Shown piece by piece: positions 1 through 57,929 of a DNA stretch of 57,929 nucleotides. Where the stretch lies: positions 6,175 through 64,103 of the forward strand of contig CAZLFJ010000001.1 in NCBI GenBank assembly GCA_964558795.1. The letters run 5' to 3'. Numbering within the stretch: position 1 is the first letter of the stretch; every line of letters begins with the position of its first letter. The translations under genes were made by a program, and so were the position numbers. This DNA comes from Candidatus Woesearchaeota archaeon. Lineage in GTDB: Archaea > Nanobdellota > Nanobdellia > Pacearchaeales > GW2011-AR1. The notes under the pieces were generated by a model. The model did no database searches, had not been told where the DNA came from, and saw nothing but the letters and a program-made list of their open reading frames with translations.

Positions 1-2633
1 CCTTCAGGAATTAAAGATTCAGATTCAACAAACTGCAAAATACCTCCTGGAACGCTTGAGCGAACAAAATATCTGTCATTAGATTTGTTGTGAAAAAGTA
101 AATCTTCTCCACTAAATTCTCCGTGAACTAAGGCCTCTCTAGCATCAAAATAAAATTTTTTAGCCATATCAAAATCTCCTTGTAAAAGATTTTCAAGCAT
201 AGGTCCAAGAGTTCTAGATTCAAAGGCAGATAAATGAAATGCTGGATTGTCGCTAAGCTTAATATGAGAATAGAATTTACCTTTTTTGTAATAAGGATTA
301 TCCGAACAAAAAAGTCTAGAAATATTGTCTACTGCAACTAATGGACAATCTGGCCTTGAAAGTTCTGAAAGATTTCCTCCAGCCAAATAAAGATAATTTT
401 CTTCTTGAGCAATTGCACGAATTCCGTTCGCAGATAAAAAATCATTGATTTTTGCAAATTCTCTTCTTAATAAATCATTAATAATCAAGCCAGTTCCATC
501 ACCAAAACCTCTTGTCAGAGAACTTTTGTTTGGATAAACATCAAAGTTTCCAATTAGTCTACGCTCCGCAGAAGACTTCTTTGCAAAATAATTTATAATT
601 TCTAAAGCAGTGGTTTCATTTAAGCCATTACATCTTACAAAGTTTCTAAATGAGGGTCCAGTGGTTCTTTCAAGACCTTTATGAGAGAGCCTACCACCGA
701 ATAAAGCCTTCAGATCGTCAGGTTCTGAAGATTTTGCTTTCATTCTAAGATCATGAAAAGCTCCCTCAATTTCAGAGGGTTTAATTTCTCCAGCCAAATT
801 CAACATACTAGTTGTTTGAAGAAGATAATCTCCAAAATATTCTCTAAGCCATTTTGAAAGAGCTGTAGAATATTGCTCTATAAAGAACAATCTTTGTTTA
901 TCTTCTCTGTGCGCATCCCTATATTCATAAAATTTCTCTGCCACTGGAAAGCGATGTAAAACAATTTCTCTTAAAATATTTCCAATAGGAATATATGCTT
1001 TCACAACATCCAAGGTAAGTCCTTGCTGAGGTTTTAGATGAATCCCTCTTTCTGTAACAAAACGAGTAAATGCCTCACGAGATTTATTCCGTTTATTTTG
1101 CATAGCAGTAGTATTTCCATTTGGTGGAATCTGGTCTCTATATATTCCAAGCTGATCAAAAAATATTTTTTCTTGTGCTTCATTTACCGAAGAAGGAGAG
1201 TGAAGAAGTCTCTCGGGACTAATGTTGAATATTTGTGCAATAGCTAGAACATCTTCAAGGTTTCTGCGAAAAGAAGGTGAAGCAAGAACTTTTTCAACTG
1301 GACCGCGAATGTCATCTGTTAAATAGCTTGCGATCTTTCTTTTATCATCAGTGGTTCCCTCTTCTAGTTTTTCCATTTCATCATAAGAAATAGATTTTTC
1401 TGCTCCTACCATCATCTCAAGTTTTGCATTGAAATCGTATGCGTGTGCGATCTTAAACCATCTCATTGTGTCTAAAACAAGCCGATCATCGATTCCAAGT
1501 CTTTCAAAAAAAGGAGTTGTAACTTTATAGAGCGGGGGAGCCTCGCCTTCACCGATTCCAAAACCTGCACAAGATTCTCTAAGTTTTGTTAGATCAAATC
1601 TAGCATTGTGTGCAGAAACAGCTATAGGATTGAGTGCGCGAATTCTCCTAGCAATGGCATCAATTTGAGAGCGCTCATCAGCATGGGAAAAAATTCCAAA
1701 TTCTCCAAGTGATTCGAGACCTATGTCGTGAAGTGTATCTATGTGGTAGAGGGGTTTTTCACCAGAGAGAAGACAAGAACCAACCCAGCTAATTAAAGGG
1801 TTTTCCCTTCTAAATCTTGGAATTTCAATATCTAAAAAGAAAATAGAATCTCTAAAAATCTCTTTTGCAGTTATCATTCTTCCCTGTTCTAAAAAGCTAA
1901 AATCTTCTGATTCTAGTTTTAACAGATCTTTATTATTTTTCTTTGCAAGTTCTCTATAAACCAGTCTTCCATCTTTTCCAAGAACTGCGTTTCCTGTGAT
2001 TAATCTTGTTTGAACATCTAAAACTCTGTCAATCATTTCAGAAGGCATTCTTCGTACTCTGCTTTGATCAAGTAAATCAATGACCCTATCTTGATTAGAA
2101 CCATCAAAAACCATTCCAGCTCTGAGAAGAGCGTTAAAGGCTGTTCCAGCGTAACCTGGATTATATACTTCAGAAAGTTGACGCTTAATATGTTCTAATT
2201 CTGTTTGTAAATCTTGTTTCAACTCAAGAGCCATTTTTAGATTGTTTGGTAAGGGAACAAAGTGCCAAGGACACTTAAGTTTAAATCTTGCTTGTTTGGT
2301 ATAGTTTGCTCTTACAAATTCTCCAGGCAATTTTGCTTTAGAAGTAACTGGCAAATCTAGTTGATAAACAAGCCAGTCTTTAGAAACAACCCTTGAAGAA
2401 TTTTGTGTTGTTTGGATAGTTCTAATTTCTTGATGTTTAGATTGGGCAAGTTTTTCTTTTAAGATATCGAGAGCTATATGGGCATTTTTATCTTTTTTTC
2501 TACCAAGTTTACAACAAAATGTATGAGAATAGTTTGGGAAAGAAACCTCTCCTAGATTTCTAAATCTAGCTACAAGTTCTCCACTATGACTGTCAACTGA
2601 AAGTCCGGTAAGAAGAGTTTCTAAATCTTCCAT
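1..2633 (-). CDS. Family B DNA polymerase-like protein. N-terminal ~877 codons only; the C-terminus runs off the left edge. Absent from the ORF track because there is no stop in the window.
   Basis: Manual translation of the minus strand from ATG 2633 stays open to position 3. DEDDy exonuclease motifs: FFLDIEI (D268/E270, nt 1824-1832), SAHNARFDL (N343/D347, nt 1593-1607), SYLTDD (Y437/D441, nt 1311-1325). PolB motif-A-like LDVVKAYIP (D542, nt 1008-1010); motif-B-like SKWLREYFG; KxY-like YYKKGKFY. The motif C position reads QEEN (nt 396-407) instead of DTD. TATA-like cttaaaag lies 29 nt upstream (2655-2662). Confidence 0.55.
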   Translation of the reverse strand, partial: MEDLETLLTGLSVDSHSGELVARFRNLGEVSFPNYSHTFCCKLGRKKDKNAHIALDILKEKLAQSKHQEIRTIQTTQNSSRVVSKDWLVYQLDLPVTSKAKLPGEFVRANYTKQARFKLKCPWHFVPLPNNLKMALELKQDLQTELEHIKRQLSEVYNPGYAGTAFNALLRAGMVFDGSNQDRVIDLLDQSRVRRMPSEMIDRVLDVQTRLITGNAVLGKDGRLVYRELAKKNNKDLLKLESEDFSFLEQGRMITAKEIFRDSIFFLDIEIPRFRRENPLISWVGSCLLSGEKPLYHIDTLHDIGLESLGEFGIFSHADERSQIDAIARRIRALNPIAVSAHNARFDLTKLRESCAGFGIGEGEAPPLYKVTTPFFERLGIDDRLVLDTMRWFKIAHAYDFNAKLEMMVGAEKSISYDEMEKLEEGTTDDKRKIASYLTDDIRGPVEKVLASPSFRRNLEDVLAIAQIFNISPERLLHSPSSVNEAQEKIFFDQLGIYRDQIPPNGNTTAMQNKRNKSREAFTRFVTERGIHLKPQQGLTLDVVKAYIPIGNILREIVLHRFPVAEKFYEYRDAHREDKQRLFFIEQYSTALSKWLREYFGDYLLQTTSMLNLAGEIKPSEIEGAFHDLRMKAKSSEPDDLKALFGGRLSHKGLERTTGPSFRNFVRCNGLNETTALEIINYFAKKSSAERRLIGNFDVYPNKSSLTRGFGDGTGLIINDLLRREFAKINDFLSANGIRAIAQEENYLYLAGGNLSELSRPDCPLVAVDNISRLFCSDNPYYKKGKFYSHIKLSDNPAFHLSAFESRTLGPMLENLLQGDFDMAKKFYFDAREALVHGEFSGEDLLFHNKSNDRYFVRSSVPGGILQFVESESLIPE

Positions 2634-2763
2634 TAAAATAAAATGTTAGGGATTCTTTTAAGGATTGTTGTGATGGGGGATTGAGGGTTTAGGGAGTTTT
2701 GTTATGTTGATGAGGGATTCTTTTATCTAGAAGGTCGATGATTAAAAACTCACTTTTTCTTTT

Positions 2764-3048
2764 CTAAAATATCTTTCTTCTATCTATCCCTCTAGTAATC
2801 TTCCCCAATCCAATCTCATACTCCTTCCCAACCTTCAACCCCACAAACTTAACCTTCATCTTTCTTGCATCTTTGGAATAACCATTTTTAAAAAGAATAA
2901 AATCAAACTTCTTTGGCTTCCCATTTGAGTCAAAAAGTCTCTTGGTCCAGTAAGGTTTAATCTCTCTATATTCGACTTTCTTTTTCCCAGAAAGGATTTC
3001 ATCAAACCATTTTTTCATAAGAGTTAGGTGGAGAATTTTCTCAGTCAT
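2764..3048 (-). CDS. ASCH-domain protein
   Basis: 94 aa. LHLTLMKKWFDEILSGKKKVEYREIKPYW resembles the N-terminal signature of ASCH (ASC-1 homology) beta-barrel proteins. Lies 13 nt downstream of abiEii on the same strand. Confidence 0.55.
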   Translation of the reverse strand: MTEKILHLTLMKKWFDEILSGKKKVEYREIKPYWTKRLFDSNGKPKKFDFILFKNGYSKDARKMKVKFVGLKVGKEYEIGLGKITRGIDRRKIF

Positions 3049-3061
3049 CTTCTTTAATGTT

Positions 3062-3997
3062 CTATAGGTCTGAAAAATCTAGTTTAATTAAGAATTCTTT
3101 TATTTCTTGAAAGAATATTTTGTATTCCTCTAGATCATATTCCCTTAAATTCATGGTGTCTATTTCTTCACCTATCTCTTTTTCTAATGTAAGAAATTTC
3201 TCTTTTATTAGTCCTATTTTTTCTAATTCTTTGTTCTTATCCTCTAAAAATCCAATTCCTTGTCTTATCTTTTGTTTTATTCTTTCTTCTGATTGGTGTT
3301 TGTAGTTATGGCCTATTTTTTCTAGCAAGAATAAATCAAAAAGATCTCTTTCGTGGATTCTTCCTTGTCTAGTTAAGATTGCTCTTATTTTTTCAACTAA
3401 AATTTCTTCAGGAGAGTAAGAAAGCAAGGTTGTGTCTTTTAGGGGAAAAATTAGACTTTCTGAATTGGGATTTAGATGTTTTAGAGAGATAGTTCTTGGT
3501 TCATCAAAAAGTTCTTCAAGAAAGTTTATTTCTATTTTTATAGGGGTTTGATCTTGTTTATCTAAATAAAGATTAAATCTTGTATATGTAGTTGCTCCCT
3601 TCTTTGGACAATACTTGTTTTGTTCTTGCTTATTTATTTCATCGGAGTCAAAATCAAAAGAATACTTGTTGGCTATTTTTTGCATTTCAGGCAAGAATTC
3701 TTGCTTTAGATATCCTTTAATAAATTGTTTTTTCTGATTCTTGGTTGTTTTATTGATTTCTTTGTTGTCTGAGAAAGTAAAATCTAAATCCTCCGAAAGT
3801 CGATTACACTCTAGAAATGTTTTTGATAAAAGAGTTCCTCCTTTGAAGATTAGTTTTGAGAAAGGCGAGTTTTTATTTTGTTTTATATGTTCCGACATTT
3901 CATATAAGATATAGCTTAGAGCCAAATCTTTTTTTATCATTTCAATTGTAACTTTCTTCTTCTTTGTTTCCCCTATATATTTTTCAGGAATTATCAT
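3062..3997 (-). CDS. abiEii: AbiEii/AbiGii-family nucleotidyltransferase toxin (DUF1814)
   Basis: 311 aa. FKGGTLLSKTF...RLSEDLDFTF matches the GG-T...SEDLDF nucleotidyltransferase core typical of DUF1814 type IV toxins. Confidence 0.7.
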   Translation of the reverse strand: MIIPEKYIGETKKKKVTIEMIKKDLALSYILYEMSEHIKQNKNSPFSKLIFKGGTLLSKTFLECNRLSEDLDFTFSDNKEINKTTKNQKKQFIKGYLKQEFLPEMQKIANKYSFDFDSDEINKQEQNKYCPKKGATTYTRFNLYLDKQDQTPIKIEINFLEELFDEPRTISLKHLNPNSESLIFPLKDTTLLSYSPEEILVEKIRAILTRQGRIHERDLFDLFLLEKIGHNYKHQSEERIKQKIRQGIGFLEDKNKELEKIGLIKEKFLTLEKEIGEEIDTMNLREYDLEEYKIFFQEIKEFLIKLDFSDL

Positions 3998-4659
3998 GGT
4001 AATGTCAATTTATTGTTTTTTAGTTGTTTTGAAACTTCTTTTTCAACAAATTTATATTTTGAATAAAAAGCTAAGTAAGCTTTAATTTTTTCAAGATTTA
4101 ATTCTTTTATATCGAAGTCGCTTATAGGAGACTTTGCTTTTTTATAAAATATTTCATCAAGGAAAGTTTTTTCTAGGTCTGAGTAGAAAAAATTATTATT
4201 TGTTTTGTTTAGTGCTAGGTTTATGATTAGTTGTTTTGGAAATTTGATTAATTCTACTTCTATGTTATTTATTTTTCTTTTTAGCTTGAATTTAGTGTTG
4301 ATGATTTTAATTTTGTTTAAGCTCTGCCATGTTAATTTATTAAGATATTTAGCAAGAGATAGTCCGACATAGTAAGGAATCTTTTTATTTTCTAAGAAAC
4401 GAAAAACAAGTTCATATTCTTCAATTTTTCCGGTTTTCCAGCCTAGAAATTCTTCTTGGTTTAGAATATACCATTCTTTGTTGAAGATATATTTTATTTT
4501 TGATTTTCTTAAAATATCAAATACCTTATCGAAATCTTTTTCTTTGATTTTCCACATTTCTTGAAATTCTTTGTAGTTCTTTTCAATTTCGAGCTTTGAA
4601 GCTGTCTTTACCTTTCTTTCTATTAAGTACAACCAAAATCTTTCTGCCTTGTTTTCCAT
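3994..4659 (-). CDS. abiEi: Putative AbiEi-like antitoxin/transcriptional regulator
   Basis: 221 aa, immediately upstream of abiEii with an ATGA stop/start overlap (3994-3997). Size and position fit AbiEi, but the sequence itself is not diagnostic. TTTATAAA at 4681-4688 starts 29 nt from ATG 4659. Confidence 0.4.
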   Translation of the reverse strand: MENKAERFWLYLIERKVKTASKLEIEKNYKEFQEMWKIKEKDFDKVFDILRKSKIKYIFNKEWYILNQEEFLGWKTGKIEEYELVFRFLENKKIPYYVGLSLAKYLNKLTWQSLNKIKIINTKFKLKRKINNIEVELIKFPKQLIINLALNKTNNNFFYSDLEKTFLDEIFYKKAKSPISDFDIKELNLEKIKAYLAFYSKYKFVEKEVSKQLKNNKLTLP

Positions 4660-4680
4660 ATTTTAATAATAATTAGCTTA

Positions 4681-4688
4681 TTTATAAA
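4681..4688 (-). promoter_or_regulatory. TATA box of the abiEi-abiEii-ASCH operon
   Basis: Palindromic tttataaa, exactly 29 nt upstream of ATG 4659. Confidence 0.55.
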
Positions 4689-4808
4689 CTTTTCTATAAA
4701 TATGGAAGATTTTATTCCATATTTCATGTATTTTAGTTATTTTAGGTTGATTAAGAGAGAATTTGGAAGGATTAAGAGTCTTTGAGTAGGTTTAAGAACT
4801 TGGTTGCT

Positions 4809-4829
4809 CCTATCGCCTATAGCGATAGG
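4809..4829. repeat. Perfect 8-bp-stem inverted repeat (CCTATCGC-ctata-GCGATAGG)
   Basis: Read directly. Lies between the end of the 4921-5396 gene and the abiE promoter. Could be a terminator hairpin or a protein binding site. Confidence 0.4.
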
Positions 4830-4920
4830 GTAGAGTTTATCTTTTTCTAGATCTTTTGAAGAAAGTTTTTTTGATATCTTCTCTTAAAAGCAGTCTCTGA
4901 TCTTTGCAAGTAGTTATCTC

Positions 4921-5396
4921 TCATCCTAGCACCTTTTCCAAATCTGTCTCAAACAATTTCTCTCGAACGTCTGGTGAAACAGAGGACATAAGCTCTTTGA
5001 AATTCCTAAACTCCGGCTCGTCCCCATCTCCATCCCAAGGATATGGAGCATATTCACAGGTAAATTCCAACTTCTGGTTGTTTGGGTTGATAAGCCAATG
5101 AACAACATATTCTGGAATAACAATATCCTCTCCCAGAGAATATATTCTAAATCTAATATCCCGTCTTTTGAAATCCCAAAAACCTACTTGAAAGGGCAAA
5201 CTAAAATCTGTTAACAATTCTTCAAAAGCATGCCCATCACTCTTAGCAATCAAATGAACTTGGGTGGTTCGATAGTATATGCAGGAATCGTACTTCTAAA
5301 GGGGCCTATGGCTCTTCCAGGAAATCTACTAGTTAATCTAGTCGGAGTTATTTCTCCTAGTTGTTCATATGTTGACGGCCAAGGTTCACTTATCAT
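4921..5396 (-). pseudogene. Hypothetical protein gene split by a 1-nt frameshift
   Basis: ATG 5396 has a TATA-like cttaaaaa at -29 (5418-5425). It opens a 48-codon frame, MISEPWPSTYEQLGEITPTRL...EPPKFI*, that stops at 5252-5254. The 110-aa track ORF (4921-5253, TTG start) continues in the adjacent frame. Adding one T to the TTT at about 5254-5257 fuses them. Confidence 0.4.
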
Positions 5397-5570
5397 AATT
5401 ATTTAAATCCTTCTTTCTTTTTAAGGTTTCTTCAAAACCTTCTGCAATCCAAGTATTTCTAAACCTCTAGGTCTAAAAGAGACTCTAAAAATAAGCAAAA
5501 TTGCTCCGTTTTCACTTCCGCATTTTGAGGGATCTAGCTAAATTTCCTAAATTATATATCTATTAAAAGT

Positions 5571-6041
5571 CTAATTCAATAACCAAATAGCCAAGTTTAA
5601 AACACTAGCAAAGCTTACCCAAAGCCAATAAGGGATTAATAGCAATCCAGAAACTTTAGATATTTTATAAAAACAGACAAAATTCAAGATGATTGTGATC
5701 CAAAGCAAGAAAATTACTATTGCAGCTAGTCCAGGACTTTGCATTCCAAAGAAAACAATACTCCAAATCCAATTCAATGCTAACTGAATAGCAAATATCA
5801 TATAGGCCTTATCTTTTAATCTTGTATCTTTCTTTGTAGTCCAAACTAAGAATAATGAAATTCCAATCATCAAATAAAGAATTGTCCAAACTGGTCCGAA
5901 AATCCAGTTAGGAGGATTAAAAGAGGGTTTGTTTAAGGTTAGATACCATCCAGAAATAGAACTTGCAGTTGCCAGAGAACTTGTAATTCCCACAATCTGA
6001 ACAACAATTACAGAGATTATTAACTTCAACCAGTTTTTCAT
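5571..6041 (-). CDS. tspO: TspO/MBR-family tryptophan-rich sensory protein
   Basis: 156 aa, five TM segments, W-rich. Family-typical motifs: WYLTLNKPSFNPPNWIFGPVWTILY, LALNWIWS, IPYWLWVSFASVLN. tatttaaa at 6063-6070 lies at -29. Confidence 0.8.
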   Translation of the reverse strand: MKNWLKLIISVIVVQIVGITSSLATASSISGWYLTLNKPSFNPPNWIFGPVWTILYLMIGISLFLVWTTKKDTRLKDKAYMIFAIQLALNWIWSIVFFGMQSPGLAAIVIFLLWITIILNFVCFYKISKVSGLLLIPYWLWVSFASVLNLAIWLLN

Positions 6042-6188
6042 AGAATCTTTAAGGGAACAACATATTTAAACTTTATTCAATCTCTAAATCTGCTTATGAA
6101 ATAGACAGTGTTATGATAGGCTAAAAGTTGTGTGGATAGAATTGACATGGAAAAAAAGATTTAAAGTATATCTTGAAGACTAATCATC

Positions 6189-6196
6189 TTTAAAAA
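6189..6196 (+). promoter_or_regulatory. TATA box of ddh
   Basis: tttaaaaa starts 29 nt before ATG 6218. This supports ATG 6218 over the TTG at 6203 used in the track. Confidence 0.5.
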
Positions 6197-6217
6197 TCTC
6201 TTTTGGTATTAATTTTT

Positions 6218-7219
6218 ATGAAAACGCGCGTGGCAATTGTAGGTTATGGGAATGTTGGTCGCGGAGTCTATCATGCAATTGAGAGAAACCAAGATATAGA
6301 GCTTTCTGGAATTTTAACAAAGAATACTAATCGAGTAAATGACGAAATGGTAAGAAAATACATGATAATTCCTGACGTCTTTTCTGCAGATTCCATGCAT
6401 CTAATTGAAGCTCTTGCTTCTAGAACAGATGTAGCAATTCTTTGCGGAGGTTCTGCAACAGAGCTACCTAAACAAGGACCCAACTATGCAGTTTATTTTA
6501 GTACTGTAGACAGTTTTGATACCCATGCTGATATTTTAGATTATGATAGGATGATGAATGGGGTTGCAAGATTTCATAAACATACCTCTGTTATAAGTGC
6601 TGGATGGGATCCTGGAACGTTTTCATTGGAAAGAGATTTAGGAAACTCATTTATTCCAGGTTCAAAAGCATATACTTTCTGGGGCAAGGGAGTAAGTCAG
6701 GGTCATTCTCAAGCAGTAAGGGCTGTTGATGGTGTTTTGAACGGGATCCAATACACTGTTCCAGCCCAGGCGGCCTTAGATGTTGTTAGAAGTGGAGCAA
6801 ATCCTGAAATAACAACAAGACAAAAACACACACGAGAAGTTTTCATTGCTTTAAAGCCTGGAGCAGATGAAACTAAAGTAAGAAGAACTATCGTAGGAAT
6901 GCCAAAATATTTTGCAGATTATGATACTACTGTTACAATAGAATCTCCAGAAAGTATAGCTGAGAGATTGAAAACTATGCCTCATGGAGGTTTTGTTATG
7001 ACTTCTGGAAAAACTGGAAAAAACAATAATGCATTAATTGAATATCAAAATCAATGGGCTAGCAATCCAGAAGCAACAGGAAGTATCTTGGTTGCTTGTG
7101 CAAGAGCTTGTCATAGGCTAAATAAAGAAGGAGTCTATGGTTCTAAAACAATGTTAGATATTCCTCCTGCTTATTTTAGTCCTCTTTCTCGGGATGAGTT
7201 ACTAAAACATTGGATGTAA
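6218..7219 (+). CDS. ddh: meso-diaminopimelate D-dehydrogenase
   Basis: RVAIVGYGNVGRG Rossmann loop, then GGSATE, SAGWDPG, FWGKGVSQGHS and MPHGGF. These are colinear with Corynebacterium-type Ddh along the whole length. Confidence 0.75.
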   Translation: MKTRVAIVGYGNVGRGVYHAIERNQDIELSGILTKNTNRVNDEMVRKYMIIPDVFSADSMHLIEALASRTDVAILCGGSATELPKQGPNYAVYFSTVDSFDTHADILDYDRMMNGVARFHKHTSVISAGWDPGTFSLERDLGNSFIPGSKAYTFWGKGVSQGHSQAVRAVDGVLNGIQYTVPAQAALDVVRSGANPEITTRQKHTREVFIALKPGADETKVRRTIVGMPKYFADYDTTVTIESPESIAERLKTMPHGGFVMTSGKTGKNNNALIEYQNQWASNPEATGSILVACARACHRLNKEGVYGSKTMLDIPPAYFSPLSRDELLKHWM

Positions 7220-7363
7220 TATTTAGGGAGTAAATGAATGATTTTAATTGCTGGATATTAGACTCTAAGAACCTCGATTGGAAAGTTAAACTTTCTTGTC
7301 GTTCTCAACCTCCGAAGGAGCTTTGAGAGAAACCTATTTAAAGATTGGAATCTTAAAGAAAAC

Positions 7364-7843
7364 ATGACAGAAGAAAATAAAATCGATGGTTTGAAACCAA
7401 TAATCGTTGCTGTAAGTGGCTATTTCGATCCCCTTCATGTAGGACACCTTGAGTATTTTGGCAAGGCAAAATCCTTAGGAGATTTTCTTGTTGTTATTGT
7501 TAATAATGATGAGCAATTAAGAAAAAATAGAAATATTTCTCAACCATTTATGAAACAAGAAGATAGAATGGACTTAATAGATACAATCTCTTTTGTTGAT
7601 AAGGTTGTTCTGTCTATAGATAAAGATGCTAGTGTTTGTGAAACATTGAAATCCCTAAAACCCGATATATTTGCCAAGGGTGGAGATATGTTGTTTGGAG
7701 AAGTTCCAGAAACACAAATTTGTAAAGAACTTGGAATAAAGATGGTTCATGGACTTGGAGCAAAAATAAGATCTTTTAACACTAGTGGAAAAATTCAAGA
7801 GTATGTAGGGAAAGAAACAAAAATGAAAGAGTACAATGAATAA
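7364..7843 (+). CDS. Cytidylyl/adenylyltransferase-family protein (HldC/RfaE-domain-II- or TagD-like)
   Basis: VSGYFDPLHVGHLEYF (HxGH), VVIVNNDEQ, PDIFAKGGD. tatttaaa at 7335-7342 lies at -29. Confidence 0.7.
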   Translation: MTEENKIDGLKPIIVAVSGYFDPLHVGHLEYFGKAKSLGDFLVVIVNNDEQLRKNRNISQPFMKQEDRMDLIDTISFVDKVVLSIDKDASVCETLKSLKPDIFAKGGDMLFGEVPETQICKELGIKMVHGLGAKIRSFNTSGKIQEYVGKETKMKEYNE

Positions 7844-7853
7844 TTCTTTTAGA

Positions 7854-8621
7854 CTATTTATCTTGGGGAGCAAATTTTGGCAAAGCGTAACGAAATTCTA
7901 GTTTTCTATTATCTGTATCAAAAATAGCATATTGACCTTCAATAAATGCACCAACTGAAATAATATAGTTTTGCTTTGGATTTAATATTATCCCTCCATG
8001 TACCCTGAAAGTAGCAGAATCATCTATATTGGTACATTCTGCAGGAAAATTTCGGTATATACTAAAAACTAGAGGTGTATGTTCATGACCTCTAAATAAA
8101 ATCCAAGTATCATCTTCTTGCATTCTTTCAAAGTTTGCTACAATATTCTTTTCTGAATCTCTAACCCAGTGCATTCTTGTTCTTAGACACTCAGGAAACT
8201 CACTAAAGGGATTTACAACATCAATAAATCCGCAATGTGCATAAGAAACTTTTTCTCCACAAAGCACATCATTCAAAATAAGACCTGCGTTTCTACTTAA
8301 ATCTTTTTCATCCGAAGCACTAGCGATAAAATTTCTTTCAAATAAAAATTCTTGTTGATCCCATAAAGCGACATAGTCTTTAAAAGTCTTCTTTCCCATT
8401 TCTATAGATTTTACCTCTGTGTTTTTAACATAACCATAATCGTGATTGCCCACAACTAGTTTTTTAGGAATATCTAATCTTAAAAGTTCTCTCAATATTT
8501 CTGGAGTATCATAATCTCCCAAACAAACTAATTTTTCAATACCTCCAGAAGCTATTTCGTTTTGAATATCAACCACTGGACTGGCTCCATGCATATCTGA
8601 AATAAACATAATCCTTCCCAT
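7854..8621 (-). CDS. Calcineurin-like metallophosphoesterase
   Basis: Motifs in canonical order: ISDMHG, GDYD, GNHD, GHEH. cttataaa box at 8643-8650 lies at -29. Confidence 0.7.
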   Translation of the reverse strand: MGRIMFISDMHGASPVVDIQNEIASGGIEKLVCLGDYDTPEILRELLRLDIPKKLVVGNHDYGYVKNTEVKSIEMGKKTFKDYVALWDQQEFLFERNFIASASDEKDLSRNAGLILNDVLCGEKVSYAHCGFIDVVNPFSEFPECLRTRMHWVRDSEKNIVANFERMQEDDTWILFRGHEHTPLVFSIYRNFPAECTNIDDSATFRVHGGIILNPKQNYIISVGAFIEGQYAIFDTDNRKLEFRYALPKFAPQDK

Positions 8622-8689
8622 GTAACTTTAAAGTAGATACAACTTATAAATGTAATGTTTATGGATTCATAAAAAAATTAGTGAAAAAA

Positions 8690-9190
8690 TTAATTTAATT
8701 GTTCAAAAGCATTAACAACATTATGTTCTAAATCAGGATTCTTAACCATGAACTTGCTAAAAAGTGTTTGAATTCTTTTGTTCCTTTCGGCAGGTTCACC
8801 CGAAATTTTCTTTAATTTTGCATAAAGAAGTATCTCCTTGTCAGAATGCATATATAGTGGTCCTTTCTTCTCAAATGTTTTCTTTTTCTTGAACTTTCCA
8901 TCAAGTATTTTTAAAAATTTCTCCTCTGAAACATCAGATAAGTTCTCCGAAGAAAAAAAAGGTTTATTGCTCTCTTTAATTAAGAATTTTGTTGAAATAA
9001 TATGATTCAAGACTCGAGTATTCAAATCATTCGAACGAGAAACAAGGATTTCCTTTTGGCAAGAGTTGGCCAAAAGACCATATCTTCTAATTGTCTTAAA
9101 GACTTTCTTTTCTACATAATCACAAAACTCTTTCTCATTAAGTTCAATTCCATTGGTAAACTTCCACACAGGATTTTTCCTTGATTTCAT
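8690..9190 (-). CDS. PP-loop ATPase-like protein lacking the SGGxDS loop
   Basis: FCDYVEKKVFKTIRRYGLL and KEILLYAKLKKI resemble TilS/TtcA/NcsA-type N-type ATP pyrophosphatases. The PP-loop position reads ILVSRSNDLNTRVL. Confidence 0.35.
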   Translation of the reverse strand: MKSRKNPVWKFTNGIELNEKEFCDYVEKKVFKTIRRYGLLANSCQKEILVSRSNDLNTRVLNHIISTKFLIKESNKPFFSSENLSDVSEEKFLKILDGKFKKKKTFEKKGPLYMHSDKEILLYAKLKKISGEPAERNKRIQTLFSKFMVKNPDLEHNVVNAFEQLN

Positions 9191-9240
9191 ATCAAGTCAA
9201 AGGGGAAGTTGTTTTTAAGGTTATTGAAAGAAGGAACAAA

Positions 9241-9854
9241 TTACTCCAAATCATATTCTTCTTTCCACTGAAAACCATCTCTTTCTAAAATAATTCTAAG
9301 TCTTGCTTTAAGTTCTAAAAGAAAAGGTTTTAACTCTGGAAAATTAACTATTGCCCTGTCCGCGAAAGTAGCTGAAAGCTCTGCCTCTCTTTGATCGTCT
9401 AGCGCAACATAATCCGATTTGATTAAATGTATCAAAGCTTCAAGTTTGTCCACTAGCTTGGCCAAATGAGATTCTCTTGTTTTTTGTTCTTCATACTCTA
9501 GCCATAAGTTGTATAATCTCTCCCCAAAATTTTCTTGTTTTTCCTTAATGTCCGTCATGACCCCCTTTCCTCAAGATGTTTTTGTTCCTTTGTAATCTCG
9601 CCCCTCACAATTCTATATTGATCAATATCCCCAGTAAATGCCTCCGCTAAATCATGTACAATACAAATTTTTAGTGCATGTAAAAAATCAACATCTTTAA
9701 TCTCTTTTTCTAAAGAAAGAGATATAAACGAGACTCCCCAAGAATGCTCTGCCGAGCTGTCTTTTACAAATTCTGGACAAGTACTGTACCTATAGGTCTT
9801 CTTTAAATTCTCAACTTCCAAAAGGAAATCCACAAGTTTCTTGTAATTATCCAT
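9241..9854 (-). pseudogene. HD-domain phosphohydrolase (YfbR/HDDC2-like) split into 99-aa and 105-aa ORFs
   Basis: ORF1 carries EHSW...IVHDLAEAFTGDI (H...HD...D). ORF2 carries the family-typical LWLEYEEQKTRESHLAKLVDKLEAL. The junction is an ATGA overlap next to a C5 run (9561-9565). One extra C/G there gives ...EERGVMTDIKEKQ... in a single frame of about 204 aa. Confidence 0.6.
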
Positions 9855-10339
9855 AAAATAATAAAATCTGTGAGCTTTTTATAATTATGGTAAAAAAATT
9901 CCCCAAGTATTGCCTTAAGGAGATTAAAATAAAATATCTCGGTCTCCAGACGTACTATTTAGAAAACATATTTGAGAAGAAAAACAAAATTGCTCAGTTT
10001 ACACTCCCGCAATACAGAAGAATATTGTTAATCTCATATATTTATATCGTTGTTCGTCATATTAATTGAGTTATAGATTATACCTCAAAAAAATAACCCA
10101 TTAATCCCGGGCAACTATATAGAAGAGTAAGGCATTACAAAACCTTCCCAGAAATTTTTGAAAGCGACTGGGGAGCGGAAGAAATTTCAAGTTTTTTGGA
10201 ATATCTCAAAGCAAAATATTCACAAGACCTAAATATCTTTTGAATAAAAAATTTCAATTCTTTTAGATATATGGAGTTATACTCGAAAAACACCTACATC
10301 TACATCGGCATAAAATAGATTATTCTTTCTCCCCAAGAT

Positions 10340-10657
10340 CTATATTCTTCCACTATCACTGCCATATCTTGTCAGTAACTCTTGTGAGACTTTTGCATAA
10401 AGGGCACTTGCTTTTTGAATTTCTTCACTGGTAGAAGGAATAGTATCACCAAAATTTAAGGCTTCACAAAGCCGAGACAGAAAAGTAGAATGAAGATTTA
10501 AACCAACACTTCTTGCAGAATCATAAAAGACCGGCCGAAGTCTTGTTGCATTTACTGTAGTCTCTGGAGAGCATTTTCCATGTGTTTTAGAATCAAAATC
10601 TATCTGACGAGTAATATCTCGAACGAAAGAATTAATTGAATTAGCACTAAAAGACAA
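10340..10657 (-). CDS. Hypothetical protein (doubtful)
   Basis: 105-aa ORF with only a TTG start, no internal Met and no TATA at -29. Confidence 0.2.
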   Translation of the reverse strand: MSFSANSINSFVRDITRQIDFDSKTHGKCSPETTVNATRLRPVFYDSARSVGLNLHSTFLSRLCEALNFGDTIPSTSEEIQKASALYAKVSQELLTRYGSDSGRI

Positions 10658-10724
10658 ATCTATTAAGACCCTATTGAGTCCATCGGAAACAAAGATTTAA
10701 TAATTTCCCAAGATAAGAGACTAT

Positions 10725-11165
10725 ATGGATAAAGATAAGATCTACAGAATACTAAAAATAATCTGTGAATCAATTGAAAAAGAAGAATTTGAATGGAGGC
10801 TAGATGGAAGTGTGAATTTATTAATTCAAGGTATAACTGATGTAAATCCCAGAGATCTAGATATTAGAACATGGGATGAGGGAATAGAAGCATTTAGAAA
10901 AAATTTAAAGAGATACATTATCCAGGATTCTTACAATGAGGAGAAGAAAGCTCATTCTTTAATCTTAAATATTTTGGATGAAGAGATAGAAATAAATTAT
11001 TATCTTGAATGGAATGAAGATAAACTATTTAAACCCAAAGAGATAAACTGGGAGGGATTGAAATTAAAATGTCTTCCTTTGATAGAGGCAGAAAATTTTT
11101 ATAGAAATATTGGCCACATAGAAGCAGCAGATAAACTAAGAAATTTCCTATCGAGTAATCAATAA
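10725..11165 (+). CDS. Nucleotidyltransferase-fold protein
   Basis: WRLDGSVNLLIQGI...PRDLDIRT resembles the G-S...D-x-D core of small adenylyltransferases. tttaataa at 10696-10703 lies at -29. Confidence 0.4.
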   Translation: MDKDKIYRILKIICESIEKEEFEWRLDGSVNLLIQGITDVNPRDLDIRTWDEGIEAFRKNLKRYIIQDSYNEEKKAHSLILNILDEEIEINYYLEWNEDKLFKPKEINWEGLKLKCLPLIEAENFYRNIGHIEAADKLRNFLSSNQ

Positions 11166-12290
11166 CTTATCCATCTCTTCTTTCAGTTTCTTAATCTCTG
11201 GTTTAGCAAAGTGTTCTCTTGCGGGAGCAAGAATCTCATTAATCTTTATAGCCATTGCAGCTTTTAGATCCATGGGATGAAGAGCCTTTTCAGCAAAATC
11301 CTTCTCTAAATCTTCGTAGGATTTATACATTTTATCCCCTCCATATTTCTCTGGTCTTTTGATTTCTAAAAAAGAACTCTCATTTATGAATACCAAATAT
11401 TTTGCCCAGTCTAAAAGAGGATTAAATTCAACTTCTCCTTCAGGACAGAAAGCCCCACCTATTTTTTTCTTAACTTCATCTTCTCCATCAACCATATAAA
11501 TTGCAGAGGTTGGAATAGATTTAGACATTTTCATTTGACTCCAAAGATCTTGTAAGTTCTCCTTTGGAACAGGCCAAACAGAAGGTTTTTGTAATCCAAG
11601 TATTAAATGACCATGAATAGCACAAGGCTTTATTTTTTTTCCTTTCTTGTTTTTTAAACCATTTTTTAATTGCAAGGCAACTTCTCTAGCAATTACCTGA
11701 GCCTTTCTTTGATCATTACCTGCGTGGGCCACATTTATATCTTGAATAAAAATATCGGCAACCTGCATTGGAGGATACATCATCAAAGCAAAATTAACAC
11801 TTTCACCTTCTTTTCTTCCTGCAATAGTTATACTCCTCTGAATTCTTGCAAGAGTCGTGTTCTTTGAAACATCAATTACTGTTTCCCAATATTTATCATT
11901 ATTATGATATAATTCAGAACCAAGAACAAATTTCAAGTCCTTTGGATCTCCGCCAACGCATTTGTATGCTGCAATTAAAGCCTCTTTGAAGAAGGGAACT
12001 CCGATTGTTTGAATGGTATGCATATCTCCACCAAGCTTATTATTTATCCAAGAATGCCAATCTGCTAGGAATATAGAAACATTCATTCCCGCATCATGAA
12101 AATCCTTTACCTTGGACATACAAACAAGACCGTGACCTAAATGAGGTTTTCCAGAAATTTCAAAACCGATATAGTGATTTATTTTTTCATCATTCTTTAA
12201 CAATTCGATTAATTCTTCTTCTCCGATTATCTCTTCAGTGTTTCTTTTTATCAATTCCAACCTTTCTTCAACACTTAATTTTTCAGCCAT
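11148..12290 (-). CDS. tyrS: Tyrosine--tRNA ligase (archaeal type)
   Basis: Colinear with the M. jannaschii TyrRS pattern: IKRNTEEIIGEEEL, GFEISGKPHLGH (HIGH), MKMSKS, KRPEKYGGD, LHPMDLK. Start revised to MAEKLS (12290) because tttaaata (12312-12319) lies at -29. Confidence 0.85.
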   Translation of the reverse strand: MAEKLSVEERLELIKRNTEEIIGEEELIELLKNDEKINHYIGFEISGKPHLGHGLVCMSKVKDFHDAGMNVSIFLADWHSWINNKLGGDMHTIQTIGVPFFKEALIAAYKCVGGDPKDLKFVLGSELYHNNDKYWETVIDVSKNTTLARIQRSITIAGRKEGESVNFALMMYPPMQVADIFIQDINVAHAGNDQRKAQVIAREVALQLKNGLKNKKGKKIKPCAIHGHLILGLQKPSVWPVPKENLQDLWSQMKMSKSIPTSAIYMVDGEDEVKKKIGGAFCPEGEVEFNPLLDWAKYLVFINESSFLEIKRPEKYGGDKMYKSYEDLEKDFAEKALHPMDLKAAMAIKINEILAPAREHFAKPEIKKLKEEMDKLLITR

Positions 12291-12331
12291 ATAAATCCTT
12301 AAAAAATACAATATTTAAATGTTTGTTCTAT

Positions 12332-12715
12332 TTAGAACAAAAGAAACAAAAGGGACACAAGTGAATAGAATATTATCTGAACACAAATCATTACTACAAA
12401 CATAATAAATGAAAGACCCCATGCAACACGATAATTACTTTTAACAAGATACATCCAAAGAATTAAACCTACGATGGCAGAAACACCCGTGGATAAAGTT
12501 ACATCAACAAAGTTCAAAACCCACCTTATAATAAACATGAAGACAGCTGTAAAAAATGTAACGCCTAAGGCAATTTCATAACCTCTTCGGACACCTAAGA
12601 ATTTTGCAGCCAAATGCAAGAAAAAAGACGCAACCAAAAGGGTCACACATGCAGCAATAACTGAATACATGAAACTACCCGAGATAATTGTATTATAAAG
12701 TTCTAAAATATCCAT
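12332..12715 (-). CDS. Integral membrane protein
   Basis: Four hydrophobic helices. Start revised to MDILELY (12715), with tttaaata (12737-12744) at -29. Confidence 0.5.
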   Translation of the reverse strand: MDILELYNTIISGSFMYSVIAACVTLLVASFFLHLAAKFLGVRRGYEIALGVTFFTAVFMFIIRWVLNFVDVTLSTGVSAIVGLILWMYLVKSNYRVAWGLSFIMFVVMICVQIIFYSLVSLLFLLF

Positions 12716-12813
12716 TACAATAAAGAACAAATGAATTATTTAAAGGTTACTATCTTTCAAATTAGAGGATTTTTCAAAAATATTACTTTTAACAAGATAG
12801 AAAAACTAAAATT

Positions 12814-13236
12814 TTACTTAGCTCCATTACTTTCTCTATAGACTGCAGGCTCATAAGTTCTAAGTTTCTCTAAATTTTGTGGACTTGGACCCATCAAATA
12901 AACAAGATTACATTTTGGACATTGCTCAAAGTGTTCGTGTGACTCTTGTGTATCTAATCTATAAAGATTGAATATTGGTCCAAAATTGATATTACCCACA
13001 AAGATTCCTTGAATATCTGCATTCTTTAATTTTTCACCATCGTAAACACAAGAATCTATGTGCCACCTAGATCTAAGTAATGGCAAATCACTATCCCAAA
13101 AAACGTTCATCCTTCTTCTAGTTTCTATTTGTTCTGGACTTTCTGCTAAATATGCTTCTACAGCTAATCTAAGTGGAATGTTTTCAACTTTCTGTGCGAA
13201 TTCTAGTAACTCTGCAATCCTTTTTTTAGTTAGCAT
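12814..13236 (-). CDS. Hypothetical protein
   Basis: 140-aa ORF with a TATA-like cttttaaa at 13258-13265 (-29). No recognisable domain. Confidence 0.45.
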   Translation of the reverse strand: MLTKKRIAELLEFAQKVENIPLRLAVEAYLAESPEQIETRRRMNVFWDSDLPLLRSRWHIDSCVYDGEKLKNADIQGIFVGNINFGPIFNLYRLDTQESHEHFEQCPKCNLVYLMGPSPQNLEKLRTYEPAVYRESNGAK

Positions 13237-13283
13237 ATTAAATAAAATCTAAACTAATTTAAAAGGATTTATGTGGTGAAACC

Positions 13284-14756
13284 TTATTCATTTTTAACAA
13301 CAATCTTCCCCGCATTCTCAAATTCAATTTCTTTAGAAAGAAGTTTTCTAATAGTTTCTTTAATCTCTGAAGATTTCACTTGTATTTGTTTTGTAGTATC
13401 TCTATCTCTAATCGTTATAAAACCTGTGTTGAGACTTTCTGGATCAACAGTTATACAATAGGGAGTTCCAATCTCATCGTTTCTTGCATACCTTCTTCCG
13501 ACAGAACCAGAATCATCGTAAGAAACATTCCATTCTTGTCTTAAATCTGTATAAATCTTTCTAGCAATTTCTACTTGTTTTTCATCTTTCTTAATCAAAG
13601 GAAAAACTGCAACTTTTACTGGTGAAAGCTTTGGATCCAATTTTAGAACAATTTCTTCTTTTGAATTTTGAGTATATGCGTCAAACAAGAAAACTAAAAA
13701 TGCTCTCTCAACACCAAGCGAAGGCTCAGAAATAACCATTGGCAAGAATTTCTTTCCAGATTCTTCATCTCTTATTTCCATAGATTTCTTTGAAACATTC
13801 TGATGCTGAGTTAAATCAAAAACCCCCCTATCTGCAATCCCCTGAAGTTCCTTAAAACCAAAAGGAAAGTTATATTCTAAATCCCAGGTATCTGTAGCAT
13901 AATGAGATTTCTCATCTTTTCCGTGTTGTCTAATTCTAAAATTATCCATATTTACTCCCAAATTCTTAAACCAATGAAGTTCGGTAGACAACCAGTAAGC
14001 ATGCCAAGGTAACATGATTATTTTATTTTTTAAGGCCTCAGAAATCTTCATCTTTTTTGCTTCAAGACCCTTTTCTTGCATTTCGGCTGAATAGACAGGA
14101 ATTTCTAAGTCAATAAGGTTGTAGGGACATTCATTCTTTTTTTCTGGATCTATGAAATATTCAATTTCCATTTGTTCAAATTCCCTACATCTAAAAATGA
14201 AGTTTCTAGGAGCAATCTCATTTCTAAAAGATCTACCCATTTGAGCAATTCCAAAAGGCAGTTTAAGTCGAGTAGTATCAGTTATTTGCTTAAAATCTGC
14301 AAAAATAAGTTGGGCAGTTTCTGGTCTAAGATATGCTTGCAAAGAATCTTCTTTAATTGGACCAACCTGTGTTGTAAACATGGGATTAAACTCTCCTTTG
14401 CTTTCCCACTGACCGCCACATTTTTCACATTTGGTTGTTTCAAGTTCACACTTATCTACTTTGGACTTGTTCTTACACTTCTTACAAACAACTGCAATAT
14501 CAACAAAGGAATCCACATGGCCCGAAGCTTTCCAAACGGAGGGATGAGTAACTATTGAACCATCAATTCCAACAATATCTTCTCTTGCATAAATATGATA
14601 CCTCCACCAAGCCTCTTTCAAATTTTTCTTAAGTTCCGCACCAAGAGGTCCAAAATCCCAAAAACCTGCTAAACCTCCATAAATCTCACCAGAAGGAAAC
14701 ACAAATCCCTTTCTCTTACAAAACATTGCCATATCATCTATTGATATCTTATCCAT
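13284..14756 (-). CDS. glyS: Glycine--tRNA ligase (archaeal/eukaryal dimeric class II)
   Basis: FVFPSGEIYGG, YLRPETAQ, RNEIAPR, FRCREFEQMEIEYF and EPSLGVERA are class II motifs 1-3 plus GlyRS-specific blocks. tttttaaa at 14778-14785 lies at -29. Confidence 0.9.
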   Translation of the reverse strand: MDKISIDDMAMFCKRKGFVFPSGEIYGGLAGFWDFGPLGAELKKNLKEAWWRYHIYAREDIVGIDGSIVTHPSVWKASGHVDSFVDIAVVCKKCKNKSKVDKCELETTKCEKCGGQWESKGEFNPMFTTQVGPIKEDSLQAYLRPETAQLIFADFKQITDTTRLKLPFGIAQMGRSFRNEIAPRNFIFRCREFEQMEIEYFIDPEKKNECPYNLIDLEIPVYSAEMQEKGLEAKKMKISEALKNKIIMLPWHAYWLSTELHWFKNLGVNMDNFRIRQHGKDEKSHYATDTWDLEYNFPFGFKELQGIADRGVFDLTQHQNVSKKSMEIRDEESGKKFLPMVISEPSLGVERAFLVFLFDAYTQNSKEEIVLKLDPKLSPVKVAVFPLIKKDEKQVEIARKIYTDLRQEWNVSYDDSGSVGRRYARNDEIGTPYCITVDPESLNTGFITIRDRDTTKQIQVKSSEIKETIRKLLSKEIEFENAGKIVVKNE

Positions 14757-14862
14757 GTTTTTCCTAGAAGAATGAGGTTTAAAAAACTATTCTTGAGAGG
14801 AGAAATTAGAGAATTAATAATATTTTCAGAAAAGATAATATGACTTTAAAGTAATAACAATG

Positions 14863-14870
14863 TTTATAAG
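14863..14870 (+). promoter_or_regulatory. TATA box of the aaRS-like/NTase/hydrolase operon
   Basis: tttataag starts 29 nt before ATG 14892. Confidence 0.5.
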
Positions 14871-14891
14871 GACCCTAACTTTTAATTATAT

Positions 14892-16052
14892 ATGGTAAAA
14901 ACGGTTGTGGCCAACCCGCCCCTTGGAATATATAAAAATCCAGATATTTCGATAGGTCAAGCATTCTACATGACTCAATTAGATGTTTATACGAGAGCCA
15001 GAAGAGACTTATTAGGAGAAGATATATCTTTTCCAACATATGCTTTTAATGTTTTTGGCAGGAGAGGAGATTTACAAGAAGATCCGGTAAGATTTGCTAG
15101 AGAATATAGAGAAAGACCAAGCTTGAGGGAAAGACTCGATCTCTGTTCTGCTGAAACTCTTTCAGATGATGAAGAATCCTTAGTAGTTGGGATTCAGTCC
15201 GATTTTATTAGACTTTTTGAAAGGGGATATCTTTTAAAAAATGGTTCCGGAGAGTTCTTTTTAGATGTTCAGAAGATAAAAGGAAAAATTAGCCTCAACT
15301 CACTATTAGAGGGGGTTTCTATGAGTGGAAGAACATCACAGGCCATACAGAGATATTGGAATGAAAATATGAATTCACCACATCAGGTTACAAAACCCAC
15401 AAGATTTTCAGTAACAAATCCTCTGGGAGGTCAGAATATTGGCCCATTATTCGGATTAGCCAATCTTTGGGACCATAAATATCCAAATGCAAATGTTGTT
15501 ATGGCCGGATCAGAAAGAAATTTGACAAATTATGTATTTTTAAGAATGTTAACACAAATGGTTTTGAGAGGAACACCAGGTGTTTCCCAAATATTTATTT
15601 ATCCTCAATTGAGATTTGCAGAGGGGGCTGAAGAGTGGGATTTGAAAAAAATGCTAGCCGAAGATTATGGTTCAGATTTCCTTAGATACGGTCTATGTAC
15701 TCCCTCTACGACTGGAGATGGTTCCTCAAGAATAGACTTGACAAAAATAAAAGAAGGCAGAAAGTTTGTTTATTGTTTAGGTAACCTTGGAAAGATATTG
15801 AATTATCAAAAGGATAGCGAATCATACTTAGATGTTTTAGATGAAGTTTTGTCTTTTGAAATATCTGCTTCATTACCAAAATTAAATAGATCTGCAAAAG
15901 ACATATCTAATCGAGCAAGAATAGCGAAATTATCTGGATCTTTTGAACAACAAAGAAGAGGATTAGAAGAAGAGTACTCCAAAATTGTAAGAACCGCAAG
16001 CATTATAACTCCTAAAATATGTAATAAGGTAATGAATCGGAAAAATGGATAA
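14892..16052 (+). CDS. Truncated class Ia aminoacyl-tRNA-synthetase-like protein lacking HIGH and KMSKS
   Basis: Class Ia order is kept. The P-x-x-G..HIGH position reads ANPPLGIYKNPDISIGQ. Next come DVYTRARRDLLGEDISFPTYAFNVFG (the Ry-R-G-dv-f-pG-D-hG block) and TKPTRFSVTNPLGG (the iSRqr-WG-piP block). The KMSKS position reads FAEGAEEWD. It ends with YGSDFLRYGL (the GaDalRy block). No CP1 editing insertion. Confidence 0.35.
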   Translation: MVKTVVANPPLGIYKNPDISIGQAFYMTQLDVYTRARRDLLGEDISFPTYAFNVFGRRGDLQEDPVRFAREYRERPSLRERLDLCSAETLSDDEESLVVGIQSDFIRLFERGYLLKNGSGEFFLDVQKIKGKISLNSLLEGVSMSGRTSQAIQRYWNENMNSPHQVTKPTRFSVTNPLGGQNIGPLFGLANLWDHKYPNANVVMAGSERNLTNYVFLRMLTQMVLRGTPGVSQIFIYPQLRFAEGAEEWDLKKMLAEDYGSDFLRYGLCTPSTTGDGSSRIDLTKIKEGRKFVYCLGNLGKILNYQKDSESYLDVLDEVLSFEISASLPKLNRSAKDISNRARIAKLSGSFEQQRRGLEEEYSKIVRTASIITPKICNKVMNRKNG

Positions 16053-16776
16053 AAATTTTTCAAAACGCTTTGAGAATCTTATAACTATTAAGGAAGAAGT
16101 CTCTAAAAAGTTAGGAGATAATGTTTCATGTGCCATTGCATATGGAAGTACTATCTGTGAAGATTTTTACTGCCACAGTGACTATGACATACTTCTTTTT
16201 TTAAAAAAATGCTCCTGTGAAGATCTAAAAGCAATTAGAGACTTAAAGAAAGATTTTTCAAATAAGGGAATAGAAATAGACTTCAATGTACATACAATTA
16301 ATGAATCTCCAACTGAAAGAAAAGAGTGTTTTTGGCACAATAATCGTTCACTCTACTTTCAAAAAGAAATAACACTCTATGGTATTGTTCTTATTGGAGA
16401 AAGTCCATTTCTACATAATAGTTTTAATTTAGAAGAATTAAAGAAAGAAGGTGTAAGGGTAGTAAACTCCTTGCTCTATCAAGCAAGAAAAATGTTAGTT
16501 AATCGCGAACTAAACGATCTAGAAAAGATAAATCTGATGAAATGGTGTATATATTCCGTTCTTTATGCACTTTCGTCAAAAGGAGTAATCACAAAAACAA
16601 AAACAGATGCATTAGAAATATTCCCTCAATATTTTAACCTAGACATCAACCCCATGATTTTTTTGAAAGCAAAGCAAGAAAATAATGTTCCAGAAGAAAT
16701 AATTACAAAAGCCTATAAGTTCTTGGAGCAGTTAGATAGTTGTTTATTTGAGGAGTATAAAAAGGGTAGAAAATAG
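16045..16776 (+). CDS. Nucleotidyltransferase with helical C-terminal domain (ANT/AadA- or MNT-like)
   Basis: AIAYGSTICEDFYCHSDYDILLF (GS-x10-D-x-D) plus a downstream IDFNVH carboxylate. 8-nt overlap with the preceding gene. Confidence 0.6.
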   Translation: MDKNFSKRFENLITIKEEVSKKLGDNVSCAIAYGSTICEDFYCHSDYDILLFLKKCSCEDLKAIRDLKKDFSNKGIEIDFNVHTINESPTERKECFWHNNRSLYFQKEITLYGIVLIGESPFLHNSFNLEELKKEGVRVVNSLLYQARKMLVNRELNDLEKINLMKWCIYSVLYALSSKGVITKTKTDALEIFPQYFNLDINPMIFLKAKQENNVPEEIITKAYKFLEQLDSCLFEEYKKGRK

Positions 16777-17449
16777 AACCAAAATAGGAGATTTGTTTGT
16801 AAGCTTTTACCTAAATGGAAGTTCAAAGAATTTAATTTTAGCAAATGGAATTCCATCTTATGTAACTAAACACCACCCCTTAGTAAAATTTTGTCAGGAA
16901 AATAAGATTAATCTGTTTATTCCAAGATATTATGGATCTTTCGAATCTAATGGAAAATTTTCTTTAGTAAATTGTATAAAAACCATAGAGGATACAACCA
17001 AGATTGTTATGTATGGCAAGACTATTGAACTTTTTGGAGAAAAAGAAATCTCTTGGGGTTGTTCAGAGATATTTGTGTTAGGATTTAGTTTTGGTGCACT
17101 TCCAGTATTAAATTCTAAGTTGCCAAAAAAAGTAATCAAAATTTTAAATTCTCCATTTATAAGTTTAGAATTAAATGAAGAGAATAATGGACCAGCCAAG
17201 GAAGAATTATATTATGTAGAGAGAGCCTATCCCAATTTGTTTAGATTTAAAACAGAAGACTTAATTAAAGAATACGGCGAAGCCTCTTACCCAGATAGTG
17301 AAGAGTTTGCTTTAATTCAGGGTAAAAAAGACGATACAATTTCTAAAAGCGAAATAGATTTTATCCTAAAAAAATATTCTCCTAGATTAATCTCCTTTGA
17401 AGGAGGACATACAATAAGTCTTGAATCATTAAAGGAATTAATTGAGTAA
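16748..17449 (+). CDS. Alpha/beta-hydrolase-fold protein
   Basis: Nucleophile elbow VLGFSFGA (GxSxG), then GKKDDTIS (Asp) and EGGHTIS (His) in canonical order. Start uncertain (TTG in the track). Confidence 0.5.
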   Translation: MRSIKRVENRTKIGDLFVSFYLNGSSKNLILANGIPSYVTKHHPLVKFCQENKINLFIPRYYGSFESNGKFSLVNCIKTIEDTTKIVMYGKTIELFGEKEISWGCSEIFVLGFSFGALPVLNSKLPKKVIKILNSPFISLELNEENNGPAKEELYYVERAYPNLFRFKTEDLIKEYGEASYPDSEEFALIQGKKDDTISKSEIDFILKKYSPRLISFEGGHTISLESLKELIE

Positions 17450-17538
17450 ACAGACTGTAAGATATAAGTATTTTTCATTCTTAGACGGAATAAATGTGCA
17501 ATTTACCTTGGATCTCATATAGTCCTAAAACAAAAAAG

Positions 17539-18198
17539 TCAAATATTTGATTTTATAAGTTTTCTGATTAGATCAAAAGCCAAGATAGCGTCTTCGTCTT
17601 TAACAATTATTGTCAGCTCCTCAAAAGTAGAAATAAAGTCTATGAGGCTAATATTATTCCACGCAAGTTCTCGAACGATTTTATAATAAACTCCAGAAGT
17701 CTCCGTACAATTTTTAGGTAAATCAAGAGTTATTCCAGAAAGATTGTTAATCTTTTTTATGATTTTAGCTTCTCCAAATATGTCCTTTAGGTCTTCTTCG
17801 TGGGCAGAGTTTGTCACAATCATAATTTCCCTTAGACCCTGGGTAGTTGTTAAGAAATCACCCCTATCTGAACAAATCCGATTATAGAGAGTTTTTAACT
17901 GCGCAGAAATCCCTTTCTCATTTTTCACAGTCATTGCAATAAGATTTAGTTTAAGATAGAGATTTGTGTTTTTATTGAAAGAAATTTTCACCTTATCAGA
18001 ATTCTCAATTCTTTCCGCAAAACGCCTTATGGCCATGTTAACTGCTGAGAATTTGACTTTCTTCTTTAGTTTCTCCTCTATTTCAGGAATTAAAGACTCT
18101 GCTAGTGCCGCATGATTAATAAGACCCCTGTTGAGAGCATCTATAACGAATGGTTGTTTCTCAATTATTTTCTCTACCCAAAAAGATATTGTTGCCAT
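17539..18198 (-). CDS. ACT-domain-like regulatory protein (tentative)
   Basis: The N-terminal IIEKQPFVIDALNRGLINHAALAESLIPEIE resembles archaeal ACT_7-type proteins as I recall them. No catalytic motif. Confidence 0.3.
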   Translation of the reverse strand: MATISFWVEKIIEKQPFVIDALNRGLINHAALAESLIPEIEEKLKKKVKFSAVNMAIRRFAERIENSDKVKISFNKNTNLYLKLNLIAMTVKNEKGISAQLKTLYNRICSDRGDFLTTTQGLREIMIVTNSAHEEDLKDIFGEAKIIKKINNLSGITLDLPKNCTETSGVYYKIVRELAWNNISLIDFISTFEELTIIVKDEDAILAFDLIRKLIKSNI

Positions 18199-18262
18199 TT
18201 TATACGTTAATTGTGAACTATTTTACATAGAGTAAATATACTATATAAATTTATTGTTTATT

Positions 18263-18337
18263 ATGGTAAGAAACAACCCCTCGCTAGAAGAAATTGTAAT
18301 AGAACAACCTCAAATATCTGAAAGGAGGTATAACTAA
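18263..18337 (+). CDS. 24-codon upstream mini-ORF (MVRNNPSLEEIVIEQPQISERRYN)
   Basis: ATG 18263 lies about 30 nt after taaatata (18233-18240). The stop at 18335-18337 is 1 nt before ATG 18339, and the ORF spans the GGAGG (18324-18328) of the next ORF. Confidence 0.25.
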   Translation: MVRNNPSLEEIVIEQPQISERRYN

Positions 18338-18338
18338 A

Positions 18339-18530
18339 ATGATAATAGAAGGAATTTTATTGCCTAATGGAGAGAGATTTATCCCAAGACAGTTACCAGA
18401 GAGGCCTCCTATCAGACCTTATATCCCTCCAGTTTATGAGGCTCCAATCGGAATACCAATTATTCCAGAAGAACCAAAAGTAATAGTACAGCCATACGAC
18501 ATACGTACTAAAAGGGGAGACGGATTTTAA
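18339..18530 (+). CDS. Small proline-rich protein
   Basis: 63 aa, with GGAGG 10 nt upstream, followed by a long T-tract. Confidence 0.35.
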   Translation: MIIEGILLPNGERFIPRQLPERPPIRPYIPPVYEAPIGIPIIPEEPKVIVQPYDIRTKRGDGF

Positions 18531-18548
18531 TCGGCCCAAAACAAAATC

Positions 18549-18572
18549 TTTTTTATTTTTTTTATTTATTTT
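18549..18572 (+). terminator. Oligo-T terminator
   Basis: ttttttattttttttatttatttt directly after the 18339-18530 ORF. Archaeal terminators are T-runs. Confidence 0.45.
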
Positions 18573-18711
18573 GGGAATTTATAGCTTTAGCTGTATTTTG
18601 CCTCTTCTTCAATTAAGTTATCTGCCACCTTTAGAATTGCAGCTAGAGGAAAATTAAAAAGGTATTATCTAGCACATATAACTATAAAAAAGAATTTTTG
18701 TCTTCAGTTAG

Positions 18712-19500
18712 ATGGATAACCAAATCTTAAGATTGGCTTCTTCTAGTAGAATAAAAGTATTAGAAAGACCTGCTGTAAATTGTTATCATGAAACAGGTTA
18801 TGCAAGAGGGGAAGGTTTAGAATGTATAGGAGAGCCTACAGAGCAATTTCAACAATACGATTTGGGAAGGGGTGTAGTTCTGGACCATGATTTTGCATAT
18901 GGCAACAAATTGAGATTTTTCCAAGATGGAGATTTCATGTTCAGGCTATCAAATCATGGAGACCTAGGAACCTGGAACCTAGAATGGGCTCTTCTGGGAG
19001 ATATTTCAAAAACAGATGCTATAAGATCATTAATTGAGGTTTGTGGAAAACTGCGAGAAAGAGAGGCAGAAGGAAGACTTAGATTCGCTTCTACCCCCGA
19101 AGTAATAGTTCATTATTATATGGACCGAGTAGATAAAGAACTAGGAATTGTTAAGGAAGCAGACGAACTAGACAGAATAGGTTTTAGCACATTAGAGGAG
19201 ACACAGGCTATCGTTGAAAGAAATAGAAACTATGAAAGATTTACAGCTTTTGTTACAACTGCAGGACTTAAATTACCCGAAGTAAGAGGTTATGAGCAAG
19301 CCCATCATTTTGTTTTTAAGTTAGGAGAGCATGGAGTCCATTGGGATCCAAAGACCTGGAAGATTTCTTTTGAGTGCGGGATTAACTTTAAACCAGAAGA
19401 AGTTCTCTTCCCCCTTATCTATAGCGTTTATCAACAAACCGCAAGATATAAGCATTTTTTCCCACTAACCGAATCCGGAAAGCCAAATTTATTGGGCTAG
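18712..19500 (+). CDS. Hypothetical protein
   Basis: 262-aa ORF, noticeably GC-richer than its surroundings. tataaaaa at 18683-18690 lies at -29. Confidence 0.5.
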   Translation: MDNQILRLASSSRIKVLERPAVNCYHETGYARGEGLECIGEPTEQFQQYDLGRGVVLDHDFAYGNKLRFFQDGDFMFRLSNHGDLGTWNLEWALLGDISKTDAIRSLIEVCGKLREREAEGRLRFASTPEVIVHYYMDRVDKELGIVKEADELDRIGFSTLEETQAIVERNRNYERFTAFVTTAGLKLPEVRGYEQAHHFVFKLGEHGVHWDPKTWKISFECGINFKPEEVLFPLIYSVYQQTARYKHFFPLTESGKPNLLG

Positions 19501-19572
19501 GTTCTGTAGTTGGAGGGGCCGGGGGGTTGGATTAAGTGGAGGGAATGAAATTTTTTAGTCTCTATTTTTCAT

Positions 19573-20226
19573 TTACAATCTCGCAATCTTTCCAGCATCA
19601 GTCAATTGCAGACCATTTTCTGTAGAAAGTAAATCCATGTCCTTGAGTTCATCAATTGCCCTATAAATCATAGCTGTAGATAAATCTAGAACCTTTGTTA
19701 AATCGGCAATAGAAGCATATTTTCCCGTTTCTACATATTCCATAATGGACTTTTGACTCTCGGTTAATTTAAATGATAATCTGGGCAAACTTATGACTGT
19801 TGCACCCTTATCTTCATCAGGCAAATACATAATCTTCTTAACTCTCTCGTGTCGGGCATAGGATGCGAATAGAAGACCCATTCCCAGTGTTTTTCTGCCA
19901 GAAGTAATATCTACATAAATATCATCTTCATTTGGTTGAGCATCCATTATTTTAACGCATTCTTTAGCAATTGCAACTATATCATACATGTTAACCTTTA
20001 TTGCTTTGACTTCGATAACCTTTCCAAGAGATTCTTTAATAAGTTTGAACGAAGCATCTTGCTTTGGTTCTGGTTGGTCGCTCATTAAAAGAAATATCCG
20101 TTCTGCACCAATCCTAGTTGTAGATAACATTGCAGGGTTTGGATTGAACAACGTTGCAATTAATACCTTTTTTCCCATATTTTCCTCTGATATTAAGGGT
20201 TCTTCTTGTTTTATATAGCTTTCCAT
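19573..20226 (-). CDS. Csa3-like CARF-domain plus winged-HTH transcriptional regulator
   Basis: N-terminal Rossmann-like half: KVLIATLFNP...RIFLLMSD...DITSGRKTLGMGLLFASYA (compare the DLTMGMR loop of Sulfolobus Csa3). C-terminal wHTH: YASIADLTKVLDLSTAMIYRAIDELKDMDLL. tatataaa at 20248-20255 lies at -29. Confidence 0.55.
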   Translation of the reverse strand: MESYIKQEEPLISEENMGKKVLIATLFNPNPAMLSTTRIGAERIFLLMSDQPEPKQDASFKLIKESLGKVIEVKAIKVNMYDIVAIAKECVKIMDAQPNEDDIYVDITSGRKTLGMGLLFASYARHERVKKIMYLPDEDKGATVISLPRLSFKLTESQKSIMEYVETGKYASIADLTKVLDLSTAMIYRAIDELKDMDLLSTENGLQLTDAGKIARL

Positions 20227-20247
20227 GAAAAATAGAAGTGTATATTA

Positions 20248-20255
20248 TTTATATA
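20248..20255 (-). promoter_or_regulatory. TATA box of the CARF-wHTH gene
   Basis: 29 nt from ATG 20226. Confidence 0.5.
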
Positions 20256-20262
20256 TGTTTGT

Positions 20263-20279
20263 ATCTTATAATATAAGAT
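20263..20279. promoter_or_regulatory. 17-bp palindrome ATCTTATA-a-TATAAGAT between the divergent promoters (candidate operator)
   Basis: Perfect 8-bp arms, read directly. Sits between the TATA at 20248-20255 and the TATA at 20300-20307. Confidence 0.4.
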
Positions 20280-20299
20280 TATACTTATTAGTAGAAAGA

Positions 20300-20307
20300 T
20301 TTAAAAA
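20300..20307 (+). promoter_or_regulatory. TATA box of the 11-cistron operon
   Basis: tttaaaaa starts 29 nt before ATG 20329. Confidence 0.5.
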
Positions 20308-20328
20308 GAATGAAAATATGATTTTTAT

Positions 20329-20550
20329 ATGAAAACAAAAATAATGAAACTTTCAGGAAAGCCAGTTATTAGCCGAGAACATATTGTAAAGATGGGCGAT
20401 TCTTTGTTTAATAACGACGAAGTGGATTCTGTAAAGCTTGAAATTATATTTAAGGACAAATCTAAACTAAGTTATGATTCTGGAACTAAACGAAAGGCTC
20501 TGTTTGATGCTGAAATGGACGAGATGATGGAGGATGATAAAGATGATTAA
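20329..20550 (+). CDS. Small protein with acidic tail (operon cistron 1)
   Basis: 73 aa, C-terminus DAEMDEMMEDDKDD. Leaderless start at -29 from the TATA. Confidence 0.5.
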   Translation: MKTKIMKLSGKPVISREHIVKMGDSLFNNDEVDSVKLEIIFKDKSKLSYDSGTKRKALFDAEMDEMMEDDKDD

Positions 20551-20573
20551 AAAAATCAATCTCGGAGGACAAA

Positions 20574-20735
20574 ATGGGATTAAACGAAAACCTTGCCCTA
20601 TGGAAAGAACTAATGATTAGGAATCCTAAGCAAATGAAATGTATAGATTGCGGTCATTTTTCATTTAATTTTGGAAATGAGGTATGCATGATCTGCGGTG
20701 GAAGGCTTCTAAATTTCTCAGAGGTTAAAAAATGA
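20574..20735 (+). CDS. 53-aa zinc-ribbon protein (cistron 2; below the ORF-track size cutoff)
   Basis: MGLNENLALWKELMIRNPKQMKCIDCGHFSFNFGNEVCMICGGRLLNFSEVKK. Has CxxC...CxxC, GGAGG at 20564-20568, and a stop overlapping the next ATG (ATGA). Confidence 0.5.
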   Translation: MGLNENLALWKELMIRNPKQMKCIDCGHFSFNFGNEVCMICGGRLLNFSEVKK

Positions 20736-21211
20736 ACAAAGAACCTATAAAAATAGCTCTGAAAGATATAAGATGTAAACATCTAGAGAAAATTCTGGAA
20801 TTAGATGGATATGTTATTTCTTGTTCGCAAATTAAGAAAATGACAACGAATAAAAAATTTAGATGTTCTAAATGCAATACTGATTGTTCTTTGTTGCAAC
20901 TTACATCATATATTCAGAGAGTTGATAGGTGTGCTGTCTGCGGATCAGAATCTCTTTATGACGAGGGATCGGAGGAGGTAGATTTTCAGCAAATTGTGAT
21001 AGCTGATAAAAACGAAGAGTGTGCGAATTCTTCAGAGTTAGCGGTGATTTTTAATGGAGAAGTGTTATCCTCAATAAATCTTCTGGATAAATTAAATCAA
21101 AAAGTTTGTGTTATTGGAGAATTAGGAGAATTGGTTTCTGATGAAGATGGAAACAGATCAATATTCTCCTCATTTTGTCTAAAGGCACATGAGTTAAAGG
21201 AGCTAAAATGA
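20732..21211 (+). CDS. MCM N-terminal-domain-like OB-fold/Zn-ribbon protein without an AAA+ module (cistron 3)
   Basis: LELDGYVISCSQIKK...FRCSKCNTDC...RCAVCGS...VDFQQIVIAD...KVCVIGELGE. This parallels ISIEGIVRQASEVRP...FECPSCGT...RCSSCGR...VDAQRLVLEE...KVRAIGILKE of the bona fide MCM at 49234-51300. Confidence 0.45.
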   Translation: MNKEPIKIALKDIRCKHLEKILELDGYVISCSQIKKMTTNKKFRCSKCNTDCSLLQLTSYIQRVDRCAVCGSESLYDEGSEEVDFQQIVIADKNEECANSSELAVIFNGEVLSSINLLDKLNQKVCVIGELGELVSDEDGNRSIFSSFCLKAHELKELK

Positions 21212-21318
21212 AAAAATCTTTTAAAGAATGGTGGTTTAAGTGGGATGGAGTAATTGCCTTTATTTTAACTATAATTATGATCCTAATATTGATTAAGGCA
21301 TGGAGAATTTTAAGATGA
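21208..21318 (+). CDS. 36-aa single-TM peptide (cistron 4)
   Basis: MKKSFKEWWFKWDGVIAFILTIIMILILIKAWRILR. ATGA overlaps at both ends. Confidence 0.4.
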   Translation: MKKSFKEWWFKWDGVIAFILTIIMILILIKAWRILR

Positions 21319-21494
21319 AAACTATCTATATAATCTATCACATCCTAATGGGTTCACTCGTAACCTATTTTTTTACTAAATTTGTTTGGTTAATTCTTAA
21401 TTCGGTTGACTGTGCTTGGAATTATTTTCTGCTTATGTTACTTATGATGTCTGTTTGGTTGCAGGTTGTTTTATCGCAGAGGAGGAAAAGATAA
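21315..21494 (+). CDS. 59-aa two-TM peptide (cistron 5)
   Basis: MKTIYIIYHILMGSLVTYFFTKFVWLIL... The start is taken at the ATGA overlap rather than the track's 21300. Confidence 0.4.
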   Translation: MKTIYIIYHILMGSLVTYFFTKFVWLILNSVDCAWNYFLLMLLMMSVWLQVVLSQRRKR

Positions 21495-21871
21495 TGAAAA
21501 GAAAAGATAAACAATTATTAAAAGAGGTAGGGATTGTTTTATTAATATCTATAGCAATAGCTTCTTTTGTTTTTTTATTGATTACTCATAGCGATAATAG
21601 AGATTCTAAAATACCTCGGATAGAAGAAATTTTTAAAAATACTACTGCATATAAATATGCTATTGAAAATAATGCAAATATTAGTAAGGTAACTTTTGTA
21701 GATTCTATTTCAAGAGATACCTTCTTGAGAAAAAATGGTTATTTGACTGCTTGTCCTTATTTGACATTCAATGATTTTGCTTTTATTTATGGGAGAAGAT
21801 TTATTGTAGCAATAAATATAGAAACATTTGAAGTTGAGTGTGATTGGGTTAAGGGGATGACTGAATGTTAA
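21494..21871 (+). CDS. 125-aa signal-anchored extracytoplasmic protein (cistron 6)
   Basis: MKRKDKQLLKEVGIVLLISIAIASFVFLLI... TAATG overlap, with GGAGGA at 21481-21486. Confidence 0.45.
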   Translation: MKRKDKQLLKEVGIVLLISIAIASFVFLLITHSDNRDSKIPRIEEIFKNTTAYKYAIENNANISKVTFVDSISRDTFLRKNGYLTACPYLTFNDFAFIYGRRFIVAINIETFEVECDWVKGMTEC

Positions 21872-21896
21872 ATAAATCTCAGATACTGGATGAACA

Positions 21897-22070
21897 ATGA
21901 AAATCATAGCTACTAAGATTAAGATGATAATAGATTCAGAAGATGAAAGACCTATTATGGATATAGTTGACCCACTGGTAAATCCGGATTATGATGTAGT
22001 TATAGAACAAATTGGGAACATTATCATTACGGTTGAAAGGAGTGTTTCTTGGATGAGAAAGGGAATATGA
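21897..22070 (+). CDS. 57-aa protein (cistron 7; below the track cutoff)
   Basis: MKIIATKIKMIIDSEDERPIMDIVDPLVNPDYDVVIEQIGNIIITVERSVSWMRKGI. Stop overlaps the next ATG. Confidence 0.35.
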   Translation: MKIIATKIKMIIDSEDERPIMDIVDPLVNPDYDVVIEQIGNIIITVERSVSWMRKGI

Positions 22071-22600
22071 AGAAAGATTTAAAATATTTATCTAAGCAAT
22101 TTATTTCTTTTGTGATTTCTGCTATTGCTTTGATCTGTTTACTCGGCTATTTGCATGAATTCTCCCATTTTGTTGCTTGCAGGGGTTTTGGGCTCGAGTC
22201 TTCTATGAGTATAAATCCCTTTCAAGCAAGGCCAGAATATGTAACTTTCTGCCTTGGGGCAGAAACTCTTTCAAACTGGCAGTTTTTTGTTGTTAGGGCT
22301 TCGCCTTATTTTGTCGGTATGGTTTTAATGATTTTCTTATTTTTTCTATATAAACCAAAAAGTTTTGTGGGCTTGGCTTTGCCGGGAGCAATTGTAATAG
22401 AAAATTGGCTAAATGTTCTTCATTTGATTGGTCCTTTTAATGAAATCATAGATTTTAGAAATGATTTGTTGCAGATTTTTGTTCATACTAATAAAGGTTA
22501 TTTGTTCTTGGTCTTGCTTTTTATGGGTGTTAGCCTTTGGCTATTGATTTTAATGGCCGTGGGGGCCGGGCAGAGAATCAGGGCGGGAGGGAGAAGATGA
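22067..22600 (+). CDS. Polytopic membrane protein with HExxH (putative zincin-like intramembrane peptidase, DUF3267-like) (cistron 8)
   Basis: LGYLHEFSHFVACRGFG sits at the end of TM1 (nt about 22154-22168), followed by several more hydrophobic helices. Start at the ATGA overlap (22067). Confidence 0.45.
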   Translation: MKKDLKYLSKQFISFVISAIALICLLGYLHEFSHFVACRGFGLESSMSINPFQARPEYVTFCLGAETLSNWQFFVVRASPYFVGMVLMIFLFFLYKPKSFVGLALPGAIVIENWLNVLHLIGPFNEIIDFRNDLLQIFVHTNKGYLFLVLLFMGVSLWLLILMAVGAGQRIRAGGRR

Positions 22601-22887
22601 ATGAGCAAGAAGAGTTACTTGAGAAAATAATCTTGGGAGGTTCAACTGTTCACAGGTGGGATAAATTCAAATGTTTGTCTTGTAGAGCCATTATATCTCT
22701 TTTGCAATACAACTTCAAGAGAAAAGGAAGAAATTGGATTCTTTTACCAAAAGCTCCGAAAAGTTGTGCTGTATGCGGTAATACTAGGTTCAAAAAAGTT
22801 GGCTATTCTTATTTAGCAGAATCTGGAAAGATTCTTTTTGAAAAGAAGCTCAAAGAAAAGGTTAAAAAGAAGGGGGAAGTGGAGTAG
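22597..22887 (+). CDS. 96-aa zinc-ribbon protein with basic tail (cistron 9)
   Basis: CLSCRA...CAVCGN. Start at the ATGA overlap (22597), not the track's 22537. Confidence 0.45.
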   Translation: MNEQEELLEKIILGGSTVHRWDKFKCLSCRAIISLLQYNFKRKGRNWILLPKAPKSCAVCGNTRFKKVGYSYLAESGKILFEKKLKEKVKKKGEVE

Positions 22888-22890
22888 AGT

Positions 22891-23631
22891 ATGGATAAAA
22901 AACCTACTAGGGAGGTAATAAATTTAGCCTCTAAGATTCTTGAAAAAACACCCTATGAAACGCAAAAAGAGATCATAAAGAAGATATTTAACAGGACTGA
23001 AGATACTAAGGAAGATATTATTTTGAGGCTAATGGTTATTGATAGTGGATATTCGACAAACCTTAACAGAAGACTTTTTGGGTTTGAAGAGATTTCTAAA
23101 TTTTTAGTTGAAATAACTCCTCATATTGAATTGCTTTTATATGAAAAGATAAATGACTTGGATTTTTTCAAAAAACTTGAAAAAGATTTAGTAAAAGGAT
23201 ATGGAATAAGTAAAATTGGAAAAGAAGGAGGGCATGCTTTTTCTCTAATTAGTAAATATATCTATTTTAGAAGTAATTTTAAGTTCCCAATATATGACTC
23301 ATTAGTAAGAAAAGGCTTAGCAAAGTTAGGAAAAATTGGAAGGTATGAAAATCACCCCTCTCTAAAATATTTTGAAGAACTGAAGAAATTAAGGGAGGAG
23401 CTTAAATGCACTATTGATGATCTTGATAAATATTTCTGGATTCTTGGAAAGATAGGGGATGTAAAACAAATAAGCCCGTCCCTCTTAATTAGTAATAAAG
23501 AAATATATCGGGAAGATTTCTTGAAAGGCATGAAAGGAAAAAAAGATTTAGAAACATTTAAAATAGCAAAATTCAGTAATCCAAAATTAAGATTAATGCA
23601 AGAATTTTCTAGGAAGGTTAATAATGACTAA
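22891..23631 (+). CDS. 246-aa helical protein of unknown function (cistron 10)
   Basis: Conserved-looking blocks VIDSGYSTNL, AFSLISKYIYFRSNFKFPIYDS and LDKYFWILGK. 8-nt overlap with the helicase gene. Confidence 0.5.
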   Translation: MDKKPTREVINLASKILEKTPYETQKEIIKKIFNRTEDTKEDIILRLMVIDSGYSTNLNRRLFGFEEISKFLVEITPHIELLLYEKINDLDFFKKLEKDLVKGYGISKIGKEGGHAFSLISKYIYFRSNFKFPIYDSLVRKGLAKLGKIGRYENHPSLKYFEELKKLREELKCTIDDLDKYFWILGKIGDVKQISPSLLISNKEIYREDFLKGMKGKKDLETFKIAKFSNPKLRLMQEFSRKVNND

Positions 23632-26287
23632 TCTCTCCTTCCTCTCCGACCTAACGCAAGAAAAACAAGACATAATCAAAACAGATGGAAATGTCCTTGT
23701 TACTGCAAATCCTGGAACGGGTAAAACCCTTCTTCTTGCATATAAATATGCTTATTTGATTGCTAAGGGAATTAAGCCTGAAGAGATTTTGTGTTTGACT
23801 TTCACAAACAAGGCAAAAAAGGAACTTGAAGGAAGAATAATTGAAGAAATAAAGAATATTGGTTTGGAAGTTGATTTTTCTAAAATAAATGTTCATACAT
23901 TTCACTCTTACGCCTTGGATTATGTTGATGAGGAAGAGGTTGTTTCTTCTAATATGCTTAGATATGCGATTTACCAATATCTCAAAGAAAAAGAGATACT
24001 TAATTATGCAGATGCTTATTTGATAAGTGAAATTGTTCCTAGGATGGAAAATCTTCTTAGATATTTGAAGAGCTTTGGGATAACTCCTGAAAAGATAGAT
24101 ATAGAGAAAGCCAAAGAATTTATAAAAGATTCAGAGAAACATCAAAAACAAGATCTTGATAAGTTCTTGGAACATTTTGTTGATGTTTACAAGCATTATG
24201 AGACTATGAAATCTAGGAAGGGAATAGATTATGCAGATATGCTTCTGAAATTTCGCGATATAAAAAATCCTCCGATGTTTGAATATGTTTTAATCGATGA
24301 ATTGCAGGATGTTAATACAATTGAGGCAGATATGGCTTTAATGTCTTGTAAGCATTTTGTTGCGGTAGGAGATAAAAAGCAAGCTATTTTTGGTTTTCAG
24401 GGTGGTTCGATTGTTAATTTCAAGAAGTTTGAGAATGCTCAAAAGTTTGTTTTAACTGAGAATTTTAGAAGTGCTCAAGAGGTTCTTGATTATTCAAGAG
24501 AGTTTTTCTTGAAGAGATCACAAGATGTTTCTCATAAAGCAGATCTAGTTAAATTGAAAAATGCAAAAGGAACTAGATCTAAAAAACCCGTTATTTATTC
24601 TGTTCCCCGAGAAGATACAAGTTTGGCAGTTTGTGAACTAATCAAACAATATTCTGGGAAGGGCAAAGTTGCAGTTATTGCAAGAACAAATACTCAGATT
24701 TCAAGGCTTTCTAAGGCCTTGAAGGATAGGGGAATTGATCACTCTTCCACATTCTTTTCTGCTTCTAAAGAAGCCAAAGAAAAAATGATCTTGTTTTTGA
24801 GGGGAATTCTTTCAAATGACATTCAAATTGTTAAGAATTCTATGTTTACCCCATTTTTCCCTTGTTCGGTTCAACAATCCTTTGATATTGCAAGCGAGGA
24901 AACAAAAACCTTAGAAGATTTGTATAAATTAAGTCCAGAGTTTAAGAGTCTTAGAGATTCAATCAAGAATCTGGATGATTTAATTGGAATCTTCAAGGAA
25001 AGAGTTATGCCTGTTGCTATTGCGTATGGTAGGGAAACACTTCTTGCGGCAATTAATGTTGAAGAAGCATTGCAAGAAGCTTTGAAATTTGTTGATAATA
25101 TTAATTTGAAGACCTTGGTGGACTATTTGGAGTCTTCAGATTTGTTGACTGACGGCTCAGATGTTGAAAAGCCAGTTATTTTAACAACAGTTCATAAGGC
25201 AAAGGGAAAGGAGTATGATTCTGTGATTTATATTCCTACAAAATCCAAGAATAATTCTAATTTTCAGGATGAGATTGTTGAGGCAATATTGAAATCCCAA
25301 GGCATTAATGCGGAAGAGGAACTGGAAGAGGAGGCACTGCGAATTGATTTTGTGGCTTTCACTAGAGCAAAATCCAATCTTTGCGTTATTGTTGAGAAGC
25401 CAGAGGATTATTTGAATGATTCTGCAGAAATTGGAGAACTTTGTCTAGATTCAATTGAAAGCTTTGAGTTTTCACAGAGATCTAAAAGAGCATATAATTT
25501 ATTCTTAAACAAAGAATATGAGAAAGCTAAGGAGCTTTTAGAGATAAACAAGTCTTGGATTATCAATTATGTAAAGAATCATTTTGCGAATATTGATCAT
25601 GTTTCTTATTCTGGTTTGAAAGATAGTGCTTTTGAGTATTTGATGGAGAGGATTTTGAAAGTTAGAGAAGCAACTTCTGCAACAAATGTTGGAACAGATG
25701 TTCATGAGATTGCTCGGAGACTTTGCACTGGTGAAAAAGTTGTTGTTAAACCAGAATATGAGCCATACAAAAAAAATTTGGATTATATCTTGAAACAGAT
25801 TAGGGAAACTTATCCGCAAGGATATGCTTTTGAAGAAAAAATACAAGTCGGCTTAAAAGAAATTGTTGGTGAGGGGGAGGAACTAGTATTTACAGGATTT
25901 ATTGATGCGATTTTCAAGAATCAAGATCGGTATTTGATTGTTGATTGGAAGACGGACAAGAAAACAGATAATGCTTCAAAGCATAGGCAACAGCTTGAGG
26001 CTTACAAGAAGGCACTTTCAAGTTTGAAGGGAATTCCAATGGATAAGATTGATGTTGCGATTGGTTTTGTGGGCCTGAGAAAAACCATAAATGATGGGAC
26101 AATTGATTGTGAATTTGATAATAAACAGCCTGCAAAGTCTGCTTTTGGGACATTTACTAAAAGAGTGAATAAACTTCTTGAATGGAGAAATAATCCAGAC
26201 AAGTTCTTTGAGGATCTGATTGAGGAAAAGGTTGATGATGATATTTGGAGGGCTGTGGTTGAGCAGTATATGGGGGAGAAGGAATGA
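23624..26287 (+). CDS. UvrD/PcrA-type SF1 helicase fused to a C-terminal RecB-family PD-(D/E)xK nuclease (cistron 11)
   Basis: Helicase motifs: ANPGTGKT (I), LTFTNKAKKEL (Ia), VLIDELQDV (II), VGDKKQAIFGFQGGS (III), LTENFRS (IV), TTVHKAKGKEYDSV (VI), VAFTRAK. Nuclease motifs: GTDVHEI, GFIDAIF, IVDWKTDK, QQLEAYKKAL. No Cas4-type Cys cluster. Confidence 0.8.
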   Translation: MTNLSFLSDLTQEKQDIIKTDGNVLVTANPGTGKTLLLAYKYAYLIAKGIKPEEILCLTFTNKAKKELEGRIIEEIKNIGLEVDFSKINVHTFHSYALDYVDEEEVVSSNMLRYAIYQYLKEKEILNYADAYLISEIVPRMENLLRYLKSFGITPEKIDIEKAKEFIKDSEKHQKQDLDKFLEHFVDVYKHYETMKSRKGIDYADMLLKFRDIKNPPMFEYVLIDELQDVNTIEADMALMSCKHFVAVGDKKQAIFGFQGGSIVNFKKFENAQKFVLTENFRSAQEVLDYSREFFLKRSQDVSHKADLVKLKNAKGTRSKKPVIYSVPREDTSLAVCELIKQYSGKGKVAVIARTNTQISRLSKALKDRGIDHSSTFFSASKEAKEKMILFLRGILSNDIQIVKNSMFTPFFPCSVQQSFDIASEETKTLEDLYKLSPEFKSLRDSIKNLDDLIGIFKERVMPVAIAYGRETLLAAINVEEALQEALKFVDNINLKTLVDYLESSDLLTDGSDVEKPVILTTVHKAKGKEYDSVIYIPTKSKNNSNFQDEIVEAILKSQGINAEEELEEEALRIDFVAFTRAKSNLCVIVEKPEDYLNDSAEIGELCLDSIESFEFSQRSKRAYNLFLNKEYEKAKELLEINKSWIINYVKNHFANIDHVSYSGLKDSAFEYLMERILKVREATSATNVGTDVHEIARRLCTGEKVVVKPEYEPYKKNLDYILKQIRETYPQGYAFEEKIQVGLKEIVGEGEELVFTGFIDAIFKNQDRYLIVDWKTDKKTDNASKHRQQLEAYKKALSSLKGIPMDKIDVAIGFVGLRKTINDGTIDCEFDNKQPAKSAFGTFTKRVNKLLEWRNNPDKFFEDLIEEKVDDDIWRAVVEQYMGEKE

Positions 26288-26295
26288 AAGATATT

Positions 26296-26303
26296 TATAA
26301 AAA
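26296..26303 (+). promoter_or_regulatory. TATA box driving a leaderless uORF upstream of the Bro-N gene
   Basis: tataaaaa starts 29 nt before ATG 26325. Confidence 0.4.
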
Positions 26304-26324
26304 GGGGAAAGATTTATAGTAGTT

Positions 26325-26375
26325 ATGGGAAAAAACGGGAAGACAAAGAAGATTTCTTTTTGGAGGAATAATTAA
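26325..26375 (+). CDS. 16-codon leaderless uORF (MGKNGKTKKISFWRNN)
   Basis: Starts exactly at -29 from the TATA. Runs across the GGAGG (26362-26366) of the Bro-N gene and stops 2 nt before ATG 26378. Confidence 0.3.
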   Translation: MGKNGKTKKISFWRNN

Positions 26376-26377
26376 CA

Positions 26378-27262
26378 ATGGCTGTTGATAAAAAAAACCA
26401 AGTAAGATTATTTGAAAAAACTAAAGTTAGAACTGTTTGGGATGAAAATAATCAAAAATGGTGGTTTTCAGTGTTAGATATTATAGGAATATTAACCGAC
26501 CAACCAGACTTTAAGAAAGTTCGTAATTATTGGAAATGGCTAAAAAATAAGCTAAAATCGGAGGGAAGCGAGTTGGTTAGTAATGCTAACCAACTGAAAC
26601 TACTTGCAGCAGATGGAAAATATTACGAAACAGATGTAATGGATACAGAGCAGATTTTAAGACTTATTCAGTCTATTCCTTCAAGAAAGGCAGAACCTTT
26701 TAAGATGTGGCTTGCAAAAGTGGGAAATGAGAGAATAGACGAATCTATTGACCCAGAACTTTCTATTGATAGAGCAATCCAGAATTATCAAGGATTGGGA
26801 TATAATGAAAATTGGATTAATCAAAGGATTAAATCTATTGAAGTTAGAAAAGCTTTAACTGATGAATGGGATAAAAGTGGGGTTAAAAAAGGTTTAGAAT
26901 ATGCAGAATTAACTGATTTAATGAGTAAAACTTGGAGCGGTATGACAACGAATGAATACAAAAAATTTAAAGATTTAAAGAAAGAAAATCTTAGAGACAA
27001 TATGACTAATACGGAGCTTGTTTTAAATATGCTTTCTGAAGTTGCAACAACAGATATTTCTTTAGTTCGTAATCCGGCATGTTTTGAAGAAAGTAAAAAA
27101 GTTGCAAAAGAAGGAGCTTTAACTGCAAAAGTTGCAAGAGAACAACTTGAAAACAGCACTGGTAAAAAAGTAATAAGTAAATCTAATGCTAAAACCTTTA
27201 GAGAATTAAAGAAAAAACAAGGGGAGTTGATACTAGGGGGTGAGAGAGATGGGAAGAATTAA
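26378..27262 (+). CDS. Bro-N domain protein with DinD-like C-terminal region
   Basis: FEKTKVRTVWDENNQKWWFSVLDIIGILT is the Bro-N signature. LRDNMTNTELVLNMLSEVATTDI resembles the DinD-type C-terminal half. Confidence 0.6.
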   Translation: MAVDKKNQVRLFEKTKVRTVWDENNQKWWFSVLDIIGILTDQPDFKKVRNYWKWLKNKLKSEGSELVSNANQLKLLAADGKYYETDVMDTEQILRLIQSIPSRKAEPFKMWLAKVGNERIDESIDPELSIDRAIQNYQGLGYNENWINQRIKSIEVRKALTDEWDKSGVKKGLEYAELTDLMSKTWSGMTTNEYKKFKDLKKENLRDNMTNTELVLNMLSEVATTDISLVRNPACFEESKKVAKEGALTAKVAREQLENSTGKKVISKSNAKTFRELKKKQGELILGGERDGKN

Positions 27263-27286
27263 AAGGGTGAAGAGGCAATAAACAAT

Positions 27287-27658
27287 ATGGCAAAAGACAC
27301 TGAAACAAAGCTTCATGAACTGAAACAGAAAATCAAAGGATTCTGTGATGCTAGAGACTGGGATCAATTCCACAACGCAAAAGAACTTGCAATTGCTCTT
27401 TCTATAGAGGCCTCAGAGCTTTTAGAGATCTTCAGATGGAAATCACCTCAAGAAGTAGATGAATTATTCAAAAACGAAAAGAAGAAAGAAGATATAGAAG
27501 ATGAAATGGCCGACGTTCTTTATTTCCTAGTTAGGATTGCTCAGTTATATGATTTAGATTTAACAGAGGCTTTAGAAAGGAAGATGGATAAAAACGACAA
27601 GAAATATCCCGTAGATAAGGCAAGAGGTTCAAATAAAAAATACAACGAGTTTGAATAA
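27287..27658 (+). CDS. MazG-like nucleoside-triphosphate pyrophosphohydrolase (DCTPP1-like)
   Basis: FCDARDWDQFHNAKELAIALSIEASELLEIFRW...EDEMADVLYFLVRIAQLYDLDL...KMDKNDKKYP. This is the all-alpha NTP-PPase E-x-x-E...E-x-x-D pattern. Confidence 0.75.
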   Translation: MAKDTETKLHELKQKIKGFCDARDWDQFHNAKELAIALSIEASELLEIFRWKSPQEVDELFKNEKKKEDIEDEMADVLYFLVRIAQLYDLDLTEALERKMDKNDKKYPVDKARGSNKKYNEFE

Positions 27659-29325
27659 TGAAAGAATTACAAATAAAAGAATTTCTATTTGGGGAAGAAA
27701 CTCCAGAAATTCTAAGTTTTAGTACTGAAAATGGAAAAATAAATTGGTCTGGAAACTGGCCCGTAGTATATATTCTATTAAATGAAGATGAAGCCTATAT
27801 TGGAGAGACATATAAAGTAAAAGAGAGACTAAAACAGCATTATGGAAATCCCGAAAGAAAATTGCTTAAAAAAGTATTTATTCTAATAGATGAAGAATCT
27901 AACAAATCCTACACTCTAGATCTTGAGGCATTTTTAATAAGATATATGTCTGCTGACGGGGTTTTTAAACTTCAGAATAGTAATAAGGGTCTAATAAATT
28001 ATGAATACTTTGGTAGGGAATCCTATAAAAAGAGATTTGAAAAAACAATTTGGCCGAAATTAAAAGAACTGCAACTTGCAAAAAGAGATTTGTTCTTAAT
28101 TCAAAACGATGATTTATTTAAATATAGTCCCTATACTCCCCTGGCATCTACACAACATGAAATTGTTACTAAAATCTTAAATGATCTTATAAATACATTC
28201 AATAGAAAGGTCTCTATAGTTGTTCGAGGAGGTCCAGGAACTGGAAAAACAGGTATTGGATCCTATTTGGTAAAGCTATTGACTTCTAAAGATGAAAGTT
28301 TTGAAGATGAAGAAACAAAACTTGAGCTGAGTAAAGTACAAAACAAAATTAGAAAAATAGGTTTTGTTATTCCCCAACAATCCTTGCGAAAAACTCTTAA
28401 AAGAGTCTTTAAAAAAATTAAAGGACTACATCCTGGGATGGTTTTGAGTCCAAATGATGTTGTCAAAGAGAAGTTTGATTTATTGATTGTTGATGAAGCA
28501 CACCGTTTAAGAAGAAGAAAAAACCTATCTACCTACAAACAATTTGATGATAATAACAGAAAACTTGGTTTGCCTAGAGATGCAACCGAATTAGATTGGA
28601 TATTGTTAAATAGTAAGAACAGAATATTTTTCTACGACCCGGAGCAAACTATTAAACCAACAGATATAGAAAATAAATACTTTTTGGACAGGATAAGCGG
28701 AGATTTATTTTTTGAACACAAATTAACTTCTCAATTTAGAGTAAAGGGTGGTGAGGACTATATAACCTATATAAAAGAAATACTTAACTCCCGATTAGAA
28801 AAAAAGAAGGAATTTGAAGAATACGACTTTAAGATTTTTGAAAATTTTTCAGAAATGAGGTTGGAAATAATAAAAAGAGATAAAGAGTTCCAACTGGCAA
28901 GAATTGTAGCAGGTTATGGTTGGAAATGGAAATCTAAAGGAGATAAAAATATTCCAGATATAGAAATTGAAGATGAAAAAATGGTATGGAATACTGAAAT
29001 TGTAGATTGGGTTAATAGCAAGAGATCCCTGGAGGAGGTTGGGTGTATTCACACAATACAAGGATATGACTTAAATTATGCAGGAGTAATATTTGGACCA
29101 GAGATTATATATGACCCTGAAGAGAAAAAAATAAAGATAATAAAAAATAATTATCATGATTTTAATGGAAAGAGAAGCATCAATTCTGAAGAGGAACTTG
29201 AAGAATATGTAAAAAATATTTATGGGGTCTTGCTCACTAGGGGGATGAAAGGAACATATGTTTATGCAGTTGATAAAAATCTTAGAGAATACCTAAAGAG
29301 GTTCATAAACTTGTTCAATCACTAA
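27658..29325 (+). CDS. GIY-YIG nuclease fused to a DUF2075/Schlafen-type SF1 ATPase
   Basis: N-terminus VVYILLNEDEAYIGETYKVKERLKQH (GIY-YIG). Then GGPGTGKT, LLIVDEAHRL, LTSQFRVKGGEDYITYI, ARIVAGYGWKW, GCIHTIQGYDLNYAGVIFG and VLLTRGMKGTYVY (DUF2075 blocks). TAATG overlap with the MazG gene. Confidence 0.75.
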   Translation: MKELQIKEFLFGEETPEILSFSTENGKINWSGNWPVVYILLNEDEAYIGETYKVKERLKQHYGNPERKLLKKVFILIDEESNKSYTLDLEAFLIRYMSADGVFKLQNSNKGLINYEYFGRESYKKRFEKTIWPKLKELQLAKRDLFLIQNDDLFKYSPYTPLASTQHEIVTKILNDLINTFNRKVSIVVRGGPGTGKTGIGSYLVKLLTSKDESFEDEETKLELSKVQNKIRKIGFVIPQQSLRKTLKRVFKKIKGLHPGMVLSPNDVVKEKFDLLIVDEAHRLRRRKNLSTYKQFDDNNRKLGLPRDATELDWILLNSKNRIFFYDPEQTIKPTDIENKYFLDRISGDLFFEHKLTSQFRVKGGEDYITYIKEILNSRLEKKKEFEEYDFKIFENFSEMRLEIIKRDKEFQLARIVAGYGWKWKSKGDKNIPDIEIEDEKMVWNTEIVDWVNSKRSLEEVGCIHTIQGYDLNYAGVIFGPEIIYDPEEKKIKIIKNNYHDFNGKRSINSEEELEEYVKNIYGVLLTRGMKGTYVYAVDKNLREYLKRFINLFNH

Positions 29326-29347
29326 AATAATTTTAAAAAATAAAAAA

Positions 29348-29365
29348 CTCCTTCTTTCGAAGGAG
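29348..29365 (+). terminator. Hairpin CTCCTT-ctttcg-AAGGAG after the DUF2075 gene
   Basis: Read directly. There is no long T-run, so the terminator role is uncertain. Confidence 0.25.
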
Positions 29366-29406
29366 CTAGTTTCTTAATCCTCGAATTTAACGATTTGGTA
29401 TTTCGT

Positions 29407-29538
29407 TCTACTCTCAATCTGCTCTTTCAAAACATAAATATTACAAAATTATAAAATTGAAAGCCAAATTGCTCTACTCGCAATCTGCTCTTTCAAAACA
29501 CGAATATTACAAAATTATAAAATTGAAAGCCAAATTGC
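29407..29538. repeat. Two abutting 66-bp direct repeats (63/66 identical) plus a degenerate start of a third
   Basis: Copy 1 (29407-29472): tctactctcaatctgctctttcaaaacataaatattacaaaattataaaattgaaagccaaattgc. Copy 2 (29473-29538) differs at 3 positions. Each unit holds an internal GCTCTTTCAA...TTGAAAGC inverted repeat. Confidence 0.85.
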
Positions 29539-29824
29539 TCGGACTCGCCCTCATATTATCTATTTCGTACTAAAAGTTAAGTATTTAGTAACTTTATATA
29601 CAAAATAGAAAACTTTTCCCAGCCCCCTCGGGCTGAGCAAAGAGGCTTTCAAGAAATAATTTTACAAATTAGCGAAAGAGCTCTTTGCGAAAAGAGAGTC
29701 ACAACACAACGAAGTTGTGCTAAAATATCCCCTCTTCTAAAGGAGGTTAGAGAGTTGAAATTATTCCTTCCTACTAACAGCCACCAAACGATTCCAAAAT
29801 CAAAGAAACCAAAACACTTATAAA

Positions 29825-29864
29825 TACTGATAAATCAATAATATTACTGAAATATCAATAGTAT
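29825..29864 (+). promoter_or_regulatory. Two tandem 20-bp direct repeats over the promoter of the wHTH-MNT gene (candidate operator)
   Basis: tactgataaatcaataatat / tactgaaatatcaatagtat (17/20 identical), ending 3 nt before ATG 29868. Confidence 0.4.
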
Positions 29865-29867
29865 ACA

Positions 29868-30518
29868 ATGACAAAAATAAAAAGAAAACAAAGACATGGA
29901 TTTGGCTCGATAGTTGGAGAAGAAAGGCTAACGATACTAGAAGGAACAATAATTGCCTCATTTTTTCCCGAAGCGGAAGAAACAACCATAAAAGAAATCC
30001 AAGATAGAACAGATTATTCTTACGAAAGAATAAACTCTGCTTTAAAATCACTAGCTAAAAAAGATATAGCGACTGAAAAACAAATAGGGAAAACATTGGT
30101 TTATTCCTTAGATTTGCATAATCTATACTCAAAAATAGGATTTAGCAACTACATGCTCGAAAGGGAAATAGAATTTATCAAAAAACATAAACTAATATTT
30201 AAATCAATTGAAGAAATATCAAAAGACATTTTTGGGATAATCATTCTATTTGGAAGTTATTCAAAAGGAAATGAAAAAAATAGTTCAGATATTGATTTAA
30301 TGGTTGTTTCGGAAAACAAACAGCTTGCAGAAGAAAAAATAAATGAGATAAAAATAAAAAGGGGATACGAAATTTCACTTGCCTTTATCAAAACTCTCGA
30401 GTTTCCTAAAATAAAGAAAGAAAATCCTGAGCTTTGGGCAGATTTAAAGCAATATGCAATTGTTTTTAATGGCGAAGATTCGTATTATTACTGGATGTAT
30501 CAAGATGCAAACAATTGA
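29868..30518 (+). CDS. wHTH-fused minimal nucleotidyltransferase (MNT, antitoxin-type)
   Basis: N-terminal wHTH-like TTIKEIQDRTDYSYERINSALKSLAKKDI. NTase core IILFGSYSKGNEKNSSDIDLMVV (GS-x-D-x-D). Confidence 0.65.
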   Translation: MTKIKRKQRHGFGSIVGEERLTILEGTIIASFFPEAEETTIKEIQDRTDYSYERINSALKSLAKKDIATEKQIGKTLVYSLDLHNLYSKIGFSNYMLEREIEFIKKHKLIFKSIEEISKDIFGIIILFGSYSKGNEKNSSDIDLMVVSENKQLAEEKINEIKIKRGYEISLAFIKTLEFPKIKKENPELWADLKQYAIVFNGEDSYYYWMYQDANN

Positions 30519-31020
30519 CTTTTACATAAGCAAAGGGCAACTGGTAAAAGATGACACAATCAAATCAAAGGCAAAAAGCTATTTGAACAAAGCAAGACAT
30601 AATTTAGAAATTTTAGATGCCCTAGATAAACTAAACATAAATAAACAAGCAAAAGAGATTTTAAAGATTTCACAAGATTTCGATTCTAGCGAATGGGTTG
30701 TTATTTCTGGATATTATGCGATGTATACTGCATCCCTGGCGCTTCTTGCAAAGGTGGGTTTTAGAAGTAAAAACCATACAGCAACATTACTCGTTTTAGA
30801 GGAATATTTTGTGAAAAAGAAACTTTTAGATCAGACTTCTTATTTAAAATTAAAAAATGCTTCATTCCAAAAAGAAGAGCTAGAGAAAATTTCAGAAGCA
30901 AGACATCAAAGAGAAATCGCCCAATATAGTATAACAAAACAAACAACAAAAGACATTGCACAAAAAATTAAAAAAGATACCTATGAATTCATAAACAAAG
31001 TAGAGTTAATATTAGAATAG
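30505..31020 (+). CDS. HEPN-domain protein (partner of the MNT)
   Basis: Start at MQTIDFYISK (14-nt overlap with the MNT gene). All-helical, with YYAMYTASLALL and SEARHQREIAQYS (PF05168-like R...Y block). Confidence 0.55.
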   Translation: MQTIDFYISKGQLVKDDTIKSKAKSYLNKARHNLEILDALDKLNINKQAKEILKISQDFDSSEWVVISGYYAMYTASLALLAKVGFRSKNHTATLLVLEEYFVKKKLLDQTSYLKLKNASFQKEELEKISEARHQREIAQYSITKQTTKDIAQKIKKDTYEFINKVELILE

Positions 31021-31024
31021 AATA

Positions 31025-31759
31025 CTAAAACCAACCAAGTTTTATCCTTTCAAGAACCCAATTAGACATTTCAACAGACCTATCATCTGCAGTTTTCAAG
31101 TTAGATGTACATAGGCCACAAGGAGTTAAAATCTTTACTGCGTCCTCTGGAGCCTCTTGAGTTCTTCTCTTTGCAATCTTCTTGGCAATATCTGAAAAGT
31201 TAGCTCTAAGGCCTCCTCCAGCCCCACAGCAGAGAGCATCAGCACGATTATGAGTCATCTCTTTTAGTTCTCCACCTAAAAGGGCAATAACTTTTCTAGG
31301 TTCATCATAGATATCCGAAAACCTTCCCAAGTGACAGGGATCATGATAGGTAACAATCTCCTTTGTAAGCTCCTTCTTCTGTCTTTTTCTACTAAGTCTC
31401 TCAAAAATCACATTGTAAGCATATTCAACTTCAATATCCCATCCGCGAATAAGTTTTGGATATTCATTCTTAAACATATTATAACAACCCGGACAAGGAG
31501 TAATTAGTTTATTCACATTATGTTCCTTGAAGATTTTTAAGCTCTTTTCTGCAAGTTTACGAGCATCTTTTTTATAGCCTGCATTGAAAACCGGACTTCC
31601 ACAACAAACCTCTTCAGGAATCATCACAAAATCAATTCCTAGTAAATTAAATATCTCCTTGTAATTCTCAAGTTCTTTCTCCATTCCAAACTTAATCATG
31701 CATCCTGGATAAAACAGAGTATTTGCTGTCAATTTCTTAAAAAACTTTAATATTCCCAT
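31025..31759 (-). CDS. CCG-domain Fe-S oxidoreductase subunit (HdrB/GlpC/LutA-like)
   Basis: Two cysteine-rich CCG-type repeats: YPGC...CCGSPV...TPCPGC and YHDPCHLGR...CCGAGGG...TPCGLC. Confidence 0.65.
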   Translation of the reverse strand: MGILKFFKKLTANTLFYPGCMIKFGMEKELENYKEIFNLLGIDFVMIPEEVCCGSPVFNAGYKKDARKLAEKSLKIFKEHNVNKLITPCPGCYNMFKNEYPKLIRGWDIEVEYAYNVIFERLSRKRQKKELTKEIVTYHDPCHLGRFSDIYDEPRKVIALLGGELKEMTHNRADALCCGAGGGLRANFSDIAKKIAKRRTQEAPEDAVKILTPCGLCTSNLKTADDRSVEMSNWVLERIKLGWF

Positions 31760-31861
31760 GTAAAAATATAGAAAAGAAGGAATATAAAGTTTTCGGAGTT
31801 AAAGAGTAATTCTTTAGACCTTAAAGATAACTTATAAAAAGGGGTTTTTTATAGAGATTTT

Positions 31862-32596
31862 ATGAAAAACCTAGCTCAAGTTACATTATTTATAGTTATT
31901 GCAATTATGGTAATTGGAGCGATTGTAGGAACCTTTATTTTTAGGAACAAAATTTTTTCAGAGCAAGAATATCCTTCAGATATCTTAGAAGTACAAATTT
32001 TTGTTGAAAATTGTTTGAGAACAACAGCCAAAAATTCAGTGGTTAGAATTGGAGAAAGGGGAGGATATTTTCTTATATTTAATGAGCCTTCAATAGATCG
32101 AAGAATTCCTTACTATTTAAAAGGAACACAAAAGACAATCCCAAGCAAACAAGAGATTGAATTAAATCTTGCCGGATTTGTAAGAGAAGAGTTGAGCTTC
32201 TGTATATTAAATTTCAAAGAATTCGAAGAAAATTTTATAATTGAACATTCTTTAGAAAAATCAGAAACGAAGATATTTGAAGATTCAGTCATATTCACAT
32301 TGAATTATCCCATTAGCATAAATAAGAAAGAAATAGAAACAATATACTACTTAAATAATTTTCAGGTAGATATTTCGATAAGTTTGGATAAGGTATATAA
32401 TATAGCTCAAGAAATAATTGATGAGCAAGCAGAACATCCAGAAAGTATTTGCCTAAGTTGTTTATTTGATTTTGGAAAAGAAAATAAAGTCTATATAGAC
32501 TTGATTGATTATGAGAACTCAACAGTTTTTACAATTATAGATAATAATTCGCAAATAAAAGGAGAAAGTTACAAATGGAACTTTGCAATAGCTTAA
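31862..32596 (+). CDS. Signal-anchored hypothetical protein
   Basis: N-terminal TM LAQVTLFIVIAIMVIGAIVGTFIF. tataaaaa at 31833-31840 lies at -29. Confidence 0.5.
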   Translation: MKNLAQVTLFIVIAIMVIGAIVGTFIFRNKIFSEQEYPSDILEVQIFVENCLRTTAKNSVVRIGERGGYFLIFNEPSIDRRIPYYLKGTQKTIPSKQEIELNLAGFVREELSFCILNFKEFEENFIIEHSLEKSETKIFEDSVIFTLNYPISINKKEIETIYYLNNFQVDISISLDKVYNIAQEIIDEQAEHPESICLSCLFDFGKENKVYIDLIDYENSTVFTIIDNNSQIKGESYKWNFAIA

Positions 32597-34602
32597 AGAA
32601 GATTTTCTTGTTTGTGATTGTAGCTTTATTTTTTATTAACCTCAGTTTTGCAGAATTGCAAAAAACAGATAATATTTTGAAGGTTGAAGAGGGAGGAATC
32701 ACAACATTAACATTTCAGCAAAGCGATCAAATAGAAATTGTTTCAGTATCTAATAGGAATTATGGAAGTGCAAAACCAGATTCTTTTATTAAAATTTTTA
32801 ATGAGACTATACTAGAAGCAGATTTAATTGCGTCTAAAGAAACTTCGTGGACTTTCGGAAACGATACAATAAAAGTTCAAGAAGGAACAAGAGTTCTTTA
32901 TAAATATGGAAAAGTGGAGGTTATAGCTAAAAAGGGAGATATTATAAGATTAGATAATCCCTATTCAAATGAAGCGGAAACTATTAGTTTTGAAAAAGAC
33001 GGTAAGATATCAATTCAAGATGGATTTATAGAGGGTAAAAATTTAAATTTTAGCGATATTTCTATTCAGGGAATTGCTAGAGTAAGAACTATTGGAAAAA
33101 TTAGGAATATAATCCCTCTGGATGGAGAAGTTATAGCCATATGGAAATCAAAAAAACTTGAAATAAGGACTGAAGAATCAATATTTCTTAGCGAAGAGAT
33201 CGATTTAGAAATAAAACATGAAAATAATATCTTGGCAGGTGAAAAAGAGCTCTCTCTTGGCGGATCAAACTTTGAAGTAAAATTTCTGGAAGGGAATATT
33301 TATGCAACAATAGAGCCCCTAGATCATTTTGTAGTTAGAGCAAAAGATAATTGTAAATTTATGATTGAAGATCGAACTGATGAGGAATTAATACCCAAAG
33401 CAATGATTTCTGGAGGTTTTGAAATAGAACAAAATGGAAAAACTATTTTTTCAGATAAGGGGAAGATTATGCAAAAAACGCATTGGTTTAGTAATGCAGA
33501 TAAACAGACTACACCCCTAGAGTTATTAGTTGAAGAAAATGGAGTAGTATCGAATAAAAAATATTTAATAAATAATGCTCGAGGCATTGCCGTTGCAGAT
33601 ATTAATTCAGAGAGAGGATTAACAGATAAAAAGTATGGAGATTCTATATACCATGAAACCTCTTCCATATTCCTAATGGACAATATTCCAACAGTAGAAG
33701 CATTTGAAAGAATAACTGGTGCAAAACTTGAACTGGAAGGTATAGATTCAGAATTATTAACAAAAAGACCAGAAGTACTAAGGAGGTTAATAGATCATTA
33801 TAACACTCTTTCAGAATCAGCAAGGGAAAATCCAATGAAGATTATATTGACTAATAAATTAATGCAAACTGATGCAGCTGGACAATATGACCCTATAACT
33901 GGCGAAATTTTTATAGATAAAGAGTATATAGAAGACCCTTCTAAACAAGAATATATCTCAAATATATTTTTTCATGAAGTAGCCCATAAGGAAGAACACT
34001 TAACTCTGGCAGATAAAGACTCAAGCATAATTGGAAGAATAATAAACAAAAATAATATTTATGAAGTTAGGAGAGATATGGGAGATCACTATGATTTTGA
34101 AAAAATTTCAGATGAAAGAAGTAGACTTCAATATGAGATGGTAAACAAATATGGAAATAAGGCAGGAGATTGGTGGTTTGCTCATAATCAGATCAGTTCA
34201 GAAGAAATCAATCCAGAAGATAAAATTAAGGTAATCGAAATAAATGCAAAATATTGGGAGTTGAGAGAAAAGTTTGAAGAACAATCTGAATTTTTTGAGT
34301 CATCTAAATTAACAGATGAATGGAAAGAATTTGTAAAAGAAGATATGTATTTGGGCCTTGATGAGTATAAAATTTATTCAAAAAGAACTGCCCTCGAAAG
34401 AGGAGTAGTAAGAAATTATGGTTTGGTAAATATAAAAGAAGATGTGGCCACATTTGTAGAAATAATAAAGACAAACCCTGGATTTTTTAAGAAGAACAAA
34501 ATTTTTGAGAGAGAAAATGCCTCAGTATTTAAAGATAAGATAAATATATTGAGAAAATATAACTTAATCAGCGAAGAAGAATATGCCTCCATATTGTACT
34601 AA
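32575..34602 (+). CDS. Large secreted protein with an HExxH motif
   Basis: Signal-like N-terminus KIFLFVIVALFFINLSFA. FFHEVAHKEEH in the C-terminal third. 22-nt overlap with the preceding gene. Confidence 0.5.
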   Translation: MELCNSLKKIFLFVIVALFFINLSFAELQKTDNILKVEEGGITTLTFQQSDQIEIVSVSNRNYGSAKPDSFIKIFNETILEADLIASKETSWTFGNDTIKVQEGTRVLYKYGKVEVIAKKGDIIRLDNPYSNEAETISFEKDGKISIQDGFIEGKNLNFSDISIQGIARVRTIGKIRNIIPLDGEVIAIWKSKKLEIRTEESIFLSEEIDLEIKHENNILAGEKELSLGGSNFEVKFLEGNIYATIEPLDHFVVRAKDNCKFMIEDRTDEELIPKAMISGGFEIEQNGKTIFSDKGKIMQKTHWFSNADKQTTPLELLVEENGVVSNKKYLINNARGIAVADINSERGLTDKKYGDSIYHETSSIFLMDNIPTVEAFERITGAKLELEGIDSELLTKRPEVLRRLIDHYNTLSESARENPMKIILTNKLMQTDAAGQYDPITGEIFIDKEYIEDPSKQEYISNIFFHEVAHKEEHLTLADKDSSIIGRIINKNNIYEVRRDMGDHYDFEKISDERSRLQYEMVNKYGNKAGDWWFAHNQISSEEINPEDKIKVIEINAKYWELREKFEEQSEFFESSKLTDEWKEFVKEDMYLGLDEYKIYSKRTALERGVVRNYGLVNIKEDVATFVEIIKTNPGFFKKNKIFERENASVFKDKINILRKYNLISEEEYASILY

Positions 34603-34684
34603 AGAAATGCAGAATAATTCTTCTTTTTTCATACAATTTGGGGTAATTTTTTGAAGATTACAAAATAATTTTTTCTATAAAAAC

Positions 34685-35323
34685 CTATGCCGCTTCCTTA
34701 AATTCTTCAGGCAAATAAATAGCCTCAGAAAGAGGCATCTTCATCTTACTAGTAACATACTCTCTCCTAGTTTGATAATTTCCAAATTGTTTAACAAACT
34801 CTGCCTTCGACTCTTGAATAATTCTCTTTCTAACCATTCTCTCAAATGCACCAGCCTCAAGCATCGGACCAAGAACAGGAGTTAGGTATCTTAGAGGTTT
34901 AGATAACAAAAGCTTTGCAGCACCATACCAATCTTTTGACTTTCGAACATATCTATAGAGTGCCGGGATTTCTGCAAGAGTTTTTCCTCCGAATAATATC
35001 AAGCCGAGTGCACCAGAATTATATAATGGAGCTGTAGAAGAAAGAAGAGCATACAAACTATTTGCAGTATCAACACCCATAGTCCCTTTAGAAGCTATTC
35101 TTCTTAGTATTCCTCCAAGATCTTTTTCATATGCATCACATTTACTTGCAACAATTTTTTCAAGTTCTCCATCAAGTCTTTCTCGGTCTTCATCAGGCAT
35201 ATCTTGTTTGAAATAATCTTTTAACTCATATTTACTCAAATACTCTTTCCAAGAAGCTCTATCCGAAGAAAAAGAAGCTTTTGTTCTGTGAATAGCTTTA
35301 GAAACATAGTCTTCAAGACCCAT
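34685..35323 (-). CDS. Hypothetical protein
   Basis: 212 aa. TAATG overlap with the upstream CBS gene. Confidence 0.5.
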   Translation of the reverse strand: MGLEDYVSKAIHRTKASFSSDRASWKEYLSKYELKDYFKQDMPDEDRERLDGELEKIVASKCDAYEKDLGGILRRIASKGTMGVDTANSLYALLSSTAPLYNSGALGLILFGGKTLAEIPALYRYVRKSKDWYGAAKLLLSKPLRYLTPVLGPMLEAGAFERMVRKRIIQESKAEFVKQFGNYQTRREYVTSKMKMPLSEAIYLPEEFKEAA

Positions 35324-35703
35324 TACTTTCCTCCTTCTTCCGCCAAAAGAAAACTAATAAGATCGTGATATTGTACAACTCCAATAAGTTTACCCTCTTT
35401 CAAAACTGGACAAACAAAGGTTTCATGTTTATTCATAATAGCAAGAGCATTTTCTAAGGGTTCTGAAATTTCTATAGAACTAACTTTCTTGGTCATTATA
35501 TCTTTTGCTTTTTGCCCAAGTTTCTTTTTGGCAACGACTTTTGAGACAATATCTGTATTAGTGATGATACCCAAAAGATTATTAGAATTATCAACAACAA
35601 AAACTCTTCGTTCCTTTTTTCTAGTCATCATTTTAGAAATATCAACAACACTTTTATTCAAATCAACTTTTAAACAGCTATGAGCCTTGACTTTTTTTAC
35701 CAT
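35323..35703 (-). CDS. CBS-domain pair protein
   Basis: Two CBS repeats (VVDNSNNLLGIITNTDIV; VCPVLKEGKLIGVVQYHDLISFL). tttataaa at 35725-35732 lies at -29. Confidence 0.8.
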   Translation of the reverse strand: MVKKVKAHSCLKVDLNKSVVDISKMMTRKKERRVFVVDNSNNLLGIITNTDIVSKVVAKKKLGQKAKDIMTKKVSSIEISEPLENALAIMNKHETFVCPVLKEGKLIGVVQYHDLISFLLAEEGGK

Positions 35704-35742
35704 GAATGAATTAGTAATTTGAACTTTATAAATCTTATTAAA

Positions 35743-36831
35743 TTAATTAGATTCTTTTTTATGAATCCTTCTTGCGAGTTTTCCTAGTGAACTAGAAACC
35801 CTTCTAACTGGTGCAGAAACTGCTCTACCAATTTTTGAAGCAGTTTTATAACTTCTTGCCCCCACATAAGCTCCAAGCGCACCAACAAGAAGCATTCCAG
35901 AAACATCTGCAGTTTCGGCCCAAGAATCGTTTTTCTTTAGTTCCATCTCGGCAGGCTTTTTAACAACTTGCTCCTCATATCTTGCATTTGCTCTTCCCTG
36001 GGAAATTTCTTCGGCAGTTAAAGAATCCTTAGATGAAGATTGAGGAAGGTTATTAAGATATTTCCAAAGAACAATCTTCTCAGAACAAAGTTCTCCAAGT
36101 TGTTCCAGGTCTGCCTCTCGAACATTTCCCGCACCTTCTTTTTCTTCTCTTTCAGCCATTTTCTTTGTAAGTGCTTTAATTTCAGAGTCATACCTTGATA
36201 ACTTTTGAATACCTGCAATAAGTGCATCTGTAGTTCTATTATAGTTTTGAGAGTATTCTGTTCCTGATTTCTTTCCGCCACCATGGGTTAAAGATCTTGT
36301 TCCAATAGCAACATCTACAGCTCTTCCGATACTTCCTCCAATTCTTTGGGTGGTTTTTCCAGCAGCCCCCGCAGAGGCATCCATTGCAGCCCTTGAAGCC
36401 CTAATAAACTCATTAAGAGTACTTGGTTGCACACTTGAATAACCCTCTCTAAATTCTGGGCTAAATAAACCGAGATATCTATCCGCACCCCTCCGACTTA
36501 AGGGTATAGAAGAAAAATACCTGGAAATGGCATGAACATCTTGAGCAGCTTGAACACCATCTTTTACTGTTTCCCTTATATCTCTAGAGATTTCAGAATT
36601 TAAATATCCTCCAACTGCAAGAGCACCCAAAACACCGCCGGCAGCTGCGGATCTTCGATTGATATTTCTTTTTTGGATATATCTCCTACCCAAATCTTCA
36701 ATTTCAGAAGGCGAATAATCCTCAATTTTAGAAATACCTAAAACATTACGAACACCCTTTCTAACCCTATCATTTCTCCCTTGGTTTGAATAACTTTCCT
36801 TTGCTTTTCCAGCAGAATATCTATCAACCAT
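35743..36831 (-). CDS. Gly/Ala/Ser/Arg-rich membrane protein, unknown function
   Basis: Two predicted TM segments (AAAGGVLGALAVGGY; VSGMLLVGALGAYVGA). Start revised to MVDRYS (36831), which is 29 nt from the shared TATA. Confidence 0.5.
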   Translation of the reverse strand: MVDRYSAGKAKESYSNQGRNDRVRKGVRNVLGISKIEDYSPSEIEDLGRRYIQKRNINRRSAAAGGVLGALAVGGYLNSEISRDIRETVKDGVQAAQDVHAISRYFSSIPLSRRGADRYLGLFSPEFREGYSSVQPSTLNEFIRASRAAMDASAGAAGKTTQRIGGSIGRAVDVAIGTRSLTHGGGKKSGTEYSQNYNRTTDALIAGIQKLSRYDSEIKALTKKMAEREEKEGAGNVREADLEQLGELCSEKIVLWKYLNNLPQSSSKDSLTAEEISQGRANARYEEQVVKKPAEMELKKNDSWAETADVSGMLLVGALGAYVGARSYKTASKIGRAVSAPVRRVSSSLGKLARRIHKKESN

Positions 36832-36852
36832 TAACATCAAAAAATAACAAAG

Positions 36853-36860
36853 TTTATAAA
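36853..36860. promoter_or_regulatory. Single palindromic TATA box shared by two divergent leaderless genes
   Basis: TTTATAAA. 36860-36831 = 29 and 36882-36853 = 29. Confidence 0.5.
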
Positions 36861-36881
36861 TTTAATCTAATTAATAAAATC

Positions 36882-37400
36882 ATGACAAGAGAAAAAAGAA
36901 TAGGAGGCGTTAAAAGAAGAATTAAAAAAGCACTAATTCTAACCGGAGCTTTAGGTGCATTGAATTTTGGAACGCCAAAACTTGCAGAAAGATATGTTAA
37001 TTCAACCGCAGGACAAGAACAGGTTTCTCAGTATATAACTCAAATTTCAGAAAATATGGGCGGCCATGTAGGAGATTACCTCAGACAAGCATACGCTCAA
37101 GGAGAAATAACATTTCACGTCAGTAATGATATAAGTGGCGGAGCAATAGGAATTGCAAATACGGCATCCAAAGCAGATAAAAATCCAATATTGTATGGAA
37201 GATATAAGGACGAGAATTTTGTTGGAATGGGTCTAGAAAAAGACGCACAAGGAAATTATAAACTTGGGGTTTCAAGACTTATAATTAATTCAAAATTTTT
37301 TGAAGATGCGGATAGTTATGCACAAACAAAGATAAAAAATGCAGAAAGTGATACTATCGGGCACAGACTTAGAGAGATTATAAACAAGATAAAAAAATAA
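36882..37400 (+). CDS. Signal-anchored hypothetical protein
   Basis: Start at MTREKRIGG (36882), fixed by the -29 TATA. The track's 36786 start would overlap the divergent gene. Confidence 0.5.
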   Translation: MTREKRIGGVKRRIKKALILTGALGALNFGTPKLAERYVNSTAGQEQVSQYITQISENMGGHVGDYLRQAYAQGEITFHVSNDISGGAIGIANTASKADKNPILYGRYKDENFVGMGLEKDAQGNYKLGVSRLIINSKFFEDADSYAQTKIKNAESDTIGHRLREIINKIKK

Positions 37401-37403
37401 CCA

Positions 37404-38162
37404 TTAAGGCTTAGCTAATTCTTTTTCAACATGTTCAATAAATTTACTTATTTCTTCTAAATAATAATCAAGATTTTGTGCAGTAAATTCAGATAAAAAT
37501 CCTCTCCGCACCTTGCTTTCTAAATCAATAATCTCTTTATAAGTTCCAGAATATTTTTTCATACTTCCATTATCAAGTTCTATTGCAATTTTGTCTTTAT
37601 CAAGTAAAACTTTATCTTTCATAAGTAAATAAATTTGTGCAGCCTCTGTTGCAATATTGGATAGAGTATTAATACTATCTAAAAGGAGTCTTCTATTCTC
37701 CAGCTCAAAATCATCAGAAGAAATAATCAACTCCTCAGCCTTTTCTTCCCGGTTATATGTTTTTTCAAGCTTTATCAAACTTTTGATTTTTTTTATGATA
37801 TTTTCCCCATCATACAAGACATAACAATCTCTTAAAGATGTGAGAATCCAGGGTTCTCCTTTTATTACTGCTCTCCACCAAGCACTCAATCTCTTTACAG
37901 GCTGAAAATGAAGATTAATTTTCTTTGTTTTATTTATATTTAAAATTAAAGATTCAACCTCTGCAAAGTCAACTTCCCTACAAATATTCTTATCACAATC
38001 AAAATCGTCTAATACTACAAGAATATCAATATCGTTAAAATCTTTCTTTTTCTCTTTCAGTTGCCTAACAAAAGAACCATATATATAAATCATGCTAATA
38101 GAACTTTTACATTTCAAAATAGGTTTAATTTCTCTTTTAATTTTTTTTATTATATTTACCAT
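37404..38162 (-). CDS. Minimal nucleotidyltransferase with helical C-terminal domain
   Basis: IYIYGSFVRQLKEKKKDFNDIDILVV (GS...D-x-D). The likely start MVNIIKK at 38162 lies 1 nt after the upstream stop. Confidence 0.55.
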   Translation of the reverse strand: MVNIIKKIKREIKPILKCKSSISMIYIYGSFVRQLKEKKKDFNDIDILVVLDDFDCDKNICREVDFAEVESLILNINKTKKINLHFQPVKRLSAWWRAVIKGEPWILTSLRDCYVLYDGENIIKKIKSLIKLEKTYNREEKAEELIISSDDFELENRRLLLDSINTLSNIATEAAQIYLLMKDKVLLDKDKIAIELDNGSMKKYSGTYKEIIDLESKVRRGFLSEFTAQNLDYYLEEISKFIEHVEKELAKP

Positions 38163-38163
38163 G

Positions 38164-38742
38164 TTAGATTTGTTTAGCAATTTCTTTAAATAATGAAAGC
38201 TTACGAGATAATTCATCTAGCTTTTTTCCTTCAATATAAGCTATCTTTCCATGTTCAATAGATTTGAAATAAGTAATAATATCTGAAGCAAAACTAATTG
38301 TGCGAGAATCAAAATTACCAGAAAAACTTTTTTTTAACTCGAAAGAAATTTGTTTTGGAACAGGGATAGAAAGCTTATGGGAGATAAATAAAGCCTGACA
38401 AGAATCTATTAAAGAATTGTAGATATTAGATAAAACTCGAATTTTTATGGTGTTGCAATGAATCATCGAATTAGAAATTTGATCAAGTTTTACAAGCAAG
38501 ATTTCCTTTGTGCCAACCAAATAACCTGTCTTTAAACTCTCCTTCACAACCCAAACAACCCTTAATTTATCTAATTTTATTTCTCCATCCCTAATAGAAA
38601 TTAAAAGGTCAGGATTATGAATACAAACCTCATTAAAAAAACCACCAAGTTCAAATTCATTTTTTAGAGATTTTTTTCTGCCAAGGATTATAAAATAGGA
38701 TTCTCCTTTATATTCCCATTCAGCCAGAATGCCCCTTTTCAT
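38164..38742 (-). CDS. Hypothetical protein, tightly linked partner of the NTase
   Basis: Start taken at MKRGILAEW (38742), with tataaaaa (38764-38771) at -29. The track's longer version overlaps the dnaJ 3' end. Confidence 0.4.
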   Translation of the reverse strand: MKRGILAEWEYKGESYFIILGRKKSLKNEFELGGFFNEVCIHNPDLLISIRDGEIKLDKLRVVWVVKESLKTGYLVGTKEILLVKLDQISNSMIHCNTIKIRVLSNIYNSLIDSCQALFISHKLSIPVPKQISFELKKSFSGNFDSRTISFASDIITYFKSIEHGKIAYIEGKKLDELSRKLSLFKEIAKQI

Positions 38743-38785
38743 AATATTAAATAATAAAATGCATATAAAAACCTTTCCAGAATTT

Positions 38786-39853
38786 CTACTCCAAAATCTC
38801 TTTAATCTTTTTCTCTTTCTTTCTGTCAAGCTTTGGAATTTCAACAATAATATTTACAAATAAATCACCACGAGAGCGAGAATTAAGCTCAGGCATTCCC
38901 TGACCATCTAATCTAAAATGAGTATGGCTTTGAGTTCCAGCAGGCAAACTAATTTTTAATTTCTTTCCCAATCCTTCAATTTCAATCTTACCTCCAGAAA
39001 TTGCAGTCATCAAATCAATCTTTTTTTCAGAGAACAAATCTGCACCCTCTCGTCTAAATACTGAATGTTTTGTTAGATGAACCACAACATACAAATCACC
39101 TGCAGGAGCATTTCTACCCAAGTGACCTTTTCCAGGAATTTTTAGATATTGTCCATGATCAACCCCCTTAGGAATATTTATCTCAATCTTTTTTCTTTCG
39201 CTAATTTTTCCAGAACCATGACATTTACTACAATGTTTAGAAATTATTTTTCCCCGCCCCCCACACTCTCTACATGGAGAAACCGAAACAAACTGAGTAA
39301 ATCCTTGTCTCTTTATTGACTTAACTCTTCCAGAACCCTGACAAGCATTACAAATCTTCATATCTTTTGATTCTGCACCCTCTCCGCCACATTTATCACA
39401 AATCTCTTGTATATCTAGTTCAATTTCTTTTTTTATCCCTTCAAAGGCCTCCTCAAGACTGATTTCAACATCAAATCTCAAGTCTGCTCCCTCTTCATAA
39501 TCTTCTTCCTCTCCCCTTCCAGAAAACATATTGAATAAATCTCCAAATCCACCATTACTAAAAAGATCTTCAAAACTAAAATTCTGATTTCGATAATTTC
39601 TCAGGTCTTCCTGATTGAATGCAGAATCCCCATATTGATCATACTGCTGTTTCTTCTCTGAGTTTCCCAGTACCTGAAACGCCTCATTAATCTCTTTAAA
39701 TTTTTCTTCAGATTCTTTATTCCCCTGATTTACATCAGGATGATGTTTTCTCGCAAGTTGTCTAAAAGCTTTTTTGATTTCATCTGCAGAAGAATTCTTC
39801 TCAACCCCTAAAATCTTATAATAATCTTTGTGTGCCATTGTCTTTAAAATCAA
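38786..39853 (-). CDS. dnaJ: Chaperone DnaJ
   Basis: J-domain DYYKILGV...HPD, a G/F-rich linker, and four CxxCxGxG zinc repeats. Confidence 0.9.
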   Translation of the reverse strand: MILKTMAHKDYYKILGVEKNSSADEIKKAFRQLARKHHPDVNQGNKESEEKFKEINEAFQVLGNSEKKQQYDQYGDSAFNQEDLRNYRNQNFSFEDLFSNGGFGDLFNMFSGRGEEEDYEEGADLRFDVEISLEEAFEGIKKEIELDIQEICDKCGGEGAESKDMKICNACQGSGRVKSIKRQGFTQFVSVSPCRECGGRGKIISKHCSKCHGSGKISERKKIEINIPKGVDHGQYLKIPGKGHLGRNAPAGDLYVVVHLTKHSVFRREGADLFSEKKIDLMTAISGGKIEIEGLGKKLKISLPAGTQSHTHFRLDGQGMPELNSRSRGDLFVNIIVEIPKLDRKKEKKIKEILE

Positions 39854-39894
39854 TCAAATACAAGAATCGAAGAAGATTTTTAAATGTTGTTTTT

Positions 39895-41772
39895 CTATTC
39901 CTTGTCATCCTTCACTTCATAATCTGCATCAATAGCTTCATCTTTTCCCTTTTCGTTTTCAGAGTTCTCTTTCCCAACCCCCGAACCTTTATTTGCTTGT
40001 TCTTCTTGAGCTTTCTTTGCAGCTTCCTCATAAATCTTAGTTCCAACCTCTTGCATTATTTTTTCAAGTTTTTCTTTTTCTTGTTTAATTTTTTCAATAT
40101 CGCTTCCATTTAAAGCTTCTTTGGTGTTCTTTATTGCTTCTTCAACTTTATCTTTAGTAGATTTATCAACTTTATCTCCAACCTCTGAAAGTGTTTTTTC
40201 AAAACTATAAACCAGTGAGTCAGTTGTATTTCTAATTTCAATTTCTTCTTTCTTTTTCTTGTCTTCTTCTTCATGCTCTTTGGCAGATTGCATCATCTTT
40301 TGAACATCTTCATCAGATAATTTACTTGAAGCAGTGATAGTCATCTTTTGTTCTTTACCTGTTCCCAGATCTTTTGCAGATACATTGAGTATACCATTAG
40401 CATCAATATCAAATGTTACTTCAATCTGCGGAACACCCCTTGGTGCAGGGGGTAAACCCATCAGGTTGAAGTTGCCAAGACTTACATTATCTTTTGCCAT
40501 TGATCTCTCACCCTGTATAACATGGATTGTTACAGCATTCTGAAAATCTGCAGCTGTTGAAAATATCTGACTCTTCTTTGTAGGAATTGTTGTGTTTCTC
40601 TCAATAAGAGGAGTCATTACCTCTCCAAGAGTTTCAATACCCAGTGTCAATGGAGTAACATCTAGAAGAATCATATCTTTTATGTCTCCAGCAAGAATTC
40701 CGCCCTGAATTGCGGCACCCATTGCAACACACTCCATTGGATCCACAACACTTTCAAGTTTTTTCCCAACTTTTTCTTCAATGAATTTTCTAATGGAAGG
40801 CATTCTTGTAGGGCCACCAACAAGGATAACCTTGTCAATATCTTCTTTCTTCAAACCTGCATCTTTTAATGCTTGTTCAACTGGATGTAAACATCTTTTT
40901 ATTAATCCCTCAACAAGTTGTTCAAGTTTAGCACGAGAAAATTTCAAAAGTAAATGTTTTGGTCCTTGATTTGTTGCAGTTACATAGGGAATATTTATCT
41001 CAGTTTCAAGAACTGTTGAAAGTTCTATCTTAGCCTTCTCTGCAGCCTCACGAACTCTTTGCATTGCAGTTGCATCTTCTCCCAAATCAAATCCATCACT
41101 TTTCTTGAACTCTTCAATAATCCATTTGATGATTGCCTCATCCATATCAGTACCACCTAGCTGAGTATCCCCAGAAGTTGCCAAAACGTTAAATGTTCCT
41201 TGATCGAATTCCATGATAGTTACATCAAGAGTTCCGCCACCAAGATCAAATACTAGAATTTTATGTTGTTCATTTAGTTTATCTATACCATAAGCCATTG
41301 AAGCGGCAGTAGGTTCATTAACAAGTCTAACTACCTCAAGACCTGCGATTTTACCTGCGTCCTTTGTAGCAGTTCTCTGATTATCATTGAAATATGCTGG
41401 AACGGTTATAACTACTTTAGAAACTGGTTCTCCAAGAAAAGCTTCAGCATCTCGCTTTATCTTTTGTAAAATATGTGCAGAAATTTGTTGAGGGGTGTAT
41501 TCTTTTCCGTAAATATTATATTTGAAATCGGTTCCGATTTTTCTTTTTGCTTTGATAACTGTACCTTGAGGATTTGAAACTGCTTGTCTTTTTGCAGGTT
41601 CACCAACCAAAAGCTGTCCATCTTTTGTAAACGCTACCGCAGAAGGAAACATTTTTCCAGCAATTGTTGCACCTTCAGCAGAAGGAATAATAGTAGGTCT
41701 TCCGCCAACAACTACTGCTACCTGACTATTACTTGTTCCTAAATCAATACCGATAATTTTTTCTTTTCCCAT
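39895..41772 (-). CDS. dnaK: Chaperone DnaK (Hsp70)
   Basis: [41 protein letters not shown]. Start at MGKEKIIG (41772), 1 nt after the grpE stop. Confidence 0.95.
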
Positions 41773-41773
41773 T

Positions 41774-42340
41774 TTACTCTTTCCCTCCTTCACTATTTAA
41801 ATCTTGTTTTTTTGCGATTTTTACCTTGCTCGGACGGATAACTTTTGAACAGAAAGTATAACCTTTCTGAATCTCTTCGATTATTTCATCATCTTCTTTA
41901 TTGCAAAGCTCATTACATAAAACTTCATGAAAATTTGGATCTAATTTATTTCCTAACGCTTCTATTTTTTTAAGTCCGTGCTTTTCAAGCAATTGAACAA
42001 ATTTGTTATGAAGTCTTTCAAGACCTTCTTTATTTTTTTCAGATTCTACAGATTTTAGTGATGCATCAAAATCATCTAAGACGATAACAAGCTCTCGAGC
42101 CAAATTTTCATTTGCAAGTTTTATAATTTGCTCTTTTTCTTTGTTCATTTGTTTTCGAAAGTTATCAAAGTCTGCATGAAGGTATTTCAGATCATTTAAT
42201 CTTTCTTCTGCAAGTTTTTTTGTCTCTTCAAGTTGAGTTTCCAGTTTTTCGGTTAAAACCTCAATTTCGGAAATATCCCCACAAACTTCAGTTGTAGAAA
42301 TTTGATCTTCAGCATTATCTTCTTGTTTTTTATCAACCAT
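41774..42340 (-). CDS. grpE: Nucleotide exchange factor GrpE
   Basis: Coiled-coil N-terminus, [25 protein letters not shown], and a C-terminal beta domain. Start at MVDKKQ (42340), with tatttaaa (42362-42369) at -29. Confidence 0.8.
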
Positions 42341-42452
42341 GTATAGATTAGAGTTAGACTCTTTAAATACTTTGTTCTCCAAAAAATTTAAATATAGATA
42401 CTATTCGAAAGAAAAAGAGAAGATTTATAAACATATAGTATCTTATATCTAA

Positions 42453-42971
42453 ATGATAAAATTAACAGCGAGAGAAAAGCAAGTTCTTGTAGAATTGCTG
42501 AAAAATTGCAAAATTTCAGACCAAGAAATAGCTAGAAAGCTCAAAACTTCAAGACCTACGATATTCAAAATAAGACAAAGACTGGAAAAAGAGGGCATAA
42601 TAAAAGGATACACTCCAATTATAAACTTTGAAAAGATAAATCTCGATATACACACAGTAATATTATTTAGATGGAAAGATTATTCAAGAACCAGTGAACT
42701 AGAAAGAATTGTAAAATTCATTAACGATCAACCAGAAGTTGTTTTGTTTGTCAAGGGGGAAGGCATGGGAAGTAAAACTGATATGATAATTTCCTTGCAT
42801 AAAGATTTGAAAGAATACGAGACATTTATTAGAAAATTAAAATATGAATGGAAGGATAATGTAGAGAGCACAGAAGTATTTATCTCGTCCGTAGAAGGGA
42901 TATCAAAGGGATATGATTTATCAAGTCCCGCAATAAACGCAGTACAAGAAAAAGTTATTCATTCTAAATAA
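42453..42971 (+). CDS. Lrp/AsnC-family transcriptional regulator
   Basis: KQVLVELLKNCKISDQEIARKLKTSRPTIFKIRQRLEKEGIIKGY, followed by a RAM-like domain. tttataaa at 42424-42431 lies at -29. Divergent from grpE. Confidence 0.7.
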   Translation: MIKLTAREKQVLVELLKNCKISDQEIARKLKTSRPTIFKIRQRLEKEGIIKGYTPIINFEKINLDIHTVILFRWKDYSRTSELERIVKFINDQPEVVLFVKGEGMGSKTDMIISLHKDLKEYETFIRKLKYEWKDNVESTEVFISSVEGISKGYDLSSPAINAVQEKVIHSK

Positions 42972-42974
42972 GAT

Positions 42975-43751
42975 CTATTTCTCTGCAATGTCCCACATAT
43001 GCGAAAAATATGCTCGATTCTCTTCAGCAATTAACCTATTCTGAATTTCTATAACTTGAGGTTTTCCATCCATTGTAAAAAGATAGGCAATGTACTCTCC
43101 ATAAACAACCAAAGTTGCCAAGGTCGGAATTTTCTTTAAGAATTTGTTCTCACCAAGTCCTGAAAAAAGCTTTAATAGTCCACTTCCTCTAAATTTTTCA
43201 TTCCATATTCCCTTACACCCTATCCTTGTTTTTTGATTCTTTAATTCTTTAATCAAACTTTCCATAAATAATCTAGAAGTTAATTGTTCTTCGTCTCTTT
43301 TTTCAGGGTTAACCTCCTTTGAAGGCCCTCCACTGAGAATATAAATTTCTTTTATATTTCCTCCCCCTATCTGATTAAACAAATTAAAGCTAAATTGTTT
43401 TTGACTTTCCTTGCTTTCAAAAACTCTTACTCTAGAAATTCCTTCTTCCTTTATTTTTTCAAATTCCGGGATAAGAGACAAAAGTAAAGTTTCTTTTTCT
43501 TTTATTTTATAGGCTATTTTGCTTATTTCAATTGCAGAATAAAAAGTTTTTCTCTCTTTTTGAATTTCACTAATAAACCCTTTCAACAATAATCTTTCTA
43601 GTATGGCATAGGTTGTAGATCTATGAATCCCTGTTATTTTAGCCAAGGCGTAAGCATTTAGTTCACCTTTTTCAACTAGAATCATATAAATTTTGATTTC
43701 TTTATCATCCAATCCATATTCTTGCAATATAGTGCTTATTTTGCTCTCCAT
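42975..43751 (-). CDS. TrmB-family transcriptional regulator
   Basis: LQEYGLDDKEIKIYMILVEKGELNAYALAKITGIHRSTTYAILERLLLKGFI. Confidence 0.7.
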   Translation of the reverse strand: MESKISTILQEYGLDDKEIKIYMILVEKGELNAYALAKITGIHRSTTYAILERLLLKGFISEIQKERKTFYSAIEISKIAYKIKEKETLLLSLIPEFEKIKEEGISRVRVFESKESQKQFSFNLFNQIGGGNIKEIYILSGGPSKEVNPEKRDEEQLTSRLFMESLIKELKNQKTRIGCKGIWNEKFRGSGLLKLFSGLGENKFLKKIPTLATLVVYGEYIAYLFTMDGKPQVIEIQNRLIAEENRAYFSHMWDIAEK

Positions 43752-43842
43752 ACTAAATAAGATGCCTAAATTCTTTATAAATTTAACGATTTAGTTGATA
43801 GTCATGGACTACCTAACTTAATAAACAAACAATATTATTTTT

Positions 43843-44778
43843 ATGGAAAATAATTTATATCAGAGAGCAAGAAGGGATTTATTTGTTGGGGAAACAAGAA
43901 TTCCAAATGCCCTATCGTATAGGGCCGAGGAAATGCAAACGAGGATTTCAAAGCTGGAGGGCACTATACAAGATATAGTTGTAAATCCAATACCACTAGA
44001 ACAGAGGCTATTGAAAAAAGCCCGTGAAGAAATGTGCAATTTAAAATATGCAGAATTGGATTTATCTTTTCTAGGAGATGTGTCTTGTGAAATGGAATAT
44101 AAAAAAGAAAAAATTAGGCTTCCAAAGTTTGGTGTATTCTCCTTAGGGGAACAAGATTTTTCAATTAGTTTGAACAACACAGATTATGACCCAAATTCAC
44201 CCTATTTTCCCGCTCCTTTTCATGTATTAACTGGTGTGACAGGTATGCTTTTCGGTACCATTATCGGATTATATTTAAAAAGCGAAGCAATTGGTGCGAT
44301 AACTGGAGGAACAATGGGTTATTTGGTCGGTAGTGGACTTATTAAGCGATGGGACTCAACAGATAATTATGAAATTCAAGTTTCAAGTGGGGATCGGCGG
44401 TTGCCAAATATATTTGGAAAGGAATTGATAAGAACCCTGGAATTTTCAAGAGATGCTACCATCATAGAAAAAGAAGGAGGTTTCGTTTTTAATAAAAGAG
44501 AAATTCCCGAGAATACCAAGAAAAAATATAATAGAGGAGGTAGAGGAGGAGATATTACATTTAGAAGTCAAGTTGAATTTATTGTTCCTCAAAAAACAAA
44601 AAAGAGTATAGAAGAAGCTAAAAAATATATTGGAAGACAAAATCTTTACTTTGTAGCAGAGGTTAAGCCAGAAAACTGGAGTGCCCAAAAGCTAATTACT
44701 GAAGATTCTTTGGTAGTGGGTCTTTCTCAAGACAAATGCTATCTTGTGGACAGCTTCAAGCCTACTGCCATAGTGTAA
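43843..44778 (+). CDS. Hypothetical protein with central Gly-rich TM segments
   Basis: 311-aa ORF. GVTGMLFGTIIGLYL...GAITGGTMGYLVGSGLI. Confidence 0.5.
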   Translation: MENNLYQRARRDLFVGETRIPNALSYRAEEMQTRISKLEGTIQDIVVNPIPLEQRLLKKAREEMCNLKYAELDLSFLGDVSCEMEYKKEKIRLPKFGVFSLGEQDFSISLNNTDYDPNSPYFPAPFHVLTGVTGMLFGTIIGLYLKSEAIGAITGGTMGYLVGSGLIKRWDSTDNYEIQVSSGDRRLPNIFGKELIRTLEFSRDATIIEKEGGFVFNKREIPENTKKKYNRGGRGGDITFRSQVEFIVPQKTKKSIEEAKKYIGRQNLYFVAEVKPENWSAQKLITEDSLVVGLSQDKCYLVDSFKPTAIV

Positions 44779-44869
44779 GATTTGCTGTAAAAGATTCTAT
44801 GATGAAATTTTATCCAGTATTTCCTCTAGACTACCTAGGTCTGTACCAAGGGATGTAAGTCTTTCTGTA

Positions 44870-45217
44870 TTGAATAATTTCTACGATTGGTTACAGGTTG
44901 GAGAAGAAGATTTGGATAGCAGTCAAGCTAGAAAAGAATTAGTTCATAGCCCTGAACAACTTACAAGAGAAAAAATTTTATCACTCCAGATAAAGAAAGA
45001 GTTATATAAAATAAAAAATCATACAGCTCTTGTTTGTTTAGACCAACTTAAGCAAGATGGCTTAACTCTTGATTCTGTTGTTTCTCAAGAGATAGATAGA
45101 ATTCCTAGAGAATATCTTAAGGAGGTTTTTTATTGGAATGAAAATATCTCGTTTCCATTTAAACTAAAAACAGGAGATCCTGATTCATTTGGAAATGGTC
45201 TCCTCAAATCAAGATAG
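44870..45217 (+). CDS. Hypothetical protein
   Basis: 115-aa ORF with a TTG start only. Confidence 0.3.
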   Translation: MNNFYDWLQVGEEDLDSSQARKELVHSPEQLTREKILSLQIKKELYKIKNHTALVCLDQLKQDGLTLDSVVSQEIDRIPREYLKEVFYWNENISFPFKLKTGDPDSFGNGLLKSR

Positions 45218-45265
45218 AAATCTGCCCATACAAAACCTTTTATATTCAAAAATGCTAAAAAAAGA

Positions 45266-46549
45266 ATGGTTCAAGAAACAACACTAAACATCGGAGATAA
45301 AGTTTCTTTAAAAACAAAAGACAAAACCTGGGAAGGAACAATATTGGAGAGTTACACTCCAGAGATTGTTCTATTGAAATTAAACTCCGGTTACAACATA
45401 GGAATAAGAGAAAGGGAAATTTTAAATTTAAAATTAATTGAGAGTACAAGCCCCGAAGAAAAGAAAAAGATAGACCTAGAAAGAAAAGATAACCTACCAA
45501 ATATCGCAATGATTATAACTGGAGGCACAATTTCTTCAAGACTTGATCCAAAAACTGGGGGAGTTATCTCAACAGATGCAGAAGAAATTCTAAACATTGC
45601 TCCAGAAATAAAAGAAATTTGTAATATAGTAAGAATAGAAAAACCATTTATGAAATTTTCCGAGAATATGGGGCCAAAAGATTGGAAGAAATTGGCAGAA
45701 AAAACTGGGGAACTCTTAAACGATAAAGAAATCTCAGGAGTTATAATAACTCACGGGACCGATACCCTTCACTACACCTCTGCAGCACTCTCTTTTATGT
45801 TAGGAAAGTTAAATAAGCCAGTAGCAATAACTTATTCTCAAAGAAGTATAGACCGAGGTTCAACAGATGCACACCTAAATTTGATATGTGCTGCGAAATA
45901 TGCAGTATCTGATATAGCTGAGGTGGTAATTGTAGGTCATAAAGATTTAAATGATGAGTATTGTTTAGCAATAAGAGGAACAAAAGTTAGAAAGATGCAT
46001 TCTTCAAGAAGAGACGCATTTAAACCAATAAATTCCGATGCTCTTGCTGAAATTTCAAAAAAAGAATTCAAGATTTTAGGATCATTTAATGCAAGAGATA
46101 AGACAAATAAAGTTAAGGTATCTAATGGTGTTTCAGAAAAAGTTGCGCTTGTGAAAATAACTCCGGGACAAGATCCAATAATATTAGAATATTTAGAAAA
46201 AGAGGATTATAAGGGAATTATATTAGAACTCTTTGGACTTGGACAAGCCCCAGAAAAAGATTCCGAACATAACTGGTTACCGACAATAAAGAGATTAGTT
46301 GAAAATGGAATAATTGTTTGTGGAGCAGCACAAACGATAAATGGGGGCTTAAATCCAAATGTTTATTCTGCTGGAAGAGAGCTACAAAAAACAGGAATAT
46401 TGCATCTAAAAGATATGCTTTCCGAAACAGCATTTGTAAAACTTTCATGGCTACTTGGACAAAGAACACTTGCAAATGAAACTGAAAAGATAAAAGAAAA
46501 AATGCTAGAAAATATTTCAAACGAATTAAATGAAACATTAGGATTTTAG
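45266..46549 (+). CDS. gatD: Glu-tRNA(Gln) amidotransferase subunit D
   Basis: GatD-specific N-domain (GDKVSLKTKDKTWEGTILES...LLKLNSGYNIGI) followed by an asparaginase fold (ITGGTISS, THGTDTL). Confidence 0.8.
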   Translation: MVQETTLNIGDKVSLKTKDKTWEGTILESYTPEIVLLKLNSGYNIGIREREILNLKLIESTSPEEKKKIDLERKDNLPNIAMIITGGTISSRLDPKTGGVISTDAEEILNIAPEIKEICNIVRIEKPFMKFSENMGPKDWKKLAEKTGELLNDKEISGVIITHGTDTLHYTSAALSFMLGKLNKPVAITYSQRSIDRGSTDAHLNLICAAKYAVSDIAEVVIVGHKDLNDEYCLAIRGTKVRKMHSSRRDAFKPINSDALAEISKKEFKILGSFNARDKTNKVKVSNGVSEKVALVKITPGQDPIILEYLEKEDYKGIILELFGLGQAPEKDSEHNWLPTIKRLVENGIIVCGAAQTINGGLNPNVYSAGRELQKTGILHLKDMLSETAFVKLSWLLGQRTLANETEKIKEKMLENISNELNETLGF

Positions 46550-46552
46550 TAT

Positions 46553-47041
46553 ATGAATAACGAAACAAAAAAACAATTACTAGAAGAACTAAAAGAAAAG
46601 TTCAAACAAACTAAAGAAAAATTAGGTTTTAAATCAACATTTGAAGAGGTAAATGAAATATGTTATTTGGAAGACGCAGCTCTTTCTGCAGGATTTGTAA
46701 GTGAGCAATTCTCAAGACAAATGATAAATAGACTTGTAGAAACATATTATAGCTGGGTACCTCCTATGCATTCATGGATTATGCCTCCCCAATATGATCT
46801 AATCTACCTAAAGGAGAATAAACAAATAACCGAACAAGAAAGAGAAGAAATGAAAGATTTGATAAAACAAATTATGTACCTTGTGCGTAAAAATAAATCT
46901 ATTGCATTCAATAACTTAAAAGGAGAAGGAGAATTTGTAGATGAATTGGTAGAATTTGATAAAAAAATATTCCACAAAACACTATATAAATTTAATAAGA
47001 AATTTGAAGATTATTGGAAAAGTGAGATAGCTAAAAAGTAA
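46553..47041 (+). CDS. Hypothetical protein
   Basis: 162-aa ORF starting 3 nt after gatD. Not GatE-like (too short, no recognisable motif). Confidence 0.45.
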   Translation: MNNETKKQLLEELKEKFKQTKEKLGFKSTFEEVNEICYLEDAALSAGFVSEQFSRQMINRLVETYYSWVPPMHSWIMPPQYDLIYLKENKQITEQEREEMKDLIKQIMYLVRKNKSIAFNNLKGEGEFVDELVEFDKKIFHKTLYKFNKKFEDYWKSEIAKK

Positions 47042-47056
47042 TATTTCTAAAAATAA

Positions 47057-47470
47057 ATGATAAAGAAACTTATTAGAATTTGTCCAAATTGTGGTAGCAT
47101 TAATATTAAAAGCGTTCATTACCATTTTGGGCCAGATACCCTGTAGCAAACAAAATGGGAAGACTAAAATTTCTGATCTCAAAAAATTCACAAAATATCT
47201 TCAGCTTGCTGTGATTTGGTTGTGAATTCTCAGAAATTTTTTTATTTAATGAGCTCCACAGAGATTTCTCTTCCAGGAGCAAAAAAACTTCAATAGATTT
47301 TATCTGAGAATCCTTCAAAGTTTCCAATCATTGGTTGGCAACCTCAAAATCCAGAAAGTTTTATTTGTTTAGATTGTGATTACAACAGAATCTGTCCAGA
47401 AATAGACCTGAGCGAAATAGAGAAATTTAAAAAGAACTTGAAGAGGTCAATAAAATCACCAAAACATTGA
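47057..47470 (+). pseudogene. Decayed zinc-ribbon gene with four in-frame stops
   Basis: MIKKLIRICPNCGSINIKS...TL* (TAG 47144). The same frame continues through TAA, TGA and TAG codons to ...FICLDCDYNRICPEIDLSEIEKFKKNLKRSIKSPKH* (TGA 47468). The distal part has no start codon of its own. Confidence 0.3.
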
Positions 47471-47559
47471 GGTTTTGTACTCCACACTAAAGACTTCAAT
47501 TCGAAAGAATTATTTCTAAAAAAATAAAAAACCTCCTAAAATAAAGAGAGGTCAAAAAA

Positions 47560-47922
47560 CTATTTTCTTTTCTTGGTTTCCTTAGTTTCAGCTAATTCAA
47601 TCTTTACTCCACCAATTAGCTTAGAGAATAGATTGAATATCAAGCTAAGTATTATTCCTGAAACAAAATAACTTAATCCAAGGACAATTGGTGCAACAAT
47701 TACACTCCACCAACCAAGAGCCAAGAATATTGGACTAATCCCTCCGGCAGGATTCTCTGCAATGTAGGAAATTGCTTCTCCCAAACCGATAACAATATCT
47801 TCACGAGCATATTGCATCGCAAGATTGCCCATAAGTATACCTTGAACCAAACCAATTAGTACACCGAAAAGAGCCAAAATCTTAGCCAAGCTAAAAACTT
47901 TTATTTTCTTTATTTCTTGCAT
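47560..47922 (-). CDS. Small integral membrane protein
   Basis: Three hydrophobic helices. GGAGGT lies 5 nt upstream (47927-47932). Confidence 0.5.
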   Translation of the reverse strand: MQEIKKIKVFSLAKILALFGVLIGLVQGILMGNLAMQYAREDIVIGLGEAISYIAENPAGGISPIFLALGWWSVIVAPIVLGLSYFVSGIILSLIFNLFSKLIGGVKIELAETKETKKRK

Positions 47923-47952
47923 TTTTACCTCCTTTTATTTAATTAGAGAAGA

Positions 47953-48144
47953 TTATTTCTTGTCGACCGAAATTGCTCCAACCGGACAAGATTCCTTAGC
48001 TTCTTCTTCGCATTCTATCTTTTCTACCGAAGCATTGACAGCAATAGCCTTACCATTTTTTAAAGAAAAGCTTTTTGGACAAATAGCTTCACAACTACCG
48101 CATCCAATACACTTATTCTTGTCTACTTTTATTAAGTATGCCAT
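47953..48144 (-). CDS. fdx: Ferredoxin (single 4Fe-4S/3Fe-4S cluster type)
   Basis: CIGCGSCEAICP...CP. Confidence 0.8.
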   Translation of the reverse strand: MAYLIKVDKNKCIGCGSCEAICPKSFSLKNGKAIAVNASVEKIECEEEAKESCPVGAISVDKK

Positions 48145-48146
48145 TT

Positions 48147-48518
48147 TTATTCACACCCCATTAATTTAATTAAAATCTCTTCTGAGAAAGAACCATAATA
48201 AATTTGATCATTAATTTTCCAAGCAGGCACAAGAAGAATTCCTTCGCATTTATCTCTTTCATTTAAACAATCTATGAAGGGAATTATGTCAAAAATTTCA
48301 CCTAAATCCTCTTGCTGAGCCAAGAAAACTCGTGAGTTTGTTCTACCATAAAGAACAATATTTGATCTCACAATACATTCTGAGAGATTAATAGATTGAT
48401 TATTTATTGGGGGAATATTTGGAAAAGAATTTTTTTCAAGATAAATTAAAGCAACCACAAATAGGATAAGGCAAATAATAAGAAGTCCAATTGCAAGATT
48501 ATAGTTTTTAGGTTTCAT
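48147..48518 (-). CDS. Membrane-anchored thioredoxin-fold protein lacking CxxC
   Basis: Resembles VKOR-associated Trx-like domains (IDCLNERDKCEGILLVPAWKINDQIYYG). The CxxC position reads NSRV. Confidence 0.35.
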   Translation of the reverse strand: MKPKNYNLAIGLLIICLILFVVALIYLEKNSFPNIPPINNQSINLSECIVRSNIVLYGRTNSRVFLAQQEDLGEIFDIIPFIDCLNERDKCEGILLVPAWKINDQIYYGSFSEEILIKLMGCE

Positions 48519-48563
48519 AAAGAGTATAAAAAAAACAAGTTTATAAGTTTATTGAACAGACCT

Positions 48564-49184
48564 TTAACCTAGATATCTAAGCTTTCCAGGCCGAGGTTCG
48601 TAAATAAGGCCCTCCTCAACAAGTCTTTTTATTTCTGCATTAATGATTGTAGGAGCAGAATCTGTTTCCATAATAATTTTATCAATGTCTATTCCGTCTT
48701 CCTTTTCAGCATCCTTGATTTTTTCAAGTAATATATCCCTCAAAGAAGCATTAGAAGGCAAGGGCAGATCTTTTCGCAATTCTTGCATTTCAAGTTTTCT
48801 TACTAAAAGCCATCTGGGATCTAGTTTTTTTGCAACCTCGGGTAGAATATAAAGTTCATTGTTGTAATCTCTTAAAACACCAATAATCTGCAAGGTATCT
48901 CCTTGCGTCAAGTCTTTTAGAATCGCAATATCTTCTCCAAAGGTTTTGAGTTTTATTTGGCCAGAAGCGTCATCAACAGTTAGAGCAGCATATTTTTTCT
49001 CACCCTCAGAAACATATTTATCTATAACATTTGCAATAACATTGACTCTAACGACATTCTTATCGCCTACTTCTGCATACATAAATCTTCCATCGGTAAT
49101 AATTGGCTTTCCCTTGAGAATGTCCCCAATTCGAAGTTTGTAAGCAGTATTTCTCTTTTTTGTTTCGTTTAACTCAATAGCCAT
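48564..49184 (-). CDS. RPA32-like OB-fold plus winged-helix ssDNA-binding protein
   Basis: OB-fold core (VRVNVIANVIDKY...YAALTVDDASGQIKLKTFG...LQIIGVLRDYN) and a C-terminal wH (INAEIKRLVEEGLIYEPRPGKLRYL). Immediately downstream of mcm. tttataaa at 49206-49213 lies at -29. Confidence 0.45.
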   Translation of the reverse strand: MAIELNETKKRNTAYKLRIGDILKGKPIITDGRFMYAEVGDKNVVRVNVIANVIDKYVSEGEKKYAALTVDDASGQIKLKTFGEDIAILKDLTQGDTLQIIGVLRDYNNELYILPEVAKKLDPRWLLVRKLEMQELRKDLPLPSNASLRDILLEKIKDAEKEDGIDIDKIIMETDSAPTIINAEIKRLVEEGLIYEPRPGKLRYLG

Positions 49185-49233
49185 ATATATTCTTTCATTA
49201 ACGGTTTTATAAACATTGTGGCACTAAACAACA

Positions 49234-51300
49234 CTAAACTCTTTGTAAATAACCCCTCCGAGGTCTAAAAATATCTCCAGCTCTAAGAAGTTTCTCTATA
49301 GCCTCTTCTAGTTCTTCCTTTGGCATCTTATCCCCTATAACCTTTTCTAGTTCTTCTTGAGGAATTAGTTTACCTAGCTTGGTTTCAAGTTCCTCAAGAG
49401 CTTCTTTAACCACATAAATCTTACTTCTCTTTGAAGCAGGATTACCAGAAACTTTGTCAATATCAAAACTCTTAGTTTCCTCATCATAACCTACCTGCAT
49501 CATATAGTATTGAACAAGTTTAATCGCCCTTTCTGCATCTTCAACATCAACAGTTTTGCTAAGTCTTGCTCGAGCATTTGCTTCTGAAAGCCTTACTAGT
49601 GCTTCAAGCTGTCTAGCAGAAATTGGAATAGGTTTATTCACAGTCTCGGCAGAAGAAAAACTAGATTGATTCCTAAGGCCTACATAAAACTTTTTTATTT
49701 TGTCAGAAGCTCCCTGGCTTAAAACAGGATGATACCTCTGGTGTGCGTAAGCAATATATTTTCGAAGTAAGTCTCGATCAACAATATCTAGTTTTGTATC
49801 TTGTCGATGTTCAGATAAAACATGAGAAGCAATTCTCTCGTCCCGCTCCTTATTCGGTAAATCTCTAAGAATAAATAAAACATCAAAACGATTAAGCAAA
49901 GAGGGGGCTAGATTAACTTGCTTTGCAACCATTTCTGTAGGATCAAAACGACCATATTTAGGATTTGCTGCTGCTAGAACTGCTGTTTGAGCATTAAGTG
50001 ATGCCTGAACATTAGCTTTAGAAATCGTAACTGTCTGCTGTTCCATTGCCTCATGCATTGTAGATCTGTCATTCTCATCCATCTTTTCAAGTTCATCTAT
50101 ACAAACAAGACCCTTGTTGGATAAAACCATCGCTCCCGCCTCTAGTGCCCAACCCCTTAAGAATTCATCCTTAACTACTGTCGCAGTAAGACCTGCACCC
50201 GATGCAGATTTACCAGAGACATATCTTCCCTTAGGAGCAATTGTAGAAATAAATTTAAGCATAACCGACTTTGCAACACCCGGATCACCAACAAGGAGAA
50301 TATGAATGTCTCCCCTAGTTAGAGTACCATCGCTCCTTCTTTTTTGAACACCTCCAAAAAGTTGTAACGCCAAAGATTCTTTAATTTCGGGATAACCCCA
50401 AACGGAAGGACTTATACTCTTTGCAAGTTTTTCAACGATATTAGGTTCTGATGCAAGTTCCTTGATTTGATTTTCTTCTTCTTCAGTAATAGACAAATCA
50501 TCGAATGTTTCTTCAAGAGGAATCACATTATTTGCCTCAATTGCTAAATCAAAACGAGTTTGAATTCCTGTTGGAAGTGGCAGAGAAATTTCTTTCAATA
50601 TTCCTATTGCCCGAACCTTACTACCTGGAGTTGTTCTCACCTCCATTCTTGGATCAACTAAATCTTCTTTCAAGAAAACCTGCATTCTCTTCGGCTGTTC
50701 TCCTCCAGATAAAGCATCCGGGCTTTCTTCAAGTACTAGTCTTTGAGCATCAACCATCTCTTTTGTCAAAAGTCTAAATCCTCCTCTTCGACCACAAGAA
50801 GAACACCGGTTTGGTTCTTGAAATTTCTTTTCTACCTGCAAAATTGAAAGAATAGTACCACAAGAAGGACACTCAAAACGAGCATTTATTACCTGAGGCC
50901 TAACCTCAGATGCTTGCCTAACAATTCCTTCAATTGAAATCATAGTGCCCAAATTTTTTGCCCTGATATTTCTTATCTTGACTTCCTGAGTTTTTGAGAT
51001 GTTAACCAAACGAACTCGAGGGTTTGAAATAAGGCCACTATCTGCTAGGGCGATTTCAAGAATCCTAAGTGTTTCTTCGGGTTTGTTAATTAAATCCTCC
51101 GATAGCTCGGGAGAATGCTCTGAAAGCTCGTTAAAGTCCACCTCAATCACACTTTCACCATGTTTCGCACTTAGACCCAACTTATGCTTTTGAGTCGAAA
51201 AAAAGTTCTTAGCTTCAATTATTCTATCTTCAGAATTATGCTCATCCTTCTTCTTTTCAAAAATTTCCCCATCACTAGATATAAATTCATCTTCAGCCAT
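49234..51300 (-). CDS. mcm: Minichromosome maintenance (MCM) replicative helicase
   Basis: N-terminal OB/Zn (CPSCG...CSSCG), Walker A GDPGVAKS, Walker B CIDELEKM, arginine finger SRFD, C-terminal wH. 688 aa, so no intein. Confidence 0.95.
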   Translation of the reverse strand: MAEDEFISSDGEIFEKKKDEHNSEDRIIEAKNFFSTQKHKLGLSAKHGESVIEVDFNELSEHSPELSEDLINKPEETLRILEIALADSGLISNPRVRLVNISKTQEVKIRNIRAKNLGTMISIEGIVRQASEVRPQVINARFECPSCGTILSILQVEKKFQEPNRCSSCGRRGGFRLLTKEMVDAQRLVLEESPDALSGGEQPKRMQVFLKEDLVDPRMEVRTTPGSKVRAIGILKEISLPLPTGIQTRFDLAIEANNVIPLEETFDDLSITEEEENQIKELASEPNIVEKLAKSISPSVWGYPEIKESLALQLFGGVQKRRSDGTLTRGDIHILLVGDPGVAKSVMLKFISTIAPKGRYVSGKSASGAGLTATVVKDEFLRGWALEAGAMVLSNKGLVCIDELEKMDENDRSTMHEAMEQQTVTISKANVQASLNAQTAVLAAANPKYGRFDPTEMVAKQVNLAPSLLNRFDVLFILRDLPNKERDERIASHVLSEHRQDTKLDIVDRDLLRKYIAYAHQRYHPVLSQGASDKIKKFYVGLRNQSSFSSAETVNKPIPISARQLEALVRLSEANARARLSKTVDVEDAERAIKLVQYYMMQVGYDEETKSFDIDKVSGNPASKRSKIYVVKEALEELETKLGKLIPQEELEKVIGDKMPKEELEEAIEKLLRAGDIFRPRRGYLQRV

Positions 51301-51321
51301 AAAGATAATAAATAAATGGCT

Positions 51322-51329
51322 TTTATAAG
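51322..51329 (-). promoter_or_regulatory. TATA box of mcm
   Basis: cttataaa, 29 nt from ATG 51300. Confidence 0.5.
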
Positions 51330-51357
51330 ATTTTGTAATCTCTGAAGTATAGTTTAA

Positions 51358-52131
51358 CTAAAGCAATTTAGATAGATTCCCAATATCTTTGTTTGCAACA
51401 TGGGTATATATTTGTGTTGTTTGTAAACTTTTGTGTCCAAGTAGTTTTTGTATATATCTAATATCTGCACCTGCCTCTAATAGATGTGTTGCGAATGAGT
51501 GCCGTAACATATGTGGATGAACATTTTTCTGTATATCTGCTCTTTTTGCAGAAGTTTTAACAATTGATTGAATAGTCTTTTCCGAGTATTTTTTGTCTCG
51601 GTTAGACACAAATATTAATCCGGTTCGTGGCATTTTAGAATTGTCCAAAAACTCAATAAGTTTATCGTGCAAAAAAATAGTTCTCTGGTGTTCGCCCTTT
51701 GCGATTTTCAATTGGATTGTTTTTCTCTCAAAATCTAGATTCTCCCATCTTAAATGGATTAATTCGTTCATACGAAGTCCAGCATAGTAAAGAAAAGTAA
51801 TAATCAATTTATGTTGAGAGTTTTCTGTTTTATCAATCATTTCTAAAACTTCTTTTTTATTTAGAATTTCCGGAAGGATTACCTTCTTTTTTGCAAGTGG
51901 AATTTTTTCCTCAAATTTTTTGTTTAAAACGTTTTCATAGTAAAACTTAATTGCAAAATAAATTGTTCTTAAGGTATTTCTTGTTTGAGTAGAATAAGAA
52001 TAGATAAAATCTTTGGGGGTTTTTTGGCTTTGCAAAAATTTAGTCACATAAAAGATATATTTCTCCGCAGTATTTCTTGAATGTTTTCTTAATTGCAATT
52101 CTTGGGTCAACTTACTCAATTCTTCTTGCAT
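51358..52131 (-). CDS. xerA: XerA/XerC/D-type tyrosine recombinase
   Basis: SAM-like N-domain, GLRMNELIHLRW (Arg I), and HMLRHSFATHLLEAGADIRYIQKLLGHKSLQTTQIYTHV (H-x-x-R, H, catalytic Y). Confidence 0.85.
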   Translation of the reverse strand: MQEELSKLTQELQLRKHSRNTAEKYIFYVTKFLQSQKTPKDFIYSYSTQTRNTLRTIYFAIKFYYENVLNKKFEEKIPLAKKKVILPEILNKKEVLEMIDKTENSQHKLIITFLYYAGLRMNELIHLRWENLDFERKTIQLKIAKGEHQRTIFLHDKLIEFLDNSKMPRTGLIFVSNRDKKYSEKTIQSIVKTSAKRADIQKNVHPHMLRHSFATHLLEAGADIRYIQKLLGHKSLQTTQIYTHVANKDIGNLSKLL

Positions 52132-52176
52132 AACAATTAGATATAATACCTATATTTAAAGATTTCTTTGCCAAAA

Positions 52177-52202
52177 TTGGGTGTAATAGGCGTTATATTC
52201 AA
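52177..52202. promoter_or_regulatory. dif-like Xer recombination site candidate
   Basis: TTGGGTGTAA-TAGGCG-TTATATTCAA. Two 10-bp arms (7/10 inverted match, inner TAA/TTA) around a 6-bp spacer, 46 bp upstream of the xerA start. Confidence 0.35.
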
Positions 52203-52285
52203 TTCAGGAACCCGAGCTTGGTTGCTTCTAGTCGTTCTGAAATTATGATAACATTTATATAGATGCTAAATTTAATGTTTAACAT

Positions 52286-52834
52286 ATGAAAAAATTATTT
52301 TTATTATTATTCATCGTTGGAAGTTTGCTTATTGTAAACACAGCTGTTGTTAGTGCTTGTTCATGTGCTCAACCAGCTCCACCACAGGAATCACTCGAGC
52401 AATCAACTGCGGTTTTTGCTGGCAGGGTCATTGATATAGATATTCCAAGCAGAATAGTTGTTAGCAGCGCTGATCCTGTAAAAGTAACATTTGAAGTTTC
52501 GAAAATTTGGAAAGGTCCAGATTATGAAACAATTGTTCTAACAACTGCAAGAGATGGAGCAAGTTGTGGATATGAATTCAAAGAAAATGAGGAATATATT
52601 GTTTATGCTTATGGTGAAGAAAATACATTAAGCACAGGTATTTGTGGTAGAACAAGACTTCTTGCCAACGCAAAAGAAGATTTACAAGATTTAGGAGCTG
52701 GTAATTTACCAACAAATTCTGGTTCTAATTATGTTCCGCAAACTTCCGACTTTGTTCTAATTGCATCAATCGCTGGTATTGCGATAGTATTATTTGTTAT
52801 AACTATATTTCTGATTAGAAAATATAAAAAATAG
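52286..52834 (+). CDS. Secreted, C-terminally anchored TIMP/NTR-like domain protein
   Basis: A signal peptide ending VVSA precedes CSCAQPAPP (the CxC N-terminus characteristic of TIMPs). Then AVFAGRVID, VTFEVSKIWKG, SCGYEFKENEEYIVYA and GICGRT. Four Cys could form two disulfides. C-terminal TM plus RKYKK. Confidence 0.5.
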   Translation: MKKLFLLLFIVGSLLIVNTAVVSACSCAQPAPPQESLEQSTAVFAGRVIDIDIPSRIVVSSADPVKVTFEVSKIWKGPDYETIVLTTARDGASCGYEFKENEEYIVYAYGEENTLSTGICGRTRLLANAKEDLQDLGAGNLPTNSGSNYVPQTSDFVLIASIAGIAIVLFVITIFLIRKYKK

Positions 52835-53065
52835 AACGCTCGGGCTCCTGAACTCAAAAATTTTGCCTTCGGCATCGTTGCACTAAATTTTTGTCCTTCG
52901 GAGAATATAACAGCGATTAAGAGGTTACGCTCGGTTGCACCTCGCTCCACCCAAATCCTCGCTAACGCTCGGACTTCTCTTAATCGCGATGTTAGTTTCA
53001 ATAAGTGGGTGAGCTAAAAGTTAGTCAAATTAAAAATTTGAGAAATAATAAAAAGAGGTTGGCGT

Positions 53066-53452
53066 CTAAAACTTTCTTTCTTTATGGTATGTCTCAGAAG
53101 CTTCTCTTCTCGCTTTTTGAAATGGATTTGTTGGAAAATGTAAATCCATTAATAATTTATTAGCTTCACTTGAATCAATTGCACCTGATTTTTCTGCATT
53201 TGCCAATCTTTGTCTATATGCTTGTTCCTCTGTTGCAATTTCTCCAAGTCTACCTTGATACCAAGAATCAACTTTTGCAGCTTCTTCTTCAGGAGTTGTT
53301 TTAAAGAAAGTTTGAGGTCCTTTTGCATCAAAAGACCAATCTAAATTATGTCTTGCTATTTTCAAGTCATCGTGTGTATCATAATTTGGTTTAATGATTG
53401 TTTCAAGAGGTTTTTCATTTATATAATTTTGATTTGGTTTCATTTCTATCAT
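53066..53452 (-). CDS. Hypothetical protein
   Basis: 128-aa ORF with no recognisable motif. Confidence 0.4.
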   Translation of the reverse strand: MIEMKPNQNYINEKPLETIIKPNYDTHDDLKIARHNLDWSFDAKGPQTFFKTTPEEEAAKVDSWYQGRLGEIATEEQAYRQRLANAEKSGAIDSSEANKLLMDLHFPTNPFQKARREASETYHKERKF

Positions 53453-53833
53453 TTTAATTACCTTAAATATGATGTTATGTAATAGTATATAAATCTTTCG
53501 GTTTATTCACTACTCTTTAGTTAATAATTTATTTTTAAGAAAAAACGGAAATCTCCATTTTCTTTTTTTAGGGAAAAAAGAAGCAAAAAATTAAGCGCGC
53601 GTCTCTCTAAAACACTTCCCACACAAAAAATATTGTTTCTAAATCATATAAAACGGCATTCTCAAAAACTTTGGATTTTTCGGAACTTTGTTCCAAACAT
53701 TGCATTAAAATTCAGCCCTAAGGGGAATAGAACAGCACTTTAAGGGTTCCAAAGTCTTGCAGACTTTTCCACCCAAATTCAATTTTTGACAACGTTTCTC
53801 CCCTTTCTAAACTGTTCATCAGAAAACAAGAAC

Positions 53834-54664
53834 TTAATTCAACACAAACTTGGGCCTAGCAAAGAAATTTGCCTCACTAGTTTTCTCTGCAATCTCAATA
53901 AATCTTTCTCCAAAAAAAACTGCAAAAATATCTTCTTCTGGTAATTTTTCTAAGTCTTCACAAACCAGAGGTTTTCCAGTAAGAACTTTTTCCAAACTAT
54001 CTTTTTTTACTTGAACACATTCCATTGCTCTTTTAATTGCAATTTCTGCAGGAACAATCATTTTGGAAAGTGGGTCAAAATTTCCTTTTTTAAATTCTTC
54101 TAATGCCTTTTCAAGGACATATAATGTAACAGAATAAGATTCATCAAAAAGTCCTGCAACAGTTCTTCTAAGTTCAAGCATGTGGGCACCACCAACTTTC
54201 TCACCCAAATCAAAACAGAGCTTTCTAATATATGTTCCCCCCTGTACTTCAGAGATAAATAAAAAATCTTTATTATCTTTCTCAAGAATCTTAAAACTTT
54301 TTATCTCTCTTTCCCTAATGGCTCTTTTGACACTGGATTTTCTAGGGGGAAGTTGTTTGATCTTTCCCAGAAAATCCAGATCAATTATTTCTTGTAACTT
54401 CTCGATAGATATTTCTTGATGAACCCTAATTACTCCAACATAAGTTTTATCATGTCCTAAAAAGTAACCTGTTAATCGACAAGCTCTTCCAAGGGCTATT
54501 GGTAAAACTCCTGTAACTTGAGGATCTAGAGTTCCCAAATGGCTTGTTTTATTTAATTTAAGTGTACTTCGAACAAAATCTGAAACCATAAAACTTGTAG
54601 GACCTGCAGGTTTATCAATTACAACTATGCCAAAATTCAAAAGATCTTTAATACTTTTTTCCAT
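53834..54664 (-). CDS. cbf5: tRNA/rRNA pseudouridine synthase Cbf5/TruB with PUA domain
   Basis: VVIDKPAGPTSFMV, HLGTLDPQVTGVLPIALGRACRL (catalytic Asp), GGTYIRKL, C-terminal PUA-like region. Confidence 0.85.
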   Translation of the reverse strand: MEKSIKDLLNFGIVVIDKPAGPTSFMVSDFVRSTLKLNKTSHLGTLDPQVTGVLPIALGRACRLTGYFLGHDKTYVGVIRVHQEISIEKLQEIIDLDFLGKIKQLPPRKSSVKRAIREREIKSFKILEKDNKDFLFISEVQGGTYIRKLCFDLGEKVGGAHMLELRRTVAGLFDESYSVTLYVLEKALEEFKKGNFDPLSKMIVPAEIAIKRAMECVQVKKDSLEKVLTGKPLVCEDLEKLPEEDIFAVFFGERFIEIAEKTSEANFFARPKFVLN

Positions 54665-54686
54665 AAGTAATCAGAGTTTACTAAGA

Positions 54687-54694
54687 TTTATAAA
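54687..54694. promoter_or_regulatory. Palindromic TATA box shared by divergent cbf5 and trxA
   Basis: TTTATAAA, 29 nt before ATG 54716 and 30 nt from ATG 54664. The intergenic region is only 51 bp. Confidence 0.45.
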
Positions 54695-54715
54695 CCCCAC
54701 GAAATTATTGAAACT

Positions 54716-55033
54716 ATGGAAATTAACGATAGTACTTTTCAAAAAGAGGTTATTGAAACATCAAATAAAATACCAGTCCTAGTAGATTTTTGGGCACCTT
54801 GGTGTGGACCTTGCCAAATGTTAAAACCCCTAATTGAAAAATTAGCAATAGATTATGATGGAAAAGTAAAAATTGTAAAACTTAATGTAGATGAAAATCA
54901 AGAAATTGCTGGAAAATATGATATCATGTCCATTCCTTGTGTAAAACTATTCAAAAATGGAAAAGTCGAAGATGAATTTTTAGGATTGAGATCTGAAGAA
55001 TTTGTTAGAGAATGGCTGAATAGTAGATCATAA
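54716..55033 (+). CDS. trxA: Thioredoxin
   Basis: VLVDFWAPWCGPCQMLKP. Confidence 0.9.
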   Translation: MEINDSTFQKEVIETSNKIPVLVDFWAPWCGPCQMLKPLIEKLAIDYDGKVKIVKLNVDENQEIAGKYDIMSIPCVKLFKNGKVEDEFLGLRSEEFVREWLNSRS

Positions 55034-55105
55034 AAGAGAATATTCTTAGAATTTTAAACTTATTAATGGGATAAACCTTATAAAGACTCAAAGATTATAT
55101 TGTAT

Positions 55106-55312
55106 ATGGCAAAAAGAATAACCAAGGAAAGTAGGAAAGAATTTATTTTTGAATTGAAACCAAAAAAAGTCAAATGCAGAATTTGTGGGGAAGAGTTTGA
55201 AATAAAACCTACTGCAAAATTCCAAAGAAAATATTGTGAGAAATGCAGTAAAGCAAACAAAGAATATTATGATAATTTAGACTCCGTTACTATAGACGAT
55301 TGCGATGATTAG
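55106..55312 (+). CDS. Small zinc-ribbon protein
   Basis: CRICGE...CEKCSK. Start at ATG 55106, with ttataaag 28 nt upstream. The track used a TTG at 55100. Confidence 0.45.
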   Translation: MAKRITKESRKEFIFELKPKKVKCRICGEEFEIKPTAKFQRKYCEKCSKANKEYYDNLDSVTIDDCDD

Positions 55313-55412
55313 TTAGATTGTTAAGAATTAAATATTTTGAAAGGGATAGGCTCTCTAAAAAAATAGAATTAACTAGGGGGGTTGTCTTCTTTCTGACATC
55401 TAAAAACTGCTA

Positions 55413-56750
55413 TTAAATTCTCTTCCCCACTTCGAAAATCCAATTTTCACAGAAAGGAGGTGCTAAAATTTGCATTCCAACAGGTTTTCCATCGAGAACT
55501 CCCAGAGGGATTGATATGCCTGGGATTCCTGCAATATTTACTGGTGTAGTGAATATGTCATAAGCATACATCTCCTTTGTAGAAATATTCTCTCCTATTT
55601 GATGCGCAGTTCTTGGAACTGTTGGCAAAAGAATCACATCTACTTCTTTGAAAATTTTTTCAAATTCATCTTTTATAAATTTCCTTGCTTTCAAAGCATT
55701 CCGATAATACTGGCCCTCATATTCTGCTTGTGTTACTTCTGCACCCCCATAAATTCTTCTTAGAACTTCTTTACCGCAAACGTCTTCAATCTTTTTACCA
55801 AACCTTCGTCCATCAAATTTTCTTGTTGCAGAAAAAAATTCAACATAAACAAGAAGATAATAGGTTTCAAGAGAAATGTCTAGAGGCAAAAATACCTTTT
55901 TTGTTGTCCATCCAGGATTTTTATCATTCATTTTCTCCATCTTAGAATCCATCAAAGATTTAATCTTGGATGTAGCAAATTCAGAAATATCCACAACTCC
56001 AACTCGAACATTTTTTGTATCCAATTTATTTTCAGAGAATTCTTTGGTTGTGGTATCAAAATTGTCTTGTCCTTTTATTATATCAAAAATGGTTTCACTG
56101 TCTTCGATACATTTAGTTAATGGACCTATTTGATCAAAACTCATACACATATCAATAAGACCATATCTTGAAACAGCCCCATAGGTTGGCTTTAAACCGA
56201 ATATTCCGCAATGTGAGGCAGGATTTCTTATGCTCCCACCAGTATCACTCCCCATAGCAAAATCACAAAAATCAGCAGCAACTGCGGCAGCAGAACCAGA
56301 GCTACTTCCTCCAGGAATTAAGAGAGGATTTATAGGATTTTTGGTTGGTCCAAATGCAGAAGATTCCCCACTACCGCCGCATGCAAACTCATCCATATTG
56401 ACCATACCAATAATTATTGCATCTTCATCTTTAAGTTTTTTAATAACTGTCGCATCATAGGGTGCAATCCAGTCTTTGAGTGTCTGAGAAGCACAATTAG
56501 CTTCAAGATCCTTAACACAAATATTTGATTTCACTGCGACACAAATTCCTGCAAGTTTACCAACATCTTCCCCTCCAGATATTCTTTTGTCAATTTCATC
56601 TGCTTGTTTTAAAGATTGTTCATTAAATGAGAGGAAGATATTAAGTTCGTCATTTTTTTTGTCTATGTTTTGAATAAAATAAAGAAGATTCTCTCTTGCT
56701 TTTAATTTTCCAGACTTAATTAAATCAACTTTTTCTCTAATCATTATCAT
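55413..56750 (-). CDS. gatA: Glutamyl/aspartyl-tRNA amidotransferase subunit A (amidase signature family)
   Basis: GGSSSGSAAAVA...GSDTGGSIRNPASHCGIFGLKPTYG. Confidence 0.8.
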   Translation of the reverse strand: MIMIREKVDLIKSGKLKARENLLYFIQNIDKKNDELNIFLSFNEQSLKQADEIDKRISGGEDVGKLAGICVAVKSNICVKDLEANCASQTLKDWIAPYDATVIKKLKDEDAIIIGMVNMDEFACGGSGESSAFGPTKNPINPLLIPGGSSSGSAAAVAADFCDFAMGSDTGGSIRNPASHCGIFGLKPTYGAVSRYGLIDMCMSFDQIGPLTKCIEDSETIFDIIKGQDNFDTTTKEFSENKLDTKNVRVGVVDISEFATSKIKSLMDSKMEKMNDKNPGWTTKKVFLPLDISLETYYLLVYVEFFSATRKFDGRRFGKKIEDVCGKEVLRRIYGGAEVTQAEYEGQYYRNALKARKFIKDEFEKIFKEVDVILLPTVPRTAHQIGENISTKEMYAYDIFTTPVNIAGIPGISIPLGVLDGKPVGMQILAPPFCENWIFEVGKRI

Positions 56751-57613
56751 TTCCCAACCACCTCCTCAAGGATTTTATTTACCTGATTAAAATTAGCATC
56801 ATCCGTAAGAACAATATCAAAAACAGATTTATATTTCTGCATAGATTCTATGTTATCTTCTTCTAAAAATCCGACACTGATTAGGTTTTCGTATCTAAAC
56901 CCTTTAACCATTCCCAAGTCCCCCAAACTATCTCCCAAAAGAAGAACATTCTTTCTAGCTTTTATCTTTTCATATATCTCTGGAAAATTCTTAACAGATG
57001 TCTCATCCTTATTCATCACATGAATAATTGGTTCTTTGATTCTTATTGCATTGTCTTCTTCATCCCACTCAAAATCATTGGTGATTATATATAGATTAGA
57101 ATAATATTTTTTGTTTCTTTCAAGAAACATTTTAATTGTAAATCCCAATCCGCTAGAAGAAATTATTATTAGAGGGATTTGCGCATGATATAATGTGTCC
57201 AAAAAATCGAAAACACCCTCCCTAAACTCTAAAAAACCAAGTTTTTCAGAATTATCCAACATAAGAGAGATATGTTCTTTGTTTAAACCAGATTTTATCA
57301 GCAAATCAAAATGCTTTGTCCACCACTCGAGCATCTTCCCCTTCTTTTCTTCTAATGGAACATTTGGATCTATCTCTATGGGCCGATAAATGTTTGCTAG
57401 AGCATGAGATTTCTCAGAATATTCCTTGCTTATATAATCCTCACTACTTCTGAAAAAGTCCATTAAGGACATAATCTTCTTCCCATTAACAACTGCCCTG
57501 GTAAGAGTCCGATCAAAATCTGCAAGAACATGAAAATTCTCCTTTCCACCCAATTTAAATTGTTCAAGTTTTCTTTTAAGTTCTTGTGAATCTTGTAAAA
57601 TCATTTTTTCCAC
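56747..57613 (-). CDS. HAD-superfamily pyrimidine 5'-nucleotidase (UMPH-1/P5N-1-like)
   Basis: LADFDRTLT (DxDxT), IISSSGLG, LLGDSLGDL. This spacing of the four HAD motifs matches eukaryotic-type P5N-1. Confidence 0.6.
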   Translation of the reverse strand: MEKMILQDSQELKRKLEQFKLGGKENFHVLADFDRTLTRAVVNGKKIMSLMDFFRSSEDYISKEYSEKSHALANIYRPIEIDPNVPLEEKKGKMLEWWTKHFDLLIKSGLNKEHISLMLDNSEKLGFLEFREGVFDFLDTLYHAQIPLIIISSSGLGFTIKMFLERNKKYYSNLYIITNDFEWDEEDNAIRIKEPIIHVMNKDETSVKNFPEIYEKIKARKNVLLLGDSLGDLGMVKGFRYENLISVGFLEEDNIESMQKYKSVFDIVLTDDANFNQVNKILEEVVGK

Positions 57614-57846
57614 TTCCCAGTTTCTGCAACTATTAAATCGCCCTCAATGATTGGTGCATTTGCAAACATAGTTTCTTTGAAATCCTCGGAAGTAACCCAT
57701 CCGGAATCCTCTTTGCGTGCATCGAAACTTTCAAATGATTCTCCAAGATCTCCAGGAAGTTTATCCAGTTTACGACTAAATCCATTTAGAAAATTACGTG
57801 CCTCATCTCTAATAAATTCTTTTTCTTGATCAGATATTGCAGCCAT
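57601..57846 (-). CDS. gatC: GatC-like amidotransferase subunit
   Basis: 81 aa. ...RKEDSGW...MFANAPIIEGDLIVAE fits the GatC C-terminal pattern. First gene of the gatC-HAD-gatA operon, with cttataaa at 57868-57875 (-29). Confidence 0.5.
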   Translation of the reverse strand: MAAISDQEKEFIRDEARNFLNGFSRKLDKLPGDLGESFESFDARKEDSGWVTSEDFKETMFANAPIIEGDLIVAETGKWKK

Positions 57847-57929
57847 ATACTTTAAAGAAGATAATCTTTTATAAGTATTTGGTTTTTTTGTCTAAAAAGA
57901 GTCGAAATCCCTCGCTGAACGGTTGTCAC

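Follow-up and report, generated by a model that had tools for sequence, protein, structure and literature searches.

P2/P4-like prophages carry variable defence hotspots that lie between conserved genes. A family of UvrD-Cas4-like helicase-nuclease fusions was described in 2017 as a pfam12705 branch (Hudaiberdiev et al., PMC5704561); that work independently placed the family in defence contexts and favoured a role in defence (PMC5704561). Regulators of the HFX_2341 type act globally and are also present in the absence of CRISPR (PMC11434293), and Csa3a has been reported, in a reference cited in PMC5704561, to couple cas genes with repair genes. The initial annotation of the locus reported here had held that no described system shares its composition. 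This stands for the gene string as a whole, but earlier descriptions exist of its two anchor families (the Csa3/CARF regulators and the UvrD/PD-(D/E)xK helicase-nucleases) and of the defence-island setting.

The window (the whole 58 kb stretch that was analysed) is a CRISPR-free part of the chromosome of a DPANN (Nanoarchaeota/Woesearchaeota-like) archaeon. The flanks of the region are chromosomal, with two aminoacyl-tRNA synthetases, DnaK/DnaJ, GatD/GatA and a cellular MCM. The locus is probably a defence-island hub on the chromosome, with two conserved anchors, transcription controlled by a Csa3-like regulator and a presumed role in defence. As most genes between the regulator and the helicase-nuclease are swapped among genomes, it is read as a variable defence island and not as a fixed machine of eleven parts. 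Comparison with approximately 175 related loci identified three recurrent elements, namely the CARF-wHTH gene, a bidirectional promoter with a palindromic operator and the UvrD/PD-(D/E)xK helicase-nuclease.

The regulator (19573..20226, reverse strand) is a 217-amino acid protein with CARF and winged-helix domains, identified with NCBIfam, PADLOC, Pfam and PDB profiles. It passed the NCBIfam cutoff for Csa3 (TIGR01884; 74.8 bits, cutoff 60.2), matched PADLOC CARF3 over its full length (E=2.5e-61) and PADLOC Csa3 (E=1.7e-17), and scored above the gathering score of Pfam HFX_2341_N (40.4 bits; gathering score 30) and below that of Csa3_N (24.5 bits; 27). Among PDB profiles it matched wHTH regulators as well as the CARF proteins 8bao and 3qyf, DITSGRKTLGMGLLFA was found within the protein, and a single-sequence structure model was of low confidence (pLDDT 47.6). 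Judged by these profile matches, the regulator is a genuine CARF-wHTH member of the Csa3 family, as had been proposed. Its suggested independence of cas genes also held across the window, where none of the approximately 45 larger ORFs scanned encoded a Cas protein and a repeat search found no CRISPR-like repeats. Neither Rfam matches nor tRNAs were found in the window, and a search of it for a CARF-ligand synthase (Cas10, CD-NTase or mCpol) returned generic Pol-beta nucleotidyltransferases only.

Between the regulator gene and the genes facing it lies a bidirectional promoter of 102 bp (20227..20328), identified by its end-to-end alignment with the equivalent region of the related locus L084 and by a layout shared across loci. 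It contains the TATA element of the CARF gene (20249-20256, reverse strand), a putative palindromic operator (20264-20284), assigned by position and conservation, and a BRE/TATA element (AGAAAG-ATTTAAAAA, 20294-20307) approximately 29 nt before the ATG of the first divergent gene. The promoter motif TTTAAAAA was located at 20300-20307, and leaderless transcription from it is probable; as previously described, the regulator faces the operon across this promoter. The palindrome noted earlier (ATCTTATAATATAAGAT) is real but lies at 20264-20280, one base from the 20263-20279 originally given. Dozens of loci have the arrangement of BRE/TATA, palindrome GTATAATATTATAC and BRE/TATA ahead of the CARF gene, and the consensus palindrome was approximately 80-fold enriched at CARF promoters, with 23 occurrences at up to 2 mismatches across CARF promoter zones totalling 25.8 kb versus 9 in 851 kb elsewhere; at up to 3 mismatches it was present in 43 of 91 loci. 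The window copy (20271-20284) has 2 mismatches, and the window operator deviates from the family consensus by an extra 5 nt between half-sites. Its position and conservation suggest that this operator may be bound by the regulator.

All twelve ORFs of the initial annotation, the regulator and eleven divergent genes (g1 to g11, forward strand), were found at their coordinates. With the start of g5 taken as the ATG at 21315, recomputation of the ten junctions agreed with that annotation, seven of them overlapping and three being separated by 3-25 nt (g1-g2 +23, g2-g3 -4, g3-g4 -4, g4-g5 -4, g5-g6 -1, g6-g7 +25, g7-g8 -4, g8-g9 -4, g9-g10 +3 and g10-g11 -8). A frame-specific Markov score ranked the annotated frame first for 11 of 11 operon ORFs, g5 alone being marginal.

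The conserved first gene past the promoter, g1 (20329..20550), encodes a 73-amino acid protein with an acidic tail, supported by homologues and by the highest coding score among the operon ORFs; L084/L085 and L173 have a homologue at the corresponding position, and in L124, L121 and L142 one lies near CARF. It is followed by g2 (20574..20735), a 53-amino acid zinc ribbon with four cysteines (CxxC...CxxC), and by g3 (20732..21211), a stand-alone MCM N-terminal OB/zinc-finger protein of 159 amino acids whose proposed MCM-like character was borne out by a Pfam MCM_OB match above the gathering score (39.1 bits). Stand-alone proteins of this type, of approximately 160 amino acids and alignable end to end, form at least 15 clusters, with homologues near CARF in L142 and L084. 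A 36-amino acid single-TM peptide, g4 (21208..21318), was identified by hydropathy and coding score, and g5 (21315..21494) is a 59-amino acid two-TM peptide of marginal coding status, its in-frame score being just slightly above that of the other frames. For g2, no homologue was found in any fetched locus, nor for g4 and g5 in any locus examined.

The product of g6 (21494..21871) is a 125-amino acid protein anchored N-terminally by one TM segment (residues 7-25), with a 44% identical homologue in a divergent array adjoining CARF in L095. A 57-amino acid protein is encoded by g7 (21897..22070), with a homologue immediately 5' of g8 in L170/L171. The 177-amino acid product of g8 (22067..22600) is a polytopic membrane protein with an HExxH motif and a putative DUF3267-like zincin, its Pfam match (22.6 bits) not reaching the gathering score of 27.1; relatives of 75-76% identity occur in L170-L173, and dN/dS was 0.14-0.19 against two relatives. 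A basic zinc ribbon of 96 amino acids with CxxC pairs is encoded by g9 (22597..22887). The HEFSH of g8 and the CxxC pairs of g2 and g9 were all located in the sequence as first annotated.

The 246-amino acid protein g10 (22891..23631) belongs to the Pfam HI_0787_N family (PF27257), with homologues carrying this domain in 26 clusters spread patchily across bacteria and archaea. Its AF2 model (pLDDT 89.6) is predicted to have an HhH-GPD glycosylase-like fold: the top Foldseek matches were all HhH-GPD glycosylases, at TM-scores of only 0.35-0.40 and E-values of 0.03-0.06. A helix-hairpin-like stretch contains two invariant residues, Lys122 and Asp136. Elsewhere members of the family are solitary genes of defence islands, both bacterial and archaeal, and occur even within a hut operon; g10 is accordingly assigned to an independently mobile defence-island family.

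The last gene, g11 (23624..26287), encodes the 887-amino acid fusion of a UvrD-type SF1 helicase and a RecB-type PD-(D/E)xK nuclease that had been proposed, with Pfam matches to UvrD-helicase (E=1.6e-40), UvrD_C and PDDEXK_1. Among 31 homologues, the Walker A motif, DELQD, D761, D774-x-K776 and Q790...Y794 were invariant and no conserved cysteine cluster was found; since the Fe-S cysteine cluster of the Cas4/AddB type is not conserved, the nuclease is RecB/AddA-like.

The regulator and the helicase-nuclease were found as neighbours in other genomes, as were g1 and g7-g8, so the possibility that these genes lie together nowhere else fails. In the closest relative carrying both anchors (L084/L085; 74% identity for the helicase, 65% for CARF) the divergent layout is the same, with CARF on the reverse strand, 102 bp, a g1-like gene, a 52-amino acid ORF and the helicase. 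CARF lies upstream of the helicase on the same strand, with 0-6 kb of variable genes in between, in L087, L006, L114, L105, L106, L118, L141 and L159; the pair is thus retained in a read-through and a divergent architecture. In an unbiased count anchored on helicases of 45% identity or more with an upstream flank of 2 kb or longer, the CARF gene was present in 8 of 23 loci; for helicases of 30-45% identity it was present in 0 of 33. Anchored on CARF genes with 5 kb or more of downstream sequence, the count gave the orthologous helicase in 4 of 29 loci. The linkage is facultative (14-35% of loci) and could in part be an effect of both genes inhabiting defence islands.

Beyond the anchors, g1 recurs beside the promoter and g7-g8 before the helicase in close relatives; g3, g6 and g9 recur sporadically only. 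Other positions turn over, being replaced elsewhere by MCM fragments, a PD-(D/E)xK-like gene, DUF262 or DUF5677. In L170 (helicase 93% identical) an MCM AAA+/lid fragment, g7, g8 fused to the tail of a deleted g9 and an unrelated 229-amino acid gene precede the helicase. In L173, on a contig without the helicase, g1 follows the CARF promoter; next come a gene for a different HExxH membrane protein, a fragment of an MCM lid, g8 and a remnant of g9. The slot directly upstream of the helicase holds a co-directional, tightly coupled gene that differs in nearly every DPANN-clade locus. Directly downstream of CARF (62 loci), the genes included Bro-N/PDC-S13, GmrSD, Cas4-like nucleases, UvrD, UDG, NucS, GIY-YIG, PLD and methyltransferases, and the commonest divergent partner of CARF is an IetA-like AAA ATPase. 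In the window, a defence-type block identified with Pfam and PADLOC (26378..31020, forward strand) follows the helicase, with genes for Bro-N/PDC-S13 (26378-27262), a MazG-like protein (27287-27658), a GIY-YIG and Schlafen-group-3 helicase protein (27658-29325) and a nucleotidyltransferase and HEPN pair (29868-31020).

This turnover bears on the earlier proposal that the regulator and all eleven cistrons constitute a single ligand-gated system dedicated to defence, in which the HExxH protease would join the TM peptides in a membrane arm, and the MCM-OB protein, the zinc ribbons, g10 and the helicase-nuclease would make up a DNA arm. All cistrons are tightly translationally coupled, four lineages keep g1 beside the promoter, related arrays repeatedly contain HExxH membrane proteins (two in L173), and dS is approximately 0.95 for g8 and the helicase alike, indicating that g7-g8-helicase were co-inherited, under purifying selection. 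However, the set is repeated in none of the approximately 175 other loci, the loci examined contain no relatives of g2, g4 or g5, g9 is deleted and g10 replaced in L170, g10 is solitary elsewhere, L084 has only g1 and a single ORF before the helicase, and g3, g8, g9 and g10 match no PADLOC model. The one-module proposal is not upheld and such a system is very unlikely.

Alternatively, the gene string could be what remains of a mobile element that encoded an MCM, had integrated as a provirus or plasmid and is now decaying, with the helicase-nuclease as cargo; the Csa3-like protein would then be the repressor of the element or would act in counter-defence, for example as a cyclic-oligoadenylate sponge or ring nuclease. 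The cryptic virus or plasmid raised initially gains partial support from the co-directional arrays of L170, L173 and L165, in which a small AAA ATPase gene accompanies MCM AAA+/lid/WH fragments and the N-terminal part of a tyrosine recombinase. In L142, L124, L095 and L121, small genes for zinc-ribbon, wH and TM proteins stand in long runs divergent from CARF. Integrases were found in 6 CARF loci, genes turn over rapidly, and in L178 the helicase adjoins an IS element. In the window, however, no capsid gene, no att or other flanking direct repeats and no integrase within 25 kb were found, the PHROGs search gave no structural or packaging match, GC content equals that of the flanks, and only 1 of 2.9 million IMG/VR contigs carries a CARF homologue. 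Where the small-gene array is absent, the conserved promoter of the regulator drives IetA-like ATPases and defence nucleases. A remnant element is an unlikely account of the string.

A housekeeping DNA-repair operon would pair an AddA/RecB-like end-processing enzyme with g10 as a base-excision glycosylase, under a general regulator comparable to Haloferax HFX_2341 or Sulfolobus Csa3a. Helicase-nucleases of this family from many archaeal phyla are at least 50% identical and keep the catalytic motifs invariant, dN/dS of the helicase-nuclease is very low (0.04), more distant members adjoin tgtA-like genes, and the predicted fold of g10, the global action of HFX_2341-type regulators and the reported Csa3a coupling fit as well. 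Immediate neighbours are nevertheless overwhelmingly of restriction or abortive-infection type and change between close relatives, the g10 family is patchy, and the published family analysis favoured defence. A repair operon is very unlikely, although the helicase-nuclease itself might serve in housekeeping repair.

Under the preferred reading of a defence-island hub, the two promoters lie back to back with the operator between two BRE/TATA elements, and a regulator dimer on it would set transcription of its own gene and of the translationally coupled string ending in the helicase-nuclease. A nucleotide-type ligand in the CARF domain may alter operator occupancy. The helicase-nuclease would unwind and degrade foreign or damaged DNA, possibly aided by the accessory gene just upstream, here the glycosylase-like g10. 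The interior is a fast-turnover mosaic that includes mobile-element MCM pieces, genes for small proteins of the zinc-ribbon and membrane kinds, and a defence-island gene with a mobility of its own.

Compared to known systems, the regulator shares with the Csa3/CARF3 family (Sulfolobus Csa3a/Csa3b, TIGR01884; Haloferax HFX_2341-like, Pfam PF19810) a two-domain build, with an N-terminal CARF Rossmann-like domain with a T-x-G-R-K-T loop and a C-terminal winged helix, and a palindrome-containing promoter as its site. It differs in lacking cas genes, a CRISPR array and Cas10 in the 58 kb, and in its presumed target genes, which in the window form a helicase-nuclease operon; in relatives they encode an IetA-like ATPase or innate-defence nucleases of diverse kinds. 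The model of g10 finds its best structural matches in the HhH-GPD DNA glycosylases (Ogg2, EndoIII, MagIII and MutY), unlike which g10 has no sequence-level match to the superfamily. As in AddA/RecB, a UvrD-like motor precedes a RecB-type nuclease in g11, with weak matches to NCBIfam recB and addA; unlike AddA/RecB (approximately 1200 amino acids), g11 is shorter and has no AddB, RecC or RecD partner nearby, and every score against the equivalog models is far under cutoff. The family of UvrD-Cas4-like fusions described in PMC5704561 includes g11, which shares with them the SF1 UvrD helicase and the C-terminal PD-(D/E)xK domain with QxxxY, a distribution over mesophilic archaea and some bacteria, and defence-island neighbourhoods. 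The published contexts of those fusions are type III restriction-modification and Dcm/Vsr, whereas the recurrent link to a CARF-wHTH regulator seen here is not reported in PMC5704561. The anchors of P2/P4-like hotspots are phage core genes, whereas those of the window locus are a chromosomal archaeal regulator and a helicase-nuclease, and element borders were not found. In both, conserved anchors are retained as defence cargo between and beside them is rapidly exchanged.

The 217-amino acid protein encoded on the minus strand at 19573-20226 is, on its profile matches, a regulator of the Csa3 family, combining a CARF domain with a winged helix-turn-helix (wHTH). It scored 74.8 bits against NCBIfam model TIGR01884 ('CRISPR-associated CARF protein Csa3'; curated cutoff of 60.2) and was matched by the PADLOC models CARF3 (E = 2.5e-61, across the full length) and Csa3 (E = 1.7e-17), with Pfam HFX_2341_N scoring above its gathering score (40.4 bits) and Csa3_N slightly below. 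When a profile of 13 homologues was compared to the PDB, the N-terminal half of the regulator matched the CARF proteins 8bao and 3qyf, and the C-terminal half matched the wHTH domains of PH1932, Lrs14 and AdcR; HTH_11, MarR and HTH_24 matches were located at residues 154-204. Csa3/CARF3 regulators bind cyclic oligoadenylate (cA4) in the CARF pocket; the loop T108-x-G110-R111-x-T113 was kept in the 13 homologues. As the single-sequence AF2 model of the regulator was too poor for a fold search (pLDDT of 47.6), the CARF assignment rests on these profile matches.

Across a spacer of 102 bp (20227-20328), the regulator faces a string of eleven plus-strand ORFs (g1 to g11, 20329-26287). The twelve ORFs described in the initial annotation were all found in the window, and its account of the junctions of the string was reproduced on recomputation (+23, -4, -4, -4, -1, +25, -4, -4, +3 and -8 nt, being seven overlaps and three short gaps). 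A frame-specific Markov model was built from the confident long genes of the window; under it, the annotated frame scored top for every ORF, g5 (59 aa) being the sole marginal one. Shine-Dalgarno-like GGAGG/GAGG sequences were found upstream of several internal cistrons and were absent before g1. The motifs quoted previously were located (DITSGRKTLGMGLLFA, HEFSH, CxxC pairs and TTTAAAAA at 20300-20307), and a palindrome described in the spacer is real, its position being 20264-20280, one base from that claimed. The reported lack of CRISPR-cas also held, with zero CRISPR-like repeats in the window and no Cas protein among the approximately 45 larger ORFs scanned. The components are members of known families. 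The observation made initially was confirmed overall; its interpretation, that of one ligand-gated module or a cryptic virus or plasmid, was supported in part only.

Approximately 80 non-identical 5' regions of regulator genes were aligned using the TATA box as an anchor, revealing a shared layout of TATTTAAAT-ATTTCTAT ... GTATAATATTATAC ... ATAGAAAG-TATATAAA ... ~25 nt ... ATG, the outer elements of which appear to be two back-to-back BRE/TATA core promoters. At its centre, GTATAATATTATAC is a perfect palindrome of 14 bp. Copies of this palindrome with two mismatches or fewer numbered 23 in the 25.8 kb of regulator promoter zones versus nine in the remaining 851 kb of locus DNA, and a match with three mismatches or fewer was present in 43 of 91 loci. 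The window holds a copy with two mismatches at 20271-20284, overlapping the palindrome of the initial annotation; its half-sites GTATAAT and ATTATAA are present, with five extra bases between them. The full 102-bp spacer was alignable with that of the related locus L084. Both TATA boxes lie approximately 29-30 nt 5' of their respective ATG, which fits leaderless transcripts; transcription of the string is predicted to begin at approximately 20327-20330.

The central palindrome is designated the candidate operator, and the simplest reading is that the regulator binds it, since a dimeric wHTH protein is encoded beside a palindrome found family-wide. As this candidate operator is upstream of both core promoters, the regulator may act as either an activator or a repressor. 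An inverted repeat, TTTCTAT...ATAGAAA, was rejected as operator, each half abutting a TATA box and being best read as a BRE element. A scan for bacterial-type promoters and terminators gave no more matches than in shuffled sequence and is uninformative for an archaeon.

The last gene of the string, g11 (23624-26287), encodes a protein of 887 amino acids with Pfam UvrD-helicase (E = 1.6e-40), UvrD_C and C-terminal PDDEXK_1 (E = 6e-11) domains. Alignment of 31 homologues showed GTGKT (Walker A), DELQD, D761, D774-x-K776 and Q790...Y794 to be invariant. No cysteine cluster was conserved in the nuclease among these 31 homologues, residues 640-887 of g11 holding just two cysteines; Cas4/AddB nucleases, in contrast, possess four conserved Fe-S-binding cysteines, and the nuclease of g11 is therefore of the RecB/AddA type rather than the Cas4/AddB type. 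The fusion family itself has been known since its description by Hudaiberdiev et al. in 2017 (PMC5704561) as a UvrD-Cas4-like fusion, whose intact SF1 UvrD motifs and C-terminal pfam12705 PD-(D/E)xK domain with D, (D/E)xK and QxxxY are shared by g11. These authors found it to be monophyletic across bacteria and mesophilic archaea and to occur beside type III restriction-modification or Dcm/Vsr genes, or else in settings without conservation, and suggested that it serves several defence pathways in an ancillary capacity (PMC5704561). Homologues of at least 50% identity to g11 were found here in Nanoarchaeota, Woesearchaeota, Pacearchaeota, Micrarchaeota, Altiarchaeales, Thermoplasmatota and a few bacteria, in agreement with the published spread (PMC5704561), the best matches by name being from Nanobdellota, Nanoarchaeota and Woesearchaeota. 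Gabija was considered and rejected, as models of GajB match g11 only via the shared UvrD core; the UvrD-like helicase GajB pairs with the OLD-family nuclease GajA, whereas no GajA-like gene adjoins g11.

Linkage between regulator and helicase-nuclease was examined in 80 helicase-anchored loci from reference genomes, 80 regulator-anchored loci from metagenomes and the contigs of the closest relatives. Of 23 helicase loci with an identity of 45% or more and an upstream flank of 2 kb or longer, 8 carried the regulator, compared with 0 of the 33 whose helicases are more distant; an orthologous helicase was present in 4 of the 29 regulator-anchored loci having at least 5 kb downstream. The two are linked, yet this linkage is facultative. 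In most linked loci the regulator lies upstream of the helicase on the same strand, sometimes directly abutting it (L141, L159 and L080), with the divergent arrangement of the window being shared by L084 and L085 (helicase 74% and regulator 65% identical to those of the window). Because these two architectures both hold the helicase under the promoter region of the regulator, co-regulation rather than accident is suggested. The setting beside a CARF regulator is a third recurrent context for the helicase-nuclease family, beyond the two published.

In approximately 80% of loci, the regulator is followed within approximately 60 nt by a same-strand gene, the identity of which varies by locus. The 62 genes found downstream of the regulator include those for Bro-N/PDC-S13 (six), GmrSD/DUF262 (five) and UDG glycosylases (two), along with Cas4-like PD-(D/E)xK, UvrD, DEAD helicases, NucS_C, GIY-YIG, PLD, methyltransferases, McrB-like and Schlafen/AlbA_2 proteins. 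An AAA ATPase of approximately 450 amino acids (PADLOC IetA, E = 5e-36) is the most common divergent partner, being present in 29 of 94 loci. The regulator family is thus at the hub of a varied set of innate-defence genes directed at DNA, in archaea largely without CRISPR. This IetA-like ATPase (for example at 2996-4348 of L091, and in 28 other regulator loci) is absent from the window.

Genes between promoter and helicase were found to turn over to differing degrees. The first of them, g1, moves together with the promoter; in L084/L085 and L173 a homologue is the first gene past the divergent promoter, and further homologues are found close to the regulator in L124, L121 and L142. The genes g7 (57 aa) and g8 (a 177-aa HExxH membrane protein) accompany the helicase in the nearest relatives. 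In L170, the helicase of which is 93% identical, the order is an MCM AAA+/lid fragment, a g7-like gene, g8 (76% identical), an unrelated 229-aa gene and the helicase. The dS values of g8 (0.95) and the helicase (0.97) match and their dN/dS is low (0.15 and 0.04, respectively), indicating that the two were co-inherited, each under purifying selection. The zinc ribbon gene g9 (96 aa) is a remnant in L173 and deleted in L170, and no relatives of g2, g4 and g5 were found in the fetched loci. L084 has g1, a single unrelated 52-aa ORF and then the helicase. The gene immediately 5' of the helicase is co-directional, tightly coupled and different in nearly every locus of the DPANN clade, this slot being filled by g10, a PD-(D/E)xK-like protein, DUF5677, DUF262/GmrSD, a DinD-like protein and others.

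Comparison of L170 (3319-3859) with the window (22067-22895) showed the g8 homologue to finish with the C-terminal residues of g9 (...KVKKKGEV); approximately 300 nt were deleted, which took out g9 and joined the reading frames of g8 and the g9 tail. Extra small polytopic HExxH membrane proteins were observed in L173 (366-797) and L007 (14507-15172; FHELAH, HEAGH), and a membrane-embedded putative zincin family may be typical of related arrays.

The product of g10 (246 aa) belongs to Pfam family HI_0787_N (PF27257), of which 26 clusters were found at 41-50% identity. It is an independently travelling gene, with members adjoining an integrase in another bacterium and lying within a type I RM / ThsB-TIR island. 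A lone HI_0787_N gene was also seen in L001-L003 (~10001-10705) between hutU and a formimidoyltransferase gene within a histidine-utilisation operon of a bacterium, the contigs in question also carrying dnaA. The AlphaFold model of g10 was confident (pLDDT of 89.6), and its best PDB matches were all HhH-GPD glycosylases (Ogg2, TM1821, EndoIII, MagIII, MutY and AGOG). The top Foldseek matches (3knt, 3n0u) had a probability of 0.97, yet TM-scores of just 0.35-0.40, and for this reason a glycosylase-like fold for g10 is put forward as a lead. HhH-GPD glycosylases possess a catalytic Asp, plus a Lys in bifunctional enzymes, for which the invariant D136 and K122 of g10 are candidates. That all eleven parts form a single machine, as their coupling and the co-inheritance of g8 and the helicase might suggest, is of lower probability given the turnover of the remaining genes, and the small genes of the string are not to be interpreted in this manner.

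An alternative sees the string as a mobile element in decay, with the CARF-like protein as its repressor. The 159-aa product of g3 is the N-terminal OB/zinc-finger part only of an MCM (Pfam MCM_OB; positions 94-245 of 682 of NCBIfam MCM), missing the AAA+ P-loop domain that follows the OB fold in the replicative helicase. It is not simply debris; stand-alone, end-to-end relatives of approximately 160 amino acids formed at least 15 clusters in an exhaustive HMMER search, one lying in an array adjoining the regulator (L142). Further MCM pieces occur as separate ORFs in L170 (AAA+/lid, 221 aa), L173 (lid, 91 aa) and L165 (AAA+, 386 aa), and related arrays also hold an N-terminal fragment of a tyrosine recombinase and a small AAA ATPase. 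Together, these pieces point to a mobile-element ancestry of part of the string. Integrated viruses or plasmids, however, bring capsid, packaging or integrase genes and att duplications at their borders. In the window, PHROGs gave no structural or packaging genes (the sole match being MCM-type helicase for g3), no integrase was found within 25 kb (the nearest lying at 51358-52131), and no flanking direct repeats, tRNA or compositional break were found around the string. Hardly any trace of the regulator family was seen in IMG/VR, where its CARF alignment gave one match; g3 and g8 gave zero matches there in single-protein scans on exact 8-mers, which carry little weight. A decayed mobile element is accordingly given a lower probability. 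The possibility that g4-g6 derive from a decayed MCM AAA+ domain was rejected: in tblastn with the MCM fragments of relatives, the cellular MCM at 49-51 kb was the sole match, and g6 has a homologue of its own. A fusion of MCM_N, MCM_OB and an Mrr-type restriction nuclease (481 aa) was observed in L084 (3274-4719), approximately 3 kb from the regulator, and it seems that proteins of defence type reuse the N-terminal domains of MCM as modules for binding DNA.

The window is chromosomal, carrying two aminoacyl-tRNA synthetases (11-15 kb), DnaK/DnaJ (39-42 kb), GatD (45 kb), a full-length cellular MCM (49-51 kb) and GatA (55 kb). From approximately 15 to 31 kb, the window is made up of defence or toxin-antitoxin type genes. 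A housekeeping repair operon is also of lower probability. Just after the helicase lies a gene for a Bro-N protein (26378-27262; PADLOC candidate PDC-S13, E = 1e-123), followed downstream by a MazG-like pyrophosphatase, a GIY-YIG and Schlafen-group-3 helicase, and a nucleotidyltransferase/HEPN pair. Bro-N/PDC-S13 is the commonest gene directly downstream of the regulator elsewhere, with copies 41-55% identical (L099, L107, L131, L135, L139 and L134). Between the genes of the GIY-YIG/Schlafen-type helicase and the nucleotidyltransferase, an intergenic 66-nt unit is tandemly duplicated in perfect register (29407-29538; copies 95% identical, no Rfam match). A further toxin-antitoxin/defence pair was observed at 3062-4659, where the gene of a 311-aa nucleotidyltransferase toxin of the AbiEii type (E = 1e-26) overlaps the ORF upstream of it, which encodes 221 amino acids and is probably its AbiEi partner. 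Directly after the cellular-type MCM (688 aa) comes, on the same strand, a tyrosine recombinase of 257 amino acids (49234-52131 for the two together; Phage_integrase, E = 7e-43), which could be XerA or the mark of an integrated element. ARAGORN and Rfam at gathering threshold identified zero tRNA genes and RNA families in these 58 kb of chromosome.

The best-supported reading is that of a chromosomal defence-island locus, in which a Csa3-type sensor-regulator would govern a coupled, leaderless operon via a shared operator; the output of this operon that stays constant would be the helicase-nuclease, and its middle genes would form an evolving mosaic. The signal is the weakest link of this model, as searches of the window for Cas10, CD-NTase and mCpol-like genes found generic Pol-beta nucleotidyltransferases only. 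A broader proposal, which we consider rather unlikely, is that a CRISPR-uncoupled subfamily of Csa3-type sensors in genome-reduced DPANN archaea acts through the conserved palindromic operator as a master switch of hypervariable defence cassettes, answering a nucleotide signal sourced outside the locus. Such cassettes would comprise the helicase-nuclease, GmrSD, PDC-S13/Bro-N, Cas4-like nucleases and the IetA-like ATPase, and the signal could stem from an unrecognised synthase or from molecules of the host cell of these episymbionts. If a ligand truly controls the regulator, a second messenger would be able to induce transcription of these defence islands. The conserved operator offers a direct experimental handle.

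To our knowledge, CARF sensors are known almost wholly as parts of type III CRISPR signalling. The regulator of the window shares with Csa3/CARF3 regulators the N-terminal Rossmann-like CARF domain and the C-terminal wHTH; unlike them, neither it nor its relatives, in the flanks inspected, have a CRISPR-cas locus in or adjoining. HFX_2341 of Haloferax, a global repressor that occurs also in CRISPR-less species (PMC11434293), provides a precedent for cas-independent members of the regulator family. What may be new here is the recurrent wiring of regulator, operator and helicase-nuclease without CRISPR; taken with its approximately 90 relatives, this locus suggests that, in archaea mostly without CRISPR, a Csa3-type sensor marked by a recognisable operator is connected to innate defence genes that target DNA, most often to a UvrD/RecB-type helicase-nuclease.

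Follow-up and report, generated by a model that had tools for sequence, protein, structure and literature searches.

We found that a gene for a MazG-like pyrophosphohydrolase and a gene for a GIY-YIG-DUF2075 nuclease-helicase form a tightly coupled operon that has been co-inherited in DPANN archaea and in bacteria of different phyla, and that the nuclease-helicase almost never occurs without MazG, whereas members of the MazG clade often stand alone. The pair was analyzed in a stretch of 57,929 nucleotides from a Candidatus Woesearchaeota archaeon (hereafter the window), and it appears to form a self-contained, horizontally mobile module. Its most likely role, although the chances seem to us evenly poised, is that of a two-gene DNA-targeting immune module against viruses or other foreign DNA, in which MazG would remove dCTP or modified dCTP. 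Such a defense role is suggested by its resemblance to the architecture of Nhi and Nhi-like proteins, its patchy distribution across both domains, and its mixed gene neighborhoods.

Both open reading frames, the TAATG overlap between them, and their motifs were confirmed, by re-reading the sequence, at the positions given in a first-pass annotation of the same DNA (Table 1). The stop codon of the MazG gene (TAA) occupies positions 27656-27658 and the start codon of the helicase gene (ATG) positions 27658-27660, with base 27658 common to both. A hairpin downstream of the helicase gene is a possible candidate for the end of the transcript that would carry the pair. The G+C content of the window is even (~32%) and thus does not point to recent acquisition, and searches for tRNA genes and Rfam RNAs across the window found none. 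The window, which also encodes MCM and GatD, is archaeal.

Table 1. Features of the MazG/nuclease-helicase locus, in positions of the window.
Feature	Positions	Strand	Basis
MazG-like all-alpha NTP pyrophosphatase, DCTPP1/RS21-C6 type, 123 aa	27287..27658	+	PF12643 and DCTPP1 structure matches
TAATG stop/start overlap joining the MazG and nuclease-helicase genes	27656..27660	+	Sequence reading
GIY-YIG nuclease-DUF2075/Schlafen group-3 SF1B helicase fusion, 555 aa, without S24	27658..29325	+	Pfam, AlphaFold2, Foldseek
GIY-YIG nuclease domain, ~aa 34-110	27757..27987	+	PF01541 over aa 36-94
DUF2075 helicase core, aa 185-539	28210..29274	+	PF09848
Walker A GGPGTGKT, aa 191-198	28228..28251	+	Within DUF2075 core
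Walker B DEAH, aa 279-282	28492..28503	+	Within DUF2075 core
Hairpin CTCCTTC-TTTC-GAAGGAG, then T-rich stretch	29348..29365	+	Sequence reading; 23 nt past helicase stop

The product of the first gene is a DCTPP1/RS21-C6-type all-alpha MazG protein with all metal-binding residues intact. In Pfam, it matched PF12643 MazG-like (6.7e-17; 62 bits, cutoff 27) and PF03819 MazG (5.8e-06), and the closest solved structures were 4qgp (4.3e-22) followed by the DCTPP1 entries 6sqw and 2a3q (2e-20). The whole-length alignment with DCTPP1/4qgp covers the C-terminal KYP...G...KY tail, and the metal-binding and tail residues align with those of mouse DCTPP1. The E-x-x-E and E-x-x-D motifs correspond to E41-A-S-E44 and E73-M-A-D76. 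Among 40 aligned MazG partners of DUF2075 genes, residues E41, E44, E47, E73, D76, W25, F28, H29, K99, Y107, and K118 are invariant, and P108, G114, and Y119 show conservation of 90% or more. The all-alpha MazG/DCTPP1 assignment, which had initially been made from the E-x-x-E...E-x-x-D pattern, is thus upheld by Pfam, PDB matches, and invariant residues. Since the catalytic residues are all invariant, enzyme activity appears to be under selection, beyond a binding surface. Like DCTPP1/RS21-C6 and the archaeal 4QGP, the protein keeps four metal-binding acidic residues, the W/H/W/Y pocket, and the YP..RGS..KY tail. However, DCTPP1 is a stand-alone house-cleaning enzyme, whereas the gene studied here is translationally coupled to that of a nuclease-helicase. 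DCTPP1 is known to prefer 5-modified dCTP.

In the product of the second gene, a GIY-YIG nuclease is followed, within one polypeptide, by a complete SF1B helicase of the DUF2075 (Schlafen group-3) type. This protein matched PF09848 SLFN-g3_helicase (DUF2075) over profile positions 2-354 of 354 (2.6e-69) and PF01541 GIY-YIG over residues 36-94 (3.4e-05; 24.5 bits, cutoff 22.6), residues 36-51 being VVYILLNEDEAYIGET and residues 57-61 RLKQH. It has more than 6,900 homologs (E<=1e-10). Across 30 homologs compared, the invariant residues comprise Y38, Y47, G49, R57, H61, E90, and N107 of the GIY-YIG domain and G191, G194, G196, K197, D279, E280, H282, R283, Q359, R361, Q468, G469, R528, and G529 of the helicase, and the GxxGxGKT and DEAH motifs are invariant among the homologs. 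The two Pfam matches, of which that to PF09848 is full-length, and the invariant residues bear out the initial description of the protein as a GIY-YIG nuclease joined to a full DUF2075 ATPase. Both MazG and the nuclease-helicase keep every catalytic residue. A PDB sequence search with the helicase profile matched only RecG (1e-4), and structure search with Foldseek was therefore used for the helicase. The best matches to the AlphaFold2 model (mean pLDDT 89.5) were SLFN11, nsp13, Dna2, Upf1, and RecD2, with SLFN11 at the top.

The conservation of the pairing was examined in 80 loci, corresponding to the independent species genomes in which an alignment-based genome scan detected a homolog of the second gene; a genome scan with a single protein as query found nothing. 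A MazG gene is present in 78 of these 80 genomes, bacterial and archaeal alike, one locus being apparently without MazG and one not assessable, so the adjacency is conserved beyond the genome in which it was first noticed. MazG lies directly upstream on the same strand in 72 of the 78 loci, and in most of these 72 its stop and the start of the DUF2075 gene are separated by -4 to +5 nt. The MazG partner is retained in archaeal relatives (L172, L173, and L167) and in megaplasmid copies of the Bacillus cereus group, which are 33% identical and are annotated as a 'nucleotide pyrophosphohydrolase' adjoining a 'DUF2075 domain-containing protein'. The pair also occurs in small or reduced genomes of CPR bacteria. 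The median pairwise identity is ~47% across phyla, and the distance matrices of MazG and helicase are correlated (r=0.55, Mantel p=0.001). No third conserved gene was found around the pair, the next commonest neighbor cluster being present in 9 of 80 loci. Fusions of MazG to DUF2075 were absent among the top 120 helicase homologs, and none of DUF2075 length was found among the best 150 of 6,511 MazG cluster representatives, the longest of these 150 having 368 aa.

Only ~40% of the close MazG relatives adjoin a DUF2075 gene. The others are found in McrBC or HNH operons, where same-clade relatives stand first in McrB-McrC and McrA-like HNH operons, or adjoin rRNA methyltransferases and RRF, and relatives of similar identity also occur alone in plainly housekeeping contexts. 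The asymmetric linkage, the presence of MazG in McrBC/HNH operons, and the S24 fusions described below were absent from the first-pass annotation, which had been made from the sequence alone.

We also compared the pair with known defense systems. When PADLOC v2 was run on the window, no model for the pair was obtained. In PADLOC-DB v2.0.0, no model matched MazG at E<=10, the nuclease-helicase gave weak partial matches to PDC-S41 (1.8e-10, C-terminal region), AbiO, and PDC-S14 (GIY-YIG part), and there was no system whose models match both proteins full-length. Among the papers that could be searched, none covered DUF2075 together with MazG. These searches agree with the earlier supposition that the two-gene combination is undescribed.

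In Staphylococcus epidermidis, both the nuclease and the helicase activities of Nhi (SERP2475) are needed for anti-phage immunity, the protein limits the accumulation of phage DNA, and one Nhi homolog was toxic on expression (Bari et al., 10.1101/776245). Like the window protein, Nhi joins an N-terminal nuclease to a DUF2075 SF1B helicase in a single polypeptide. However, its nuclease is of the PD-(D/E)XK type rather than GIY-YIG, and its C-terminus is a glyoxalase-like domain, whereas the window family has an optional S24 domain. The PADLOC Nhi model (PDLC02372) left the window protein unmatched even at E<=10 and matched its relatives over part of the helicase core only (33-57 bits). Moreover, Nhi acts as one gene with no reported MazG partner, and the obligate MazG partner argues against an Nhi-style single-gene system. 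Nhi-like proteins, in which a predicted N-terminal nuclease precedes DUF2075, are validated anti-phage proteins (Millman et al. 2022, 10.1101/2022.05.11.491447), and their nuclease is NERD (PF08378; PMC10952713). They share the general layout of the window protein, but the latter has no NERD match and carries GIY-YIG instead, and Nhi-like has been described as a stand-alone protein with no reported MazG partner.

Other known systems resemble parts of the pair. Defenses based on dCTP deaminase or dGTPase, as well as Gabija, in which GajB hydrolyzes (d)A/(d)GTP while acting together with the nuclease GajA (10.1101/2023.05.02.539174), combine a nucleotide-consuming enzyme with DNA attack or place it alongside. 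However, their proteins are not homologous to the window pair, for which depletion is hypothetical, and the window MazG, unlike these systems, has no sensor or regulatory domain, which would make it an odd nucleotide-depleting effector. Modification-dependent restriction of type IV (McrBC, McrA, and DUF3427 enzymes) is linked to the pair by the McrB-McrC/HNH operons led by MazG of the same clade and by the DUF3427 genes that adjoin the pair; DUF2075 NTPases adjoining DUF3427 enzymes, and DUF2075 fusions to GIY-YIG, have already been noted (PMC6765204). The difference is that no modified-base reader domain is recognizable in the window nuclease-helicase, and dependence on modification is hypothetical here. 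The helicase domain of human SLFN11 is the best structural match to the window protein, but its N-terminus is a tRNA nuclease, not GIY-YIG, and the identity is only ~10%. The site of action of SLFN11 is the replication fork under stress.

The genes that flank the pair in the window encode the PADLOC candidate PDC-S13 (1e-123), a UvrD + PD-(D/E)XK protein, and an MNT/HEPN pair; of the 80 loci, only two have the upstream Bro-N/PDC-S13 gene close to the pair. Seven contexts annotated with Pfam included two clear defense islands, one location by an integrase, and four without recognizable defense genes. One locus (L169) has a type I-C CRISPR-Cas system on one side and a PLD-helicase-DUF3427 gene with NUDIX on the other, and another (L165) has PvuRts1I/SRA, DarT-NADAR, NUDIX, and PLD-helicase-DUF3427. 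Among the immediate neighbors in the 80 loci are Fic, NERD + DUF2075 (directly adjoining the pair in three loci), RhuM, NYN, AbiEii, PemK, and DUF3427, and PLD-helicase-DUF3427 genes with their own NUDIX partner adjoin the pair in six loci. The Bacillus megaplasmid copies adjoin a zeta toxin and an HNH gene. Phage collections contained one distant IMG/VR match (29% identity) and, among 50,697 phage records, four matches that were weak or unannotated; a function on the host side would lead one to expect such scarcity. A phage origin of the module was rejected, given its near-absence from IMG/VR and these records.

If the pair is an immune module, the SF1B helicase would load on the DNA of an invader during its replication, where this DNA is single-stranded or branched, and bring the GIY-YIG nuclease to nick or cut it, as Nhi and Nhi-like nuclease-DUF2075 proteins do. 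The DCTPP1-type MazG would convert dCTP, or more likely its 5-substituted forms, into the monophosphate by hydrolysis. Invaders with modified DNA might thereby be starved of its building blocks, or else modified nucleotides released from degraded DNA might be kept from entering the host chromosome, which they would turn into a target. The idea, raised in the first-pass annotation, that MazG depletes or sanitizes modified dNTPs is plausible, and a link to modified cytosine is suggested by the DCTPP1 type of the enzyme together with the clade relatives that lead McrB-McrC/McrA-like HNH operons. In the ~40% of bacterial members with an S24 domain, the enzyme would probably remain inactive until RecA-coated ssDNA triggers self-cleavage, a switch that the archaeal window copy lacks. 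As a broader and rather tentative proposal, on which we lean toward doubt, the pair may represent an undescribed immune system common to bacteria and DPANN archaea, in which pyrophosphatase and nuclease-helicase are obligate partners, MazG, rather than being a simple depletion effector, guards host or invader DNA against the entry of modified nucleotides and so allows self/non-self discrimination by the nuclease-helicase, and RecA-triggered S24 cleavage arms many of the bacterial versions; NUDIX with PLD-helicase-DUF3427 and MazG with McrBC would be parallel versions.

The S24 domain, together with other features of the family, has also to be weighed in favor of a cellular role. Of 84 family proteins, 34 end in this LexA/UmuD-like domain, and its G-[DE]-S-M serine, T-x-K lysine, and [A/C]-G cleavage site align with those of LexA and UmuD. 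It suits a DNA-damage response equally well, and an unlikely alternative is that the pair is a DNA-damage/replication-stress module, in which MazG cleans the dNTP pool, the GIY-YIG helicase processes stalled forks or lesions, and the S24 variants are switched on by RecA filaments like UmuD/LexA. This would be in line with the otherwise housekeeping nature of the MazG clade (adjoining rRNA methyltransferases and RRF), the several contexts without any defense genes, and SLFN11 as the best Foldseek match, and both the high identity across phyla and the presence in small CPR genomes suit a conserved cellular function equally well. However, S24 is absent from the 555-aa window protein and from the archaeal and Firmicute copies, the distribution across the bacteria-archaea boundary is patchy, gene neighborhoods are variable, some copies lie in clear defense islands, and those on Bacillus megaplasmids have the zeta toxin and HNH gene beside them. 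In addition, SOS boxes of the Gram-positive and E. coli types upstream of MazG were at or below background (GAAC-N4-GTTC in 0 and CTG-N10-CAG in 1 of 76 loci), so control by those LexA types is not supported.

The asymmetric linkage, with the helicase nearly always accompanied by MazG and MazG often alone, would also fit a toxin-antidote (addiction or abortive-infection) unit, which we regard as quite improbable. The nuclease-helicase would then be toxic, MazG would neutralize it by removing an activating nucleotide or by direct binding, and the pair would persist because loss of MazG kills the cell. The position of MazG as the first, translationally coupled gene of the operon, the frequent toxin-antitoxin neighbors (e.g., Fic, PemK, AbiEii, PIN, and zeta), and the toxicity of one Nhi homolog are compatible with this arrangement, and E. 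coli mazG is itself part of the mazEFG operon. On the other hand, the invariance of all MazG catalytic residues indicates that activity has been selected, not a binding surface alone, and McrBC-like genes, before which MazG of this type is also found, do not count as classical toxins. It is extremely improbable, and close to refuted, that the adjacency has no functional meaning and that an ordinary housekeeping MazG shares a transcript with an unrelated DUF2075 gene by accident. Although MazG relatives of similar identity do occur alone in housekeeping contexts, the pair is kept in nearly all loci, in many phyla and two domains, while every other neighbor changes, the coupling distances are conserved, and the protein trees of MazG and helicase are correlated.

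Should the immune-module reading hold, GIY-YIG would be the third nuclease type in the Nhi-like class of nuclease-DUF2075 defenses, an NTP pyrophosphatase could be a required partner of such enzymes, and the pair would join the small number of such systems common to CPR bacteria, ordinary bacteria, and DPANN archaea. The combination of a pyrophosphatase with a nuclease-helicase recurs in the form of MazG/DUF2075, MazG/McrBC or HNH, and NUDIX/PLD-helicase-DUF3427, and this recurrence suggests, as a general rule, that a nucleotide-pool sanitizer is required wherever an enzyme attacks DNA that is modified or being replicated. The S24-fused variants may provide a route to how ssDNA switches on a Schlafen-type helicase, which bears on the sensing of replication stress by human SLFN11. 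Besides the family described here, there is a second MazG-linked DUF2075 family, whose N-terminal 260 aa gave one sub-threshold NERD match (19.9 bits against a cutoff of 22.1).

Both open reading frames (ORFs) of the first-pass annotation were recovered in the window with exactly the boundaries it had proposed, as were the TAATG overlap and the quoted motifs, and its domain assignments were confirmed by Pfam. The first protein is MazG-like, and the second joins a GIY-YIG nuclease domain (cutoff of 22.6 bits) to a Schlafen group-3 helicase domain (formerly DUF2075) whose whole profile is covered.

Coordinates of the gene pair, its surroundings in the window and selected loci of relatives
Feature	Position	Strand	Remarks
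ORF of no assigned function	22891-23631	+	246 aa; opens gene run
UvrD-helicase + PD-(D/E)XK nuclease protein	23624-26287	+	887 aa; Pfam and PADLOC matches
Bro-N protein	26378-27262	+	294 aa; PADLOC phage-defence candidate PDC-S13, 1e-123; 24 nt 5' of MazG
MazG-like ORF	27287..27658	+	123 aa; PF12643, 6.7e-17
MazG stop codon, TAA	27656-27658	+	last base common with helicase start (TAATG)
Helicase start codon, ATG	27658-27660	+	
GIY-YIG-DUF2075 nuclease-helicase ORF	27658..29325	+	555 aa; PF09848, 2.6e-69; PF01541, 24.5 bits
Direct repeat, just 3' of pair	29407-29538		66 nt; two tandem copies, 95% identical
Stretch complementary to repeat	29635-29652		
Nucleotidyltransferase (MNT-type) ORF	29868-30518	+	Pfam; downstream of pair
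HEPN ORF	30454-31020	+	Pfam; 65-nt overlap with MNT ORF
Second DUF2075 family	L083:712-2577; L088:4361-6229		16 further metagenome loci
MazG-McrB-like/McrC and MazG-HNH loci	L111:1798-5527; L112; L157:75-1372		MazG 43-47% identical to that of the window
NUDIX + PLD-helicase-DUF3427, right beside pair	L169:11730-15018; L165:11696-14916; L017; L055; L063; L067		
Plasmid pIS56-233, Bacillus thuringiensis (L082/L171)	NC_020394.1 104617-110239		

To assess conservation, the helicase alignment was scanned against one genome per GTDB species, which gave at least 459 relatives, and the best 80 loci were fetched; these come from many CPR/Patescibacteria lineages, Bacillota, Bacteroidota, Gammaproteobacteria, Bdellovibrionales and one Woesearchaeota MAG. 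Among these best 80, a MazG gene was detected in 78 by tblastn with the MazG of the window; in 72 it lies immediately upstream on the same strand, its stop and the longest-ORF helicase start being mostly -4 to +5 nt apart. Elsewhere MazG lies just downstream (three loci) or is divergent (one), and one locus has a second copy. One of the loci lacking a match (L046) includes merely 63 nt of upstream sequence, and the other (L042), with no MazG remnant in its 231 upstream nt, is a probable exception. The pairwise distances of MazG correlate with those of the nuclease-helicase (r=0.55, Mantel p=0.001), as expected if both travel together, and no third conserved gene was found across the 80 loci, the commonest further neighbour cluster occurring in 9. 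The pair is also retained in closer archaeal relatives (L172, 75% identity; L173, 59%, among Rpb7, Spt4 and ribosomal protein genes; and L167, from Woesearchaeota) and in copies of 33% identity carried by megaplasmids of the Bacillus cereus group, where RefSeq labels the genes 'nucleotide pyrophosphohydrolase' and then 'DUF2075 domain-containing protein'. The proposed adjacency thus extends well beyond this genome, in bacteria and archaea, and is far stronger than the first-pass annotation could have known. We show that the pair is a conserved, mobile, two-gene operon, with both enzymes catalytically intact by residue conservation, and that the nuclease-helicase is evolutionarily dependent on MazG.

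For the nuclease-helicase, over 6,900 homologues were recovered at E<=1e-10, and an alignment of 30 of them revealed that the GIY-YIG catalytic set (Y38, Y47, G49, R57, H61, E90 and N107), the Walker A motif (G191-x-x-G-x-GK197), the DEAH box (279-282) and the later helicase motifs are invariant. Its AlphaFold2 model is confident (mean pLDDT 89.5, pTM 0.86), and the top structural matches (SLFN11 helicase domain, coronavirus nsp13, Dna2, Upf1 and RecD/RecD2) are all SF1B helicases; a sequence-profile search of the PDB with the helicase returned RecG alone, as a weak match. Among solved structures, MazG is closest to the archaeal pyrophosphatase 4QGP (4.3e-22) and to DCTPP1/RS21-C6 of mouse and human (2e-20). 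Because it aligns with these end to end, including the C-terminal YP..RGS..KY tail, and W25, F28, H29, E41, E44, E47, E73, D76, K99, Y107 and K118 are invariant in 40 orthologues adjoining DUF2075 genes, MazG is predicted to be an active enzyme of the dCTP-pyrophosphatase type.

In the reverse direction, a metagenome scan with the alignment of MazG supplied the 80 nearest relatives (39-67% identity), and partners were counted in the 63 loci that either show one of those named here or extend at least 900 nt downstream. The partner is a GIY-YIG-type DUF2075 protein in 8, a second DUF2075 family (620-650 aa) in 18, an MraW methyltransferase in 4, a McrB-like AAA_5 protein or an HNH protein in 3, and none of these in 30, where the neighbours are mostly housekeeping genes (RlmKL-type and RlmJ methyltransferases, RRF and purine-synthesis genes). 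From these counts, the linkage is asymmetric: the nuclease-helicase almost always brings MazG, and MazG of this clade, a common house-cleaning enzyme, has repeatedly been recruited to nuclease or NTPase systems. The second DUF2075 family is also tightly coupled to MazG, accompanies the MazG nearest to that of the window (67% identity, best of the 80 relatives), and partly matches PADLOC candidate PDC-S41; its N-terminal region of about 260 aa has no Pfam assignment, a NERD match being sub-threshold and confined to one member. MazG relatives 43-47% identical to the window's head operons with a McrB-like gene and then a McrC gene, the latter matching PF10117 at 1.2e-29, or with an HNH gene whose product is nearest to McrA-type enzymes, and the McrB-like and HNH proteins have an unassigned N-terminal domain in common. 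No fusion of MazG to a protein of DUF2075 length was seen among the best 150 of 6,511 MazG cluster representatives, the longest having 368 aa. Stand-alone MazG relatives often adjoin rRNA methyltransferase genes, namely MraW/RsmH, RlmKL-type UPF0020+THUMP and RlmJ (L100, L105, L109, L160 and the partnerless loci), which hints at house-cleaning of methylated nucleotides.

As to known systems, no PADLOC-DB v2 model covers the pair: MazG has no match, and the helicase matches only partially (PDC-S41, AbiO and PDC-S14) and not the Nhi model, which its relatives match weakly in the helicase core. Nhi is a single-gene PD-(D/E)XK and DUF2075 protein and the Nhi-like protein of Millman combines NERD with DUF2075, whereas the protein studied here combines GIY-YIG with DUF2075 and has a MazG partner. 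A fusion of DUF2075 to GIY-YIG, and DUF2075 genes beside DUF3427 restriction enzymes, have been mentioned (PMC6765204). No paper combining DUF2075 with MazG, pyrophosphohydrolase or PF12643 was found among open-access papers and preprints, a scope beyond which an earlier description may exist. The nuclease-DUF2075 class is already known; apparently new is a candidate defence protein of this class whose nuclease is of another type and whose pyrophosphatase partner is obligate.

The genes immediately beside the pair vary widely, 145 proteins matching 137 Pfam families; the commonest are Fic, NERD, further DUF2075 and ResIII hits, RhuM and NYN, then DUF3427, AbiEii, PemK and PLD. Precomputed Pfam annotation exists for seven contexts. 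Two of them are clearly defence islands, ordered as type I-C CRISPR-Cas, pair, PLD-helicase-DUF3427 and NUDIX (L169) and as PvuRts1I/SRA, DarT-NADAR, pair, NUDIX, PLD-helicase-DUF3427 and QueC (L165); one has an integrase and an ORF6N gene beside the pair, and four show no recognisable defence genes. The NUDIX gene and its PLD-nuclease/SF2-helicase/DUF3427 companion (about 910-960 aa) form another pair of the 'pyrophosphatase plus nuclease-helicase' type. In viral collections, the MazG-DUF2075 module is all but absent. On the megaplasmid pIS56-233, the genes next to the MazG-DUF2075 pair encode an HNH endonuclease, a zeta toxin and another (d)NTP pyrophosphohydrolase, and a prophage-like lysis cassette and an ImmA/IrrE-HTH pair lie nearby.

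LexA and UmuD cleave themselves in response to RecA bound to single-stranded DNA. In the genome set, 34 of 84 family proteins (655-740 aa) carry a C-terminal Peptidase_S24 domain, which is absent from the window protein and from other archaeal and Firmicute copies. In an alignment with LexA and UmuD, the G-[DE]-S-M serine and the T-x-K lysine are conserved in at least 90% of the S24 members, and an [A/C]-G dipeptide falls where LexA (Ala-Gly) and UmuD (Cys-Gly) are cleaved; judged by these residues, the domain appears to be a functional self-cleaving switch. A search upstream of MazG in 76 loci found SOS boxes of neither the Gram-positive nor the E. coli type.

The first-pass annotation regarded the pair as a candidate defence system; the pairing stands, and the defence role and mechanism are still proposals. 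We consider the chances about even that this operon serves as a Nhi-type immune module, in which MazG would act on dCTP or a modified form of it and RecA-ssDNA would arm the S24 variants. The suggested link to modified cytosine is indirect, drawn from the DCTPP1-type active site, the MazG paralogues heading McrBC and McrA-like operons, and the modification-dependent nucleases among the recurrent neighbours. The main rival, a repair function under DNA damage or replication stress, appears unlikely overall; the S24 domain and the high conservation fit it equally well. We regard a toxin-antidote unit as improbable, and a meaningless adjacency of MazG and helicase, set against so regular a pairing, as scarcely credible.

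The window is a low-G+C archaeal chromosome segment (about 32%, even throughout) encoding MCM, GatD, aminoacyl-tRNA synthetases and DnaK/DnaJ. The pair closes a same-strand gene run that passes from the 246-aa ORF through the UvrD and Bro-N genes, and a hairpin follows the helicase gene. The 246-aa ORF overlaps the UvrD gene by 8 nt, and the UvrD product has GajB-like and DRT-helicase-like PADLOC matches (1e-38 to 1e-43); these two genes may be a second nuclease-helicase module. Bro-N/PDC-S13 relatives occur near the pair in just 2 of the 80 other loci (L020 and L066). The overlap of the MNT and HEPN ORFs, from its layout, is that usual for an MNT/HEPN toxin-antitoxin pair, and a 540-nt spacer separates them from the helicase. 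This spacer contains the direct repeat, each copy of which has an 18-nt stretch 83% complementary to a site further along the same spacer.
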